From Deinococcales bacterium (GTDB lineage Bacteria; Deinococcota; Deinococci; Deinococcales; JAAFIG01): DNA of 64,000 nt. The stretch lies in assembly GCA_043778225.1 (NCBI GenBank), contig JAYWGM010000032.1, positions 1 through 64,000 on the forward strand, in the 5' to 3' direction. Position 1 is the stretch's first letter. The number at the start of each line of letters is the position of its first letter. A program made the position numbers and the translations under genes. The notes below the pieces were generated by a model. The model saw nothing but the letters and a program-made list of their open reading frames with translations, made no database searches and had not been told where the DNA came from. This document shows positions 1 through 64,000 of the stretch, one piece after another.

Positions 1-330
1 CGAGAAGCGCGAACAGCCCGCGAGGTGCTGTTTTGTGAGCAAGAACGACAGTTTGCCGTTCTTCAGGCAAACGAGAGTGATTAAGTTAATTCGGTATCAA
101 TTACCTCGATGGGATAGCTCACATCACGATTCAATCCATGACCGAAGGCTTTACGACCCACAACCAGCCAGCCAAGGCTTGGGCAATGCTCGAGCTAGAC
201 CAAAGCCTAAAACTCGAGGTTTTTGGTTTGGATACTTGGAAACTCGAGTTACCGCGCCGCAGTCTGCACTTGTGGCAAAAGCAGCCCAAGAATAACTGGC
301 TCGAGTTTTAAGGTGTTCTGCACATAACCC
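1..330 (+). pseudogene. Possible disrupted 3' end of a metallophosphoesterase-like gene (runs off the window)
   Basis: Frame 1 reads ...QFAVLQ then stops at 82-84. Another frame continues YLDGIAHITIQSMTEGFTTHNQPAKAWAMLEL, which recalls a calcineurin-like phosphoesterase C-terminus. Recognition is from memory only. Confidence 0.3.
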
Positions 331-986
331 AAAATCCCACCGTGCTTTTGCTCGAGATGATCCAACACTGTTTGCATCGTCTCGGGTTTAGCACTGAGGA
401 TGCTCAAGAACAGCGTCATGTCGTAGCCTTTTTCCAGTGCATCTTGGCGAAGTCGCTCGAGCAACGGCTGGGCTTGTTCGGTCAAGGCGTAATCGCTTAA
501 AAGTGCGGCGCGGGTCGCGCCTTGTAAGCCAGCCAGCAGCATCGAAATAATGCCCGTGCGGTCTTTGCCAGCCACACAATGCAGCAAAGTCGTATGGCTC
601 GAGTTTGCCACCACCGTCAGGGCTTGGCGGATGGCATCTTGGCAGAGTTCCAGCGCTCCGATATAGACCATCTCGAGCGGCGGAAAGGTTTTCTCTTGTC
701 CACTCGAGAATTGTTGCAGCACCGCAAACAACGGAATGTGATGGTAACTGACCCCAGCTTGGCTCGCTAACGGATTGGGATGCTCGAGAATTTCAGCCTC
801 GCTGCGAAGGTCAATCACGGTTTTGACCCCCATTTCCAGCAACTGCTCTAGGGCAGACGGGCTGAGGTTATGTGGCGATTCGCCACGCAGTACGGTCTTA
901 AATGTGGTTGTGCCGTGGTCGGTCTCGAGTCCGCCGAGGTCGCGGTAGTTAAAAATACCCTCGAGATGCACAATTCGGTCAGTCAT
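249..986 (-). CDS. Protein-tyrosine-phosphatase-family protein (PtpB/IphP-like)
   Basis: N-terminal NYRDLGG, IDLRS, and P-loop HCVAGKDRTG (HCxxGKDRTG). Confidence 0.9.
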   Translation of the reverse strand: MTDRIVHLEGIFNYRDLGGLETDHGTTTFKTVLRGESPHNLSPSALEQLLEMGVKTVIDLRSEAEILEHPNPLASQAGVSYHHIPLFAVLQQFSSGQEKTFPPLEMVYIGALELCQDAIRQALTVVANSSHTTLLHCVAGKDRTGIISMLLAGLQGATRAALLSDYALTEQAQPLLERLRQDALEKGYDMTLFLSILSAKPETMQTVLDHLEQKHGGILGYVQNTLKLEPVILGLLLPQVQTAAR

Positions 987-1064
987 GCTTATATTTTATT
1001 GGTTCGGGTGTCAATTCAAGGTCAGGTCAATGCAAATTAACAAATCAGGGTTAAAAGTAATGCG

Positions 1065-1664
1065 CTACCCGTATTTCTCGAGAAACGCTTCCATATCCCG
1101 AAAATCCATAAAACGCGCCTCGAGTTCGGCTCGAGTCCAGTGCCACCACTGAATTTGCTCGAGTTTTTCTTTTTCGGAGTCCGTAAATCTAGCCCGAATT
1201 GGCTTGGCTGGCACACCCGCCACGATCGTGTAGGCTTCGACATTTTTGGTCACGACCGCTCCCGCACCGATGGCTGCACCATTGCCAATGCTCACCCCGG
1301 GCAGCACCGTGACATTGTGTCCAATCCAAACATCGTGTCCGATGGTCACAGGATTTGCTTCGCGCCATAGAAAAAAATCGGTGTCGTCGGTCTCGGCAAA
1401 GCCGTATTGCTTGGCGCGGTAGGTCATGTGATGCGAAGTCGGGCGCTCGAGTGGATGATTGCCGGGGTTAAGGCGCACAAAACTAGCAATGCTGCAAAAT
1501 TTGCCGATACTCGAATCCATGACTTGGCTGTGCTGCATGATATAGCTGTAATCGCCAAGGACGGACTTATAGAATTTGACATCGTGGCTAATCTGTGTCC
1601 AAACGCCAAGGCTTGAGCCGAGGACTTTGGCGCTTGGGTCTACGGTCGGCTGCTCGGAAAGCAT
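1065..1664 (-). CDS. Hexapeptide-repeat acyltransferase, phosphonate-cluster type (CatB/Vat-like)
   Basis: IGKFCSIA, NPGNHP, IGHDVWIGH, GVPAK, WWHW. Likely start MLSEQPT at 1664. Confidence 0.85.
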   Translation of the reverse strand: MLSEQPTVDPSAKVLGSSLGVWTQISHDVKFYKSVLGDYSYIMQHSQVMDSSIGKFCSIASFVRLNPGNHPLERPTSHHMTYRAKQYGFAETDDTDFFLWREANPVTIGHDVWIGHNVTVLPGVSIGNGAAIGAGAVVTKNVEAYTIVAGVPAKPIRARFTDSEKEKLEQIQWWHWTRAELEARFMDFRDMEAFLEKYG

Positions 1665-1689
1665 CAGGCAAACTCCGATACGCGAGGCA

Positions 1690-2874
1690 TCAGGCAAACT
1701 CCAAAACTCGAGCTTGTGGACTTGGCAAGACTGGATGCCCCGCCCAGTAAATAATTTTACCTTGGCGCAGCGTTGCCACCACGCGATAATCGGCATGGTG
1801 GTCGAGCAGCACAATATCTGCCTGTCGTCCAACTTCGAGCGAACCACGATTGTGCATTCCGACCGCTCGGGCTGGGTTATAACTGACCAAGTTAATCGCT
1901 TCGGGTAACTCGAGCAAGCCTTTTTTGACAATCTCGAGCGCAGCGCGGAGCATCGCGGCGGGGTAATAATCGGAAGCCAGAATGTCCAGCACACCGTGTT
2001 CTAGCGCATCCAGCGCCGAAAGATTGCCTGTATGACTGCTGCCACGCAGGGCATTGGGTGCGCCCATAATAATTTGCATCCCCAGACTTTTAGCTGCCTT
2101 GGCTGCCTCGAGACTGACTGGAAACTCGGATAAACTTGCACCAACGCTTTGCACCAGTGCCACTTTTTCGGGGCTGTCGTCGTCGTGACTGGCGACGACC
2201 ATACCCGCTTGCCGTGCCAAGGCGGTAATTTCGCCAATCACATCCCAGGCTGGCGGTGCATCGGCTGCTTTTTGGATTCGCTCGCGCACATTATTTTCGA
2301 CTTCCTCACGGCTTTTATCCTGCCAACTCGAGATGTAACTAATAAACTTCTCGAGGTCGCGGTACTGCCCTTGTCCGGGCGTGTGGTCGTTTAAGGAGAC
2401 CATATCCACCATTCCATCAGCCAATAAATCCTTTAAGACCGGTGCAGCGCGGTGATTGGTGATTTCAAATCGGGCATGGATTCTCATATCGGTCAATAAA
2501 GAACCGCGCAAACCAGCCACGCCCTGTACGATTTCTTTGGCGCGTTCTTCGGAACGCAGGTGTTTAGCGCGGCTTTCCGAGAAGCTAATCGCCGCATACG
2601 CCGTGGTGATGCCTGCCGCTGCTAAGCGTTTATCCAACTCGAGCAACGAAACTTCGATCGGAAAGGCTGCACCCGGACGCGGCTCGAGTTCACGTTCGAG
2701 CATATCGCCGTGCAAATCCACCAAGCCCGAAATTGCTGTTAAACCCGAACCGTGCAAATCTGGCTTTTTGGCTGCGCCATCTATCACTTCGGCAATTTTG
2801 CCGTTCTCGAGCCGCAAACTGGCACTGGGCAGCACACAATCTGGCAGTACCAGTCGCACATCGCTAAGCCACAT
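1690..2874 (-). CDS. phnM: Ribose 1-methylphosphonate 5-triphosphate diphosphatase PhnM
   Basis: DLHGDMLE, HARFE, DHTPGQGQY, SHDD, MGAPN, SDYYP amidohydrolase motifs. Confidence 0.92.
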   Translation of the reverse strand: MWLSDVRLVLPDCVLPSASLRLENGKIAEVIDGAAKKPDLHGSGLTAISGLVDLHGDMLERELEPRPGAAFPIEVSLLELDKRLAAAGITTAYAAISFSESRAKHLRSEERAKEIVQGVAGLRGSLLTDMRIHARFEITNHRAAPVLKDLLADGMVDMVSLNDHTPGQGQYRDLEKFISYISSWQDKSREEVENNVRERIQKAADAPPAWDVIGEITALARQAGMVVASHDDDSPEKVALVQSVGASLSEFPVSLEAAKAAKSLGMQIIMGAPNALRGSSHTGNLSALDALEHGVLDILASDYYPAAMLRAALEIVKKGLLELPEAINLVSYNPARAVGMHNRGSLEVGRQADIVLLDHHADYRVVATLRQGKIIYWAGHPVLPSPQARVLEFA

Positions 2875-3592
2875 AATTTGCCTCCTCTGGCTCGAGAAAA
2901 CCTGTGTCGAGCGGCAAATCGCTGGTTAAAAGTATCTCGCGCTCGATTAAACCGCTTGCGTCTTCGGGGTGATGCAGCACGCCAATCATTGCTACACCTT
3001 CGTTTTTAAGTTGTGCCAAGCGTTCACGCAGCGCCACTCGAGCCGTGGCATCCAAAGACGCGGTTGGCTCATCCAGCAGCAACAAGCGCCGAGGTTGGAT
3101 TAAAGCTCGAGCCAGATTAACTTTTTGCTGCTCACCACCCGAAAACGTGGTTGGATACGCCTGCCAGAGTTCGGGTTTTAAGCCAAACATCTCGAGCGCC
3201 CCAGAAGCACGGCGCAGTGCAATTTCTTGTGGCACACCCGCAAATAAAAGCGGCTCTGCCACCAATTCGACCGCACTGACTCGCGGACGTGGGCGCAAAA
3301 ACTGCGTCACAAAACCAATTTCTTCTTGGCGCAGCAGCATCATGTCCACATCAGCAGCCCGAACCAAATCAATCTGCCCGTGTTTACTCTGGTACAGCGC
3401 TGCCCCGCTCGAGGCACGGTAAGAGCGGTACAACGTCCGCAACAAGGTGCTTTTGCCAACCCCATTTGCACCCGCCACCAGCAAAAATTCGCCACTCGAG
3501 AGGGTGAAGTTAAGGTTTGAGAACGCCAGCACTTCGCGCTCGAGTTGAAACAGAAAGAAATTTTTGGTTAAGTCATTGACCTCGAGAATCAT
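2864..3592 (-). CDS. phnL: C-P lyase ABC-type ATPase PhnL
   Basis: GANGVGKS, FSGGEQQKVNLAR, LLLDEPTASLD; operon position. Confidence 0.9.
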   Translation of the reverse strand: MILEVNDLTKNFFLFQLEREVLAFSNLNFTLSSGEFLLVAGANGVGKSTLLRTLYRSYRASSGAALYQSKHGQIDLVRAADVDMMLLRQEEIGFVTQFLRPRPRVSAVELVAEPLLFAGVPQEIALRRASGALEMFGLKPELWQAYPTTFSGGEQQKVNLARALIQPRRLLLLDEPTASLDATARVALRERLAQLKNEGVAMIGVLHHPEDASGLIEREILLTSDLPLDTGFLEPEEANYVA

Positions 3593-3601
3593 GGGTTACT
3601 C

Positions 3602-4420
3602 CTATAATTTAGCGTGTACCAATTGCTGGGTGTAGCTGTGCTGTGGGTCCTCGAGAACTTGGTCGGTCAGTCCTTGCTCGACCACCCGCCCGTTTCGCAT
3701 CACCATCACGCGGTCAGACAGGGTACGAATCACGCCGAGGTCGTGCGACACCACCAGCATTGCAATCCCAAGGTCGCGCTGTAATCGGCGCAGGGTGTCT
3801 AAGACCAGTGCCTGTACCGAAACATCCAAACCCGTGGTTGGTTCGTCCAGCAGCAGCAGCGCAGGTTTTAAGGCGATGGCTTTTGCCAGTTGCACTCGCT
3901 GCTGCATTCCGCCCGATAGATTTTTGGGTGGGTCGTCCATGCGGCTAATCGGAAATTCGCTGACCTCGAGACTGCGTTTGGCGGCGGCGCGTAACTTTGA
4001 AAAATTGCGCTCGCCCGCAATCACCAGCCGTTCGGCGACATTGCCACTGCTCGAGTTTTTCATCCGTAACCCAAGGTGCGGATTCTGGTAAACAATCCCG
4101 ATGTGATGCACCCGCAGTTGGCGGCGTTCAAAACGGCTGAGGTCAAACAAGTTCTGCTCGGCGTATTTGGGCAAATGAAGCCCAAAAACACCACTGTCTG
4201 GGTTTTCCTCGAGATTCAGCATCCGTAAAAGCGTGCTTTTGCCACTGCCACTTTCGCCAACAATCCCCAGCACTTCTCGCGGATAAAGTTCGACATTGAC
4301 ATCCTCGAGGGCAATCACGCTGCCATAGCGCTTATTGATGCGGCTGGCGGTTAGAAGCGGGGCGTGCTGCACCAAGCGCGGCGGCTCGAGGGCAATCTCA
4401 GTCGCGTAGGAAGCCATCAT
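3602..4420 (-). CDS. phnK: C-P lyase ATPase PhnK
   Basis: GESGSGKS, LSGGMQQRVQLA, DEPTTGLDVSVQA. Start placed after a GGAGG RBS. Confidence 0.9.
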   Translation of the reverse strand: MMASYATEIALEPPRLVQHAPLLTASRINKRYGSVIALEDVNVELYPREVLGIVGESGSGKSTLLRMLNLEENPDSGVFGLHLPKYAEQNLFDLSRFERRQLRVHHIGIVYQNPHLGLRMKNSSSGNVAERLVIAGERNFSKLRAAAKRSLEVSEFPISRMDDPPKNLSGGMQQRVQLAKAIALKPALLLLDEPTTGLDVSVQALVLDTLRRLQRDLGIAMLVVSHDLGVIRTLSDRVMVMRNGRVVEQGLTDQVLEDPQHSYTQQLVHAKL

Positions 4421-5318
4421 GGTAGAACCTCCCTTCTGAATCGTAATAGGTTGCGCCCAAAGCTCTCTCGGACAGGATTTTTTCGCCATACCCACTGTCG
4501 GATAATTCATATAAACTCGAGCCGTCTTCTTGTGGTAATTCGTTCATAAATTTTTGGGCTGCCCCAGTGCGAAAACAGACCATCCCATCCACATTTTCGG
4601 TTTTATATGGCACATCCTCAAACTCGAGCGGACGGACTTCGGTATAGGGTGGCACACAATACAGTCTTTTTTCGCGCCCTGCGCTCAGGATGGTTAGATG
4701 CGCCGCTTGGTGCAACATCGGCACATCCCAACGTGGAATCGGGCTGGGCGACATGATATAGCGCCTTGCTACCAAGACTGGATAACTCGCGCCTTGAATA
4801 ATTCGTTTGTAGCGCACCATTTGCTCGTAGAGTTTTAGCCACATCAGCCCGTAATCGGCATCGGCATGAAGTTCGGCGGCGGCGGCGCTGCTGGTTTCCA
4901 CACCGCGCAACGGTTCTGGTTCTGGTACTTGCAAAATTAAAACTTGTCCCTCGAGTAAACGCTCTTCGGGAATTCGGTGGCGCGATTGAATCAGGCTGGC
5001 TGCCAAAGTATCGGTGGTGGTTTGGGCGTTGGCAACTCGAGCAATAAAGCGGCGAATGTTGGCGGCATTGACACTATCGTCCGCCCCTTGGTCAATAATT
5101 TTGACCGTGCTGTGCGGCGCAACCAGTGTTAGCGTGACCTGCAAACCGCCCGTCCCCCAGCCCCGCGCCATCGGCACTTCTCGAGAGGCATACGGCACTT
5201 GATAACCCGGAATACAGATGCCTTTAAGGATTTTACGGCGCAACTCGCGCTTGCTGGCTTCGTCCAAAAACGCATAGGCATGGTCTTGGACTGGCTTGGT
5301 CAATTCGGCAAGGGTCAT
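4398..5318 (-). CDS. phnJ: PhnJ homologue (C-P lyase catalytic subunit) with degenerate Cys motif
   Basis: IPGYQVP, GWGTGGLQVT, DQGADD, QSRHRIPE, AGREKRLY are conserved; the C-terminal CxxC...C...C motif is mostly lost. Confidence 0.92.
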   Translation of the reverse strand: MTLAELTKPVQDHAYAFLDEASKRELRRKILKGICIPGYQVPYASREVPMARGWGTGGLQVTLTLVAPHSTVKIIDQGADDSVNAANIRRFIARVANAQTTTDTLAASLIQSRHRIPEERLLEGQVLILQVPEPEPLRGVETSSAAAAELHADADYGLMWLKLYEQMVRYKRIIQGASYPVLVARRYIMSPSPIPRWDVPMLHQAAHLTILSAGREKRLYCVPPYTEVRPLEFEDVPYKTENVDGMVCFRTGAAQKFMNELPQEDGSSLYELSDSGYGEKILSERALGATYYDSEGRFYHDGFLRD

Positions 5319-6403
5319 AAACTGACCTCCTCGAGTGGCATTTCGGCGGCTGGCGCTGTATTTTTTTGCTTTTTGACATCGCGCATGGCTTCGAGGCTGC
5401 TCTGAAACGTCACATAATGCGGCAACTTAAAGTGAATACAAAAACCGCTGCCCTCGACGGGTTCGGTGTGATACAGCACAAATTCTGGAGTCTGCGACGG
5501 ATGACTCGAGCGCTCCATGCTTAAATCGAGCATCGAAGCGGCAATCACTTTGACTTCGTTCCAGCCGAGCGTGGCACTAAATCCCAAGTCTAAACGCGGG
5601 TCTTGTGGGTCGCCAGCAAAATTCGTGACAATTTCACTCGAGCTAACCCGCACTTGCCCAGCGCTAAATTCTACTTTGGTACTCGGGTGGGTCAGCCGCA
5701 CATCGGCATAGCTCAGCCTGACTTCATTGATCGTCGGATGCACTGCGCCGTAGCCGCGCATATTGGCATAGCCGAGCGCTAAAATCCCACCGGTATCGCC
5801 TCGAGCCAGACTTTGCAATTTGTGCGCTCTCGAGACTGGAAAAAGCAGTGGTTCGCGGGTAATATCGGGAATGTCGCTTGGCACAGTCTGGTCGGGGCTA
5901 ATCTCGGGCAACAATCCAGCTTGGCGCTGCCATGCCGCCAAGGCTGGGAAACTCGAGCCAGAAATCTGTGGTGCTGGTGTGGTTTGGTGCGAGATACTTT
6001 GTCCGCGCAAAGCCTCCATGCGTAAAATTCGGTGGCTGTAATCGAGCGTCGGTCCAAGTACCTGTCCGCCGGGGATGTCCTTAAAGGCTGCCGAGACCCG
6101 CCGCACGGTTTTGAGGTCGTCCTGCTCGAGTGGCGTGGCGTAGGCGAGCCTTGGCTGGGTGCTGCGGTACGCCCGAAGCAGCAATACCGCTTCGTACAAT
6201 TCGCCGCCCGTCTGGGTAATCGCCAGCGCCGCCAGTTCGGGTGCGTACAACGATGCCTCGCCCATCACACGGTCTAGCAAGTACGGCAGCGCATCCTCGA
6301 TGGCTTTGACCCGCTCGAGCGAGAGTGTGCCGAGCAATTCGCGGTAAAAATTCTCGGCTTCGACAATTGCCTGTTCGCCACCTCTGGCTGCCACATATGC
6401 CAT
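5315..6403 (-). CDS. phnI: C-P lyase subunit PhnI
   Basis: YVAARGGEQAI, RAYRST, AFKDIPGGQVLGPT, HFKLPHYVTFQ. Confidence 0.93.
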   Translation of the reverse strand: MAYVAARGGEQAIVEAENFYRELLGTLSLERVKAIEDALPYLLDRVMGEASLYAPELAALAITQTGGELYEAVLLLRAYRSTQPRLAYATPLEQDDLKTVRRVSAAFKDIPGGQVLGPTLDYSHRILRMEALRGQSISHQTTPAPQISGSSFPALAAWQRQAGLLPEISPDQTVPSDIPDITREPLLFPVSRAHKLQSLARGDTGGILALGYANMRGYGAVHPTINEVRLSYADVRLTHPSTKVEFSAGQVRVSSSEIVTNFAGDPQDPRLDLGFSATLGWNEVKVIAASMLDLSMERSSHPSQTPEFVLYHTEPVEGSGFCIHFKLPHYVTFQSSLEAMRDVKKQKNTAPAAEMPLEEVSL

Positions 6404-6940
6404 TTACAGCACCTCGATTCGCGTGGTACGCGGGATTCCAACTAAACTCGAGCCATTGGTCAGGAGTAAATCCCAACCGATGGGATAGGACATAATCTGC
6501 TCGCGGGTCTGCCAAAACTCGGGTGGTACATCGATTTGCAGCTCGAGTGAACTTTGGATTCCCGCCCCCGTCAAGCGCACCAGCCGCCCAATCTCGAGTG
6601 CGGCGCTAACCACCAGCGTGGCTGACGTTTCTGGGGCAACTGGCGAACCGCGTTTTATCACGTGCAGCAAGTCGCTAACTGGTGTATTGGCACAAAAGAC
6701 ATAATCGGCTTCTTTGAGCGATTTCATTTTTGCCCCCAAAACACAAAGTTGTGGTTCGAGCGCAGCATCGTTGGTCCAAGCACTGGTCTCGAGGTCTAAA
6801 AGCGCTTGAGCAATCCTAAAAAAAGCATTTTCGTCTGGCTCGAGTTGTAGGGCTTGGACTCGTCCGGGATGTGCAAACGCCCACATCAGGGCATCAAACG
6901 TGGCGTGGGTTTTGGCTTCTAATTGGGTTTGTAAGGGCAT
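6404..6940 (-). CDS. phnH: C-P lyase subunit PhnH
   Basis: FDALMWAFAHPG, LLDLET, GSPVAPETSAT, YPIGWD, GIPRTT. Confidence 0.88.
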   Translation of the reverse strand: MPLQTQLEAKTHATFDALMWAFAHPGRVQALQLEPDENAFFRIAQALLDLETSAWTNDAALEPQLCVLGAKMKSLKEADYVFCANTPVSDLLHVIKRGSPVAPETSATLVVSAALEIGRLVRLTGAGIQSSLELQIDVPPEFWQTREQIMSYPIGWDLLLTNGSSLVGIPRTTRIEVL

Positions 6941-7374
6941 TAAAAGGTCTCCATTTGCACTCGAGTTGCCTCGACTTTAGAAAAAAGCAGATTGTGGGCT
7001 GCCAGTTGTGCGCTGTGGGCTGCTTCGAGAAATTGGCTTAGGCGCTCTGGAGCAATTTCGGTCTGCCACGCTAAATCGAGCAGCGCCACCGCCAAGGCTT
7101 GCTCGAGGTCGCGCCCAAGTACCGCCCCATAGCCAACAAAACTGTTTTGACGCACCTCGGCTTCGGCAACCAGCACTTCGCCCAGATGAAACAACGTGCC
7201 ATGAACCGTATCTCGAGCCGGCAGCATCACCAACCCAGTCCGATTTTGCACCACCTCAAGATTGCCGCTTTGCTCGAGCGCAGGCAGTAATTCGTCGGCA
7301 AGCGCTTTGACTTGGGGGGCAGGCGCGTGGGTCAGGATATTCAGGCTTTGGGCTTGGGTAAAAGTTGATTGCAT
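6940..7374 (-). CDS. phnG: C-P lyase subunit PhnG
   Basis: GLVML, FHLGEVLV, KVEATRVQMET. Start MQSTF follows AAGGA. Confidence 0.88.
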   Translation of the reverse strand: MQSTFTQAQSLNILTHAPAPQVKALADELLPALEQSGNLEVVQNRTGLVMLPARDTVHGTLFHLGEVLVAEAEVRQNSFVGYGAVLGRDLEQALAVALLDLAWQTEIAPERLSQFLEAAHSAQLAAHNLLFSKVEATRVQMETF

Positions 7375-7382
7375 TTGTATCC

Positions 7383-8210
7383 TTAAATAATGCTGCGGCG
7401 TAACCGCGCTGAGGCAAAATCCACCAAAAAGACGGTCACAAAAATCATGATTAAAATCGCACAAGTGGCTTTCCAATCAAACGAACGCATGGCTTCTTGC
7501 AGGAAAAATCCAATGCCACCCGCACCAACTAAACCCAGAATTGTGGCTGCTCGGACATTAATCTCGAGCCTGTAAAGCGTGTAACTGACAAAAAGCGGCA
7601 TGATTTGAGGAAAATACCCGTAGACAATCACCATAAAAGGCGACGCACCTGTGGCGCGTACCGCCTCGACTTGTCCGGGGTCTACGGCTTCGATGGCTTC
7701 GGACAAGAGTTTGCCCAGCGAACCCGCGCTGCCAATTGCCAATGCCAGAATGCCGGGGAATGGTCCCAAACCTACTGCCGCCACAAAAATCAGTGCCAGT
7801 ACCAATTCATTGAGCGCCCGTAAAAAGTCCATGACCCGCCGCGTGATTTGGTAAAGCCACGCAGGAGCAACATTTTGCGCTCCTGCAAAGGACATTGGCA
7901 CGGTAATAAATAAGCACAGCACTGTTCCCCAAATACCCATGGCAATGGTTAAGAGCATTTCATTAAAATAGCGTTCCCAGCCCGAGAAATCAGGTGGAAA
8001 AAATCCCCATGTTGGGCGGTTACTCGAGCCAAAAATAAATTCGATGCTGCTACCTAAGCCGTCTATCAGACCTTTAGGGCTAATTTGGGTTAAAGGATAA
8101 GTAAAAACCAGAATGCCAAGAATCATAAAAAAAGCCAATGTACTCCAACCTCGAGCGCGACGAATCGCCACAGGAGGTTGGAGTTTTAGAGAAGTCGAAG
8201 TTGGGGTCAT
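7383..8210 (-). CDS. phnE: Phosphonate ABC transporter permease
   Basis: ALIFVAAVGLGPFPGILAL, EAVRATGA, RAATILGLVGAGGIG. Confidence 0.93.
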   Translation of the reverse strand: MTPTSTSLKLQPPVAIRRARGWSTLAFFMILGILVFTYPLTQISPKGLIDGLGSSIEFIFGSSNRPTWGFFPPDFSGWERYFNEMLLTIAMGIWGTVLCLFITVPMSFAGAQNVAPAWLYQITRRVMDFLRALNELVLALIFVAAVGLGPFPGILALAIGSAGSLGKLLSEAIEAVDPGQVEAVRATGASPFMVIVYGYFPQIMPLFVSYTLYRLEINVRAATILGLVGAGGIGFFLQEAMRSFDWKATCAILIMIFVTVFLVDFASARLRRSII

Positions 8211-8213
8211 GAT

Positions 8214-9083
8214 TTACTTTTTACGCAGTTCTTCTTTAACGCGGTCAGCTTCGCGCACTACGTTGTACGTACCGTCATTGACAGTTACAAAGCGTTTTGC
8301 CGAAAGCTGGTCTAGCACCTTAGGGTCACGCAAATCTAAAAAGGCTTTTTGAATCAAGGCTCGGCACGAAGCTGGCACAACTTCCGAAGCGGTAATCGGC
8401 GAGTTTGGAATCAATTTCGATTGCCAAACCGCCCGTAATTCGCCCTCTTTAATGGTTTTGGCAATAATTGCGTTGTTGACTGTACCCGAAGCAATTGCAG
8501 CTACATCCACTTTACTGTTGACCAAAGACAACATACTGGCATTGTGATTACCCGCAAAAATAACTTGCCCGAAAAAATCAGTTGGATTGATTTTGAGGTC
8601 TTTTAAGAAATGAACCATTGGAAATAAGTAGCCACTGGTGCTGTTGGGGTCTACAAATGCTAAGGTTTTGCCTTTCAGGTCTTGGATGCTGCGGTAACTC
8701 GAGTCGCTACGCACAAATAAACTCGAGTAGTAACCTAAACCAGTGGTTTTGTTGTCGGGCATAACCAACGGATAAACTTTGGCTTGCTTGGTGGCTTGGA
8801 TATAGGATTCTGGTCCAAGCCAAGCGACTTCTAAACGCTTGGTTGCCATGGCAATAATAATCGCGGCATAATCTGCACCAATGGTGTATTGGAGCTTCGA
8901 GTTAAGGCGTTTTTCGAGGTAATCAAAAAGTGGGGTGTAACGGGTTTTGGCGGTGCTTTCGTCGGTCGGTAAAATCCCAAAGCGCATTTCTTTGGGGCAA
9001 TCTGAGGCTGGGGTTTGGGCTTGGCTGCTGGCAAGCGCAAGCAAGCTGGCAGTGACGGTAAGACTGGCGAATACGATTTTCAT
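8214..9083 (-). CDS. phnD: Phosphonate ABC transporter substrate-binding protein
   Basis: Signal peptide, DYAAII, DPNSTSGYLFP, AGNH. Confidence 0.92.
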   Translation of the reverse strand: MKIVFASLTVTASLLALASSQAQTPASDCPKEMRFGILPTDESTAKTRYTPLFDYLEKRLNSKLQYTIGADYAAIIIAMATKRLEVAWLGPESYIQATKQAKVYPLVMPDNKTTGLGYYSSLFVRSDSSYRSIQDLKGKTLAFVDPNSTSGYLFPMVHFLKDLKINPTDFFGQVIFAGNHNASMLSLVNSKVDVAAIASGTVNNAIIAKTIKEGELRAVWQSKLIPNSPITASEVVPASCRALIQKAFLDLRDPKVLDQLSAKRFVTVNDGTYNVVREADRVKEELRKK

Positions 9084-9136
9084 AATTTCCTCCGTAAAAC
9101 AACAAAGCTCGAGTGATATTGTTTTTTTGCATTGCT

Positions 9137-9160
9137 GTAGGGGTGAACCTTGTGTTCGCC
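9137..9160 (+). repeat. GTAG-class REP palindrome
   Basis: GTAGGGGTGAACCTTGTGTTCGCC, a variant of the REP found inside the RAYT gene. Confidence 0.75.
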
Positions 9161-9197
9161 TTTTAATTTGTGTTTTTTCTCAAGTATTTCAAAGCCA

Positions 9198-9983
9198 TTA
9201 AGCAGCTACCAGCGCCATTTTTTCTATTGGCTCGAGACTCGGCGTGGAGTCCCCGTAGTACAAAGCTCGAGTCAAATCATCAGTCAGGGCGGCGACTGCA
9301 CCATCAAAAATAACTTGCCCTTGTTTAAGTGCCACGACCCGATTGGCATATTCACGCACGGTTCCCAAATAATGGAGGTTGGCGATAACAGTAATACCGT
9401 CCACGACATGAATATCGCGCAGTAACTCCATAACTTGCTCGGAGGATTTTGGGTCAAGGGCGCTGATTGGTTCGTCTGCCAGAATAAATTGTGGTTCTTG
9501 GGCAAGCGCTCTGGCAATACCAACGCGCTGTTGCTGTCCGCCCGAAAGCGTATCCGAGCGCTGCCAAGCGTAATCTGCCATGCCAACACGGTCGAGGATT
9601 TCCAAGCCTCGCTGCATTTCGGCTTTGGCGGGTAAGTGCAATAAACTGCGCCAAGACTCTCGGTAGGCAAGTCTGCCCAGCAGCACATTCTCGAGGGCAG
9701 TCAGGCGCTTAACCAGATTGAATTGCTGAAAAACCATGCCGATTTTTCTGCGTGCCAGTCGAATCTGGGGGTCTCGAGCCGAGGTAATTTCGGTATTGCC
9801 GACTGTAACCTTGCCACGACTTGGACGAATTAAGCCATTCAGCACCCGCATCAAGGTGCTTTTGCCCGCCCCACTTGGTCCGATTAACACCGTGAAGGCT
9901 TGGCTGTCAAAACCAAGACTTACGTCCTGCAAGGCTTTTGTACCATTGGCAAACTGATGGCTGACCCGCTCGAGTTTTAGCAT
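9198..9983 (-). CDS. phnC: Phosphonate ABC transporter ATPase
   Basis: GPSGAGKST, FQQFNLV, LSGGQQQRVGIARAL, ADEPISALDP. Confidence 0.94.
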   Translation of the reverse strand: MLKLERVSHQFANGTKALQDVSLGFDSQAFTVLIGPSGAGKSTLMRVLNGLIRPSRGKVTVGNTEITSARDPQIRLARRKIGMVFQQFNLVKRLTALENVLLGRLAYRESWRSLLHLPAKAEMQRGLEILDRVGMADYAWQRSDTLSGGQQQRVGIARALAQEPQFILADEPISALDPKSSEQVMELLRDIHVVDGITVIANLHYLGTVREYANRVVALKQGQVIFDGAVAALTDDLTRALYYGDSTPSLEPIEKMALVAA

Positions 9984-10104
9984 CTTGACTCACCTTTTGA
10001 CTTATTTTCGGTAGACGTAACGACCCCGTTAAGGTAGGCGTGGCTTGTCAGGAAAAAGTCAGCTTAATCGTATAAGTAAAGACCGTGCTATGCTCTAAAA
10101 GCAA

Positions 10105-11142
10105 ATGATTAAACGAATCATCACCGCCAAAGACATTGCGGCTCGAGTTGGAGTTTCGCAAGCATCAGTTTCGTATGCCCTCAGTCACCGCCTGGACAAA
10201 CGCGCTTTAATTTCTTCAGAAACCCGACTTAAAATACTGCAAGTTGCCGAAGAAGTCGGGTATTTCCCCAATGCCCAAGCCCAAGCCATTCGCACTGGAA
10301 AAACGGGTCTGCTGGCGCTCTGGGTACCCAATTTCACCAACAGTGTCTACCTTCGCACCATGCGGGGTATTCAAGAAGTGGCTTCGGAACATGGTCTGGA
10401 TGTGCTGGTCTATGGTGGAACTGGTATCAGGGGTATGGAAGCGGTGCTGCGTTCGTTTGGGCAACGGCGGGTGGATGGAGCAATCATGATTGCTCGCCCA
10501 CTAGACCAAACCGCCCAACAACTATTGGCACAACTCGAGTTGCCAATTGTTACCATTGGCGGCAGCATGACCTATCCAAACATAGATAGTGTACGAACCC
10601 ACAACGCCAAGGCTTTTGAACAAATGGTGCTGCATTTGGCGGCGCAAGGCTATCAGCGCATTGGACATATTTCTGGTCCACTGACCACCGCCACAGCCCA
10701 AGAACGTTTACAGGGTTATCGGCGTGGTTTAACTGTGGCTGGCTTACCCTACAAAAAAAATTGGATGCGCCAAGGAACATATAAATCTGGTTGTGCCGCT
10801 GGGTTAGCGCTTGAGTTGATTTGCCAAAAAACCCCACCTGATGCCTTGGTCATCGCCAACGACTTAATGGCAATCGAGGCGCTGCTGGGGCTGCACGATG
10901 CGGCTTGGCGAATCCCCCAAGATATGGCAATTGCTGGCTGTGATGATATTCCAGAAGCCGAAGTGGTACGCCCTCGGCTGACCACGATTCGTCGCCCGGG
11001 GTTACGGGCTGCCCAGGTTGCTATGAAACTTTTGCTCGAGCGCTTGGCTGGCTACCGTGGCGAATCCCGAACGGTCTGGTTGGATGCCGAAGTGGTGATT
11101 CGCGGCAGCACGATTCAAGACGCTCAAAACCATACGACCTAG
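10105..11142 (+). CDS. LacI-family transcriptional regulator
   Basis: N-terminal HTH (TAKDIAARVGVSQASVS), YFPNAQA hinge, periplasmic-binding-like domain. Confidence 0.93.
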   Translation: MIKRIITAKDIAARVGVSQASVSYALSHRLDKRALISSETRLKILQVAEEVGYFPNAQAQAIRTGKTGLLALWVPNFTNSVYLRTMRGIQEVASEHGLDVLVYGGTGIRGMEAVLRSFGQRRVDGAIMIARPLDQTAQQLLAQLELPIVTIGGSMTYPNIDSVRTHNAKAFEQMVLHLAAQGYQRIGHISGPLTTATAQERLQGYRRGLTVAGLPYKKNWMRQGTYKSGCAAGLALELICQKTPPDALVIANDLMAIEALLGLHDAAWRIPQDMAIAGCDDIPEAEVVRPRLTTIRRPGLRAAQVAMKLLLERLAGYRGESRTVWLDAEVVIRGSTIQDAQNHTT

Positions 11143-11249
11143 TGGGTCATTCGACAACGAGAAAAGAGAAAAGAGGAAGGAGAAAAGCTGTGTTATAGGC
11201 TATTCTCAAGATAACTCAGAGTGCACCCGCAAACTGAATGACCCACTAG
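11139..11249. mobile_element. MITE-like element with 14-bp terminal inverted repeats
   Basis: CTAGTGGGTCATTC...GAATGACCCACTAG; a related right end occurs at 25755-25820. Confidence 0.65.
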
Positions 11250-11344
11250 CCTTTAATAGATTGTCATGGTTATGTGACTTGCAGGTGGCTGACAAATGAC
11301 CATTAGATTTCCCGAAGACTAAAGAAGTCAAAAAGGCATCGGTC

Positions 11345-12136
11345 ATGATTCGTCTTGAAAATATCAATCATACTTACCCAAATGGAACTCATGCGCTGCG
11401 GGGTATCAACCTCGAGATTGGCGCAGAGGCATTTACGGTTTTAATTGGTCCGAGCGGTGCGGGAAAAAGTTCGTTGATGCGAATCTTAAATGGTTTGGTG
11501 CGCCCAAGTTCTGGACAGGTTTTTATTGATGGCTTAGAAGTCAGCCGTGCCAAAGCCAGCCAAGTTTTAGCTGCCCGACGCAAAATCGGTATGGTATTCC
11601 AGCAGTTTAACTTGGTTAAACGCCTGACTGCCTTAGAAAATGTGCTGATTGGACGGCTTGGTGTAATGCCAACTTGGCGCTCCACGATTCGTCTATACAC
11701 TCGAGAAGACCGCCAATTGGCGTTTGCGGCACTCGAGCGAGTCGGAATGCAGGATTATGCTTGGCAGCGCTCGGACACCCTGTCTGGTGGGCAGCAGCAA
11801 CGGGTTGGGATTGCTCGAGCCTTGGCGCAACAACCCAAACTGATTTTAGCCGATGAACCCATTAGCGCCCTTGATCCAAAATCCTCGGAGCAAGTCATGG
11901 GTTTGCTGCGCGACATTCAAAGTAAAGATGGAATTGCGGTGATTGCCAATTTGCATCATTTGGATGCGGTGCGTGAATACGCCGAGCGAGTCGTGGCATT
12001 GCAGCGCGGCACAGTGGTTTTTGATGGGCAACCCAGCGCCCTAACCGAAAGCGTGACTCGAGCCTTGTACTACGAAGAAGAAAAAGCTCTTCAATCCATC
12101 CCAGACATTATCCCCAATACTTTAATGACCGCCTAG
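11345..12136 (+). CDS. phnC: Phosphonate ABC transporter ATPase (second copy)
   Basis: Close paralogue of 9198-9983 with the same motifs. Confidence 0.93.
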   Translation: MIRLENINHTYPNGTHALRGINLEIGAEAFTVLIGPSGAGKSSLMRILNGLVRPSSGQVFIDGLEVSRAKASQVLAARRKIGMVFQQFNLVKRLTALENVLIGRLGVMPTWRSTIRLYTREDRQLAFAALERVGMQDYAWQRSDTLSGGQQQRVGIARALAQQPKLILADEPISALDPKSSEQVMGLLRDIQSKDGIAVIANLHHLDAVREYAERVVALQRGTVVFDGQPSALTESVTRALYYEEEKALQSIPDIIPNTLMTA

Positions 12137-12144
12137 GAGAAAAT

Positions 12145-13017
12145 ATGAAAAAAGTTCTTGTTGCCGCCTTTGGAATTGCCGCCCTCACTGCGCTTGGAGT
12201 CTCGAGCGCCCAAACCAACCGCGCTGATTGGCCCAGCGAAATCACGATTGCTACCGTACCCGTCGAGACCAGCCGCGATGCTACCGAACGCTTTAAGCCA
12301 TTCATTACTTACATGGAAAAGAATTTGCGCCTAAAAATCAATTTCCGCAATGGTGCGGATTACGCTGCCGTGATTGTCGCCATGGGTGCTAAACAAGTGG
12401 ATTTGGCATTTTTTGGACCCAGCAGTTATTTGGATGCCGAAGACCGCGCTAATGCCGAAGCCTTTGTCAAAGAAAACAGCATCTCGAGTGGTACAGGTTA
12501 CTACAGCCTTGTGCTGGCTAAAGCAGGCAGTAACTTAAAAACCATGAAAGATGCTCAAGGCGCAGAATTTGCTTTTGTAGACCCGAGCAGCACCAGTGGT
12601 TTTCGTGTCCCGATGTTTAGCTTCTGCACCGAACTTAAAATCGAACCAGAAACCTACTTTAAGCGCGTCTACTTTGCTGGCACACACGAAAACGTCATTC
12701 TTGGTATTGCCAATGGTAGAATTGCCATTGGTGCAACCAATGATGTCAGCTTAGATGCCGCGATCAACAAGGGAATCGTTAAAAAAACCGATTTCCAAAC
12801 TGTTTATAAATCCAAGAAAATCCCAGCTTCGCCCGTGGCTTACCGCAAAGACCTTCCCGAAAGCCTCAAAGCCCAGATTAAATCGGCATTTTTACGCTTT
12901 CGTGACCCAGCTTTTTTGAATGCCAGTGGAATCACTGGTTACGTCAGCACCTCGAGCAAAGACTACCAACCATTTCGTCAAATTAACGCCTATAGAAGCT
13001 CGACTTGCTTAAAATAA
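12145..13017 (+). CDS. phnD: Phosphonate ABC substrate-binding protein (second copy)
   Basis: Signal peptide, GADYAAVI, DPSSTSGF, AGTHE. Confidence 0.92.
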   Translation: MKKVLVAAFGIAALTALGVSSAQTNRADWPSEITIATVPVETSRDATERFKPFITYMEKNLRLKINFRNGADYAAVIVAMGAKQVDLAFFGPSSYLDAEDRANAEAFVKENSISSGTGYYSLVLAKAGSNLKTMKDAQGAEFAFVDPSSTSGFRVPMFSFCTELKIEPETYFKRVYFAGTHENVILGIANGRIAIGATNDVSLDAAINKGIVKKTDFQTVYKSKKIPASPVAYRKDLPESLKAQIKSAFLRFRDPAFLNASGITGYVSTSSKDYQPFRQINAYRSSTCLK

Positions 13018-13028
13018 ACTTCTTCTTC

Positions 13029-13060
13029 GCGTCTGCTAGGCGAATAACTTAGCAGACGCG
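13029..13060 (+). terminator. Intergenic hairpin after phnD2
   Basis: GCGTCTGCTA...TAGCAGACGC inverted repeat; may act in stabilisation or attenuation. Confidence 0.55.
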
Positions 13061-13128
13061 CCTTCCTCCTCTTTTACCTTGAAGACCTCGAGCCGATACC
13101 GCTCGAGGTCGCAACGTTAGGAACAACC

Positions 13129-13950
13129 ATGATTGCAAACCTCAATATCGAAGCACCCGCAAAAGTAGTGCAACAACGACTTTGGACTCGAGTTATCTGG
13201 CTTGGCATTGCTGGGCTGTTGTTTTGGGCAACTTTTGGCACAGAATTAAGTATTGCTAAACTCATTTCTGGTTTTGGCGAATCACAAAAACTCTTGTTTG
13301 GCACTACTGAACGCCCTGACAGTGGGTTTTTTCCACCAGACTTTACTCGAGGCTGGGTTTTTATTGACCAAATGCTTCTAACCGTCAAAATGGCAATTTG
13401 GGGAACGGTGCTGGCTGCCATGGCTGCCCTTCCTATTTCGATTCTGGCAGCCGCCAATACTGCCCCCAACAAAGTGATTTACCAAATCGCAAGGCGAATT
13501 TTAGATGTACTGCGCGGCTTAAATGAATTTGTCTTAGCACTGATTTTTGTGGCAGCCGTTGGCTTAGGACCCTTTCCTGGGATTCTGGCATTGGCGGTTC
13601 ACACCACGGGTGTGCTGGCTAAACTCTATGCCGAAGCCATCGAAGTCGTGGACACAGGGCAAATCGAAGCGGTACAAGCCAGTGGTGCAAATCCAATTCA
13701 AGTCTTTACGCACGCAATTTTCCCGCAAATTGTACCAACGGTTGTATCCATGACCTTGTACCGTTTTGAAAGCAATGTCCGTGCTGCCAGTGTACTTGGT
13801 TTGGTTGGCGCTGGTGGGATTGGATTATTTGTGACCGAAACGATGCGGAGTTTTAATTTTAAGGAAGCCAGTGCAGTTTTAATCGTGATTTTAGTAGCCG
13901 TGTTCTTGGTGGATTTTATCTCGGCTAAAATAAGGGCGAAACTAACATGA
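13129..13950 (+). CDS. phnE: Phosphonate ABC permease (second copy)
   Basis: ALIFVAAVGLGPFPGILAL, GLVGAGGIG. Confidence 0.92.
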   Translation: MIANLNIEAPAKVVQQRLWTRVIWLGIAGLLFWATFGTELSIAKLISGFGESQKLLFGTTERPDSGFFPPDFTRGWVFIDQMLLTVKMAIWGTVLAAMAALPISILAAANTAPNKVIYQIARRILDVLRGLNEFVLALIFVAAVGLGPFPGILALAVHTTGVLAKLYAEAIEVVDTGQIEAVQASGANPIQVFTHAIFPQIVPTVVSMTLYRFESNVRAASVLGLVGAGGIGLFVTETMRSFNFKEASAVLIVILVAVFLVDFISAKIRAKLT

Positions 13951-15074
13951 ATATCTGGCTCGAGAACGCAAAAATAGTGCTACCAGACCAAACTTTAGAG
14001 CATGGTCATGTTCGTTTAGAAGATGGTTTTATTGCCGAAATTACCGACGTGCTGCCGCACCATAATCTCAAAAGCCTCGATTTAAGTGGTTGTACTTTAC
14101 TGCCCGGGATTGTGGATATTCACGGCGATATGCTTGAACGCGAACTCGAGCCTCGTCCAAACACGCAGTTTCCCACCGAAATTGCCTTAGTCGAACTCGA
14201 TAAACGCCTAGCCAGTAATGGCATTACCACTGCCTATGCCGCCGTTGCCCTAGCCGATGGTCCTGGGCTGCGTTCCGAAGCTCGAGCCGAGAATTTAATC
14301 AAAGCCATCGAACAAGCCAAACACCAACTTCGTACCAAAATACTGATTCATGTGCGCTTTGAAATCAGTGTGCCAAGTGGCGTACCAATGCTGAAGCGCT
14401 TACTCGAGCAAAATCTTGTGCAAATGGTTTCGTTAATGGATCACACGCCCGGACAAGGACAATTTAGAAACCTCGAGTATTATGTCGAATACATGACCAA
14501 ATGGCTAGGCGGCAACCGCCAAGCTGCCGAGGAGACCGCCAAAGCTCACCTCGAGACCCCAATCAGTTGGGAAGTTGCCCAAGGTATTACCGATTTGGCT
14601 CGAGCCAAAGGCATACCGCTTGCCTCACACGACGATGACACGCCCGAAAAAATTGCGGTGATGCACCAAATGGGGGTGGGAATAGCCGAGTTTCCAGTCA
14701 CACTCGAGGCTGCCAGTGCCGCCCATGATATGGGCTTAAAAGTGATTATGGGCGCACCAAACGCCCTGCGTGGCGGCAGTCACTCAGGTAATTTATCGGC
14801 ACTCGAGGGCATAAAAGCAGGTGTGGTGCATGGCTTGTGTGCCGATTATCACCCTGCCAGTTTGCTTCATGCCGCCCTGCGAATGGCAAACGAAGGTATG
14901 GCGCTTCATCGAGCAGTTGAACTGATTACGTTGCAACCTGCACTAGCGGCTGGGTTAGACAATACTGGAGCAATCAAAACTGGGCTTCAAGCCGATTTAA
15001 CTTTGCTGCGCGGTTCTCGAGTCAGTGCAACTTGGCGGGCTGGGCAACTGATTTACGCTGATTCAGTGCATTAA
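13947..15074 (+). CDS. phnM: PhnM (second copy)
   Basis: DIHGDMLE, DHTPGQGQF, SHDDD, MGAPN. Confidence 0.9.
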   Translation: MNIWLENAKIVLPDQTLEHGHVRLEDGFIAEITDVLPHHNLKSLDLSGCTLLPGIVDIHGDMLERELEPRPNTQFPTEIALVELDKRLASNGITTAYAAVALADGPGLRSEARAENLIKAIEQAKHQLRTKILIHVRFEISVPSGVPMLKRLLEQNLVQMVSLMDHTPGQGQFRNLEYYVEYMTKWLGGNRQAAEETAKAHLETPISWEVAQGITDLARAKGIPLASHDDDTPEKIAVMHQMGVGIAEFPVTLEAASAAHDMGLKVIMGAPNALRGGSHSGNLSALEGIKAGVVHGLCADYHPASLLHAALRMANEGMALHRAVELITLQPALAAGLDNTGAIKTGLQADLTLLRGSRVSATWRAGQLIYADSVH

Positions 15075-15260
15075 AAACCTCGTTGGATTCGAGCAGCAAA
15101 AAGGCGAATGCGTCCCCATGTTCTCTTTTGGTGTTGTTTGAATTTACTCAAATCTTAAAATTTTAGACTCAAGTCCAGTTAGCTTTTTGAGATTGAACCT
15201 TTCGGTTTTGGCTTCCGTAATTTAGTCAGTTAGCTAACTTCTAACTTATTCGGAGGAATT

Positions 15261-15839
15261 ATGAACCCAATCAACGTGGCAACGATTCGACCTGCACTCC
15301 TTGCCCTAATGACCGCAGCCCTGACCATATCAGCCCTTGCTGCCAATCCTAGCTACCAAGTCGCCACCACCCCAGCCGCAACGGCTGAATTCAATTTCAG
15401 TGTGACCCTTATCCCTATTCCAGGTCGGATCAATGCCGTCAGCGCCAACCTTTACTTCGACCCAAAGAACCTTGGTAAAACCAGTGGCACAGTCAGTGTT
15501 GCCCTTGCCAAACTCGACACTGGAATAGGACTGCGCGACGAACACGGACGCGGCTTTCTAGGCGCAGAAAAACACCCCAATGCAATCTTTACCGTAACCA
15601 GTATCAGTGGCACAAAAACCCTCGAGAAGAACAAAGAAATCAAAGCCACCGCCAACGGAAAATTCAACATTAATGGCATTAACAAACCACTCAGCGCCCC
15701 AATCACCCTGAAATTCGATGGCACTCGAGTCAACGTTAGCACTGCTTTTAACATCACCCTTAGCGACCACAACATCAGCATCCCTGGTTCAGATCCAAAA
15801 GTCGCCGTCAAAGTCAACTTCACCCTCGAACCTAAGTAA
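15261..15839 (+). CDS. Secreted YceI-family protein
   Basis: Signal peptide, LDTGIGLRDEH, HPNAIF, GKFNINGI. Confidence 0.85.
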   Translation: MNPINVATIRPALLALMTAALTISALAANPSYQVATTPAATAEFNFSVTLIPIPGRINAVSANLYFDPKNLGKTSGTVSVALAKLDTGIGLRDEHGRGFLGAEKHPNAIFTVTSISGTKTLEKNKEIKATANGKFNINGINKPLSAPITLKFDGTRVNVSTAFNITLSDHNISIPGSDPKVAVKVNFTLEPK

Positions 15840-15891
15840 AAATCAGCAATCAAAAGCCCTCTCTCGTTCAAAAACCAATCAGGAGTTCATC

Positions 15892-16332
15892 ATGAAAATC
15901 AACCAAGTTCTGACATCCATCCTCACAGTTTTCGCCTTTGGTGCAGCCATACTTGCCAATGCCCAAATCATGCAATCTGACACCATGAGCAGCGTCTTAC
16001 AAAGCACCAAATTAATTGCTGTTGGCGCTCCAACCACTGGCACACTCGAGATTGTCAAATCAGCCAATGGCAACCGAGTTTTAAACCTGAAAAACATCAA
16101 AACCGAAGCAGGACCCGACCTTCACGTCTACCTGTACGCTGGCAATATCCCAAGTAAAGAAGCCAAGAACATCAAAACCGTTAAGTACGTAGATTTAGGC
16201 AAATTGGCGGCACCATTTAAAGGCAACTACAGCTATAAAATCCCAGCTAACACTAACCTCGAGCAATTCAAAAGCGTAGTCATCTGGTGCGACGTTGCCA
16301 AAGTGACCTTTGCAGGAGCAAAACTCAAATAA
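15892..16332 (+). CDS. Secreted DM13-domain protein
   Basis: GPDLHVYL, DLGKL, GNYSYKIP, SVVIWC; AGGAG RBS. Confidence 0.85.
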   Translation: MKINQVLTSILTVFAFGAAILANAQIMQSDTMSSVLQSTKLIAVGAPTTGTLEIVKSANGNRVLNLKNIKTEAGPDLHVYLYAGNIPSKEAKNIKTVKYVDLGKLAAPFKGNYSYKIPANTNLEQFKSVVIWCDVAKVTFAGAKLK

Positions 16333-16397
16333 CCAAATCGTGCTGCGTTCGTTTACCACCACTTTCTCAACTCGAGACACCTTTTAGGAGATTGATC

Positions 16398-16859
16398 ATG
16401 AATATCAAAAAAACCGTTGTTGCTTTTATCGCCGCTACCAGCTTTGCTGCTGCCGTAATCCCAAGTTTTGTTGCCAATGCCCAAACCATTCAAACCGTAA
16501 CCACTGTTGAAACTGTTCTGAACTTTGCAAAACTGACCAGCGTTGCCGCCCCAACCACAGGCACAGTCGCTATTGTCAAAAAAACCGATGGCAGCACTGT
16601 ATTGCGTCTACAAAACCTCAAAACCGAAGTTGGACCTGATTTACACGTCTACTTGTACGCTGCTGCGCTACCAAGCAAAGATGCCAAACCAGCCGATGTT
16701 AGAGCCGTCAAGTACATTGACCTTGGGAAACTCCCAGCCCCTTTTAGTGGTTACTACGAATATAAAATCCCAGTAGGCACAGACTTAAATGCCTTTAAAA
16801 GCGCCATCATTTGGTGTGATCTAGCAGGCGTTACTTTTGGTGGTGCAACCCTGAACTAA
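16398..16859 (+). CDS. Secreted DM13-domain protein (paralogue)
   Basis: GPDLHVYL, DLGKL, SAIIWC; AGGAG RBS. Confidence 0.85.
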   Translation: MNIKKTVVAFIAATSFAAAVIPSFVANAQTIQTVTTVETVLNFAKLTSVAAPTTGTVAIVKKTDGSTVLRLQNLKTEVGPDLHVYLYAAALPSKDAKPADVRAVKYIDLGKLPAPFSGYYEYKIPVGTDLNAFKSAIIWCDLAGVTFGGATLN

Positions 16860-16986
16860 AACCAAATTCACAAACCTTCCCTCGAGAAAACACTGGCTCG
16901 AGGGAAAACCTATTTGCACCATAAAATTTGACAATCCAATCGCAACCTTGCAAACTAAACAAATTCGTTCTATCAAGGTGATAACG

Positions 16987-17613
16987 TTGACCACTGTCCT
17001 CGAAAAACCAAATAGCAAAAGCACGGTTAAACAACGTCTGCTCGGGGCAGCCATGACCCTTTATCATCAGCATGGCATTGCCACCACAACCATTGCTGAT
17101 ATTGCCTTAACTGCCAATGTACCACTAGGCAATGTCTACTATCATTTCAAAAGTAAAGAAGCCCTAATCAGCGCAGTGATTGCTGCTAGACGCAAAGAAG
17201 TCCAAGCCGAACTTGAACTTGCTGGCTGCGAAGCCAATCCACTTGAACGCCTACGTTCCTTAATCAAAGATTCGCATAATAACCGCGAATTACTCACTGC
17301 CCATGGTTGCCCATATGCGTCTTTAGCCCAAGGATTACGTGACACAGGTGGAATTCTAGCCGAACAAGCCGGTGAATTACTGGGTTTACACATCGAATTT
17401 GCCGAACAGCAATTTATACTGCTCCAGAACCCTCAAGCCCAAGCATTAGCAGCAGATTTCATCGCTAGGTTATATGGGGCGTATACCCTAGCCAACGCCA
17501 TGAATAACCCAATCTTTTTGGATCAGCAACTCGAACGAATAGAAACGTGGCTCGAGCAAGCAGCCTCTGAACAAACTAAATGGTCAAACCCAACTCAAGG
17601 CAGCCTAAAATAG
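16987..17613 (+). CDS. TetR/AcrR-family regulator
   Basis: TTIADIA, GNVYYHFKSKEAL, HGCP. Start uncertain (TTG at 16987 or 16948). Confidence 0.88.
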   Translation: MTTVLEKPNSKSTVKQRLLGAAMTLYHQHGIATTTIADIALTANVPLGNVYYHFKSKEALISAVIAARRKEVQAELELAGCEANPLERLRSLIKDSHNNRELLTAHGCPYASLAQGLRDTGGILAEQAGELLGLHIEFAEQQFILLQNPQAQALAADFIARLYGAYTLANAMNNPIFLDQQLERIETWLEQAASEQTKWSNPTQGSLK

Positions 17614-17848
17614 TAAAACTATATTTTATTTTAATATTCAATCAGTTTGTGAAATTTTTGAATTGGTAAAGTTATATTTTATTCGGGCTGAAATTCCAAA
17701 TGCTTCTATAACGTGTAGCTTTCAAGCACTCAGTTAGACTTTTTATTCGTTTCCCACATCTCAAGAATAATAAAGTTCTTCACTTGGTAATAAAGTTCTT
17801 TACCAAGTGATAAATATTTTTACTCTTTGCTCGAGTTTTGGAATTGAA

Positions 17849-18697
17849 TTAACCCTTTTTTCTCATGACCTCGAGCATATCCCATTGTTCTTTGGTCACT
17901 TCATCCAGAACGTTAAACTCCCCACCTGTCCAAGCGGTTTCCCCACCATCTATGGTAAAGACACTGCCAGTCACAAAACTCGAGTAATCGCTCACCAAGT
18001 AACTTGCCATGTTTGCCAGTTCGATGTGTTCGCCCATGCGCCGCAAAGGAATTTGGCGTTCAAACAAATGCTCGAGTTCCTTACTTGGCATCAACCGACT
18101 CCAAGCGCCTTCGGTCGGAAACGGACCGGGCGCAATCGCATTTAATCTAATTTTGTACTTGCCCCATTCGGCAGCAAGGCTTTTGGTCATGGCAACCACA
18201 CCAGCCTTAGCGGCAGCGCTTGGCACAACATAGCCACTGCCCGAACCCGCGTAAGTTGTGGCGATGTTCAGTACGTTGCCAGCAATTCCAGCTTCTATCC
18301 AGCGTTTGCCTAGCTCAAGCGTACAGTAAAACGTTCCGTGCAGCACAATACCCAGCACTGCATCCACGGCTCGGTGCGAAAGGCGTTCGGTCGGCGAGAT
18401 AAAATTCCCAGCCGCGTTATTGAGCAGCACATCAATTCGCCCATAATGCGCCCAGACTTCATCTATCATTCGCTTCACGGCTTCGGGGTCGCGGACATCC
18501 ACGCCAGTCGTAAAAACTTCGCCGCCGTGTTTAGCTGTCATTTGTTTGGCAACATCCTCGAGCATTTCTTTGCGTCTCGAGGTGATTGCCACTTTTGCCC
18601 CGAGTTCTAAAAAACGCTCGGTCATACTGCGTCCTAAGCCTGTGCCGCCGCCGGTAACAAGGATAACCTTGCCCACTAAAGAGTCTGGTAATAACAT
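17849..18697 (-). CDS. SDR oxidoreductase, 2,4-dienoyl-CoA reductase-like
   Basis: TGGGTGLG, NNAAGNF, SAAAKAGV, IAPGPF. Confidence 0.88.
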   Translation of the reverse strand: MLLPDSLVGKVILVTGGGTGLGRSMTERFLELGAKVAITSRRKEMLEDVAKQMTAKHGGEVFTTGVDVRDPEAVKRMIDEVWAHYGRIDVLLNNAAGNFISPTERLSHRAVDAVLGIVLHGTFYCTLELGKRWIEAGIAGNVLNIATTYAGSGSGYVVPSAAAKAGVVAMTKSLAAEWGKYKIRLNAIAPGPFPTEGAWSRLMPSKELEHLFERQIPLRRMGEHIELANMASYLVSDYSSFVTGSVFTIDGGETAWTGGEFNVLDEVTKEQWDMLEVMRKKG

Positions 18698-18749
18698 GAG
18701 GTCTCTATACTACTCGAGAAACGCAGGGTGGTATGCCAGATTCTTAGGT

Positions 18750-19691
18750 TTAATCGTGTAATTTTTTAGCCGCTTCTATCAGGGCGGGCATAATTGCGTG
18801 TAAATCGCCAACGATGCCATAATCGGCAACCTTAAAAATCGGGGCTTCGGCATCTTTATTGATGGCAATAATGTTTTTTGACTTACCCATGCCCGAAAGG
18901 TGCTGTACTGCCCCAGAGACACCAATCGCAATATAGGCGTTCGGCTGCACGGTTTTACCTGTTTGCCCGACTTGCTCGCCGTAGGGTCGCCAGCCAGCAT
19001 CCACCGCCGCCCGAGTTGCGCCCACGCCAGCCCCAAGCACATCGGCAAGGCTTTCGATCAAGGCAAAGTTTTCTGGGCTTCCCAAACCACGCCCACCCGT
19101 TACAACCACACTGGCTTCGGTTAAAGCAACTCGAGCCGATTTTTCGACTGTCCGACCCAAAACAGTTACACCACTGGGGCTAAGTTCAAGTTCAACATCA
19201 AAAACTTCCCCAGCACTGGCATTGGCTTGCACCACCGCTTGGGTATTGGGCTTGACGCTGACCACCACCACATCTGCAATTGCCTCGAGCGTTTCTGTGA
19301 CCCGTGCGAGGTAGGCATAATGCTGAATTTGTAAGCCACCAGCCACGGGCGTTAAAGCAATCGCGTCCTCGAGATACGGCGCATCGAGGCGCACTGCCAC
19401 CCGAGGGGCAATTTCGCGTCCGGCTCGAGAAGCTGCCAGCAGCACGGTGTTTGCTTCGGCTTGTTCGGCTAAGTCAGCCACAGCGTGCGCTAGGTTCTTT
19501 GCGCCCTCGAGCAGGGTATCTTCGCAGACCAGCACTTGGGCGGCATACTGGGCAGCTTCAGCAGCCACCGCCGACGCACCAGTCCCGAGCAGCACAGCAG
19601 TGACATCATCGCCAAGGCGTTGAGCCGCTCCAAGTACCTCAAGGGCGCTTTTCTTTAATTTAGCATCGAATTCACAAACGACTAGAATCAT
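18750..19691 (-). CDS. etfA: Electron transfer flavoprotein alpha subunit
   Basis: [37 protein letters not shown]. Confidence 0.95.
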
Positions 19692-19703
19692 GGTTCTCCT
19701 CAA

Positions 19704-19725
19704 GCGAGGCGTGGCTCGCCGCTAC
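19704..19725 (-). repeat. GTAG-class REP palindrome
   Basis: GTAGCGGCGAGCCACGCCTCGC on the minus strand, between etfB and etfA. Confidence 0.7.
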
Positions 19726-19744
19726 GGTTGTTTTTTAGGGCGAT

Positions 19745-20497
19745 TTAGATAACTTTGGCTTCTTCGTGCAGCAGTTTAATCAGTTGCTCAGCCGCCGCAA
19801 CTGGGTCTTTGCCATCAATGATTTTATTGAGGCGTGGGCGCTCCTGAATTTCTTGGCTGACGACTTTCACTTTGCTATTCGAGATACCATACGCATCTGG
19901 CGTGGTTTTACGAATCTCTTTTTTCTTGGCTTTCATGATATTTGGTAAAGTCGGATAGCGCGGTTCGTTCAGTCCTTGTTGAGTGGTAATCACGGCGGGC
20001 AGTGCCAACTCGAGGCTTTCTTTGCCATCGTCGGTGTCATGGGTGGCTTGGATTCGCCCGTCCTCAAAACCAAGAATGGTTGTCCATGTGACCTGATTCC
20101 AACCCAAGGCTTCGGCTAAAGCTGCACCAAGGGCTTGTGAATCGGTGTCGGCGTGTTGTCCACCAACAAAGACCACATCTGGAGCTTCCTCGAGAACCAC
20201 GCTTTTTAGAATCTGGGCTTGCGAAACGACATCGAGCAGCATATCGGTTTCGATATGCACGGCTCGCTCGAGTCCCATGGCGAGACTGCGGCGAATCGCA
20301 TCTTCAAAACGGGCATTGCCCAGGGCTACTGCCACCGTATTGACACCGCCTTCATTGATTCGCAGTGCCTGTTCGACCCCATACTCGTCCATGCCATCGA
20401 GCGCCATGGTTGCACCCTCCAAATCTATTTTGCCATTGGCGGCTTTGACTTTGGCTTCGGCATCGGGAACTTGTCTGATTAAACAAAGAATTTTCAT
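19745..20497 (-). CDS. etfB: Electron transfer flavoprotein beta subunit
   Basis: [31 protein letters not shown]. Confidence 0.95.
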
Positions 20498-20637
20498 GTT
20501 GCTCCTCTTTTTGTACTTAGTCTAAAAATAATTGTCTGGCTTGGCAAATAGAATTGTCCCGCTTTTGAGGCACAAAAACAAGCCACTGACTTGTAGCGCA
20601 AAACAAGCGGCTCGAGTTTTAGGTTAAACTGCGCCCC

Positions 20638-22344
20638 ATGATTCAACCCGATTGGTGGATACGCCAAAAAGCCCTCGAAGAAGGCATGATTGAACCCTTC
20701 GCAGACCGACAAATTCGCAGTGGCGAAAATGGTGGGATTATCAGCTATGGGGTCTCGAGTTTTGGCTATGACTTGCGGGCAGCCAGAGAGTGGAAAATCT
20801 TTGTCAATGCGTTCAGTACAGTTGTAGACCCGAAAAACTTTGACCCTCGAGCCTTTATAGACTTTGAGGGCGACGAAGTGATCATCCCGCCCAACAGTTT
20901 TGTCTTGGCGCGGAGCATCGAATATATGCGAATTCCAGACAATGTGATGGTCGTGGCACTGGGAAAGTCCAGTTATGCCCGTTGTTTTAGCGCAGACACT
21001 CGAGTCGCACTGGTGGATGGTTCAAGCCCAACCCTCGAGGAGATGGCACACCGCGCCGAGAGTGGTGAGATGTTTTGGGGCTATAGCCTTAATCAGTATG
21101 GGCGGATTGTGGTTTCGCTTTTGGATGCACCGCGTTTTATAGGTAGAGATTCGCTGCTCGAGATTGTACTGGACAACGGTGAAACGATAAAAGCCACACC
21201 AGACCATCAATTTATTACGCGAGATGGTCGGGCGGTACTGGCTTCGGAATTACGCGCCAATGATTCTTTGATGCCACTGTACCGCAAGCCATTTCGCGGT
21301 TATGAAATGACCTACCAACCTGTCAATGGTTTTTATTATCCAACCCACCGACTGGCGGATGAATGGAATCTCGAGCAGGGTATTTACCCTCAGATGCCAA
21401 GCAGTCACCGACACCACAAAGACCACAACCGACGCAATAATAATCCGTGGAATATTGAACGAATGGATGCTTCGGAGCATCTTAGGATGCACAATGCCAA
21501 ATCGTACTTACGCCTCGAAGATGGCGGAGATTTTGACCCTGAATCCCACAGCCTTGCCATCAAAGATGCCTATGAGGTGCTGCGTCAAGATGATCTACGC
21601 TACCGAAAATTGTGCCAGCAGCAGCGTAAAAAAGCCAGTGATTTCTGGCAAGACCCCGTGTATGCCGAAACTCGAGCCAAATTACGCGCCAATCGGGCTG
21701 TTTTTTATACCCAAGAAGAACGTGAAATACAGCGCCAACGCATTACTGCTGCCTATGCCAACAACCCAGAACTGCGTTCAAAAATTGCGGATTTTAGTCG
21801 CGCAGCTTGGGCGCGAGATGACGGCACACGCCAAGCACAACAACGTGAAATTGCACGGCAAATTCGCATCCGAGCCGACATCACCGAAAGCACTGTTCGC
21901 CAAGCCCTTGATGCCACAGGTTCAATCCGTGGTGCAGCCCGTTACTTAGATGTTGACCGCAGTGCCTTTAGGCGCTTCCCACATATTTTACAGCAATTTC
22001 GAGGCACATCAGTTATCAATCACCGAGTTGTTTTGGTCAGAACCCTATCCGGCGAACACGACACCTACTGTTTAACTGTGCCAGAAGCAGGTAATTTTGC
22101 CCTTGAGGCGGGTGTTTTTGTGCATAACTGCGGAATTGTAGCAAATGTTACACCTTTAGAACCGGGCTGGGAAGGACACGTGACGTTAGAGTTTAGCAAC
22201 ACCACACCACTGCCCGCCAAGATGTATGCCAACGAAGGTTGTGTGCAACTACTGTTTTTTGAAGGACCAAAACCAGAAGTGACTTACCGCGACCGCAAAG
22301 GCAAATACCAAGGGCAGACGGGTGTGACCTTACCGCGCCTCTGA
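20638..22344 (+). CDS. dcd: dCTP deaminase interrupted by an intein
   Basis: [17 protein letters not shown]|intein|[27 protein letters not shown]; spliced product 186 aa. Confidence 0.93.
20983..22128 (+). mobile_element. Intein (382 aa) with HNH homing endonuclease
   Basis: Block A CFSADTRV, block B ATPDH, block G VFVHN followed by Cys; internal HRL...[15 protein letters not shown]. Confidence 0.92.
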
Positions 22345-22525
22345 GCCTCGAGTCACCTTAGGTTAAAAAGCGCACTTGCCTCGAGACAGATTTTCAAGTA
22401 CACTCTAAAAGTTTGCATTGCCAAACACTTCTCGCTGGTTTAGCTCGAGGCTTGGATAACGTCCTTGAGTGCAGTTGACCACGGGTCGTCAAATCTAAAG
22501 CCTAACGTTACCCACAAAGGAAAAG

Positions 22526-23326
22526 ATGTCGTATCTTCAAATGAAGCAGTTGCTCGAAGCCGGAGTTCACTTTGGTCACGAAACCAAGCGTTGGAATCCA
22601 AAGATGAAGCGTTTTATTTTTGCTGAACGCAACGGAATTTTTATCATTGATTTGCAAAAGACCTTAAAGCAACTCGACCGTTCCTTTGATTTTGTCAAAG
22701 AAGTGGCTGAACGGGGCGGCGTTATCTTGATGGTTGGTACAAAAAAGCAAGCCCAAGAAATCACCGAACTCGAGGCAAAACGCTGTGGTTTGCCGTACAT
22801 CAATGTCCGTTGGCTCGGTGGCTTAATGACCAACTTCCGCACGATTCGTTTGCGGGTTGAGCGCATGAAAAACCTCGAGCGTGAATTTGAGACGGGCGAA
22901 ATCATGGCACGCCCAAAAGCCGAACGGGTGCTGTTACAAAAAGAATTGTCGGATTTGCTCAAGAACCTTGGTGGCATCCGCAACATGACCCGTCTACCAG
23001 ACGCAATTTTTATTATTGACCCAACCAAAGAAGCAATTGCCGTCAAGGAAGCCCAAAAGCTCAACATCCCAGTAGTTGCCCTTGCCGACACCGATTCTGA
23101 TCCAGATGTGATTGACTACATCATCCCTGGTAACGACGATGCGATTCGCAGTATTCAGTTAATTGCCCAACGCTTTTCTGACCTGATTATCGAATGCCGT
23201 GGCGGCGGTGCAGTTGCGGCTGTGGCTGCCACCGATGGCGAAGAAGACACCACCATGCCAAGCGATTATGTTGCCCCAACCAAGAATAGCGCCCTCGCCA
23301 GCGAACTCGCCGAAACCGTCAATTAA
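22526..23326 (+). CDS. rpsB: 30S ribosomal protein S2
   Basis: LLEAGVHFGH, RWNPKM, IPGNDDAIRSI. Confidence 0.98.
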   Translation: MSYLQMKQLLEAGVHFGHETKRWNPKMKRFIFAERNGIFIIDLQKTLKQLDRSFDFVKEVAERGGVILMVGTKKQAQEITELEAKRCGLPYINVRWLGGLMTNFRTIRLRVERMKNLEREFETGEIMARPKAERVLLQKELSDLLKNLGGIRNMTRLPDAIFIIDPTKEAIAVKEAQKLNIPVVALADTDSDPDVIDYIIPGNDDAIRSIQLIAQRFSDLIIECRGGGAVAAVAATDGEEDTTMPSDYVAPTKNSALASELAETVN

Positions 23327-23339
23327 ATAGCTTAAAGCC

Positions 23340-23382
23340 ATGAGCTATGAGCTATGAGGAAATCTCAAAGCTCATAGCTCAT
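23340..23382 (+). terminator. Hairpin built from TGAGCTA heptamer repeats
   Basis: ATGAGCTATGAGCT...AGCTCATAGCTCAT between rpsB and tsf. Confidence 0.55.
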
Positions 23383-23415
23383 TAAATTACAAATCACCCA
23401 AGGAGACAGACCCTT

Positions 23416-24243
23416 ATGATGGAATCAATTAAGAAAATTCGTGAAATGACCAGTGCTGGGATGATGGATGTTAAAAAAGCCCTGACCGATGCCAACGGCG
23501 ACGAAGAAAAAGCAGTTGCCCTACTTCGTGAGCGCGGCATTGTCAAAGCCGCCAAAAAAGCTGACCGCGAAGCCTCTGACGGTGTGGTTCGGGCTTTTAT
23601 CAGTGCCGATGGTAAAACTGCTGGTATGGTCGAAATCAACTCTGAAACCGACTTTGTGGCTCGCAATCCAGACTTCCAAAAAATGGTGGCTGAATTTGCC
23701 GAACACGTGGCACAAAATGCCGATGTCGACGGAATTATTGAAGTCGAAAGGCTCTCGAGCCAAAAGTTTTTGAACCAAGAAATCAGCCTTGGCGACCACC
23801 TCGCCCAGAACATCTCAAAAATTGGCGAGAATTTAATCCTGCACCGCGCTGCCCGATTCTCGAGCGACACAGGTATTGTTGTTTCCTATGTGCATCAGAG
23901 TGACAAAATTGGCGTGTTGATTGAACTCGAGGGTGGGGATGTTGCCCTTGCCAAAGACATTGCGCTGCACATTGCCGCCGAACGCCCGCGTTATCTGAGC
24001 CGCGATGAAGTCAACACCGACGACCTCGAGAAAGAAAAAGAAATTCTGACCAACAAAGCGATTAACGAAGGTAAACCAGCCAACATTGTTGAAAAAATTG
24101 TGGCTGGACAACTGGCAAAATTCTATGAGGACAACGTGCTGCTCGAGCAGAAATTTGTTAAAGACAACGACAAAACCATCAAGGTTTTAATCGGAAACGC
24201 GAAAATTGTGCGCTTTGCCCGTTTTGAAATTGGCAACGGTTAA
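23416..24243 (+). CDS. tsf: Elongation factor Ts
   Basis: IREMTSAGMMDVKKAL, NSETDFVA, EGKPANI. Confidence 0.97.
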   Translation: MMESIKKIREMTSAGMMDVKKALTDANGDEEKAVALLRERGIVKAAKKADREASDGVVRAFISADGKTAGMVEINSETDFVARNPDFQKMVAEFAEHVAQNADVDGIIEVERLSSQKFLNQEISLGDHLAQNISKIGENLILHRAARFSSDTGIVVSYVHQSDKIGVLIELEGGDVALAKDIALHIAAERPRYLSRDEVNTDDLEKEKEILTNKAINEGKPANIVEKIVAGQLAKFYEDNVLLEQKFVKDNDKTIKVLIGNAKIVRFARFEIGNG

Positions 24244-24311
24244 ACGAACCAAAACCGTAACGGGGTTTGCCTCGCTCAACAATGCCAAAGCCATTTGCAT
24301 CATGCAAAAAC

Positions 24312-24408
24312 AGGGCGACCACGAGGGTTTCTTGACCATAAACGCGCAGGCATGGTCGCTCACCCCTACGAAAACCAAAAAACCGTAGGGGCGAGGCACG
24401 CCTCGCCC
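24312..24408. repeat. Cluster of REP copies in both orientations
   Basis: AGGGCGACCACGAGGG, CATGGTCGCTCACCCCTAC, GTAGGGGCGAGGCACGCCTCGCCC. Confidence 0.75.
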
Positions 24409-24487
24409 AAGCTCGAGGACAAAGATGAACCAAGCACATCAAAAACATTTTTCTTCACCTCGAGACGAGGTAGACCAGATTTTTTGA

Positions 24488-25243
<756 letters not shown>

Positions 25244-25387
25244 ACTTGGCTTATTCACCAAGTTTTGGAATACTTCTGCAATTGGAAATAGGGTATGAAG
25301 GTATTTATGCAGGAATCAGTAACAATGCTACTGTGCCTGATCAAAAAGGTAAGCCGACCTCAAAACCAACCACACGGTGGGTCTTTG

Positions 25388-25435
25388 AATTGATTTTGAT
25401 GTGCATCTTTTGCGTGTTGCACATCAAAATCAATT
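25388..25435. repeat. 18-bp perfect inverted repeat
   Basis: AATTGATTTTGATGTGCA / TGCACATCAAAATCAATT with a 12-nt loop. Confidence 0.7.
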
Positions 25436-25754
25436 GATTATTTTGAATCTCAAACGCGAAGTGCGAAACTTGTTACAACTGCTAGGCATTGGATACACAA
25501 GCGCTTATCCATGATTTATACTTGTAGGAGTGGCTTTTTGGTGTATGCAGAATTCTCGAGATAGTCAAAATCGGTGGCAAGGGCGAACAAAACTATTGGT
25601 TTTGTGGAGCTTTTATTGCCTTCTGGTTTTCGGACAAAAGTAAATTGTTTCGCAGCGCTCACCAAGAGCGGAATGACGGATAAACCATGCCCGTGAGCGA
25701 TCGTGCCCGTGAGGTGCGTCTTTAGGGTCAAGACAGATGCGTGTATATGGTCAA

Positions 25755-25820
25755 GAAAACTGTGCTGTACGCTATTCTCGAGATAACTCAAAGATACTAT
25801 GAAAACTGAATGACCCACTA
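25755..25820 (+). mobile_element. Right end of the MITE family seen at 11139-11249
   Basis: GCTATTCTCRAGATAACTCA...AAACTGAATGACCCACTA is shared. Confidence 0.6.
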
Positions 25821-26092
25821 AGTATATCCGCTACGTTTCTCCCGAAGGAACAGCTTTTTACTTTGGCGCTGGAAGACGCTGGATAATTGCCATTCTTTCA
25901 TTTCCTGCATCCGACTGGCACGGCTTATTTGGTGTTCAGTTTCCGAGCCAATTCTTTATCGAAATACATGAGCAGTACAAGTTGCGGACCGATAGAACCT
26001 GCCGTAGTACAAAATAGAACCCCTGCTTGTGGCTCGAGTAAAACTTACGAGACATTTAGCTTTTTTGCAACAATCGGCTGGAGTTGGCGCTT

Positions 26093-26668
26093 CTAACAAA
26101 TTGCCAAGAAATTCTCGAGCATTTGATGTCCGTGTTGTGTTAAGGCACTCTCAGGATGAAATTGTACCCCATGAATTGGGTAGTCCTTGTGCCTCACACC
26201 CATAATCGTGCGCCCGTCCGCCTCGTTTACCCATGCATTGACCAGCAAACAGTCCGGTAAGTCTTCGATGACTAAGCTGTGATAGCGGGTTGCCGTAAAG
26301 TTTGCCTCGAGACCTGCAAAAACTCCACTTTCATCGTGTTCGATACTTGAGGTTTTACCGTGCATGAGGTTTTTGGCACGCACCACTTTTGCCCCAAATG
26401 CCAGACCGATACTTTGATGACCAAGGCAAACGCCCAAAATGGGGATACTCGAGCCGTAGTATTCGATCACGGGTACAGACAGACCAGCCTCGAGCGGGGT
26501 ACATGGACCCGGACTGATTAAAATGCCATCGGGGGCAAGAATGGCGATGTCATCACGGCTGAATTGGTCATTGCGCCAGACGATTGGTTCTGCGCCCAGT
26601 TCGCCGAGATACTGCACAAGGTTGTAAGTAAACGAATCGTAGTTGTCTATGACTAGAATTTTTTTCAT
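26093..26668 (-). CDS. trpG: Anthranilate synthase component II (glutamine amidotransferase)
   Basis: [31 protein letters not shown]; trpE upstream. Confidence 0.93.
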
Positions 26669-26724
26669 TAAGAATTCCTTTGGTATATGGGAATAGAAAG
26701 GCAGGACGATGACAAGCATAGCCC

Positions 26725-27219
26725 CTACGAAAGACCAAGGTCAGATTTGTGAGTCTCGAGATAGCTGCGTAAACGTGCAGCATCCACAGCGCGTTCAGAC
26801 GGCGTGGCGTTACGACCAAACAAATAGGTTAAGTACAACCAATCGTTTTTGTACCTCGGAAAAACATGGGTATGAAAATGCCAGACATCCTGATTGCCAG
26901 AAGGTTCATTATGCTGCCGCGTGGACACACCATCGCACAAATACACCGCCTTAAACGCCAACGCCACGGCTCGAGAAACACAGGCAATTTCAGTCGCAAA
27001 CTCGAGTGGAAGTTCATAAATGTTCTCAAAATGCGTATTCGGAATAACCAGAACATGACCCGTGTTACGCGGCGAACGCCACAAACAAATGAATGCTGTC
27101 ACAAGGTTCGAGCGCCAAACAACATCCTCGTCTCGAGACAACGGAAACGAATCCGTAAACTCACCTCGAGCCAGCGCACAAAACGGACAGCAATAACTTT
27201 CGGGTGCATGAGAAATCAT
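26725..27219 (-). CDS. HIT-family protein
   Basis: [27 protein letters not shown]. Confidence 0.9.
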
Positions 27220-27881
27220 AAAACCTCCCGAGCCTCAAGCCAACGCACAGGATTCTCGAGAATATACGATTGGGTTTTCTCGAGTTCACGCGCACCACGA
27301 ATAACACGTTCCCAATAATTATGTTGCCAAAAACGTTTCTCGAAGGGTTTCCAACCCAATTCACGCACACCACGAATATACGCATTTGTTGTTAAGGATT
27401 TGAACGCACCAACAATTTCACCCAACGCCACATTTTTCGTAGGGGCGACCCTTGTGGTCGCCCTGTGCAACGTAGAATTGACACTCAAATCCAATAAACC
27501 AATTTGGTTATCAATAACATCATATAATTCAACAGGGGCATCGTTTTGTGTTGTGGTTTGTGCCTCATCGTTTTGTGGCAGGGCGACCACAAGGGTCGCC
27601 CCTACGGGTTTGGGGTCTATCCAGACTATACCATGTACATGGTCTGGCATAATCATAAATGTGTCCAATTCAATTTCAAATCGGTTTGGTAATTCATGCC
27701 AATTCTCAAGAATCATTCGTCCAGCATCGTTTAATTGCATTCCATCTCGAGTCACCTCTCCGAACCAATTGGTTTCCCTCATTTGGGTGCAGATGGTGAT
27801 GAAATATGCGCCTGCACTCGAGTAATCAAAATTCTCGAGTCGAATGCTTTTTCTTTGGTTTTGAAATCGTTTATTGTACAT
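27216..27881 (-). mobile_element. REP-associated tyrosine transposase (RAYT, Y1 HUH)
   Basis: RKSIRL..FDYS..GAYFITICT, MPDHVHGI, FWQHNYWERVIR, YILENP; flanked by and containing GTAG REPs. Confidence 0.9.
27439..27605. repeat. Inverted REP doublet (REPIN) inside the RAYT ORF
   Basis: GTAGGGGCGACCCTTGTGGTCGCCCTG and its exact reverse complement. Confidence 0.9.
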
Positions 27882-27975
27882 GAATCCCTCGACTGTAAGG
27901 ACAGGCGACCCAGCCCGCCAGGTGCATCTTTGGGGTCAAGAGACCCCTGTGTCTGTCCTGCTTTTGGTTTGTGTT

Positions 27976-29433
27976 TTACAGTCCTGCTTCTGCGAGTTCT
28001 ACAGCCCGCCGCAAAGCTCGAGCCTTGGCTATGCTCTCTTCATACTCAAAAGTCGGACTCGAGTCTGCCACGACCCCACCAGCAGCTTGAATATGAATTT
28101 TGCCGTCTTTAACCAGCGCCGTGCGTAAAGTCAGCGCCATGTTCATACTTCCGTCAAAGGCAATATAACCAAATGCCCCGCCATACCAGCCACGCCTTGT
28201 ATGCTCGAGTTCTTCGATTATTTCCATACTGCGTATTTTCGGTGCGCCGGTCACTGTTCCCATTGGCAAGGTCGTGGCAAGCGCATCGAGTGGCGTTTTG
28301 CCATCCGCCAGTTCGCCGCGCACATCCGAAACAAGGTGCATCACATGACTGTAACGCTCGACAAACATCAGGTCGTGAACCCGCACCGTGCCGTATTTGG
28401 CAATCCGCCCGATGTCGTTGCGCCCGAGGTCTACCAGCATGATGTGTTCGGCGCGTTCTTTGGGGTCGTTTCGCAGTTCTTCCTCGAGTTGTAAATCTTC
28501 TTCGGGGGTTGTGCCACGTTTGCGTGTGCCAGCAATTGGGCGGGTAATCACAGTGCGCCCGTCGGATTTGCATAAACTTTCTGGACTGGCAGCCACAAAA
28601 GTGCAGTTGCCAAACTCGAGGTAGCCCATGTGTGGGCTTGGGTTGACATTTCGTAGGGCGCGATAAACTGCAAACGGGTGGGTGTGCAAGTCGGCAGTAA
28701 ACCTTTGCGAAATTTGCACTTGAAAAATATCGCCAGCGCGGATGTACTCGAGGGCTTTTTCAACGGCTGCTTCGTAATTTTCTTGAGTCCAGTTACTACT
28801 AAATTCGCTTTTACGGCTGGGGCGGTCGCCGGGTACGCCGGGCAGTGCGCCACGCAATTTTCGTTCAAGTTCGCCAACGGTCTCGAGGGCTTTGGTATAA
28901 CTGCCTAAATTGCCGCCGGTCGCTACCGCCACCATAAAAATACGGTGCTTTAAGTGGTCAAATATCACCATCCCTTCGGGGGCGACAAAATGCAAATCGG
29001 GAATGCCAAGCTCGTCTGGGTTGCTCGAGGGGAGTTTTTCATAAACCCGCACCAAATCGTAACTCGAGTAACCAACTGCACCACCAAAGAAGTCTGGCAG
29101 GTTTGGGTCTGGCTGGGTTTTGGCAATTGTTTTTTCGTACAGCACCCGCAAAGGGTCGTCGGTTTCAAAACTCGAGTCACCAAAAGTCCCAGTCAAGGTT
29201 ATATTGCGCCCAAAGCCTTTGATGCTACCCTGCACCCCCACGCCAATAAAACTGTACCGCGCCCAGCGCTCGCCGCCCTCGACGCTCTCGAGCAAAAAAT
29301 TAACCTGATGACCAGCCGCTACTTTGAGGTACGCCGAGACTGGTGTCTCGAGGTCTGCCAATATCTCGCGGTAAACCGGAACTCGAGTGCCGCCTGCTAC
29401 CTTTTGAAACTCTGCCAAATTGATATTCATCAT
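27976..29433 (-). CDS. trpE: Anthranilate synthase component I
   Basis: LLESVEGGE, AGDIFQV, PIAGTRKRG, EHIMLVDLGRND, GAPKIRSM. Confidence 0.95.
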   Translation of the reverse strand: MMNINLAEFQKVAGGTRVPVYREILADLETPVSAYLKVAAGHQVNFLLESVEGGERWARYSFIGVGVQGSIKGFGRNITLTGTFGDSSFETDDPLRVLYEKTIAKTQPDPNLPDFFGGAVGYSSYDLVRVYEKLPSSNPDELGIPDLHFVAPEGMVIFDHLKHRIFMVAVATGGNLGSYTKALETVGELERKLRGALPGVPGDRPSRKSEFSSNWTQENYEAAVEKALEYIRAGDIFQVQISQRFTADLHTHPFAVYRALRNVNPSPHMGYLEFGNCTFVAASPESLCKSDGRTVITRPIAGTRKRGTTPEEDLQLEEELRNDPKERAEHIMLVDLGRNDIGRIAKYGTVRVHDLMFVERYSHVMHLVSDVRGELADGKTPLDALATTLPMGTVTGAPKIRSMEIIEELEHTRRGWYGGAFGYIAFDGSMNMALTLRTALVKDGKIHIQAAGGVVADSSPTFEYEESIAKARALRRAVELAEAGL

Positions 29434-29458
29434 GCCCCTTATTTGTTTTTTGTTTTTC

Positions 29459-29558
29459 GTAGGGGCGGACCCCCGTGCCCGCCCTGCTCTTGATTTTGTG
29501 GTCGCCCTGCTCTTGATTTTGTGGTCGCCCTGCTTGCTTGGGCGAGGCAAGCCCCTAC
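29459..29558. repeat. REP doublet with internal 23-bp tandem repeat
   Basis: GTAGGGGCGGAC...GCCCCTAC enclosing (GCCCTGCTCTTGATTTTGTGGTC)x2. Confidence 0.8.
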
Positions 29559-29567
29559 GGTTCAAAT

Positions 29568-29597
29568 AAAAAACACCCGAAAAATTATCTTCGGGTG
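29568..29597 (-). terminator. trp attenuator terminator
   Basis: CACCCGAA-loop-TTCGGGTG followed by TTTTTT on the minus strand. Confidence 0.8.
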
Positions 29598-29624
29598 CGC
29601 CAATACAACAAAAAAGCAGCCCGA

Positions 29625-29666
29625 TTATCCGAGTTGCCACCACCAATTTGTGCCGTTGGGTTTCAT
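29625..29666 (-). CDS. trpL: trp leader peptide MKPNGTNWWWQLG
   Basis: Three tandem TGG codons in a 13-aa ORF upstream of the terminator and trpE. Confidence 0.85.
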   Translation of the reverse strand: MKPNGTNWWWQLG

Positions 29667-29818
29667 TGGCTTAAACCGTAGCATTTTCGGCAGTCTTTTG
29701 TCCAGTTTGGGTTAGACTGCCATAAGCCTCAAAGCTAAAGGTTGCGTTAAGTCATTTCAGTTACATTGATAATAGTACACTCAGGTTTTATAATGCCGTA
29801 TTCTTGGAGGAGATTCCT

Positions 29819-32293
29819 ATGCCGCGTCCCAAAAAAGTAAAAATCGAAGAAGTTCCAACCATCAAAACCATTCGTGTTCCAGTCTGCCCTGTGCGTGGCA
29901 GCGTGATTTATCCAAGCATTGTGCAAAGTGTGGATGCTGGGCGAACCATTTCGGTGGCAGCCATTCAGGCGGCAGCCGATGGTGATAAGAACCTCTTTAT
30001 TGTTTCACAGCGCATTAAAGACATAGATGAACCACAAAAGGACGACTTGTACTTGGTCGGCACACTGACCACAATTCTGCGGATGCGCCGCAATCCCGAT
30101 GGTACGGTTGGCACAATGATTCAGGCTTCGGCTCGAGCCAAGGTTCATGCGTATTATTTTGGTGACAGCTACATCGAAGCCGACATCGAAATTTTAGAAG
30201 ACATCGAAGGCGATGTTGCCCAGACTCTAGCCATGAAACGCGAATTGGACACGCGTTTTCTCGAGGTCTCGAGGGGCAAGAACTTACAACAAGACACCTT
30301 GCAATTTATTCAAACGCTCGATAATCCGAGCCAACTTGCCGATAACATTGCTTTTCATTTGGACTTTAAGCTCGAGGAGCGACAGGCTTTACTCGAGGAA
30401 TTGAGCATTCTCGAGCGGATGAAACGGGTCTTGGTGCTACTGGTCTCAGAACTTGAGTTAAACCAAACCCAACAGCGTATTCAGGTTCAGGTCAAAGAAG
30501 AAATTGACAAAAACCAGCGCGAGTATTTTTTGCGCGAACAGATGAAGGCGATTCAAAAAGAACTGCGTGGCGAAGAAGAGGGCGACGATGAAGTCGAAGC
30601 CTTCCGCGCCAAAATCGAAAAACTTGGTTTAAGTGATGACACCAAAAAAGAAATTGACCGCGAACTGAATCGTCTGGCGCGGATGCACCCCGATAGCGCC
30701 GAAGCCAGTGTGATTCGCACCTATTTAACTTGGATTACCGAGTTGCCGTGGAACACCCGCTCCGAGGATATGCTCGACCTTAAAGTTGCCGAGAAAATTC
30801 TAGCCGAAGACCATTACGGCTTAGAAAAAGTCAAAGACCGTGTTCTCGAGTTTCTAGCGGTGCGTTCTTTGCGTAAATCCCGTGCCGAAAAAGGTGAAAT
30901 GACCGTAGCTGATGTCAACAAAGGACCAATTTTGGTCTTTGTTGGACCACCTGGTGTCGGTAAAACCAGTATTGCCAAAAGTATCGCTAAAGCCCTTGGG
31001 CGTAAATATGTGCGAATTGCTCTTGGTGGCGCGAGGGATGAAGCCGATATTCGTGGGCATCGTCGCACCTACATTGGTTCGTTGCCCGGACGGATTATTC
31101 AGGGCTTAAAAACGGCTGGCACAAAGAATCCTGTCTTTTTGCTGGATGAAATTGACAAGCAAGGCTCGAGTTACCAAGGCGATCCAAGTTCGGCACTGCT
31201 CGAGGTCTTAGACCCATCGCAGAACGAATTTTTTACCGACCATTACCTTGGCGTGCCGTTTGATTTATCCGAAGTGATGTTTATTGCCACGGCAAATTTC
31301 CCTGAGCAAATTCCAGCGCCGCTTTTAGACCGCATGGAATTTATAGACTTTAACAGTTACATCGAACAAGAAAAACTCGAGATTGCCAAACGCTATATTT
31401 TGCCGCGCCAGACTTTAGAAAACGGCTTAAAGGATAACCAAGTCCTGATTACCGATGCGGCATTGCTGCGCCTGATTCAGCATTACACCCGCGAAGCTGG
31501 AGTGCGAACCCTCGAGCGCGAAGTTGGTTCGCTGCTGCGAAAAGCCGCCCGTAAACTGGCTAACGGCGACCTAAAGCGTGTCCGAATTGGCGATACCGAC
31601 CTCGAAAAATACCTTGGCGGACAAAAACACCAAGTCGAGCGCGAAAACCTCGAGAATCTGGTCGGCGTTTCGACTGGAATGTTTTACACCCCAGTCGGTG
31701 GCGATATTCTGTTTATCGAAACCAGCGTCATGCCGGGCAAGGGCTTAATTCTGACTGGGCAACTGGGCGATGTGATGAAAGAATCGGCTCGAGCGGCGTT
31801 AAGTTACGCCAAGAAAAACGCAGCCCGATTCCATATTCCTCTCGAGCGTATTGATGACCGCGAAATTCATATTCATGTGCCGGCGGGCGGCATCCCCAAA
31901 GAAGGACCAAGCGCTGGCGTAACCATGACCACCAGCCTGATTAGCGCCCTGACTGGCGTACCCGTGCGCCATGATGTTTCGATGACTGGCGAAATTACCT
32001 TAACGGGGCGGGTGCTGCCAATTGGTGGACTCAAAGAAAAAGTCTTGGGCGCACGTCGGGCTGGAATTAAACACATTATTATGCCCAAAGCCAATACCGC
32101 CGACCTCGATGATATTCCAACCCATTTACGGCGCAGCATGACCTTTCATCCGTGCGAGAATTTAGACCAAGTTCTCGAGGTGGCGCTTGAAGGTGGGTTG
32201 GCGGCACTCGAGCAGAAAGCCATTACCGATGTGGTGAACACAAAGAATGTTAAGAAACCTCGGGGAAAACTCCAGCCTAGCGCCAGTGCGTAA
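29819..32293 (+). CDS. lon: Lon protease
   Basis: [33 protein letters not shown]. Confidence 0.97.
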
Positions 32294-32302
32294 AGTAAAA
32301 TC

Positions 32303-32338
32303 AAGCACCTCGAGATTAGATTCTCGAGGTGCTTTTTT
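32303..32338 (+). terminator. Intrinsic terminator after lon
   Basis: AAGCACCTCGAGA...TCTCGAGGTGCTTTTTT. Confidence 0.8.
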
Positions 32339-32356
32339 GGCATGGTTTCCATACAG

Positions 32357-33388
32357 CTAACGCTTATCACCTTTCAGCCACGATTTCAGCAAAAAACCGC
32401 CCAAACTACGGCTCGAGCGCCACGCGACCAACACTGCTAAAACAGTTATGATTCCTGCTGCCACCCGAACCACAGGCGTTGACTCGAGATTCTTAGTCAG
32501 ATTCGTATCGGCTTGTTCGGCAGCCGAGGCTTGCAAACCCAAATGATTTTCTGGGGTTTTGACTTCTCGGCTCTGCGAATACACTTGGGTGAATTCAGCC
32601 CCAAAAAGCACCAACTGCGCCGCATAATAAACCCACAATAACAACACCGCCAATGTTCCTGCCGTACCAAACACCGAAGCAAAAGCGCTCTGTCCTAAAT
32701 ACAAACCAATTAAGCTCTTACCAATTGCAAACAGCACTGAAGTCAGCGCTCCACCAACCAAGGCATCGTGCCAACGCACTGGCGCATCTGGCAAAAAACG
32801 GTAAATTAAAGCAAACAAAAACGCCACCAACGCAGCCGAGACAACCTCATAGAACACGCCCCACAACCAACCAGCCCCATCATCTAAACCAAGTTGCGCC
32901 CCAAGACCACTTAGCACCGCACTGACCGACAACGAAACCAATAACAAGAAACTCATCACCAGCACTAAACCAAAGGAAACGGCTCGCGCCCGCAGCAACG
33001 CCCCAACATGAGCCGGTGGTACAGCATTCCAGACTTTATTGAGCGCTTGTTGCAACTGCCCAAATGCTCCACTTGCACCAAGCAACAACCCACCCGTACC
33101 CAAAATCACGCCAAGCACACCAGAGCCTTGATTCGCCGAAGCTCGCTCGAGCAAAGCACCAATCCATTCAGCCCCATCCTTACCAATTAACCCTGAAATT
33201 TCAGTCAGCAAACGCTCCCGAGCCGCATCAGCAGGAGCAAAAAACCCTGCTACTGCCAGAACCACCAGCAGCAACGGCGCTAACGCAAAAATAGTGTAAT
33301 ACGCCAAAGCTGCCGCTTGAGTCGGAATGTTATCAGCTTGCCATTTAGCAACTGTTTTACGCAGCAAATCAAAAGGAAATAAAGACAC
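32357..33388 (-). CDS. YihY/BrkB-family membrane protein
   Basis: AAALAYYTIFALAP, ALNKVW, WVYYAAQLVLFGAE. Confidence 0.9.
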   Translation of the reverse strand: MSLFPFDLLRKTVAKWQADNIPTQAAALAYYTIFALAPLLLVVLAVAGFFAPADAARERLLTEISGLIGKDGAEWIGALLERASANQGSGVLGVILGTGGLLLGASGAFGQLQQALNKVWNAVPPAHVGALLRARAVSFGLVLVMSFLLLVSLSVSAVLSGLGAQLGLDDGAGWLWGVFYEVVSAALVAFLFALIYRFLPDAPVRWHDALVGGALTSVLFAIGKSLIGLYLGQSAFASVFGTAGTLAVLLLWVYYAAQLVLFGAEFTQVYSQSREVKTPENHLGLQASAAEQADTNLTKNLESTPVVRVAAGIITVLAVLVAWRSSRSLGGFLLKSWLKGDKR

Positions 33389-33501
33389 GGTAAACCTCGA
33401 GCCTCAGTCTAAGAAAATTTCTTTGAAGACAAGGACGCAAAAGGCTGAGGACAGGCTGAAAATAGTAGTAGCTCGAGTAGTTTCTCGAGCCACAACATCA
33501 G

Positions 33502-34719
33502 TTATTTGATAGCTGCAATTTTAGTTTTGCTGGGCAGCACAATTTCGACAGGTTTAGCCAAGTCGTCTATTCGTCCAGTAAATTTATATAACAGGGCTTG
33601 AGCAGGATTTTTTTCTGAACCAGCATCGGCTCGAGCCGTTTTCTCGAGCAGCGAATTTTTGCCAAACTCGAGTACCTTAAATGGTGCATTAAACTCAAGA
33701 ATTCCTTGGGCGTTGGTTCGGGCGAGTATAAGAGTTGTGGGTGGTTCGTCTGCACCTGCGGCTACGCGAAAACCACCGCCACTGGTGATGATTGCGTAAA
33801 CCGTGTTGGCTGGGTCTTTGGTACGGATGACATGGCGGTGTGGGTAAGTTGTTGCCCCTGATAGAGAGTGTTGTACTGTAAACCTGTTTCTCACGCCCGG
33901 TCTGCCATTGTTGGTTGTCCACCAACGTGCAAAAATATCGTTGTAGAGAATACCCATGTTTGGCATTTGACCATTTCGCTCGAGTAAAAAACTGAGGTTG
34001 CCAAGCTGCATTTTGGGTTTTTGCCAACCTGTAAATTGAATCGGTAATCCCGTAGTCAAGAATTGGTCTATTACATATTGAAATGCAATAAATTCAGCAT
34101 CTTGGGGGCGGGTTGCAATTTTTTCTTCGGCATTCAAACTAAAATTTGCTAGGGCTTGTAATCGTACTTGGTATGGTTTTTCTGTGTTTCTAAATGTGAT
34201 GTCTAAAGTCTTGACTTTGATGTCGGTGGTCATGTCTTGCCAACTGAGGATACCGGTTGGTAGTTGTCTTCTGTTGTACGTGGTTTCAAAAAGTTCAGGT
34301 AGCTGCATGGATTCGGTTACAGTTGCACCCGCTTTTTCAAACCAAGTTTTGAGGTCTTTAAGGCTGATGTATGGTTGTTGACAACTACAATTCTTGAGGC
34401 GTTTGTCTTGTGGTACTGCCCAACTAATTTGAGCGTGGCTGCTCGAGATTCCAGCGATGGTAAGTGTAGTTGCGGCAATAACAACAAAAATGGCTTTGGA
34501 AATGTTTGGCATCAGATGCTCCTTTATCAGTCCTGAATTGATGGTCTTGGCTGCGCCCATCTCGAGCAGCGCAGTCTCGAGGGCGTTGGTACTCCCCTGT
34601 ACCTCGAGTTGCCAAATTCGTGCTTCGATACTGCCGCGCAACTCTGCTTGTATCTCGAGTTTCTTAATGCCGTAAAGCCCACGTGTGGCTCGAGAAATGT
34701 ACTGCTCGAGACGCTTCAT
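33502..34719 (-). CDS. PadR-associated protein with permease-prefix/HAAS-like N-terminus, one TM segment and a large external domain
   Basis: LEQYISRATRGL...ELRGSI...ALLEMG; overlaps the PadR stop codon. Confidence 0.65.
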   Translation of the reverse strand: MKRLEQYISRATRGLYGIKKLEIQAELRGSIEARIWQLEVQGSTNALETALLEMGAAKTINSGLIKEHLMPNISKAIFVVIAATTLTIAGISSSHAQISWAVPQDKRLKNCSCQQPYISLKDLKTWFEKAGATVTESMQLPELFETTYNRRQLPTGILSWQDMTTDIKVKTLDITFRNTEKPYQVRLQALANFSLNAEEKIATRPQDAEFIAFQYVIDQFLTTGLPIQFTGWQKPKMQLGNLSFLLERNGQMPNMGILYNDIFARWWTTNNGRPGVRNRFTVQHSLSGATTYPHRHVIRTKDPANTVYAIITSGGGFRVAAGADEPPTTLILARTNAQGILEFNAPFKVLEFGKNSLLEKTARADAGSEKNPAQALLYKFTGRIDDLAKPVEIVLPSKTKIAAIK

Positions 34720-35042
34720 GATTTCCCCAACAGGGCGTTCATTGCTCCGCCAAAGGCTTGATGCTCGAGGCGTTTTGACGACAGTTCTTTCTTGCCGCTT
34801 TCGGTCAGTTCGTAGAATTTTACGGGACTACCACCGCGTGGTAGGTACTGGAATGAGCCGCTTATAAAGCCGCTTTTCTCGAGTCGGTGTAGGGCTGGAT
34901 AAAGTGTGCCTTCCTTAAAGTCGAAGTAGCCGCCTGTGCGTTCGCTGGCTTCGCGGGTGATTTCGCCGCCGTAAATCGGTTCTGGTTCGATGATAGCAAG
35001 CAGAATCAGGTCGAGGTTGCCTTTTAAGAGGTTTGGGTTCAT
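34716..35042 (-). CDS. PadR-family regulator
   Basis: GNLDLILL, YGGEI, EGTLYPALHRLE, YELTESG. Confidence 0.93.
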   Translation of the reverse strand: MNPNLLKGNLDLILLAIIEPEPIYGGEITREASERTGGYFDFKEGTLYPALHRLEKSGFISGSFQYLPRGGSPVKFYELTESGKKELSSKRLEHQAFGGAMNALLGKS

Positions 35043-35183
35043 GGGTTGTACCTCGTTCTCGAGTTGGCTGCATTTCCGGTTTTGCGCTGCCTCGAGTTTC
35101 CGTCCTAGGATAGCAACATCGTAATCCTAGGTCTCTCATTTTGTCAAGGTGGGGACAGGTGCGCGACCTACCGAAGTAATCAA

Positions 35184-35285
35184 TATACTGTCCAGTACGA
35201 CTCGAGTGAATAAACTTGACGAATATAGAATACCGTGATACGTTATATCTTATAAGCGCCCAGAAGTGGCGCATTTTTTATTGCC
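35184..35285 (+). promoter_or_regulatory. Copy 1 of a duplicated promoter + hairpin-terminator unit (possible small RNA gene)
   Basis: 44/45-nt identity to 37790-37834; TTGACG-17-TACGTT; GCGCC/GGCGC hairpin followed by T6. Confidence 0.6.
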
Positions 35286-35880
35286 TAATTTTATGCTTCT
35301 CCAAAAGCACAGAAAATTCCAAAGGCGTAAAAGTCTCGCCTAACCAACCAAGGTTCTTTGCGCTTTGCACATTTGAATTTGAATCATCAAAAAACAGTAT
35401 TTCTGAAGGCTCGAGACCCAAAGCCAACTGTACCTTCTGGTAAAACGCTGCTTCGGGCTTACGTGTTCCCAATTCACTCGAGATAAAAATAGCATCAAAC
35501 AAGTTCTGAAATCCCATTTCGTGCTTCATGTACTCAGCGCGGTTTCGTTCCTGATTGGTTGCCAAATAACAGGGTGTACCAGATGCTCGGAATACCTGAA
35601 TTTGCTCGAGCAGGACAGCATCCACGTGGTGTTCGTGTTCCATCCAAGCCCGAATAAAATCCGAGGCACTAACCCGCACTTGCCACTGCTTGAGCAAACG
35701 TGGCAAAATATCCAGCAATTCGAGTTCGCCTTTGATGCAGCGCTGAAAATCATTATGGATAAACTCGAGAAAGGTTTTTTGTGGGATACCATAAATGCTT
35801 TCGGCTGGTACAAAAAACCATGTTTTTGGGCGAACAATCACCCCGTCAGCATCAAAAACAATGGCTTTAATCATGGGCAT
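35278..35880 (-). CDS. HAD-family hydrolase
   Basis: FDADGV, ATN, RKPE, FFDD. Confidence 0.9.
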   Translation of the reverse strand: MPMIKAIVFDADGVIVRPKTWFFVPAESIYGIPQKTFLEFIHNDFQRCIKGELELLDILPRLLKQWQVRVSASDFIRAWMEHEHHVDAVLLEQIQVFRASGTPCYLATNQERNRAEYMKHEMGFQNLFDAIFISSELGTRKPEAAFYQKVQLALGLEPSEILFFDDSNSNVQSAKNLGWLGETFTPLEFSVLLEKHKIRQ

Positions 35881-35943
35881 AAAATATCATGTTTGCTCGA
35901 ATTACAAAGCCGTTTAAGCTCATAAATGCTCGAGTCTTGCCGT

Positions 35944-37011
35944 TTAGGTTATTTCGGGTTTGGGCATGGCAACCAATAAACTCAGTCCTAAACCTGATAA
36001 GGCAGTCATGGTCAGGATACCTGTCCAGAGTTCAGGGCTAATGCCTAAGCCACCCGTCATTTGAACAGCTAAAAAATGTGTTCCCCAAATGGCAAGCGGC
36101 GCGAGTCCAGCAAAAATTCTTAATTCAAGTAATCGTGTTTGGCTGGGTTTAAGGGTTTGAATCAGTGTATCTATGATCATTCCAGCCAGTGCTGCCATAT
36201 AGACTCGAGGCATCAGGTTGTTGTCCACAATAATCACCAATACAAAAGTGCTGAGTCCTAGAACAAGGCTGTACGTGCCAAATGGGGTGCGCCAGCGTTG
36301 CAGAATAAACAAAATGGTAAACATGATGGCAGCGTTGGTAAACAAAATACCTGCGTCTGTAAAACTATTGAGGGCGTAAAGTATGGCTGGGTTTTGACTT
36401 GGCACAAGGTTTTTTAAGTTTTCTATCGAGTCTGGTACGCTAATCAAGCCCCAAATGTGGAGGTTCATCAGGCTGGCGAAACAAAAACCTGCAAAAATAA
36501 CGAATAGATTGGGTAAAAACTCGAGAAAACTGGGTGTGCTTTTGGAACTTGGGTCGTGCCATGCAGCCCGTAACGGTGCGGTAATCAGTAAAATTGCACC
36601 AACAAAAAGCATGATGTGGCTGGGGCTGCGTAAGGCATCTATGCCGACTTCTATGCCAAAAGTGCTGTGCCAAATCAGGTCTGCGATACCACCAATGCCA
36701 AAGATAAAAGCACCGATTAAACCAAGTTCATAACCAATTGGAATGGCGTTGAGACCCTGCCAACCTTGGCGCAAACGACGATAAACCATCCAGATTATCC
36801 AGAGCGCAGTTGCCAGAAATCCAGAGTAGAGAATCGCGTGCCAAGGGGTAAAGAAATCCTCTAAAGATTCGACTAGATTACCATGGGCATAACCATCTAT
36901 GAGAAAGCCAAAAATCAGCCACAGTCCGAAGAAAACTGTGATTAGATTTTCTTGCCATGTGGCTCGAGCCTGTGAGCTTTCTGGAGTTTGTTGAAAGGTA
37001 TTGAATGCCAT
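35944..37011 (-). CDS. Multi-pass membrane protein with conserved-looking His motifs
   Basis: About 9 hydrophobic segments; DGYAH, FFTPWH, DLIWH, SPSH. Confidence 0.75.
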   Translation of the reverse strand: MAFNTFQQTPESSQARATWQENLITVFFGLWLIFGFLIDGYAHGNLVESLEDFFTPWHAILYSGFLATALWIIWMVYRRLRQGWQGLNAIPIGYELGLIGAFIFGIGGIADLIWHSTFGIEVGIDALRSPSHIMLFVGAILLITAPLRAAWHDPSSKSTPSFLEFLPNLFVIFAGFCFASLMNLHIWGLISVPDSIENLKNLVPSQNPAILYALNSFTDAGILFTNAAIMFTILFILQRWRTPFGTYSLVLGLSTFVLVIIVDNNLMPRVYMAALAGMIIDTLIQTLKPSQTRLLELRIFAGLAPLAIWGTHFLAVQMTGGLGISPELWTGILTMTALSGLGLSLLVAMPKPEIT

Positions 37012-37030
37012 GTTGTTGACCTCTTTTCGA

Positions 37031-37068
37031 TTATTCAAACACTTGCTTAAAACATTAGTTTGAAATAA
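37031..37068. promoter_or_regulatory. Putative TetR operator(s)
   Basis: TTATTCAAAC...GTTTGAAATAA palindrome between the divergent genes. Confidence 0.55.
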
Positions 37069-37123
37069 CAATTTTGTCAAGCCCTTACAAGTTCTTAAAC
37101 TCGAGGGCTACAATAAACAAAAC

Positions 37124-37711
37124 ATGGAAAACCCTAGCGACAGCACCGCCCAAGCCATCATCAAGGCAGCTTTAGAATGCCTCGAGAAGTACGGACTAGA
37201 TGGTATGACAATACGAAAAATTGCCACCCAAGCTAAGGTCAATGTCGCAGCCATCAACTATCATTTTGGAACTAGAGAAAAACTGCTCGAACAAGTTTTT
37301 GACCTTGCCACTGCCAATGCCTTTAGCGACCTAGACGAATTTATCAATCAGCTTTCTAGTCAACCATTGGAGCAGCAATTACAAGAATTTTTACTTCATT
37401 ATGCGACTGGACTGGCTGAATACCCCAATGTTTCCAAAGTCTTAATTCATGACCTGATGTTCTCAAAACAGGGGAAAACCATTGTCGCACAACGTTTAGA
37501 GACGTTTTTGCAAAACCTTAATGTGCGATTTGCCCAATTACAACAAGCCAAAGTCACAGATTTTGAAATTCGTTTCAAAACCATGCAAGTGATGTCAGTT
37601 TTTATTTGCCTAGGAATGATACCTAATGTGTTTAACCAAGCCTTACAAATCAGCATCCAAACCACCAACGAACGCAAACAACTGATCAAAGAAATACTCA
37701 AACCTCACTAA
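37124..37711 (+). CDS. TetR/AcrR-family regulator
   Basis: TIRKIATQAKVNVAAINYHFG. Confidence 0.92.
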   Translation: MENPSDSTAQAIIKAALECLEKYGLDGMTIRKIATQAKVNVAAINYHFGTREKLLEQVFDLATANAFSDLDEFINQLSSQPLEQQLQEFLLHYATGLAEYPNVSKVLIHDLMFSKQGKTIVAQRLETFLQNLNVRFAQLQQAKVTDFEIRFKTMQVMSVFICLGMIPNVFNQALQISIQTTNERKQLIKEILKPH

Positions 37712-37776
37712 TTTTCTACACAAGCCGTGACATCCACCAAGCTCGAGCTTTCTCTTGGACTTTGTGGAATTGTTTA

Positions 37777-37875
37777 TACACTGTCAAACACGACTCGAGT
37801 GAATAAACTTGACGAATAGAGAATACCGTGATACACTTTCTTTTATCAGCGCCTACGTGGCGCGTTTTTTATTGC
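37777..37875 (+). promoter_or_regulatory. Copy 2 of the duplicated promoter + hairpin-terminator unit
   Basis: TTGACG-17-TACACT; GCGCC/GGCGC hairpin followed by T6. Confidence 0.6.
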
Positions 37876-38042
37876 TAAATCAATCAGTCTTGGGAGATAA
37901 TTGTGCAACTATGAGATACGCTCTTGAAACTGTCATGGCTAAAGCTGAAGCACGAGGCGAATGTCAAGCCAAACTCAAAGCCTTGGATATGACCATAAAT
38001 CAGATAATCAAACCGATACATCAACAGCTAGGCAAATAAATT

Positions 38043-39959
38043 ATGCAAGAAGGTCAATTACTCTGGTTGCCAAGTACCGAAACTCGAGCCTCAAGCCAAT
38101 TGACGGCTTTTGCGGCGTTTCTAAAAGCCACTCGGGGCTTAGAATTTTCTGAATACGACCTGCTGCACACTTGGAGTGTGGAACGATTAGAAGATTTCTG
38201 GGAATCTATCTGGCAGTTTTTTGGGGTTGATGGCAGTTCGTATCAGTACGTTCTCGAGGCGCGTGTCATGCCAAATGCCAAATGGTTTACTGGCTCGAGC
38301 CTGAATTATGCAGCACACTGTTTACGGTCTGAATCCGAGAATCCAGCCATTATTGCTGCCAACGAATCGGGCGACCACAGCGAACTTTCTTGGACTGACT
38401 TAAAGATTCAAGTCTCGAGTCTGGCAGCTTATTTACGGCATATTGGTGTAACAAAAGGTGACAGGGTTGTTGCTTATCTTGGTAACACCTCCGAGGCGAT
38501 TGTTGCTTTTTTGGCGACCGCCAGCCTTGGTGCGATTTGGAGCAGCACCAGTATGGAAATGGGCTTGGGCAGCATTGTGGACAGATTTTCGCAGATTGAA
38601 CCCAAAGTTTTATTGGCTGATACAAGCTACACCTACAATGGCAAGTTTTTTGACCGTTCAGGTCTGGTGGCAGACCTCGAGAATGCCCTTCCAAGCCTCG
38701 AAAAAACCATTCGGCTGGGTGCAGAATTTGATTCGCTGCTCAAAAACCCCGCAGCCCTTGAGTTTGAAGCTGTTGCCTTTGACCATCCGCTTTATATTTT
38801 GTACTCGAGTGGCACGACAGGACTGCCCAAGCCGATTGTGCATGGTCATGGTGGCATTCTGCTCGAGCATTACAAGCAATTGGGACTGCAAACCGATTTA
38901 TCCGCCAAAGACCGTTTTTTTTGGTTCACCACCACAGGTTGGATGATGTGGAACTACCTTGTTTCGGGTTTGCTGCTTGGCTCGAGTATTGTCTTGTGGG
39001 ATGGTTCTCCAACGCATCCTAGTCCAGATGCGCTGTGGGAACTGTGCGAACGAGCAAAGGTCTCGGTTTTTGGATGTGGGGCGGCGTTTATTCATGGCAA
39101 TATCAAACTTGGTCTCGAGCCAGCTAAGAAATTTGACCTCTCGAGATTACGTGCCATTGGCAGTACAGGTTCGCCGCTTTCAATGGATGGTTTTAAGTTT
39201 ATTTACGAAAAAGTCAAACCCGATATTCAACTGATGAGTGTGTCTGGTGGTACAGACATTTGCAGTGCTTTTTTAGGTGGTAGCCCGTGGTCTCCAGTTT
39301 GGGCTGGGGAACTTTCCTGCCGTAGCCTAGGTGCGAGCTTAGAGAGTTTTGACGAACAAGGCAGGGCAGTTATCGAGCAAGTCGGCGAATTGGTGCTGAC
39401 CAAACCGATGCCAAGTATGCCCGTCAAATTCTGGAACGATACCGACAATAAGCGCTATCTCGAGAGCTATTTTGCCGATTTCCCAGATGTTTGGCGACAC
39501 GGCGACTGGATAAAAATAACCCACAAAGGCAGCACAATTATTTATGGGCGTTCCGATGCCACCTTGAACAAAGGCGGGGTACGAATGGGGACAGCCGAAG
39601 TCTACAGCGTGGTCGAGGGTATCCCCGAGATTCTGGACAGCCTGATTATTGACCTCGAGCAACTCGGTAAACCTTCTTTTATGCCGCTTTTTATTGTGCT
39701 GCGCCAAGACGTAAGCCTCACGCCAGACCTCGAGCAACGCATTAAAAGCGCGATTCGCAGCGAATTATCGCCGCGTTTAATTCCAGATGCGATTGTGGTC
39801 GTACAAGAAATTCCGCGCACCCTCAATGGTAAGAAACTCGAGTTGCCGATTCGTAAAATTCTGCTTGGGGTGGATGCTAATACAGTATTAAATGTAGATG
39901 CCTTAGCCAACCCAAGTTCGCTCGAGTTTTTTATTGATTTTGCCAAAACCATGACATAA
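38043..39959 (+). CDS. Acetoacetate--CoA ligase
   Basis: YSSGTTGLPKPIVH, TTGWMMWN, SGGTDICS, WRHGDW, GRSDATL. Confidence 0.92.
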   Translation: MQEGQLLWLPSTETRASSQLTAFAAFLKATRGLEFSEYDLLHTWSVERLEDFWESIWQFFGVDGSSYQYVLEARVMPNAKWFTGSSLNYAAHCLRSESENPAIIAANESGDHSELSWTDLKIQVSSLAAYLRHIGVTKGDRVVAYLGNTSEAIVAFLATASLGAIWSSTSMEMGLGSIVDRFSQIEPKVLLADTSYTYNGKFFDRSGLVADLENALPSLEKTIRLGAEFDSLLKNPAALEFEAVAFDHPLYILYSSGTTGLPKPIVHGHGGILLEHYKQLGLQTDLSAKDRFFWFTTTGWMMWNYLVSGLLLGSSIVLWDGSPTHPSPDALWELCERAKVSVFGCGAAFIHGNIKLGLEPAKKFDLSRLRAIGSTGSPLSMDGFKFIYEKVKPDIQLMSVSGGTDICSAFLGGSPWSPVWAGELSCRSLGASLESFDEQGRAVIEQVGELVLTKPMPSMPVKFWNDTDNKRYLESYFADFPDVWRHGDWIKITHKGSTIIYGRSDATLNKGGVRMGTAEVYSVVEGIPEILDSLIIDLEQLGKPSFMPLFIVLRQDVSLTPDLEQRIKSAIRSELSPRLIPDAIVVVQEIPRTLNGKKLELPIRKILLGVDANTVLNVDALANPSSLEFFIDFAKTMT

Positions 39960-39967
39960 TTATAAGC

Positions 39968-41050
39968 ATGAGACTCGAGGTACATACTGATATTACCCAA
40001 GCTGATACACTGCCCAGTTCGTTTTACAAAGACCCAAGTATTTTTGAGCAAACCAAAGAAAAAGTCTTTGCCCAATCTTGGCAGTTTGTTGGCGATACCG
40101 ACGACCTCAAAGCACCGGGTAGTGTCAAACCAATCACGGTTTTGGAAGGTTGCTTGGACGAGCCGATTTTACTCACCCGAGACTTTAACGACCAACTGCA
40201 CGGGCTTTCCAATGTTTGTACCCACCGTGGAATGCTGGTCTCCGAAGCTGGCGGCATCGAACGTTTTTTGCGTTGTCGTTATCATGGACGGCGTTTTGGT
40301 TTGGATGGTTGCTTTCAGAGTATGCCCGAATTTGAAGCCGTTAAAAATTTCCCGAGTACAGCCGACAATTTGCCTAAAATCGCACTCGAGACTTGGGATA
40401 AGTTGGCTTTTATTAACCTGAACCCCAGCGTGTCGCTCGAGACGATGCTTGCACCGATTAAAGCCCGAATGGGTTGGTTGCCTTTGCGTGAATTTTACTT
40501 TGACCAGACCCGAGCGCGTGATTACTTGGTGCGGGCAAATTGGGCGCTGTACTGCGACAATTACCTTGAAGGATTTCATATTCCCTATATTCATGCCAGC
40601 CTGAATGCCACCATCGATTATGGCAGCTACGTCACCGAGCAGTACGATTGGTGTAACCTCCAACTTGGGGTGTCTTCGAGTGGCGAAAGTGTTTTTGACC
40701 TGCCGCGCAGCAGCCCCGATTATGGGCAGAAAATTGCTGCTTATTATTATTGGGTTTACCCAAACATGATGCTGAATTTCTACCCATGGGGACTCAGTAT
40801 TAACGTCGTCCGCCCACTCGGTCATGACCGTTGTAAGGTCAGTTTTATACCGTATGTTTGGGATGCCAGCAAGCTCGAGTCTGGGGCTGGAGCGGGTTTA
40901 GACCGAGTTGAACGCGAGGACGAAGTGGTGGTCGAAGCCGTGCAGCGTGGGGTGTGCTCGAGGTTCTATAACACTGGGCGCTTTAGTCCAGCCCGAGAAG
41001 CCTGTGTGCATCATTTTCATCGCTTATTGAGTACGGCACTGAATACCTAA
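39968..41050 (+). CDS. Rieske non-heme iron oxygenase alpha subunit (choline monooxygenase-like)
   Basis: CTHRG...CRYHG Rieske motif; DNYLEGFHIPYIH. Confidence 0.9.
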   Translation: MRLEVHTDITQADTLPSSFYKDPSIFEQTKEKVFAQSWQFVGDTDDLKAPGSVKPITVLEGCLDEPILLTRDFNDQLHGLSNVCTHRGMLVSEAGGIERFLRCRYHGRRFGLDGCFQSMPEFEAVKNFPSTADNLPKIALETWDKLAFINLNPSVSLETMLAPIKARMGWLPLREFYFDQTRARDYLVRANWALYCDNYLEGFHIPYIHASLNATIDYGSYVTEQYDWCNLQLGVSSSGESVFDLPRSSPDYGQKIAAYYYWVYPNMMLNFYPWGLSINVVRPLGHDRCKVSFIPYVWDASKLESGAGAGLDRVEREDEVVVEAVQRGVCSRFYNTGRFSPAREACVHHFHRLLSTALNT

Positions 41051-41071
41051 ACTCGAGGTATACTGTTAGCC

Positions 41072-41761
41072 ATGAAAAAATTGTTTGCGATGGCGCTTTT
41101 TGCCCTGCTTGGAGTCTCGAGTTTTGCCCAAGAAAGACCTTTTGCGCCCAGTTGTGCCGAAACACTGCAATCTAACCCGACCGACTTTATGGAGCAGTAC
41201 ATCAGCAAAAACAACGACGGCAGCGAAGCCGGTCAAGACCAAGCCGCCTTGTATTGGGCAGACTGCATGGCAAAACGCAACCAAGCCAAACTTGCCAATT
41301 TTCCACAACTAAAAGCCAAAATAACAAATCTATATCGCTCGCAGAACGAATTTTTTAGTCTTGAGACCGAATTGGCTTACTTGGCAGGGGGTGGCGGCAC
41401 GATGTACCCACACGGCAGAGCCAGATTCCAACCGAGCATCGAAGAACATTTTGTTCAATTGATTGATTTATTAAGCACCAAAGCTGGCGCAGCCAAAAAT
41501 GCCAGCCTTACATTGCGCTACAATAAAGCCAAAAATACACTCGAGACACGGCTTCAAAAAGTACAAAGTAAACCCAATCCCTATATTGATGGGTATACCG
41601 TTGCCGAAGCAAATCAAAAGAAAAAAGAGTGGTTGAATTATGCCAAAACTTATGCCACCCAGTACAGCAATATCCGCAAGAACCTTGGCTCGAGTGCCGA
41701 CCTTGCCAGTACCACCATCCTCGAGTTTCTGGCTCGTGGAATTTGGGCAGAAGAACTATGA
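41072..41761 (+). CDS. Secreted hypothetical protein
   Basis: Signal peptide; TATACT 7 nt before ATG; overlaps the next start codon. Confidence 0.7.
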   Translation: MKKLFAMALFALLGVSSFAQERPFAPSCAETLQSNPTDFMEQYISKNNDGSEAGQDQAALYWADCMAKRNQAKLANFPQLKAKITNLYRSQNEFFSLETELAYLAGGGGTMYPHGRARFQPSIEEHFVQLIDLLSTKAGAAKNASLTLRYNKAKNTLETRLQKVQSKPNPYIDGYTVAEANQKKKEWLNYAKTYATQYSNIRKNLGSSADLASTTILEFLARGIWAEEL

Positions 41762-42711
41762 GTTTAACCGGTCAGCATACCCGAACTGGTTTTACCACTG
41801 CCAAACGCGGCTTAAATCATGATTCCTTTGCAATGCGTTTATGGCGCAAAGCTAAAAAATTTGGGATTTGGAATCCGTCAGAAATAGACTTTAGCCAAGA
41901 TACCAAAGACTGGCAGCAATTATCTGGTCTCGAGCAGCAAGTCTTGATTCATTTATCGGGCTTATTTCAGGCTGGCGAAGAAAGCGTGACGCTTGATTTA
42001 TTGCCTTTAATTCAAACCATTGCCAAAGAAGGGCGGCTTGAAGAAGAAATGTTCCTGACCAGTTTTTTATGGGAAGAAGCTAAACACATCGAAACCTTTG
42101 ACCGCTTTTGGACCAATGTGGTTGGGCATCACCCAGACCTCGAGCCATTTCATTCCGAGAGTTACCGCCAAATTATTTATCAGGCTTTGCCAAAAGCCCT
42201 ACACGCCCTCGAGACTGACCCCAGCCCGACTGCTCAAGCCCGTGCTAGTGTGACTTACAACATGATTGTTGAAGGGGTACTTGCCGAAACGGGTTATCAT
42301 GCTTACGGACAGATGCTCGAGCGCCACAAAATTTTGCCGGGAATGCGCCGTGCGATGCTGCTCTTTAAGCAAGATGAAAGCCGCCATATTGCGTATGGGG
42401 TGCATCTGCTGAGTCGTTTGGTTGCCGAACATGGCGACCCCGTGTGGGAAGTGATTGAAGCCGAAATGCAAACCCTGATTATGCCTGCAATTGGTGTGAT
42501 TAACGAAGTTTTTGATACTTACCAAGAAATGCCATTTGGTTTAGAAGCCGAAGATTTTATTGCTTATGCTTTTGGGCAGTTTCAACGCCGACTCGAGCGA
42601 ATCGAACGTGCCAGAGGTTTGAGTCTCGAGGAAGTCGTAGGCAAAGAAAGTCATGACCTCGAGCAAGCCGAAGTGACTTCTCCACTCGAGCAAGCCGAAG
42701 TAGCGGACTAA
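41758..42711 (+). CDS. R2-like ligand-binding oxidase (R2lox)
   Basis: GEESVTLDLLP, EEAKH, IVEGVLAETGY, DESRH; no R1 gene nearby. Confidence 0.9.
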   Translation: MSLTGQHTRTGFTTAKRGLNHDSFAMRLWRKAKKFGIWNPSEIDFSQDTKDWQQLSGLEQQVLIHLSGLFQAGEESVTLDLLPLIQTIAKEGRLEEEMFLTSFLWEEAKHIETFDRFWTNVVGHHPDLEPFHSESYRQIIYQALPKALHALETDPSPTAQARASVTYNMIVEGVLAETGYHAYGQMLERHKILPGMRRAMLLFKQDESRHIAYGVHLLSRLVAEHGDPVWEVIEAEMQTLIMPAIGVINEVFDTYQEMPFGLEAEDFIAYAFGQFQRRLERIERARGLSLEEVVGKESHDLEQAEVTSPLEQAEVAD

Positions 42712-42714
42712 AGT

Positions 42715-43125
42715 ATGGCAAAAGACCTTTTCCATCAGATTGTTCGTCATGCACTCGAAAAAGATGGATGGAAAATCACCAAAGACCCGTTTGCTTTTAG
42801 GTATGGTGAAACCAGCTTTGAAATTGATTTGGGTGCAGAACGTTTAATTGCAGCAGAGCGAGAAAATATGCTCATCGCTGTTGAAATCAAAAGTTTTATC
42901 CAGCCTTCAACCTCGAATGAATTCCATGCAGCCCTTGGACAATACCTTGCCTATCATTATGCACTTGGACAGTTTGAACCTGAGCGCCTTCTTTATTTGG
43001 CTGTACCAAAAGATACCTACCAAAGTTTTTTCCAGCGCCAATTTGCTCGAGAAATCGTGGCACTCCACAAATTAAGAATCCTCGTTTACAATCAACAAAC
43101 AGAGGTGATAGAAACATGGTACTGA
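42715..43125 (+). CDS. xisH: XisH-family protein
   Basis: AKDLFH, ALEKDGW, IDLGAE, AVEIKSF, FHAALGQY, LYLAVP. Confidence 0.88.
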   Translation: MAKDLFHQIVRHALEKDGWKITKDPFAFRYGETSFEIDLGAERLIAAERENMLIAVEIKSFIQPSTSNEFHAALGQYLAYHYALGQFEPERLLYLAVPKDTYQSFFQRQFAREIVALHKLRILVYNQQTEVIETWY

Positions 43126-43466
43126 AACAATACAAGCAAGCCATTCATCATGTCTTTGAGACATTAAAATCCCATCATGCACTCATGCCAACTGGGATTG
43201 AACGCCAGTTTATTCTTGACGATGAAAACGGGCATTATCAAATTCTTGATGTTGGCTGGGAATCCCAAAAATTCATTCATGACATTATGGTACATATTGA
43301 CATCAAACAAGATTTTATTTGGCTACAAGCTGATAATACCGATTATGGTATTGCCGAAGCCTTACTCGAGCAAGGCATACCAAAAAATCGAATTGTGCTT
43401 GGTTTTCATGCCCCATTCAAACGAAAATTTACGGGATTTGCCACAGGACAAGAGCTACCTGCTTAA
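43116..43466 (+). CDS. xisI: XisI-family protein
   Basis: HYQILDVGW, HIDIK, IWLQADNT, GIPKNRIVLGFH. Confidence 0.88.
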   Translation: MVLKQYKQAIHHVFETLKSHHALMPTGIERQFILDDENGHYQILDVGWESQKFIHDIMVHIDIKQDFIWLQADNTDYGIAEALLEQGIPKNRIVLGFHAPFKRKFTGFATGQELPA

Positions 43467-43472
43467 AATAAT

Positions 43473-45914
43473 TTACGTTGCCTCACGGCATAAATCTTGA
43501 TACGAACACGTCCGACAATGAAACCCCACCACTGCCCGAACCACCCCAGACTCGAGGTCGTTTTTGGCTTTTTCAAGCACTGCCCGACTCTCGAGACGGC
43601 GCTTGAGGCTTTTTTCGCTGGCTGGATTCATAATGTTTTTATGTCTGCCCTCGGGGTCTACGGCACAAAAAGCAACCCGCAGACCATTTTCGATCGCTAG
43701 GTCGGCAAACCACCATTCGCGGTGGCGGTTGTTGTCGCGGTATGCCTCCCAAGCCTCTTCGAGGTTCTCTACCCGCCGATAAATCTCGAGCAATTTGGCT
43801 TTGCCATTTGGGTCGTTACGGCGAATCAGACCATCGAGGCGAAATTCAATGCCTTGGCTGGTGTACACAAAGGGCTGCATTTCTGGACTGGACTGGTTCT
43901 GCTCGAGGCTGGCTTCGAGCAGCCGCAAAAAAGTTGGGTCGAAACGCTCAAAATTGTTGGGCAGAGTTTCTTTTTGTGGCTGGTTGCGCCGCAGATTTTT
44001 TAAGACCAAACTCGGTACGAGGCTCGAACTCGAGTTTAGGGGTAATAAACGCCCAGCCCAAGCCCGCAAGCCGCAACGTGCCACACCCTCGAGTTCGGTA
44101 GCACTAAATGGCTCAGTACGGGCAGCTACCCGAAAAGTGCCACTCGAGACGACTTGGTTGGGCGTGGCTTTGGTGTGCGCCAATTCAAGCATTCCGGCGG
44201 TCTGGTTAAATTCGGCTTCGATGCTTAAACCCAGTCGTGCCAAACGCGGATGAGCCGCTAAACTTGCGCCGCGCTCGGCTTTGGCAAAACTGATAATCAA
44301 TTCCTCATTGGCTCGAGTCAGGGTATCGTACAAGGTACTGTCGGCTAAACCATTCATTCGCAGTGGCAATTGCTGGGTATGTTGACCAAGAAGCTGCTCG
44401 AGTTGTGTGCGGCTGTCTTCTGGCACAAAGAAATCCTCGTTCTCGAGGTTCTGGTATGCCCCTTGGGTCACACCAAGCACCATGACTTTCTGAAAACGTC
44501 TGCCACTGGCTTCGGCTGGGGTTAAAACCGCCACCCCACGCCCAGCCTCGGGGTGTGCCAGTGCCGAGGCTTGCAGCAGGGTTTGTAACCACTCGGTAAA
44601 CTGTGTGCCCTCGCCCGAGAGTAATCTGGCGGCTTCTCGAGCCAAAACCCGCGCCGACTCGAGCCACGAAGCCGTCGGAATCAGCCGCTCCAGCAAAACT
44701 TCAAACCATGGCACAAAATCGCTTGCTGGTGGGGTCAGCCAAATTTTTAAGTCATCCAGAACTGCCCATGCAGTTTCTAATTCTGGGGTGAGTTGCCGAT
44801 ATGGGCTGCTGCCACCGTGCAAACCACGTTGCTCGAGGGTCTTGGCTAAAATTTCGAGTTCGGGAAAAACCAATGCCAAAACCCGTAATTCTGGAGCTGG
44901 AAAATCTCGCTTTGGGGCAACAAGGGCTGCCTCGAGAACCCGCCCAAAAGCAGTTTCGAGTAAGCCACCCAAGGATTCTGGCGCAAGTGGTACGTGGTAT
45001 TCTCGCGCCAATGCCTCCAAGACCCGCGCCGAAACATGGCTTGGCACAAGCAACGCCAGACTCGAGGCATCAAATCCTTGTAGCAACCACGCTTTGACCT
45101 GACGCAAGGCGGCTCGAGCTTCTGAAACGGGGTTGGCACTGGCACGCAGCCGCACGGTTTTGGCTAAACCCGCCCATGGTTTACCCGAGGCTTCTAAGCG
45201 CTCTAGCTTTGCCCCCAAAACCGCCACAATCGCCCGCAGTTCGGATAAGCCAACAGGGTGCGCCCAGACTTCGTGGCTGGTGTCTGGAGCGCCACTCGGC
45301 AGGGTGATTAAGGATGAAATCGCTTGGCTCGAGAGAACCCGAATGGCGCTTAATTCTGAAGGGTTAAAGGTTCTGTAGCCATCCACCACAAAATGCGCCC
45401 CGAGTGTCAATGGACTATCCTCGAGCAACTGTGCTGCCCTGAGCCGCACATCGTCTAAATCTTGTAAATCTTCGGACTCAAGCAGTGCCTGATAATCGCG
45501 GTAGACCAGCGCTAAAGTATCCTGATAGCTTTCGCCAACCGTTTGTGGCACAAATAAAGCCCGTTTGCACTCGGCAATCGCTTGGGCATAGAGCCGTGCC
45601 TCGCCGGGTTGCACGCCGCGTCCCAAAACATTTTCGAGCGCTCGAGCCGTCAGGGCGACCCGTCCGGGGTTTAAGACCACACCTTTATTTGCACCCAGTC
45701 TGTCGAGCATTCGGTAGCATAAATTTTGCAAATTGGTAACTTCTACACCCAAACTCGAGCCAAGACTTGCCAGTCCCTCGAGCCAAAAAGAGCGCTGGCT
45801 GGGCAGGGTCAGGACAATCACCCGTTCAAAATCGAGTGCTTTAGCATAAGCAAAACGCTGCGCGGCGCGGGTTTTACCACTGCCCGAAGCCCCAACCAGC
45901 AAACGCACCGACAT
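43473..45914 (-). CDS. AddB/RexB-like helicase-fold protein with C-terminal PD-(D/E)XK Fe-S nuclease-like domain
   Basis: N-terminal GASGSGKT; FSATELE..ARC; C-terminal CRTCSYQDLC. Confidence 0.65.
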   Translation of the reverse strand: MSVRLLVGASGSGKTRAAQRFAYAKALDFERVIVLTLPSQRSFWLEGLASLGSSLGVEVTNLQNLCYRMLDRLGANKGVVLNPGRVALTARALENVLGRGVQPGEARLYAQAIAECKRALFVPQTVGESYQDTLALVYRDYQALLESEDLQDLDDVRLRAAQLLEDSPLTLGAHFVVDGYRTFNPSELSAIRVLSSQAISSLITLPSGAPDTSHEVWAHPVGLSELRAIVAVLGAKLERLEASGKPWAGLAKTVRLRASANPVSEARAALRQVKAWLLQGFDASSLALLVPSHVSARVLEALAREYHVPLAPESLGGLLETAFGRVLEAALVAPKRDFPAPELRVLALVFPELEILAKTLEQRGLHGGSSPYRQLTPELETAWAVLDDLKIWLTPPASDFVPWFEVLLERLIPTASWLESARVLAREAARLLSGEGTQFTEWLQTLLQASALAHPEAGRGVAVLTPAEASGRRFQKVMVLGVTQGAYQNLENEDFFVPEDSRTQLEQLLGQHTQQLPLRMNGLADSTLYDTLTRANEELIISFAKAERGASLAAHPRLARLGLSIEAEFNQTAGMLELAHTKATPNQVVSSGTFRVAARTEPFSATELEGVARCGLRAWAGRLLPLNSSSSLVPSLVLKNLRRNQPQKETLPNNFERFDPTFLRLLEASLEQNQSSPEMQPFVYTSQGIEFRLDGLIRRNDPNGKAKLLEIYRRVENLEEAWEAYRDNNRHREWWFADLAIENGLRVAFCAVDPEGRHKNIMNPASEKSLKRRLESRAVLEKAKNDLESGVVRAVVGFHCRTCSYQDLCREAT

Positions 45915-45922
45915 TATACCTC

Positions 45923-47506
45923 TTAGCTCGTCCCCAAGAGTTCTCTGGCATGGGCGATGGCGGTGTTGGATTCCAAACCCGAAAGCATTCGGGCAAGTTC
46001 GCGCACCCTTGCGTCTTGGTCAAGGCGCTTAACTCGAGTTACGGTGCGCCCGTTTTCTTCAAATTTTTCGACTTTATAATGGTGGCTGGCTCGAGCCGCA
46101 ATTTGGGCTAAGTGGGTCACCACCAAGACCTGATGAGTTTGGGCAAGTTGTGCCAGTTGCTCGGCAACCGCCAGCGCGGCTTGTCCGCCAATACCCGCAT
46201 CCACTTCATCAAAAATCACAGTTGGGGTATTTGCCCCCAGCACGGTCGAAAGCGCTAACATCACACGGCTCAGTTCGCCGCCCGAGGCAATTTTACTTAA
46301 ATCGCCAAGGTCTTCGCCACTGTTGGCGGTAAACCGAATCTCGATGCTCTCTGCGCCGTGTGTGCCGATTTCGATTGGCAACAGCAAAAACTCGAGTCTG
46401 GCTTTGGGCATTCCAAGGTTTTGAATCACTTGCTCGAGTTGTGGTGCAACCCGCAGGGCGGCGGCTTGTCGGGCAACTGTCAGGTTTTGGGCGTGAGTCA
46501 GCAGTTGGCTGTGTAACTCAGCCAACTGCTGCTCGAGGTCGGCAGCATCGGTGGTGGCACGTTCGAGTTCGCTGATTTCGGAGCGCAGTGTTTGGGCATA
46601 CAAAAGCACATCGGCTAAGGTTGCGCCGTATTTATTTTTAAGTTTCTCGAGCAGCGCTAAACGGCTTTCGGTGTTGTCAAGGTTTTCGGGGTCAGAAGCG
46701 GTGCTGTCCACGACATCGCGCACCTCGCCAACAATCGCTTGAACACTCGATAAGGCTTCACGCAATTCAAGACTTAACTGGGCGGCTCGAGGCTCAAAAC
46801 GCCCAGCGTTATTTAAGAACTTGACCGCATCGGCAAGCGCAGAAATAGCATTGACATCGGCTTCATCTAAAACCTCGAGCGCACTCGAGGCATCTTGGGT
46901 AATCCGTTCGGCATTTAAGAGCCGTTCGCGCTCGAGCCGCAGGGTGGCTTCTTCATCGGCGGTCAGGTTAGCTTCTTCGATTTCGCGCACTTGGTACAAC
47001 AATAAATCCATACGTCGGGTGCGTTCGCGCTCTGAATTTTGTAGCCGCTCGAGTCGAGTTTTGGCACTGGCATACAAATTAAAAGACCATTTAAAGGTCT
47101 CGAGTATTGATTTATCCGCTAAGGCTGAATCTAAAAAATCACGGTGATACTTGGGGTCTAAAAGTGCTTGGGCAGCGTGTTGCCAATGCACCGTCACCAT
47201 TTTGGCGGCTGCCTCTGCCAGTTCTTTGTTGCTGACCACTTCGCCATCCACTCGAGCCACACTGCGCCCACCGACCGAAACCCGCCGCGAGAGCATTACC
47301 CCATCCCAAAAACCAGTCACCACCAGACTTTCTGTACCTTGCCGCACCAATTCGGTATCGGCTCGAGCGCCAGTTAGAAGCCAAATGGCATCCACGATAA
47401 TGCTTTTACCAGCCCCTGTTTCGCCGGTAAAAACATTAAAACCATTGTTCAACTCGAGTTCGAGTGAATCTATCAGGGCTAAGTTATGAACCTCGAGTCG
47501 CTGCAC
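45923..47506 (-). CDS. recN: DNA repair protein RecN
   Basis: TGETGAGKSII, ASGGELSRVML, FDEVDAG, VTHLAQIA. Confidence 0.96.
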   Translation of the reverse strand: MQRLEVHNLALIDSLELELNNGFNVFTGETGAGKSIIVDAIWLLTGARADTELVRQGTESLVVTGFWDGVMLSRRVSVGGRSVARVDGEVVSNKELAEAAAKMVTVHWQHAAQALLDPKYHRDFLDSALADKSILETFKWSFNLYASAKTRLERLQNSERERTRRMDLLLYQVREIEEANLTADEEATLRLERERLLNAERITQDASSALEVLDEADVNAISALADAVKFLNNAGRFEPRAAQLSLELREALSSVQAIVGEVRDVVDSTASDPENLDNTESRLALLEKLKNKYGATLADVLLYAQTLRSEISELERATTDAADLEQQLAELHSQLLTHAQNLTVARQAAALRVAPQLEQVIQNLGMPKARLEFLLLPIEIGTHGAESIEIRFTANSGEDLGDLSKIASGGELSRVMLALSTVLGANTPTVIFDEVDAGIGGQAALAVAEQLAQLAQTHQVLVVTHLAQIAARASHHYKVEKFEENGRTVTRVKRLDQDARVRELARMLSGLESNTAIAHARELLGTS

Positions 47507-47562
47507 CAGTCCAGTATACCAAGATAGGATTTGACTTATCTTGGCAACTCGACAAAAGTCAT

Positions 47563-48144
47563 CTATTTCAAAATCTGCACTGGATAGCCCGAAACGCCAA
47601 CATCAAAATTGGTCAGGTTAATCGTGACGGTGGTGTTGCTGGTTGCCACAAAGCTGACTCGAGCGCCAATCTTAAATTGTCCAGACTTGATACGGTTAAA
47701 AGCGTTGGCGCAAAGGGTTGGACTGCTGGCGGTCAGACTTAAATCCACCTTAACTGGATTTGTGCCGTCCACAGTTAAATCGCCAACACAATTTGCGCCA
47801 GTCGGAACTTTGTTGTTCGGGTCATAAAGCGTAACATTGGTGGCGCTGCTTGGACCAACGTATAACTCGAGTGTGCCATTGATTGCCCCAGCCACACTCG
47901 AGACAATGCCGGCATCTATTTTCAGGGCAATTCGGGTTAAGAAACTTAGGCTTGGCAGCGGCACAGCCAAGCCATTTTCTGGAATCGGGATATTGATGGC
48001 TGGTCCAGCCGTGACATTTTGCGTGGTTGTGCGGTTGGCGGCTGGAATAAAACTATCGCCATCCACGTTAATGTTAATCAGGGTAGCAGTGCTGCAAGCG
48101 CTAAAAATGGTTGCTAAGGCTGCCACTAAAAATAATTTTTTCAT
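47563..48144 (-). CDS. Lipoprotein, function unknown
   Basis: Lipobox FSAC after a hydrophobic leader; beta-rich. Confidence 0.75.
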   Translation of the reverse strand: MKKLFLVAALATIFSACSTATLININVDGDSFIPAANRTTTQNVTAGPAINIPIPENGLAVPLPSLSFLTRIALKIDAGIVSSVAGAINGTLELYVGPSSATNVTLYDPNNKVPTGANCVGDLTVDGTNPVKVDLSLTASSPTLCANAFNRIKSGQFKIGARVSFVATSNTTVTINLTNFDVGVSGYPVQILK

Positions 48145-48153
48145 ATCTCTCCT

Positions 48154-49572
48154 TTAGAAGCCAAAGCGCAAGGCTGCCGCAATGCCCCAAGATGTTCCGC
48201 CAATAAACGGAGTCGGATGAGCAGTCAAAGCAAGGTCTAAACCGATACCGGGTGCAAACTCGAGTCCAGCCCCAATCCCAAAGCGAAAACGCCCGCTCTC
48301 GAGTCCAATACCGCCACGAACCACAAACAGCACCCATTGGGCTTCTACCCCAAGGTGCAAATTGAGACTGCCGCGTCCAAGTTGAGCATCGAGCATCGCC
48401 AGCACCCGAAAACCTCCAGCCAAGCTGAATGTGCCAGCCAGATTGGCGGTAAAAAGTGGATTGAAATTAATGCCACCTCGAGTGGCGGCGGTCGGTGGCG
48501 TAACCGTGGTCACACCTGTCACACCATCATAGACCGTGCGAAATTCTGTGCCTGTCCAGGTGTTGGCTTCGACCAAACCAATAATCCCCAAACCAACTGT
48601 AAATTTCTCGAGTTCTGGCACACCAAGGCTTGCACCCGCTAAATCGATCACCACCCCAAAATCGCCAGCCACCCCGTAGCCCAAACCATTGCTAAAATCA
48701 GAACCAAGGCTGCTTGCCAAAGGACTCGAGACAAAATAGGTGTATTCATAACCGATTTTTGCGTCGGTTAAAGCAGGGGTTGAGCCTCGGGTGATGTTGA
48801 TTAAAGCTCGACCATCGGCATAGGCAGCCCCGAAAAAACCACTGGCTCGAGCGCCAAGATAGACTTTTGTGCTGTCAAAGGCAAGCGGTGTACTAAAGGC
48901 TAAGTCGAGCGAAACACCCGCCGCGCCTTGTCCACTGGCAACCACCGCATTTGCATAATCGGAACTGAGGTTGCCGTCGGCAACATCGGCAATCAGGGCT
49001 TGGTCAATGCGTGGTGAACTGGGTGCAATGTTGGCAAAAACACCCATTTTAATCGAAACAGGTCCAATGCTAAAGGGTAGGCTTAAAAATGGGGTCACGC
49101 CACTGGTGGCGCTCGGTGTACCAAAAAGACTGCCAAGGCTCGAGAAATCAAGGCTGATGGGGCGGTTATTGGTGACATCAAATAAACTGATTCCACTGGC
49201 ACTGAGGTTAATCGTCAGTTCGCCGGGTGGGGTTGGGGTATTCAAAATAAAGCTATTGAGGTGGGTGGCTTGGTCAAACGCCGCCAAGAAATTAAAGACT
49301 TTTTGTGGTGGGTTGCTGAGGTACGGCGAGCGGTTACTCAAAAAATCAAGCACATTCATCTGTGGATTCAGCACAAAATTGAGTAAACCCACAGGCAAGC
49401 TAAAACCGCCACCGCGTCCGTCGGCAGGGTAACTGAGGTAGGCTGGATTGTACGGCGATAACCCAGGACCCGGCACAAGTGCGCCGCCTAAACCCAATGA
49501 ACGCACGTCCTGAGCCAGTGCCGCACCCGCCAAGGCGAAGACCAAACCAATTGCCGATAAAACTCGTTTCAT
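48154..49572 (-). CDS. Putative outer-membrane beta-barrel protein
   Basis: Signal peptide, RSLGLGGA start, amphipathic strands, terminal Phe. Confidence 0.65.
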   Translation of the reverse strand: MKRVLSAIGLVFALAGAALAQDVRSLGLGGALVPGPGLSPYNPAYLSYPADGRGGGFSLPVGLLNFVLNPQMNVLDFLSNRSPYLSNPPQKVFNFLAAFDQATHLNSFILNTPTPPGELTINLSASGISLFDVTNNRPISLDFSSLGSLFGTPSATSGVTPFLSLPFSIGPVSIKMGVFANIAPSSPRIDQALIADVADGNLSSDYANAVVASGQGAAGVSLDLAFSTPLAFDSTKVYLGARASGFFGAAYADGRALINITRGSTPALTDAKIGYEYTYFVSSPLASSLGSDFSNGLGYGVAGDFGVVIDLAGASLGVPELEKFTVGLGIIGLVEANTWTGTEFRTVYDGVTGVTTVTPPTAATRGGINFNPLFTANLAGTFSLAGGFRVLAMLDAQLGRGSLNLHLGVEAQWVLFVVRGGIGLESGRFRFGIGAGLEFAPGIGLDLALTAHPTPFIGGTSWGIAAALRFGF

Positions 49573-49608
49573 AAGACCTCCAAGTGCTTGCACTCTAAAC
49601 CAATTGAT

Positions 49609-50328
49609 TTAGAGTGGTCGTTCTGCCTCGAGCAACACAATTGCCTCAAGCGCAGTTTGAATCATGGTCGTTACACCCATTTTTAAGACCTCATCTGGCA
49701 CTAAATTCTCATCGCCAATATAATTAGAGACCGCCACAATTGCGCCACTCTCGAGTCCACGCAGTCGCGCCACGGTAAAAACCGCACTGGATTCCATCTC
49801 GAGTCCAAGCACCCCACGGGTGTCGTATAAACCACGGGCTTCTTGGGGAGTGACCGCATAAAAAGCATCGTCGGAGGCAATTAAACCAACATGATGCCGC
49901 TTTGCCCCAGCCGCCACCTCGAGCGCCCTGACGACACGGTAATCAGCAATCGGTGCATGGTTACCTTCGCCTAGGTATTGGCGTGTTGTGCCGTCTCGAG
50001 CCAGTGCTGCTTGGGCAATCACCAAATCAGCGGGTTTCAGGTTTGGGCTTGTGCCGCCACACGTCCCAATCCGAATCAGCAGTTTTGCACCAAGCATCGC
50101 CAGTTCTTCAACTGCAATGGCTGCACTCGGGCAACCCATCATCGTGGTTTGCACCGAAACCCGAATGCCTTTGTAATGACCAGTGTAGCCAAGCATTCCA
50201 CGATGTTCGGTGTACAGCACGGCATCCTCGAGAAAATGTTCGGCAACAAACTTGGCTCGGTTGGGGTCGCCGGGCAAAAGCACATAGGGGGCTATATCGC
50301 TTGGGTTGGCTCGGATATGAATCGGCAT
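49609..50328 (-). CDS. deoD: Purine-nucleoside phosphorylase (PNP/UDP family)
   Basis: LPGDPNRA, RIGTCG, SDDAFY, LEMES. Confidence 0.88.
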   Translation of the reverse strand: MPIHIRANPSDIAPYVLLPGDPNRAKFVAEHFLEDAVLYTEHRGMLGYTGHYKGIRVSVQTTMMGCPSAAIAVEELAMLGAKLLIRIGTCGGTSPNLKPADLVIAQAALARDGTTRQYLGEGNHAPIADYRVVRALEVAAGAKRHHVGLIASDDAFYAVTPQEARGLYDTRGVLGLEMESSAVFTVARLRGLESGAIVAVSNYIGDENLVPDEVLKMGVTTMIQTALEAIVLLEAERPL

Positions 50329-50408
50329 AGACAGCAGTCTACCCGTAAATCGCTGACTTGAGGGCTGGAGCTTGTCACTTTTGCCAAAAAATCCCGTACA
50401 CTAAGCCT

Positions 50409-51509
50409 ATGTTGAATTGGTTACTGGTGCTGGTCCCGATAGCGTTTATCCTCGAGTTTTTTGTTCACCCTGGGGATATGTGGATATTTATCGTCTCAGC
50501 CGCCGCAATTTTACCCTTGGCGGGCTTGATGGGCAAAGCCACCGAAGAACTGGCAGCCCGCACTGGCGCAACCATTGGCGGCTTACTCAATGCCACCTTT
50601 GGCAATGCGACCGAGTTAATCATTGCCTTTTTTGCTTTGTCGGCTGGAAAATTTGATGTTGTGAAAGCCAGTATTACTGGCAGCATTATCGGCAATCTAC
50701 TGTTGGTGCTTGGTCTAGCCCTCTTTTTAGGTGGCTTAAAATACCCCAAACAAACTTTTAACCGTGAAAGCGCTGGTACAGCCGCCAGTTTATTGGTCAT
50801 CAGCGTGATTGCTTTTTTAGTCCCCGCCCTATTTGACATCACCGAAAAGCAATTTGGCATCTCGAGCGCCCAAGTGAAAATAGATGATGCTAACCTTGCG
50901 CTCGGTGTTTCTTTTGTGCTGCTGGCATTGTATGCCGCCAACATTATATTTACCTTAATCACCCACAAAGATATTCTATCCACTTCCGATGAAGCCGAAG
51001 CTGAGCATCATGTCACCCAATGGAGTGTGCCAGTCGCCCTTGGCGTGTTGCTGGGTAGCACCGTGTTGGTTGGCTTTATGTCCGAATTTTTGGTCGGCAG
51101 CATCGAAGGCTTTACCAAGACTTTTGGCTTGTCCGAATTTTTTGTCGGTCTCATTATTATTCCAATTGTTGGTAACGCTGCCGAACACGCCAGTGCGGTG
51201 GTTTTTGCGATGAAAAACCGTATGGGTTTAGCGATTACGATTGCTGTTGGCAGCACCATTCAAGTGGCATTGTTGGTTGCTCCAATTTTGGTTATTTTAT
51301 CGTGGGTGATTGGCAAACCAATGGACTTGGTGCTGAACAACCCGCTCGAGATTGTGACTTTAATTGGTGCGGTTTTAATCGGTAACAGTGTGACAAGGGA
51401 CGGTGAAACCAACTGGCTCGAGGGATTTATGCTGCTTGGTGTCTATGTGATTCTAGCGCTGGCGTTTTTCTTTCTGCCTAATCCAACAGGTATTGCTGGG
51501 CATGGGTAA
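50409..51509 (+). CDS. cax: Ca2+/H+ antiporter
   Basis: NATFGNATE, PIVGNAAEH, NWLEG. Confidence 0.92.
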   Translation: MLNWLLVLVPIAFILEFFVHPGDMWIFIVSAAAILPLAGLMGKATEELAARTGATIGGLLNATFGNATELIIAFFALSAGKFDVVKASITGSIIGNLLLVLGLALFLGGLKYPKQTFNRESAGTAASLLVISVIAFLVPALFDITEKQFGISSAQVKIDDANLALGVSFVLLALYAANIIFTLITHKDILSTSDEAEAEHHVTQWSVPVALGVLLGSTVLVGFMSEFLVGSIEGFTKTFGLSEFFVGLIIIPIVGNAAEHASAVVFAMKNRMGLAITIAVGSTIQVALLVAPILVILSWVIGKPMDLVLNNPLEIVTLIGAVLIGNSVTRDGETNWLEGFMLLGVYVILALAFFFLPNPTGIAGHG

Positions 51510-51565
51510 AACTTGCAATTCTTGAGTGACTGTGCGACAATCCCAAAGCTCGAGAGATTACTCGA

Positions 51566-51640
51566 GGGCGGTTAGCTCAGTGGTAGAGCATTCGCTTCAC
51601 ACGCGAAGGGTCGCTGGTTCAAATCCAGTATCGCCCACCA
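51566..51640 (+). tRNA. tRNA-Val(CAC); its 3' half forms attL
   Basis: Cloverleaf GGGCGGT.../ATCGCCC-ACCA, anticodon loop TTCACAC, GGTTCAAATCC. Confidence 0.95.
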
Positions 51641-51645
51641 TACAG

Positions 51646-51679
51646 ACGCATTACTTGTAAAAATACGAGTAATGCGTTT
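51646..51679 (+). terminator. Terminator after tRNA-Val
   Basis: GACGCATTACTTGTA...TACGAGTAATGCGTTT. Confidence 0.7.
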
Positions 51680-51723
51680 GCTTATTATCCAAAGGTGAGC
51701 CTACTCACAATTGGCGGTTTCGC

Positions 51724-53295
51724 ATGACCCGCCGCTCGAGTTCCAAGACAGCCCCGAAGCTGGTTAATCAGGTGATCGATACTTTGATGATTCGCCTTAG
51801 CAAGAACGCCCAGCCTTCCCAGTGGCTGCGAGATGTTCAAAAACAGGTGATTGAGTACCGTGCCAAACTCGAGCAGAAACCAGACCTCGAGAAGTTGGTA
51901 ATTCAACACCCGGACCTTGGCAGCTTGACGGTATATGCTCGTACCGGTGGTCATTATGACTTTGGCTTGTCGAATCCTAAAATCTGTGAAATCAAAGTCT
52001 GGAATCCTGACAAGTGGGATAAAGCTGTTGCTGGTCAGACTGGACAGTTTTACATCACCTTTCGTTCTGAGTTCTTGCAATTCAAAGGCACACAAGCCGC
52101 CATAGAGTACCTAGGGTTGCTCGAGGCGGTCATGTGCAGCCCTGAACCGCTCGAGGTGCTAGAAATGCCTAGAGGTGTCTCGCCTGACTTCTGGCGTGTC
52201 TCAAACATAGACTTAACGGTAGATACCCAAGAACCTCGAGGTATGAAGTGGTCAGACCTTGACCTGTATACTTGCCGCTCTAAAAAACGGGATGCTTTTA
52301 AGAAACTGATGCTCGAGGGCATTTTTGATAGAATGATTCGGGACACCAAAAAAGCCCCCCCAAGGAATAACAAGGGGGGTGGAAACGGAAACGCAAAACC
52401 AAACCCACACGCCCCACACGAACAGAATCTAATACTCCATTCCGTTTCCCTAAAAAGTAAGGTTGCTGAATTAGCGGCGGTTCGGAATATAGACACGGAC
52501 AATTTGACATGGGTACTCGAGCGAACCCTAAGCGGTGTTGGTTTTGACCCAGACTTGGGCGAAGTCACACGGGTTGTGAGTAATGGCTCGAGTGAACTTC
52601 AAACCGTGTATTTTGGGCGTTACCAAAGCCCATTGTTTGCAAGGCGTTACGATAAACTTAACGCTCTTGCTGTGCATGGCAAAGAATTTATGCGTGATGT
52701 CTGGCTTCAAAATGGTTGGGATGGTGAATCACCCGTTTGGCGGACTGAGTTTAGGCTGTCAGGTGACTTCCTACGTGCCATAGAAATAGATGGCGCAGTG
52801 CTTGACCTGCGAGATTTTGGGATGTGCTTACTGGCAATCCCTAGACTCTGGCAGTACCTGACCCATGAATGGCTGGTACACCATACAGGTAGCCCTTACA
52901 ATGTCAGTCACGATGCAATCAGAAAACGCCCAGCCTCGGAACTTTGGACAATTATTCAAGGCGCTCATAACGCGGGTGAGGCTGGAATTGTCAGAGCGAA
53001 ACAAGAACCTAAGCCGATTCTCGAGCAGTTACAAGCCCAAGTCAAAGGTGTTACTACAAGCCTGTTAGCCAAAATGGACAGCCCAAGGTTTAGGCGTTCA
53101 ATCAATACTGTGACAGGTGAGGTTTTTGACCCTCTGACCGAATTTATAACCAGTATTGCCAAGTATTTTGGCTCAGATGAAGGTGCAAGCAAAATTAAAG
53201 CCCGTCAAATTTACTTGGGGCTTGACCCACTGAGCGACACTGCCTTATCTAATCTCGCTCGAGCCGAAATCATGGCGCTTGGGCGCGGGTCATGA
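51724..53295 (+). CDS. Rep_trans-like rolling-circle replication initiator / relaxase
   Basis: RVSNIDLTVD, TVYFG..QSP...RRYDK, VWRTEFRL. Confidence 0.75.
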   Translation: MTRRSSSKTAPKLVNQVIDTLMIRLSKNAQPSQWLRDVQKQVIEYRAKLEQKPDLEKLVIQHPDLGSLTVYARTGGHYDFGLSNPKICEIKVWNPDKWDKAVAGQTGQFYITFRSEFLQFKGTQAAIEYLGLLEAVMCSPEPLEVLEMPRGVSPDFWRVSNIDLTVDTQEPRGMKWSDLDLYTCRSKKRDAFKKLMLEGIFDRMIRDTKKAPPRNNKGGGNGNAKPNPHAPHEQNLILHSVSLKSKVAELAAVRNIDTDNLTWVLERTLSGVGFDPDLGEVTRVVSNGSSELQTVYFGRYQSPLFARRYDKLNALAVHGKEFMRDVWLQNGWDGESPVWRTEFRLSGDFLRAIEIDGAVLDLRDFGMCLLAIPRLWQYLTHEWLVHHTGSPYNVSHDAIRKRPASELWTIIQGAHNAGEAGIVRAKQEPKPILEQLQAQVKGVTTSLLAKMDSPRFRRSINTVTGEVFDPLTEFITSIAKYFGSDEGASKIKARQIYLGLDPLSDTALSNLARAEIMALGRGS

Positions 53296-53328
53296 TTTTG
53301 GCTTGAGTGACTGGCAAAGCTAAAAAGC

Positions 53329-53754
53329 CTAAGAATGCTCGAGCATTGCCAAAAACGTTGTCGGGTCAATCACAGCAGTCTGTCCAATGTTCCCCAGTGG
53401 CAACAAATGGCGCTTATCACTGCTCACAAGATAGTCAGCTTGCCCATTGATTGCCATGCTTAACAGGTACACGTCTTTGCGGTCTGGAATGCTTGGCTCG
53501 AGTCCAGTTGTGAAAGGACTAACTTCTGTACCTAACGTTTTAATCTGGCTTATCAGCGTTTCGACTCGAGCGCTTTTAAGTCGGGTAATCAGCTTGGGAT
53601 ATGTGGCTACTTCCCGAATCTCAAAGAACTGGTAATCGCTGTACAGCAATACAAACGCCCCACCCATCCAATAATCAAGTATCAAACCCTTTTCGGCTTG
53701 TGGGGCGAGTAAAGCAGAGATAAAAACATTGGTATCCAGAATGACGCGCTTCAT
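53329..53754 (-). CDS. PIN-domain toxin
   Basis: VILDTNVFISA, DRKD, ADYLVSSDKRHLL. Confidence 0.9.
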   Translation of the reverse strand: MKRVILDTNVFISALLAPQAEKGLILDYWMGGAFVLLYSDYQFFEIREVATYPKLITRLKSARVETLISQIKTLGTEVSPFTTGLEPSIPDRKDVYLLSMAINGQADYLVSSDKRHLLPLGNIGQTAVIDPTTFLAMLEHS

Positions 53755-53981
53755 GCAGTGCCACGAATGGCGGCTAGAGCTTCTTCGGCTAAGGCATCGG
53801 CTTGCTCTGGCGTTAAATCCGCGTTTGCTTCGTCTGGCTCGAGAATAATAAGGCGGTTGCGTTCAATCGCTTCTAAAGCTGTGAATGCTCTGGTCATGGC
53901 ATCTTCTCGGGTCATACCTCGAGTGCTGCGAATCGCATCTAAGCGGCTTAGGTTGTCGGGTGAGACTTCAATCAGTGGCAT
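53751..53981 (-). CDS. Putative RHH-like antitoxin
   Basis: Small ORF MPLIEVSP... overlapping the PIN start (ATGA); acidic C-terminus. Confidence 0.65.
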   Translation of the reverse strand: MPLIEVSPDNLSRLDAIRSTRGMTREDAMTRAFTALEAIERNRLIILEPDEANADLTPEQADALAEEALAAIRGTA

Positions 53982-54178
53982 GGATGAATTGTATAACAGC
54001 TTGCTCGAGGTGTCTGTATTCCCTCGCGGCGGTGGTTGTTCACAAGTGCGCGGTCCAGTCTGTCCGGGCGCTCGAGTCTCATGAGTCAAAACCCCTAGGC
54101 GAAGTTAAGACAATTGCGTTCGATGCTGAGACAAATCCAGCCGGATAACTTGCTGCTCGAGCAAGTAAACTTGCAAAT

Positions 54179-54421
54179 ATGCAGACCAAAACTTTTACTC
54201 ATACCCAAAAGCGAAGCAAGCGCGTGGTTGTAATTTACGATGTTCCTATAAGTCGAACGTTACCCGATGGCACAGAGCTTTTAAGTATGCCCATTGCAGA
54301 ACAAGTTGATAGCCTACTGAATCGCGCTCTAGCTCTTGGGATGCCTAGAGTTGAATTATGGTTTATAGTAAAAACTAAATCCAGTAAAAAAATCGATGCT
54401 AAGACAAATCCAGTCGAATAA
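54179..54421 (+). CDS. Hypothetical protein
   Basis: 80-aa ORF; TAAACT 7 nt before ATG. Confidence 0.5.
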   Translation: MQTKTFTHTQKRSKRVVVIYDVPISRTLPDGTELLSMPIAEQVDSLLNRALALGMPRVELWFIVKTKSSKKIDAKTNPVE

Positions 54422-54482
54422 CCCTAAGACGGTTACTGCTGCGTGGCTGTGGTTTGCTGCTCGAGCGAGTAAACTTATAAAT

Positions 54483-54647
54483 ATGCAAAACACAAATATC
54501 AAACAAGCATGGGCAAAACTGGCATTACTGGTTGGTGCGGTGGTCGTTGTAAAGGTTGTGGTCTCAAAAATGCCACCAATTGCCAAAGGTTTGACGGGTC
54601 AGGTTCTCGAGCGTAGCTTATCAGGCATTATGCAAAAAATTGTATAG
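54483..54647 (+). CDS. Small hydrophobic hypothetical protein
   Basis: 54 aa with one hydrophobic segment; TAAACT just upstream. Confidence 0.45.
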   Translation: MQNTNIKQAWAKLALLVGAVVVVKVVVSKMPPIAKGLTGQVLERSLSGIMQKIV

Positions 54648-54741
54648 ATTCTCGATATTTTGCCCATAAATTGTATAAATATGCAAAAAACTACATACTC
54701 GAGCCTGTTGTAAGCTGTTTCATGATTTCTCGAGTTTTTGT

Positions 54742-55020
54742 GTGCGGTGGTTGCCAGTGAAGCCAGTAATTGCCGTACTTGGCTTGGCGGTCAATCCAAT
54801 TGTTGATGAGTTCATAGAGTGGGGTAAGCAACTCGAGGCAATCAGCAACAAACTAAAACAGATGCGGCGAAAGCACCCCAAGCGCGAGGACTTAGAAATA
54901 GAGTTCTCCATTCTGCTGATGCACATAGAGATACGCTCGAGGTGCTTGCAAGAAACAATTGACGAAGTGGAAGAAGCAGAATACGAAAAACGCAAAAAGA
55001 AGAAAAAGAAAGCCAAATAA
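54742..55020 (+). CDS. Hypothetical protein with Lys-rich tail
   Basis: Helical ORF ending KRKKKKKKAK; start uncertain. Confidence 0.45.
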   Translation: MRWLPVKPVIAVLGLAVNPIVDEFIEWGKQLEAISNKLKQMRRKHPKREDLEIEFSILLMHIEIRSRCLQETIDEVEEAEYEKRKKKKKKAK

Positions 55021-55270
55021 AACACGGTATACACCGACTCTGGACACGTTTTTTCTGGTGTCGAACGTGCGAGACCGTTAAATGGATTGACCGTGATTTT
55101 TACATGGTCAATCTATTTTTAACCTAAAATTCTTGGCACGGTTTACCAATTTGGCGTTTATGCCTGTTTACGCTTTGCAAACACACGAAGCATAGTAACC
55201 GTATATTCTGCGTGCTACACAATAGGTACTTAAAATCGTTTACCCGTGCAGTACCAGTAAACTCGAGCGT

Positions 55271-55753
55271 TTACGGCTTAGAATTCGATTGCTTTTGAAG
55301 CTCGAGTAAAGCCTGTTCTTTGGTTATGCCATTTCTTATAAAATCCCAAAATTGGAAACGTTGTTCTTGATTAAATGGCTGTAAATACTCAGGTACACGA
55401 CTTTTTGACTTGTCCCTGTACTCATCCAAAGAAACCCCTTTATCTCTAGCTGTCAAATGGTCAGACCAAGCACTTACGAGCCTACTAAGTTCAGCCGTTT
55501 TGTTTGTGATTCGTTGGCGGTACTCCTTCCAGTTTGAAGGTGGTGGTTCGTCTATTTCAAAAAGTACGCCTACTGGCATTTGGCGGGTATCCGAAGAATT
55601 AAAAACCTTCAAACGAACATACTCAGAAATAGTTAAGCCCTGCTCTTCTGCAATAATCTCCAGATACTCTCTAGCTTCTGGGGAAATTGTCAAACTTATT
55701 TGATTTCTTGGACTAGCTGCTCGAGGTCGTCCTATTTTTCCATTTTTGGTCAT
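55271..55753 (-). CDS. Putative repressor (RHH/Arc-like N-terminus)
   Basis: GRP...QISLTISPEAREYLEIIAEEQGLTISEYVR; divergent from the rightward operon. Confidence 0.65.
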   Translation of the reverse strand: MTKNGKIGRPRAASPRNQISLTISPEAREYLEIIAEEQGLTISEYVRLKVFNSSDTRQMPVGVLFEIDEPPPSNWKEYRQRITNKTAELSRLVSAWSDHLTARDKGVSLDEYRDKSKSRVPEYLQPFNQEQRFQFWDFIRNGITKEQALLELQKQSNSKP

Positions 55754-55767
55754 ACACACCAGAATAC

Positions 55768-55858
55768 TGTTTTGCACCTCAAAAAATACTTTAAGAGTTG
55801 CATTTTTACTTTTTGAGGTGTAATGTAATCGCATCTCAAAAAACGTAAACGAGATGCA
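55768..55858. promoter_or_regulatory. Operator repeats of the element's divergent switch
   Basis: GCA(C/T)CTCAAAAA at 55774 and 55831, with inverted copies TTTTGAGGTG and GAGATGC. Confidence 0.6.
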
Positions 55859-56014
55859 AGTGAATAATCGAGTAGTGAAAACACAAGTTTATTAAGTCCT
55901 AGAAACATTTTTTCCTGTATCGAACGCTCGAGTCAAGCGTGACATTTCTCAACTGATATACGAAACTGGTCTCTAGGCAAAAACGTAAACCAATTCAGAT
56001 AAGGAGTAACAAAA

Positions 56015-56266
56015 ATGGCGCATACAAGAATTTGTAAAGTCCCTGACGCAGTTCACAGGCGCGTTATGGCACTTTCGGAAGAAAAAGGAATCACTTTCGC
56101 GGCTGCGCTCGAGGTTCTGCTTGAACGTGGCGAGGCAGCACTTGCAGAACTCGAGGCGCGTGGTCATCGGATGCGCCCATTACCCCCACTTACGCCTAAG
56201 AATCTCGGCTTAAATTCGTCCGTGAATGGTTTTAACCGTTCTGCATCTCGTTCAATCAATTTTTAA
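56015..56266 (+). CDS. RHH/CopG-like DNA-binding protein
   Basis: ICKVPDAVHRRVMALSEEKGITFAAALEVLL; AAGGAG RBS. Confidence 0.65.
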   Translation: MAHTRICKVPDAVHRRVMALSEEKGITFAAALEVLLERGEAALAELEARGHRMRPLPPLTPKNLGLNSSVNGFNRSASRSINF

Positions 56267-56274
56267 GGAGTTGT

Positions 56275-56949
56275 ATGGCTAAACTTGTTTATCCTGAAAG
56301 TATCGAAGCCCGTGCGCTTGAGTACAAAAATAGTGGTTATAGCGCCCAAGAAACCCTGTACGGTTTGCAAGCTGATTATCCAAACTTGGCAAGTCAAATC
56401 AGGCTCGAGAATGATTCTGTCCTTCCGCCCCTCACCCCAAAGGGTCAGCCATTGTCAGGTGTTGGTATTGCTGCCGATGCTCTCGCCCAAGCCCTCGAGA
56501 AGGTCTACTTCAAAGGGCGCGAGGATGTGCAGCAGGACATCAAAATAGAAGAGCAAGAACAAAGAATCGAAGAACTCGAGGCGCAACAAATGACCCTCGA
56601 GGGTTTGGCTCGGGCTGCTCTGAGTGGTCAAGTTAATCACTTGCAACAACACCAAGCCTTAGAAGATGGCACAATCAAAAGGCTGTCCCCTGCTGATTCG
56701 CTCATGGCAATTATTGCCGAACTCGAGAACGCTGGACTTGACCCTCAATCTATTATTGCATCGCTTCCCAGTGGTGCAAAAGGTTTTGCCGAGAAGCGCT
56801 TAAAGGGCTTGCCCACCACACAAGCCGATGAACAAGCGCTCGAGGATGACCAAGCAGAATTCGACGAAGAAATTGAACAAGAAGAATACGATGCTGCTGC
56901 TAAACGGTTTAACGAGTTTGCAAAACAAAAAGAGAAGGGTCTCAAGTGA
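56275..56949 (+). CDS. Acidic coiled-coil hypothetical protein
   Basis: AAGGAG RBS; coupled to neighbours. Confidence 0.7.
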   Translation: MAKLVYPESIEARALEYKNSGYSAQETLYGLQADYPNLASQIRLENDSVLPPLTPKGQPLSGVGIAADALAQALEKVYFKGREDVQQDIKIEEQEQRIEELEAQQMTLEGLARAALSGQVNHLQQHQALEDGTIKRLSPADSLMAIIAELENAGLDPQSIIASLPSGAKGFAEKRLKGLPTTQADEQALEDDQAEFDEEIEQEEYDAAAKRFNEFAKQKEKGLK

Positions 56950-57236
56950 ACACCTTGAATGTTGACCCAAAAACGGCGGCTATGGTGGTAGTCGCCGCCA
57001 AAAAAGCGGGTGCTGCTCAAGCCCTCGAGACTGGCAAACTCGAAGGTAAAAGCACAGGCTTAACTTTTGGCTTTGCTGCTGCTGGATTGCTTGGCGTGGC
57101 AGCCGTTGCTTTTGTTGTTCTGCAAAATAAACAAAGCAACGACAAAAAAGAAGCCGACAATCAAAAGCAGTACACGGCAGCCCTCGAGAATCGGGTTATG
57201 CGAATTCCAGAGGAACAAAAACGGGCGTACCTATGA
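56946..57236 (+). CDS. Single-TM hypothetical protein
   Basis: Hydrophobic FGFAAAGLLGVAAVAFVVL; GTGA overlap. Confidence 0.65.
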   Translation: MNTLNVDPKTAAMVVVAAKKAGAAQALETGKLEGKSTGLTFGFAAAGLLGVAAVAFVVLQNKQSNDKKEADNQKQYTAALENRVMRIPEEQKRAYL

Positions 57237-57409
57237 CCCTAGAGTCTATCAAAGTTGGTATGACTGTTTTTAGTGGCTTAGGCAAGGCGTACAAAGTTCT
57301 CGAGGTGGATAAAAAGCAGCGCTTCCCTGTTCTTGTGCAGAGCTTGACCAATGGCACGACAGGACGCTTTTCACCCTCGAGTCTGCACATTCAAAAGGCG
57401 GCGTATTGA
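57233..57409 (+). CDS. 58-aa hypothetical protein (KOW/SH3-like pattern), absent from the ORF track
   Basis: MTLESIKVGMTVFSGLGKAYKVLEVD...; ATGA overlap fills the operon gap. Confidence 0.6.
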   Translation: MTLESIKVGMTVFSGLGKAYKVLEVDKKQRFPVLVQSLTNGTTGRFSPSSLHIQKAAY

Positions 57410-57411
57410 CT

Positions 57412-57744
57412 ATGCCAATGCTTGAAAGCCCAAGAATTTATTACGAAGGTCGAATCTTGTTTTGGTTGGCACAATATGGTAAAGCCAACGGCAAAAAACT
57501 CGCAAAGCAAATGTCACTCGAAACCGTTACCAGTTCTACAACTTTTTCCTTACTAAAATCTTTAGTTAAAGTTGGGAAAATTGAAATTGTCAAAAAAGGT
57601 AGTGAACCACATCTAAATGTGTATGCTTTAAGCTCTAAAAAGCCAGTAAAAGATGAAGCCAGAAAATCAAATACACCTTTTAAGCAATCGGTTGCCAAAC
57701 CAAAAGGCGGCGGTTTTTTTGCGCGTTTGTTTCGTGGTCGTTAA
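57412..57744 (+). CDS. Winged-helix protein with C-terminal amphipathic helix
   Basis: ILFWLAQYG...LAKQM...LKSLVKVGKIE...YAL; ends GGGFFARLFRGR. Confidence 0.6.
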   Translation: MPMLESPRIYYEGRILFWLAQYGKANGKKLAKQMSLETVTSSTTFSLLKSLVKVGKIEIVKKGSEPHLNVYALSSKKPVKDEARKSNTPFKQSVAKPKGGGFFARLFRGR

Positions 57745-57828
57745 TTCGTCCTCTCACCCGTATTGACGGTGCAAAGAAAAGACCACGCTCTACATACCTT
57801 GCCGGGTAAGCGTGGTCAAAAGGAAACT

Positions 57829-58155
57829 ATGAATACTGTAGCCGAAAATCATCAAAATATCAACTCTGTCTTTACACCTGAACAGCAAGAAGCCTTTGAA
57901 AATCTTGCTCGAGCCATGCGTTACTTTAATAAAAATGCGCTTCATGGTTGCCCAACAATCAAGGATTCTGATAATCTCGAGGCTTCGATATATCGCGTTA
58001 TTGCGTTACTAAGCGGCGCTTCGGATAATCATCATATTAAAGCGATGGCTCTGAAAGCCTTTGCTGATGCTTTGCGTCTGGCTAACCTCGAGTCCCTGAG
58101 CGGTTCGCGCACTTCCGAAGATAGCCCACTGTTTGGAGGTGCTGCCCATGTCTAA
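57829..58155 (+). CDS. Hypothetical protein
   Basis: AAGGA RBS; overlaps the next ORF. Confidence 0.6.
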   Translation: MNTVAENHQNINSVFTPEQQEAFENLARAMRYFNKNALHGCPTIKDSDNLEASIYRVIALLSGASDNHHIKAMALKAFADALRLANLESLSGSRTSEDSPLFGGAAHV

Positions 58156-58558
58156 CTTTCTTGGTTTAGTGGTCGGTACACAACCAACAGCATCGTCTGA
58201 AAATTCATTTACTGCTTTTACCTCAGTCATTCCAGATGTTGACTCGAGTTTCTTTAGGCGTGGTGTGTTCTCTCGCCATGCGGGTTTCTTGACCATCCCA
58301 CGTACTGCCGATGTAACGGCACTGACAGAACAGTTTGACTCTTGGTTGCGTGTCCATCCTGATGTCCGAATCTGGAAAAGCATTTGTGAAATCCATTCAA
58401 AATCAGCTTTGTTTGTCCTGTATATCTCGAGTGAAACATCAAAAACACACTTAAAAGAAGCCTTAAAAAGTTTGTGCATTCACTTAAAAACACAAAAGTA
58501 TTTACAGTCTGGTTGCCGTTGGATAAATGTGCTTGACCGGGGAGTTGAAATAGAATGA
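58148..58558 (+). CDS. Hypothetical protein
   Basis: GGAGG RBS; coupled operon. Confidence 0.55.
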   Translation: MSNFLGLVVGTQPTASSENSFTAFTSVIPDVDSSFFRRGVFSRHAGFLTIPRTADVTALTEQFDSWLRVHPDVRIWKSICEIHSKSALFVLYISSETSKTHLKEALKSLCIHLKTQKYLQSGCRWINVLDRGVEIE

Positions 58559-58737
58559 GTAAGCCTGCCCGTATCCCTGCCATTGTCATCCGTGCCGATT
58601 GGCAAGCCGAAAATCTCGAGCAGAAAGCCCTCGAGCGTCAAGAAGCCCGTCTCGAGTTTCGCCGTGAATTGGCAACCCTCGAGCGTGAAGAACTGAGAAT
58701 TGAAAAACTTGAGGACGAATCTGAGGTGTCACCATGA
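58555..58737 (+). CDS. Small charged hypothetical protein
   Basis: ATGA overlaps on both sides; GGGAG RBS. Confidence 0.55.
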   Translation: MSKPARIPAIVIRADWQAENLEQKALERQEARLEFRRELATLEREELRIEKLEDESEVSP

Positions 58738-59114
58738 CCCGTGCTGTTATGGCGTTGCTGCTGGCTGGTACGCCCCTGTGCATTGCTGCTCGAGCGGCAC
58801 AGGCTTGTGATTGCGATGATTGCGGTAAGCGTTCGTCTGGCTTGGCTCGAGGCTCAATCAGTGCCTTTAATCGCTTTGGTGTGGCTGTTCTCCATTACTG
58901 CCCTACTTGCACCAAACAAGCCCCGCCTTTGCTGAGTTTGTATGGTCTGAATGCTGTTTATATCAAGTCTGCCAAAGACCAGACTTTCAAGCCGTTGCCT
59001 GTCTCTGCCCCAGAACCAAAAGCCATTCAAAAAATCAACAGGAAAACCCAGTTTAGGCGCTTACAAGAACTTGGTCATGGCTTCCCGTGGCAACGTCAAA
59101 GGCGTTACTCATGA
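58734..59114 (+). CDS. Hypothetical protein with CxxC...CxxC (possible Zn ribbon)
   Basis: CDDC and CPTC; GAGG RBS; ATGA-coupled to the integrase. Confidence 0.55.
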   Translation: MTRAVMALLLAGTPLCIAARAAQACDCDDCGKRSSGLARGSISAFNRFGVAVLHYCPTCTKQAPPLLSLYGLNAVYIKSAKDQTFKPLPVSAPEPKAIQKINRKTQFRRLQELGHGFPWQRQRRYS

Positions 59115-60217
59115 CCAAACGCATTCTTAAAAATCAGAACAATCCAAAATCCAAAGCCTTATCTGTTGTGGATTCGTCACCCTCGAGTATTTACGGGCGT
59201 GGTGCAGCCGATAGAGTCGCGGGTCTAACGACTTTACAGCGTGGTGTTTTGCCTACGCCTCAAATGCTGCTTGGTGTTTGGCTCGAGCATTTTGTGACTT
59301 CCGAGACCCACACCCAGACCCGTAGCACCAAGGTCAATGCAAGGTCTTATCTAAAGCGAATCCTGCCCGAATTAGGCGGGGTTCGTTTGGGTACAATTAA
59401 CCCGCTTATGTTGCGTTCGTTTATGGATTCAATCACCGATTTTTCGGGTAGTACCCAGCAGAAAATCCATGGCTTACTGAAACGTGCCTTGCAAGATGTG
59501 GTTAATCTCGAGGTGTTGGCACGTAACCCGATGAATGCGGTTAAACGTCCAAAGCTAAAACCAGTCAATGAGACTGAACCGCTCGAGCCTGAACAGGTCG
59601 AGAAACTGGTGAAGCTCTTAGTCGGTCATCGGCTCGAGTTGCTGTTTCATCTTTGCTTGGCGTGTGGCTTACGAATCGGTGAGGCGTGTGCTTTGTGTTG
59701 GGATAATCTGCGCGGGTCGGTTCTGCAAGTCAACCACACCTTAAATCGTTTGTACTCTAAGCAAAATGGCGAAAAACTCTTCCATCCTGCCAAGTCGGGT
59801 AGCGCTCGAGAATTGCGTTTAGATACTGGCACACTGGCATTGTTTGCCCAGCACAAAGCCCAACAAGACCAAGAACAAAAACACCAAGGTTTGGGCTTTA
59901 ATCCATTTGCTTTGGTCTTTGTGTCTACCACTGGCACACCTTTGGATGCCAAGAATTTTTATAACCGTGTGTTTAGAGACCTTCTCGAGCAAGCTGGACT
60001 ACGCGCCCAAGGAACTCACGCCATGCGTAAAACCTATGCCACTTTGGCGGCGGTGATGCTACCGATTCAGGATGTACAGCAAAGACTCGGACACAAAGAC
60101 CCGCGTATGACTTTGCGGGTTTATGCCAAGAATCAGGCACGGCGAAATGTCAAAGCAGCTATTCCACTGTCTGAACTGATTGCAGCTTCAAAGATTGACG
60201 AGGATACGAATGTTTAG
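59111..60217 (+). CDS. int: Tyrosine recombinase/integrase
   Basis: GLRIGE, AKS, HAMR, LGH...TLRVY catalytic residues; adjacent to attR. Confidence 0.93.
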   Translation: MTKRILKNQNNPKSKALSVVDSSPSSIYGRGAADRVAGLTTLQRGVLPTPQMLLGVWLEHFVTSETHTQTRSTKVNARSYLKRILPELGGVRLGTINPLMLRSFMDSITDFSGSTQQKIHGLLKRALQDVVNLEVLARNPMNAVKRPKLKPVNETEPLEPEQVEKLVKLLVGHRLELLFHLCLACGLRIGEACALCWDNLRGSVLQVNHTLNRLYSKQNGEKLFHPAKSGSARELRLDTGTLALFAQHKAQQDQEQKHQGLGFNPFALVFVSTTGTPLDAKNFYNRVFRDLLEQAGLRAQGTHAMRKTYATLAAVMLPIQDVQQRLGHKDPRMTLRVYAKNQARRNVKAAIPLSELIAASKIDEDTNV

Positions 60218-60296
60218 TATTTTGGGGTCATGGTTGGGCGTGGGTTTTTCTCACGTCACACAAGCAATTTTCCAATACTATATAAAAGTAAAGCAT

Positions 60297-60341
60297 TTCA
60301 CACGCGAGAGGTCGTAGGTTCAAATCCTATACCGCCCACCA
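60297..60341 (+). repeat. attR: displaced 3' half of tRNA-Val
   Basis: TTCACACGCGAGAGGTCGTAGGTTCAAATCCTATACCGCCCACCA. Confidence 0.9.
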
Positions 60342-60345
60342 TTTC

Positions 60346-60374
60346 AAGGACACACTCTTTCGGTGCGTCCTTTT
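60346..60374 (+). terminator. Likely original tRNA terminator
   Basis: AAGGACACAC...GTGCGTCCTTTT. Confidence 0.6.
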
Positions 60375-60388
60375 AATTTCTCGAGCCG

Positions 60389-61624
60389 TTAAAAACTTAA
60401 ACTCAGCCCAAAACGAATCTGAATTCCAAACACCCCACTTGGATTGAGGCTCGAGCCTAACGCACCATAGTTCAAACCAGCATTGGCTTTGAAACTTAGA
60501 CCATCCGCCAGTGTGTAACTTAAATTCGGTGCGAAAACCCCACTTCCATCGGTCAGGCTTTGAACCCAAGCCGCACTGAGGCTGGTGCGATTATCGAGGG
60601 CATAACTAGCAATGAGCGCCGCGTTAATGCAAAATAAATCGGCTTGATTCATTTCTCCTTTTTGCCATCGTAAATTCAGAATTCCAGTCAAACCAATTTC
60701 AGCAACTCGAGCTTCGGCTTGGGCTGTAAAAGCAAAAGCATGATTGCCAATCTCAGGATTTGTACCATTAGGGTCTTGGGTAAAGGTATACGACGTTTCG
60801 GCACGCACCGCAATTTCACCAAGGCTGATGTTCGTTTCTAAGCCAAGCACATGAATCCAATCGTAATTAAATACGGGCTGCACAATGAATTCGCCTGCTT
60901 GCGCCGTGGGCAATAACCGAATTGTGGGTGTGGGTGTGTGCCGAAACCCACCGTAAAAACTAAGGCTAAAATCTGCCCCATCAAACACATTAAGGTTACT
61001 CGAGAAACGCAGCCCATACTGCGTATTTTCAAGCCGAGCGGTAGGGCGATTATCCAGTACAGGATTCTGTCCGACAATGGTTACTCCCGGCGGTGGGGTT
61101 GGGGCTGGCAAGGCAAATACGGGCAGCACACTTGGGGTAAATCCTGGCGCAAGCACACCCTCGAGACGGGTATCATCCGAAAAATTCCAGATGGCACGAA
61201 TGGCAGGAATCGCAATTTGAGTTTGGGTGGTTAAATCTGACGGATTGAGATTACTGACCGAACCCAGTACATCCACTGCGCCCCAGTTCATCAGTAAATT
61301 CCCAGCGCTCAAATCAAAAGCACCAACATAAGCCGTGATGAACGTTTCGCCTAAAGTTACTCGAGTTGTACTGGTTATGGCATCGAAGTTTGATCGCAAA
61401 TTAGCATTAAAAGCAGCCGTAGGGGAATCTTCTGCGCCGAGTGAACCCGAGAATTTCAGGGTAAAAGCCGTGTTGCCCAGTACCGCACCACTCGAGACCA
61501 ACCCGAATTGTGCCTCGAGAATACCGCCGATAGAGAACCGAAAATTACTTTGAGCATCCTCGGTTTGAGCCAAGCCACTCGAGCAGAACAGCAAAGCAAC
61601 CAGCATTAACACTATTTTACGCAT
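60389..61624 (-). CDS. Putative outer-membrane beta-barrel (DUF1302-like)
   Basis: Signal peptide, G...NWGAVD, NLNPSD, terminal Phe; context. Confidence 0.6.
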   Translation of the reverse strand: MRKIVLMLVALLFCSSGLAQTEDAQSNFRFSIGGILEAQFGLVSSGAVLGNTAFTLKFSGSLGAEDSPTAAFNANLRSNFDAITSTTRVTLGETFITAYVGAFDLSAGNLLMNWGAVDVLGSVSNLNPSDLTTQTQIAIPAIRAIWNFSDDTRLEGVLAPGFTPSVLPVFALPAPTPPPGVTIVGQNPVLDNRPTARLENTQYGLRFSSNLNVFDGADFSLSFYGGFRHTPTPTIRLLPTAQAGEFIVQPVFNYDWIHVLGLETNISLGEIAVRAETSYTFTQDPNGTNPEIGNHAFAFTAQAEARVAEIGLTGILNLRWQKGEMNQADLFCINAALIASYALDNRTSLSAAWVQSLTDGSGVFAPNLSYTLADGLSFKANAGLNYGALGSSLNPSGVFGIQIRFGLSLSF

Positions 61625-61634
61625 AACAAAATCC

Positions 61635-62384
61635 TTATGGTTGTTTCAAAAATCGTTCTGTGAAGACACTATCGGCTATTTGTACGTCCATTTCGATACT
61701 GGTTTGCTTGAAGGTACTTTTTGAACCTTGTGAAATGGTTTCCATCGAAAGCGATTTAATGACGTTATAACCTTTGACTACAACCATCTCGAGGGCGCGA
61801 AGGGTCTTAAAAACCTTATCGCCCTTGTAGTAATCGGTTTTTAGGGTGTTTAGGGTTTTATTCTCGATTTCAAAAACAATTTTGTCGTAACTGTTGCCTT
61901 TTTTAGCTTTGGCTTCGATAATGTATTTGTCATTGTCACTCGAGAGTAAGTTGTAATTGAAGTCCTTGATGTCTGAGCGTCCAAGGTCGCAGTAACTAAA
62001 GTCCGAGCCAAAAAATGCCCCGTCGCAGTCGCTCGAGTCGCCGCCGCCTGTGGCTAGTCGGCGGGTTCGCCCTAGGGCGGGTAAGTACAGCAGTGTTTCG
62101 GTTACACCATTTTTCTTGATGCTAAGTATCCCACTGCCTTTAATATCGGCGGGCGCAAGGAATTTTATCAAACTGCGGTCATTACTTGCCCATGATTTCA
62201 TGGTGCGCGACAGGGTTTGACCATTTTTACTAATCTCGAGGTTCAGTGTACCAATGCTGGATTTTGGCGTTGGGCGGTCATAGGCGGCTTGCATCACCTC
62301 GAGTCCAGTCTTGTAGCTTTGGTTCTGGGCGAGGGCTAATGCGCCAATGGTGGCGATAATGGTGGTAATAACGATTTTTTTCAT
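61635..62384 (-). CDS. Outer-membrane lipoprotein-sorting (LolA-like) protein
   Basis: FLAPADIKGSG, LYLPALGRTRR, FFGSDFSY, FTERFL. Confidence 0.85.
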   Translation of the reverse strand: MKKIVITTIIATIGALALAQNQSYKTGLEVMQAAYDRPTPKSSIGTLNLEISKNGQTLSRTMKSWASNDRSLIKFLAPADIKGSGILSIKKNGVTETLLYLPALGRTRRLATGGGDSSDCDGAFFGSDFSYCDLGRSDIKDFNYNLLSSDNDKYIIEAKAKKGNSYDKIVFEIENKTLNTLKTDYYKGDKVFKTLRALEMVVVKGYNVIKSLSMETISQGSKSTFKQTSIEMDVQIADSVFTERFLKQP

Positions 62385-62395
62385 GAGTTTTTCCT

Positions 62396-63640
62396 TTACT
62401 TACTTGCCATGACAATGCCAAGGCACATTTCATCGGTGGTGGCTTCTGCCCACATCACATATTTGGGATTGGTGGCTTTTTCACCAATGATTGGTTGATT
62501 CTCAACTGAGTTATCAAATACACAAGTGGTGCGAATGACATCGTTGGGTTTAATTTCTACTGGTGTTCTAAACCAGTAATTGCCTTGCCAGTGATAATCC
62601 CATTTTGGAATGTGCAACAAGGTTTTGGCGCTGCTGGTATCGGGGTTCAGTTCGATTTTGATGCTCTTTGCCAGTAAGTGCATATGTCCACCTATCGAAT
62701 AGAGGGTGGTGGCGGCTCGAGTTTGTTGGTCGCAAGTGCTAATCACATTGCTGGCATCTCCGACTGGTTTTTGGTACTGTTCGGCAGTTTGTCCACACAG
62801 TTGCAGAATGCCATTGGGCAAGAAAGAACCCGCCAGTACGCCGGCTCGAGCCACATTTTCACGAATCGTATTTTCTCGAGTACAAGTAGGTGTTTTGATA
62901 TTATCAGGACATTTTATTTCGACAGGGGCAACTTGTAATTGGGATTTAATGGCGGTCAGTTGTTTGCCTTCTGGGGCAATGCTTATTTTAACTTTGGATT
63001 GGTCAGAGCCAATGCCGTTATTGAGGTTGTAATGCACTTCCATGACAATCAAAGAATCTTTTGGCATGGGGTTGCCGATACCATCTGGAAAATGACCATC
63101 GCCTGCGCCAGGAACCCAAACGCTTAACCAATTACCGCCAGCCGTTCCGTTCTGAGGATTATCCACTTCGAGTCCAGGACCTCCAAAACAACTCCAGCCT
63201 TTGCCTTGGGTGGCTTTGTCCTTGGCGAGGACACTGGCGGCTTGGTTGGGTTCGATTTTATACAAAATCGCATGATGCACAATTTTTCGGTTTCCGGGAA
63301 TAATTTCTACGCCAGTCACCATTACATCGCGCTTGAACTTGGGATTAACCAAAAAGCACTGGTAAACATCTAATGACTTCGTACCATCTGGGGTGAATGG
63401 CACTTCGGAGACATCAAACTCGAGTGTTTCATCGCCGTTAGCGGCATACGCATTGGAAAGCGAAATTGGGAAATCCGATAATGCCTGAAATTGTCCTTGT
63501 CCACGGTGATTATTTCCAACCTGCGCCGCCCCGAGATTCAAACGAATCTGCGAGGTCTGAGCCAAAAATGCGATACCAGTCACACCGAGTGTCAGTGCGG
63601 TTAAACCTCGTGTCCAACGCCAAATTTGTTTAGGATTCAT
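62396..63640 (-). CDS. Copper type II (PHM/DBH-like) monooxygenase-domain protein
   Basis: VHHAIL, MEVHY, GHMHLL, WDYHWQ, DEMC. Confidence 0.8.
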   Translation of the reverse strand: MNPKQIWRWTRGLTALTLGVTGIAFLAQTSQIRLNLGAAQVGNNHRGQGQFQALSDFPISLSNAYAANGDETLEFDVSEVPFTPDGTKSLDVYQCFLVNPKFKRDVMVTGVEIIPGNRKIVHHAILYKIEPNQAASVLAKDKATQGKGWSCFGGPGLEVDNPQNGTAGGNWLSVWVPGAGDGHFPDGIGNPMPKDSLIVMEVHYNLNNGIGSDQSKVKISIAPEGKQLTAIKSQLQVAPVEIKCPDNIKTPTCTRENTIRENVARAGVLAGSFLPNGILQLCGQTAEQYQKPVGDASNVISTCDQQTRAATTLYSIGGHMHLLAKSIKIELNPDTSSAKTLLHIPKWDYHWQGNYWFRTPVEIKPNDVIRTTCVFDNSVENQPIIGEKATNPKYVMWAEATTDEMCLGIVMASK

Positions 63641-63648
63641 ACATGACC

Positions 63649-64000
63649 TCACTTTCTAGGAGCGCGTCCGAGTGGCGCTTTGGCTTTCGCCCAATCTTCA
63701 AGAATTTTTTTGGATGCAATTCCAAGCCGACGTTCGTTATAAAATGGTTGTGAATCACGACTAGGTGGGAATGGTGGCATATATTCTTCTCGAGTCACCT
63801 CGGCAATTTCGTTGGCGCGTAAAACTGCGTCCTTAGGGTTGTCCAAGGCAAACGGGGCGATACCCCCAGCCACATGGCACGACACACAGTTTTTCTCGAG
63901 AATTGGTTGGACATCCACGTAATAGGTTGGAATGTACGCACTTTGAGCGCGTCCGAGCGTACCCAGTAAGGCAAGAATGGCGAGACTACTGACAGAAACG
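63649..64000 (-). CDS. Small cytochrome c-like protein (5' end outside the window)
   Basis: PTYYVDVQPILEKNCVSCH..GGIAPF..MPP; the frame stays open with a hydrophobic leader to the window end. Confidence 0.75.
   Translation of the reverse strand, partial: VSVSSLAILALLGTLGRAQSAYIPTYYVDVQPILEKNCVSCHVAGGIAPFALDNPKDAVLRANEIAEVTREEYMPPFPPSRDSQPFYNERRLGIASKKILEDWAKAKAPLGRAPRK

What the first reader, a model, noticed from the sequence alone, without database searches (positions are those of the whole stretch)
4398..5318. C-P lyase whose PhnJ lacks the radical-SAM cluster and catalytic cysteines
Known: E. coli PhnJ uses Cys241/244/266 (CX2CX21C) to bind the [4Fe-4S]-SAM cluster, and Gly32 plus Cys272 for radical relay (…CAIC…VCSDTDYC). 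Seen: here the segment reads VCFRTGAAQKFMNELPQEDGSSLYELSDSGYG. Only the first Cys remains (C244>T, C266>L, C272>G by my manual alignment). The ORF is intact, Gly32 (IPGYQ) and RHRIPE are kept, PhnI keeps HFKLPH, and phnGHIKLM plus two transporters are complete. Other Cys residues appear beside Gly32 (GICIPG), in RLYCVPPY, and next to the PhnI His pair (GFCIH). Inference: a non-canonical C-P lyase with a different cofactor or radical source (possibly oxygen tolerant), or a complex repurposed for another reduced-phosphorus substrate. This is my best candidate for an undescribed system here.
Basis: partly seen in the sequence, partly recalled or inferred. Interest (0 to 1): 0.88.

Follow-up and report, generated by a model that had tools for sequence, protein, structure and literature searches.

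The report
C-P lyase lacking iron-sulfur cysteines
This intact gene belongs to a widespread branch of the phosphonate-splitting enzyme PhnJ that has lost the cysteines its textbook radical chemistry needs, yet a hot-spring cyanobacterium carrying this version is reported to release methane from methylphosphonate, so there may be a second way to break carbon-phosphorus bonds.

Summary
Confirmed. PhnJ (4398-5318, minus strand) keeps Cys241 but has Thr, Leu and Gly at E. coli Cys244, Cys266 and Cys272. It is not decay: 190 of 190 scored homologues lack them, dN/dS is 0.02-0.09, and the branch forms one split (98/96) on a tree built without the cysteine domain. It spans Deinococcota, Chloroflexota, Alphaproteobacteria and hot-spring Synechococcus. 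The PhnI/PhnJ histidine metal site and substrate pocket are invariant. No linked radical-SAM gene was found. It is the only PhnJ found in sampled Deinococcota and Chloroflexota carriers, but sits beside a canonical copy in 14 of 15 alphaproteobacterial carriers. Key lead: the PhnJ of Synechococcus JA-2-3B'a(2-13) (OS-B') is cysteine-less, and that strain is cited as releasing methane from methylphosphonate (primary paper not held). Best reading (0.45): a SAM/Fe-S-independent C-P lyase working at the histidine metal site. Main rival (0.27): non-radical cleavage of labile substrates. This scan noted the lineage four times before on other DNA; I found no description in the open-access library.

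The parts
4398..5318 (-). phnJ of the cysteine-less lineage (306 aa)
   Evidence: model pLDDT 93.9, TM 0.95-0.96 (target-normalised) to E. coli PhnJ
4485..4577 (-). C-terminal mini-domain, residues 248-278: C248 (=Cys241) kept; T251, L272, G278 in place of Cys244, Cys266, Cys272
4977..4982 (-). PhnJ R113-H114 (E. coli Arg107, His108), contacts of the cyclic-phosphate ligand at the His/Zn site
   Evidence: 285 of 285 clade sequences; roles from PMC9947105 passages
5315..6403 (-). phnI; H222, H324, H329 (E. coli His219, His328, His333) kept; lineage-enriched C322
6404..6940 (-). phnH
6940..7374 (-). phnG (start placed at the Met at 7374 by inspection; ORF call runs to 7476)
3602..4420 (-). phnK ABC ATPase (start approximate), Walker A/B and H-switch intact
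2864..3592 (-). phnL ABC ATPase, Walker motifs intact
1690..2874 (-). phnM, triphosphate diphosphatase
   Evidence: TIGR02318 above cut-off
1065..1664 (-). hexapeptide-repeat acetyltransferase TIGR03308 (start approximate); also found in canonical alphaproteobacterial operons
   Evidence: 56 of 80 clade loci; canonical operons
249..986 (-). tyrosine-phosphatase-family protein (PF13350); candidate for processing the ribose cyclic phosphate (inference)
   Evidence: also beside the operon in L051, L054, L068
7383..9983 (-). phnC-D-E transporter 1; PhnD cap residue Ser
10105..11142 (+). LacI-family regulator (also beside the Thermus pVV8 operon)
11262..11277 (+). Pho-box-like direct repeat (one mismatch to a recalled half-site consensus) upstream of the second phnC
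11345..15074 (+). phnC-D-E transporter 2 and second phnM; PhnD cap residue Ser

Best explanation
A working second type of C-P lyase that breaks true C-P bonds, probably including simple alkylphosphonates, without a PhnJ-bound [4Fe-4S] cluster, SAM or Cys272. Shown from sequence: the transport, ribosylation (PhnGHIL), pyrophosphate release (PhnM) and ATP-driven opening (PhnK/L) parts are intact; the ribose-phosphonate pocket and the PhnI His219/His328/His333 - PhnJ His108 metal site are invariant; the cysteine mini-domain keeps its predicted fold with hydrophobic or small residues in place of the ligands. Inferred: the ribosyl phosphonate binds at the His metal site and ends as 5-phosphoribosyl 1,2-cyclic phosphate by attack of the ribose 2'-OH. 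Most speculative step: the C-P bond is broken homolytically at that site, for instance by one-electron oxidation of the metal-bound phosphonate by a redox-active metal in place of Zn, giving an alkyl radical that is quenched to alkane (an idea recalled from older chemical-model work, not tested). Such an enzyme would not depend on an oxygen-labile cluster, which fits its aerobic and oxygenic hosts and its retention beside the canonical enzyme in Alphaproteobacteria.
For: Loss is ancient, single and under purifying selection. [quoted passage not shown] The Thermus pVV8 GHIJ core has one cysteine and the Synechococcus core two within the aligned regions, too few for a three-Cys cluster. One named Synechococcus PhnJ even has Ala at Gly32 (P0350). 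Phenotype lead: P0348 (ABD01166.1) is cysteine-less and lies on a 3,046,682-base replicon, the size given for JA-2-3B'a(2-13) in a published table that scores it phnI/J/M-positive and negative for palA, phnA, W, X, Y, Z (PMC9381506 supplement); another table lists one 8001-base phn cluster for it, the same span as the cysteine-less operon in L136. Secondary sources cite that strain as growing on phosphonates and releasing methane or ethane and as having a Pho-regulated C-P lyase operon that its relative OS-A lacks. Phosphonate-specific genes flank some loci (PhnX plus TIGR03364 in 3 of 80, a TmpA-like dioxygenase in 1). A changing set of cyclic-phosphodiesterase-type genes flanks the operon, as expected if the product is still the cyclic phosphate.
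Against: No biochemistry exists for any member. The methane/ethane result comes from a paper I could not read; I know it from recall and from citations, I recall no knockout, and I recall that OS-A also grows on phosphonates without the operon, so growth alone proves nothing. I could not search the OS-B' genome itself for a second phnJ. No new universal metal ligand or redox residue was found: PhnI Cys326 is missing from the very sub-branch with the phenotype. The window's gene is in the other sub-branch, so the phenotype may not transfer. Co-occurrence with canonical phnJ in 14 of 15 alphaproteobacterial carriers fits a different substrate at least as well as a different condition.
Confidence: 0.45

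Rival explanations
1. Non-radical specialist. The Zn/His site acts as a Lewis acid and the ribose 2'-OH displaces a group that can leave heterolytically (activated phosphonates such as beta-oxo or alpha-hydroxy/amino types, phosphate esters or diesters, phosphoramidates), giving the same cyclic phosphate. The radical module was lost because these substrates do not need it.
For: All radical-relay cysteines lost, pocket kept. E. coli complex carried the cyclic phosphate at the His site when made without phosphonate (PMC9947105). Kept beside the canonical enzyme in 14 of 15 alphaproteobacterial carriers, 12 of 13 without the two centre genomes, against base rates of about 61% and 51% for any phnJ (kin not independent). 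PhnD caps are Thr/Ser/Gly, and Thr at this position is seen in the glycerol-phosphate binder GpxB. Phosphatases and phosphodiesterases are common neighbours.
Against: Cannot give methane or ethane from alkylphosphonates, which is cited for OS-B'. An ATP-costly machine is hard to justify for esters that phosphatases cleave. Gly cap is shared with canonical alphaproteobacterial PhnDs.
Confidence: 0.27
2. The radical is supplied in trans by an unlinked Fe-S or radical-SAM protein of the host; PhnJ provides only pocket and scaffold.
For: The complex opens widely on ATP hydrolysis (PMC9947105), which could admit a partner. G000 has one unassigned B12-binding radical-SAM gene (TIGR03960-like) on another contig.
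Against: No radical-SAM family among 180 neighbouring ORFs scanned, one CxxxCxxC match, in a 128-aa unassigned ORF, among the ORFs selected from 80 loci. The operon has moved between four phyla and onto plasmids as a unit without such a partner. The other 7 of 8 radical-SAM matches in G000 are housekeeping; G000 is 89% complete.
Confidence: 0.12
3. PhnJ is a catalytically dead scaffold: it docks PhnK/L and completes the PhnI site, and the pathway stops at, or hands on, a ribosyl phosphonate.
For: PhnJ is structurally required for PhnK binding and the His site; Gly32 is buried against PhnH, which explains its conservation (PMC7916636 passage).
Against: In sampled Deinococcota (23 carriers) and Chloroflexota (6 carriers) no canonical phnJ was found to finish the job; no conserved hand-off enzyme in the loci.
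Confidence: 0.08
4. Dedicated phosphite or hypophosphite oxidation: ribosyl H-phosphonate loses hydride at the Zn site, as alkaline phosphatase does (precedent seen only as a reference title).
For: C-P lyase is described as oxidising phosphite; P-H cleavage needs no carbon radical.
Against: The tyrosine cap that gives PtxB its phosphite specificity is absent from both window PhnDs and from all 68 non-E. coli PhnD rows aligned.
Confidence: 0.05
5. A decaying gene or an assembly artefact.
For: None found.
Against: dN/dS 0.036-0.084 against six relatives' loci and 0.022-0.088 in nine other pairs; the same state in 190 of 190 scored homologues; intact operons in four phyla.
Confidence: 0.01

Closest known systems
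E. coli PhnJ in the Phn(GHIJ)2K2L2 C-P lyase complex (EC 4.7.1.1; PDB 4XB6, 7Z15-7Z19)
   Same: Pfam family, fold (TM 0.95, 44% identity in the structural alignment), gene order GHIJKLM, His/Zn site, ribose-phosphate pocket, Gly32, PhnK/L ATPase motifs.
   Different: Cys244, Cys266, Cys272 absent in all 285 clade strings, Cys241 replaced by Asp or Ser in 29; a C-terminal extension in the main sub-branch; no phnN or phnP in the operon or found in G000.
Cysteine-keeping PhnJ of Chloroflexota and Deinococcota (L118-L131, L168-L170)
   Same: Closest in sequence (48-55% identity); share the ARGWG loop (Arg46) and, in several, the short PhnG tail.
   Different: Keep the C-terminal cysteines and fall on the other side of the 98/96 split.
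Cysteine-less phn operons of Synechococcus sp. JA-2-3B'a(2-13) and Thermus thermophilus HB8 plasmid pVV8
   Same: Same lineage and same cysteine loss; annotated simply as PhnJ and counted as ordinary phnJ in a global survey.
   Different: Sister sub-branch: shorter C-terminus, no PhnI Cys326; the Synechococcus operon lacks the acetyltransferase.
Cysteine-free paralogues of zinc-ribbon proteins such as ribosomal L31/L36 (recalled analogy, not tested)
   Same: Fold kept while metal-binding cysteines are replaced; kept beside the cysteine-bearing copy.
   Different: There the metal is structural; in PhnJ the cysteines are reported to be catalytic.

Membership tests
PhnJ family PF06007 | Profile match over the curated cut-off and PhnJ fold | tested here: met
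   399.5 bits vs cut-off 25; Foldseek E 7e-39, TM 0.95 to 7Z19_D (model built with an alignment that included cysteine-keeping rows)
E. coli-type radical-SAM C-P lyase PhnJ (EC 4.7.1.1) | CX2CX21C cluster ligands Cys241/244/266 | tested here: not met
   Only Cys241
E. coli-type radical-SAM C-P lyase PhnJ (EC 4.7.1.1) | Thiyl-radical Cys272 | tested here: not met
   Gly here; Ala, Gly, Met, Leu, Val and others in the clade
E. coli-type radical-SAM C-P lyase PhnJ (EC 4.7.1.1) | Gly32 | tested here: met
   284 of 285, one Ala; may be kept for packing
E. coli-type radical-SAM C-P lyase PhnJ (EC 4.7.1.1) | His/Zn site and substrate pocket (PhnI H219, H328, H333; PhnJ R107, H108, Q124, loop 47-50) | tested here: met
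   96 of 96 and 285 of 285
E. coli-type radical-SAM C-P lyase PhnJ (EC 4.7.1.1) | Fe-S- and SAM-dependent release of methane and cyclic phosphate | not testable with these tools
   Needs protein chemistry
C-P lyase operon | Complete phnGHIJKLM with transporter and intact PhnK/PhnL ATPase motifs | tested here: met
   order conserved across loci
C-P lyase operon | Downstream PhnP and PhnN | tested here: not met
   Not found in G000 with E. coli queries (genome 89% complete); other phosphoesterase families appear instead
PtxB-type phosphite uptake | Tyrosine cap over the P-H bond | tested here: not met
   Ser in both window PhnDs; Thr, Ser, Gly or Ala in related loci
E. coli-type 2-aminoethylphosphonate PhnD | Asp205 cap | tested here: not met
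   No Asp205 in clade-linked PhnDs
GpxB-type glycerol-phosphate binder | Arg223/Thr247 pair | tested here: inconclusive
   Thr at the cap in most Chloroflexota loci, Ser in the window; the Arg position was not aligned to GpxB itself

The most novel reading that the evidence does not exclude
There is a second, SAM- and Fe-S-independent and probably oxygen-tolerant chemistry for cleaving unactivated C-P bonds with alkane release, carried out at the PhnI/PhnJ histidine metal site. The four-cysteine site is then not the universal catalytic centre of C-P lyase, and part of the aerobic methane credited to phnJ comes from a different mechanism.
Probability: 0.35. Interest if true: 0.95.

Novelty: new variant of a known kind. 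Interest (0 to 1): 0.85.

Why it matters
The C-P lyase mechanism is an acknowledged open problem: the radical scheme has not been reconciled with the structures (PMC9947105). A natural lineage that keeps the histidine site but drops the cysteine site separates the two, and cultured carriers exist (OS-B', T. thermophilus pVV8, D. oregonensis, Rhizobium lusitanum). Either outcome matters: alkane release means new C-P cleavage chemistry; no alkane release means that phnJ counts used as a methane marker include genes doing something else (JA-2-3B'a is counted as ordinary phnJ in a global survey).

Tried and rejected
Replacement cysteines in PhnJ: 10 of 121 each; rejected. Tyr46>Arg as a clade novelty: also in 20 of 32 cysteine-keeping PhnJ; rejected. 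Co-loss of the PhnG C-terminal RG tail: the short tail also occurs in cysteine-keeping Chloroflexota (the profile there drifted onto PhnI, so its counts were not used); rejected. A linked radical-SAM, ferredoxin or other redox partner: none conserved. First fold with 42 rows was poor (pLDDT 55) and was discarded. First tree had the window row truncated and L118/L119 mislabelled; redone. In one search one clade locus (L035) was counted as cysteine-keeping by a pattern slip; one search supersedes it. PhnI-PhnJ complex prediction: weak support, 0.41 against best control 0.00; runs agreed in at least 84% of contacts, partner pLDDT at least 85; the mark was reached by 116 of 157 solved complexes and 2 of 215 mismatches, at 0.60 or under by 18 of 157 and both mismatches; a like complex is solved, so it shows likeness only and was not used. 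The 50%-cluster search returned mostly fragments and fusions and served only for outgroups. ESM Atlas returned only PhnJ clusters. DUF1045 search in G000 was empty but its control did not ring. No RNA holder listed. Pho-box-like repeats: 10 of 66 upstream regions had at most one mismatch against about 0.5% of shuffles, 9 of the 10 alphaproteobacterial; the region upstream of the window's first phnC was unremarkable. The residue filter of PMC9381506 (Table S2) was not found in the 12 of 51 supplement files searched.

Full report
Observation. The ORF at 4398-5318 (minus strand) encodes an intact 306-aa protein matching Pfam PhnJ. Against E. coli PhnJ, C248 aligns with Cys241, while Thr, Leu and Gly replace Cys244, Cys266 and Cys272. 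These cysteines are described as the cluster ligands and the attacking thiyl residue (passages of PMC7916636 and PMC11978286). The gene lies in phnCDE-GHIJKLM followed by a TIGR03308 acetyltransferase and a PF13350 phosphatase, with a LacI regulator, a second phnCDE and a second phnM on the other strand. It is the only PhnJ match in G000, which is 89% complete.

Not a one-off. All 120 best homologues listed (55-92% identity) share the state. Over both homologue searches, 190 of 191 proteins could be scored and none had Cys266, Cys272 or a CxxC. Among 317 distinct PhnJ strings held (some are one protein trimmed two ways), 285 are of this type and 32 keep the cysteines; position 244 is Thr or Ser in 283 of 285, position 266 Leu/Ile/Val in 283 (that grouping used Cys266, so this column is circular, but the tree is not). 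A tree of 37 selected rows built without the cysteine domain separates 23 cysteine-less from 14 cysteine-keeping rows by one split, support 98/96, with two sub-branches: Thermus/Meiothermus/hot-spring Synechococcus, and the main one that holds the window, Chloroflexota and Alphaproteobacteria. dN/dS is 0.036-0.084 between the window and six relatives' loci (two identical) and 0.022-0.088 in nine other pairs. A fold from a 121-row alignment is confident (pLDDT 93.9) and superposes on E. coli PhnJ (TM 0.95-0.96, rmsd 1.3-2.4 A), the mini-domain included; the alignment contained canonical rows, so this shows compatibility with the fold, not more.

Distribution. 13 of 18 genomes of the window's family have a match. 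Of 251 Deinococcota genomes, 23 have the clade type, 3 a cysteine-keeping type, 1 a weak fragment, none both. Of 301 Chloroflexota, 6 have the clade type, 14 a cysteine-keeping type, 2 fragments, none both. Five near-complete assemblies have one PhnJ each by family search. In contrast, of 301 genomes of Tropicibacter's order 184 have phnJ, 9 the clade type, and all 9 also a canonical copy; of 251 of Rhizobium lusitanum's order 128 have phnJ, 6 the clade type, 5 of them also a canonical copy. Types were assigned by identity and confirmed by sequence in spot checks. Sixteen of 215 plasmid records with a match are at 60-80% identity, among them T. thermophilus HB8 pVV8.

What is kept and what is new. 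The site where E. coli binds Zn and a ligand modelled as the ribose 1,2-cyclic phosphate (PMC9947105) is invariant: PhnJ Arg107, His108, Gln124 and loop 47-50 in 285 of 285; PhnI His219, His328, His333 in 96 of 96. PhnK/L motifs are intact. Gly32 is kept in 284 of 285, but it is buried against PhnH and is Ala in one named Synechococcus protein (P0350). PhnI Cys326 is in 91 of 96 but not in Thermus or Synechococcus; within the aligned regions their GHIJ cores hold one and two cysteines. No three-cysteine cluster can therefore be built in that sub-branch. Other fixed changes (PhnI Trp279, Ser339) are listed; their positions in space could not be measured here.

Neighbourhood. In 80 genome loci the order phnGHIJKLM is conserved and the acetyltransferase is present in 56. 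Of 180 unassigned neighbours scanned (within three genes of the operon, at least 130 aa, one per cluster), none was a radical-SAM family; two were Rieske oxygenases in unrelated positions. Phosphoesterases of different folds take turns beside the operon: a metallophosphoesterase in 11 loci, a 2H-like protein in 6, a PhnPP-like PHP protein, a metallo-beta-lactamase fold, a weak TIGR03223 match, YmdB in Thermus, PF13350 in the window; I infer that the product is still a cyclic phosphate. PhnX with TIGR03364 (3 loci) and a TmpA-like dioxygenase (1 locus) point to true phosphonates. Linked PhnDs have neither the PtxB tyrosine cap nor E. coli's Asp205, which argues against phosphite. G000 has no PhnP or PhnN by these queries, and 7 of its 8 radical-SAM matches are housekeeping.

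Phenotype lead. Searching with the Thermus protein returned a 52-member cluster of hot-spring Synechococcus/Thermostichus PhnJ. Member P0348 (ABD01166.1) has no Cys244, 266 or 272 and lies on a 3,046,682-base replicon, the genome size given for Synechococcus sp. JA-2-3B'a(2-13) in the supplement of PMC9381506, which scores it phnI/J/M-positive and negative for the other six catabolic markers. The supplement of PMC5955973 lists one phn cluster of 8001 bases for it, the span of the cysteine-less operon in L136, whose PhnJ is 99% identical to P0348. Held papers cite this strain as growing on phosphonates and cite Gomez-Garcia et al. 2011 for methane from methylphosphonate and for ethane; OS-A lacks the operon and cannot grow heterotrophically on phosphonates in the dark. 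That paper is not held. My recollection of its abstract is that OS-B' releases methane or ethane in the light, OS-A does not, and both grow on phosphonates as phosphorus source; I recall no knockout. This is correlative, second-hand evidence from the sister sub-branch, but it is the only phenotype and it raised the radical reading above the non-radical one.

Mechanism. Shown: everything for uptake, ribosylation and binding at the His site is conserved, and the Fe-S/thiyl module is gone with no linked replacement. Inferred: product is the cyclic phosphate. Open: how the bond breaks. Methyl carbanion loss is chemically implausible (general knowledge), so alkane release would need a radical; I favour one generated at the His metal site (0.45). 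If the OS-B' result has another cause, heterolytic cleavage of labile substrates is likeliest (0.27). In-trans radical supply (0.12), scaffold-only (0.08), phosphite (0.05) and decay (0.01) follow.

Novelty. Ten searches of the open-access library gave no title, abstract start or passage read that describes a cysteine-less PhnJ lineage; one paper calls PhnJ a small family of nearly identical sequences. I read part 1, passages and the Discussion of PMC9947105; part 1 and passages of PMC12718374; passages only of PMC11978286, PMC5700983, PMC12704751, PMC7916636, PMC9600594, PMC11358556, PMC11259786, PMC11227571, PMC10574752, PMC6962044, PMC5955973, PMC11665274, PMC9381506; and supplement rows of PMC5955973 and PMC9381506. 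Subscription literature, including the original structure and mechanism papers, was not available, so earlier mention cannot be excluded. This scan's notes record the same lineage four times on other DNA; a word search for the OS-B' link found nothing. Verdict: a real, conserved new variant of C-P lyase that fails the defining radical-SAM test; interest 0.85.

Noticed in passing
window 20638-22344 (+): dCTP deaminase gene interrupted by an intein (Pfam DCD 3-117, Intein_splicing 124-497).
   Followed up: no
window 15261-16859 (+): A YceI-like gene and two DM13-domain genes follow the second phn cluster.
   Followed up: no
window 62396-63652 (-) and 59087-60217 (+): A copper type II monooxygenase-like protein and a phage-type integrase near the window's end.
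   Followed up: no
P0249: A short PhnJ fragment with only the first cysteine and a different C-terminal sequence; possibly an independent loss of the cysteines. Not placed on a tree.
   Followed up: no
L118 (G682:C547): A cysteine-keeping-type PhnJ in which Cys244 appears replaced while Cys241, 266 and 272 remain: a possible intermediate state.
   Followed up: partly
L107 (Haematobacter massiliensis plasmid pOT1-5): A canonical and a cysteine-less phn operon lie about 14 kb apart on one plasmid among insertion elements.
   Followed up: partly
L140 and P0350: A 93%-identical Synechococcus-type operon at the same hisIE-flanked position; P0350 has Ala at Gly32.
   Followed up: partly
G265; G1032: G265 carries two clade-type phnJ copies; G1032 has five phnJ matches, one of clade type.
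   Followed up: no
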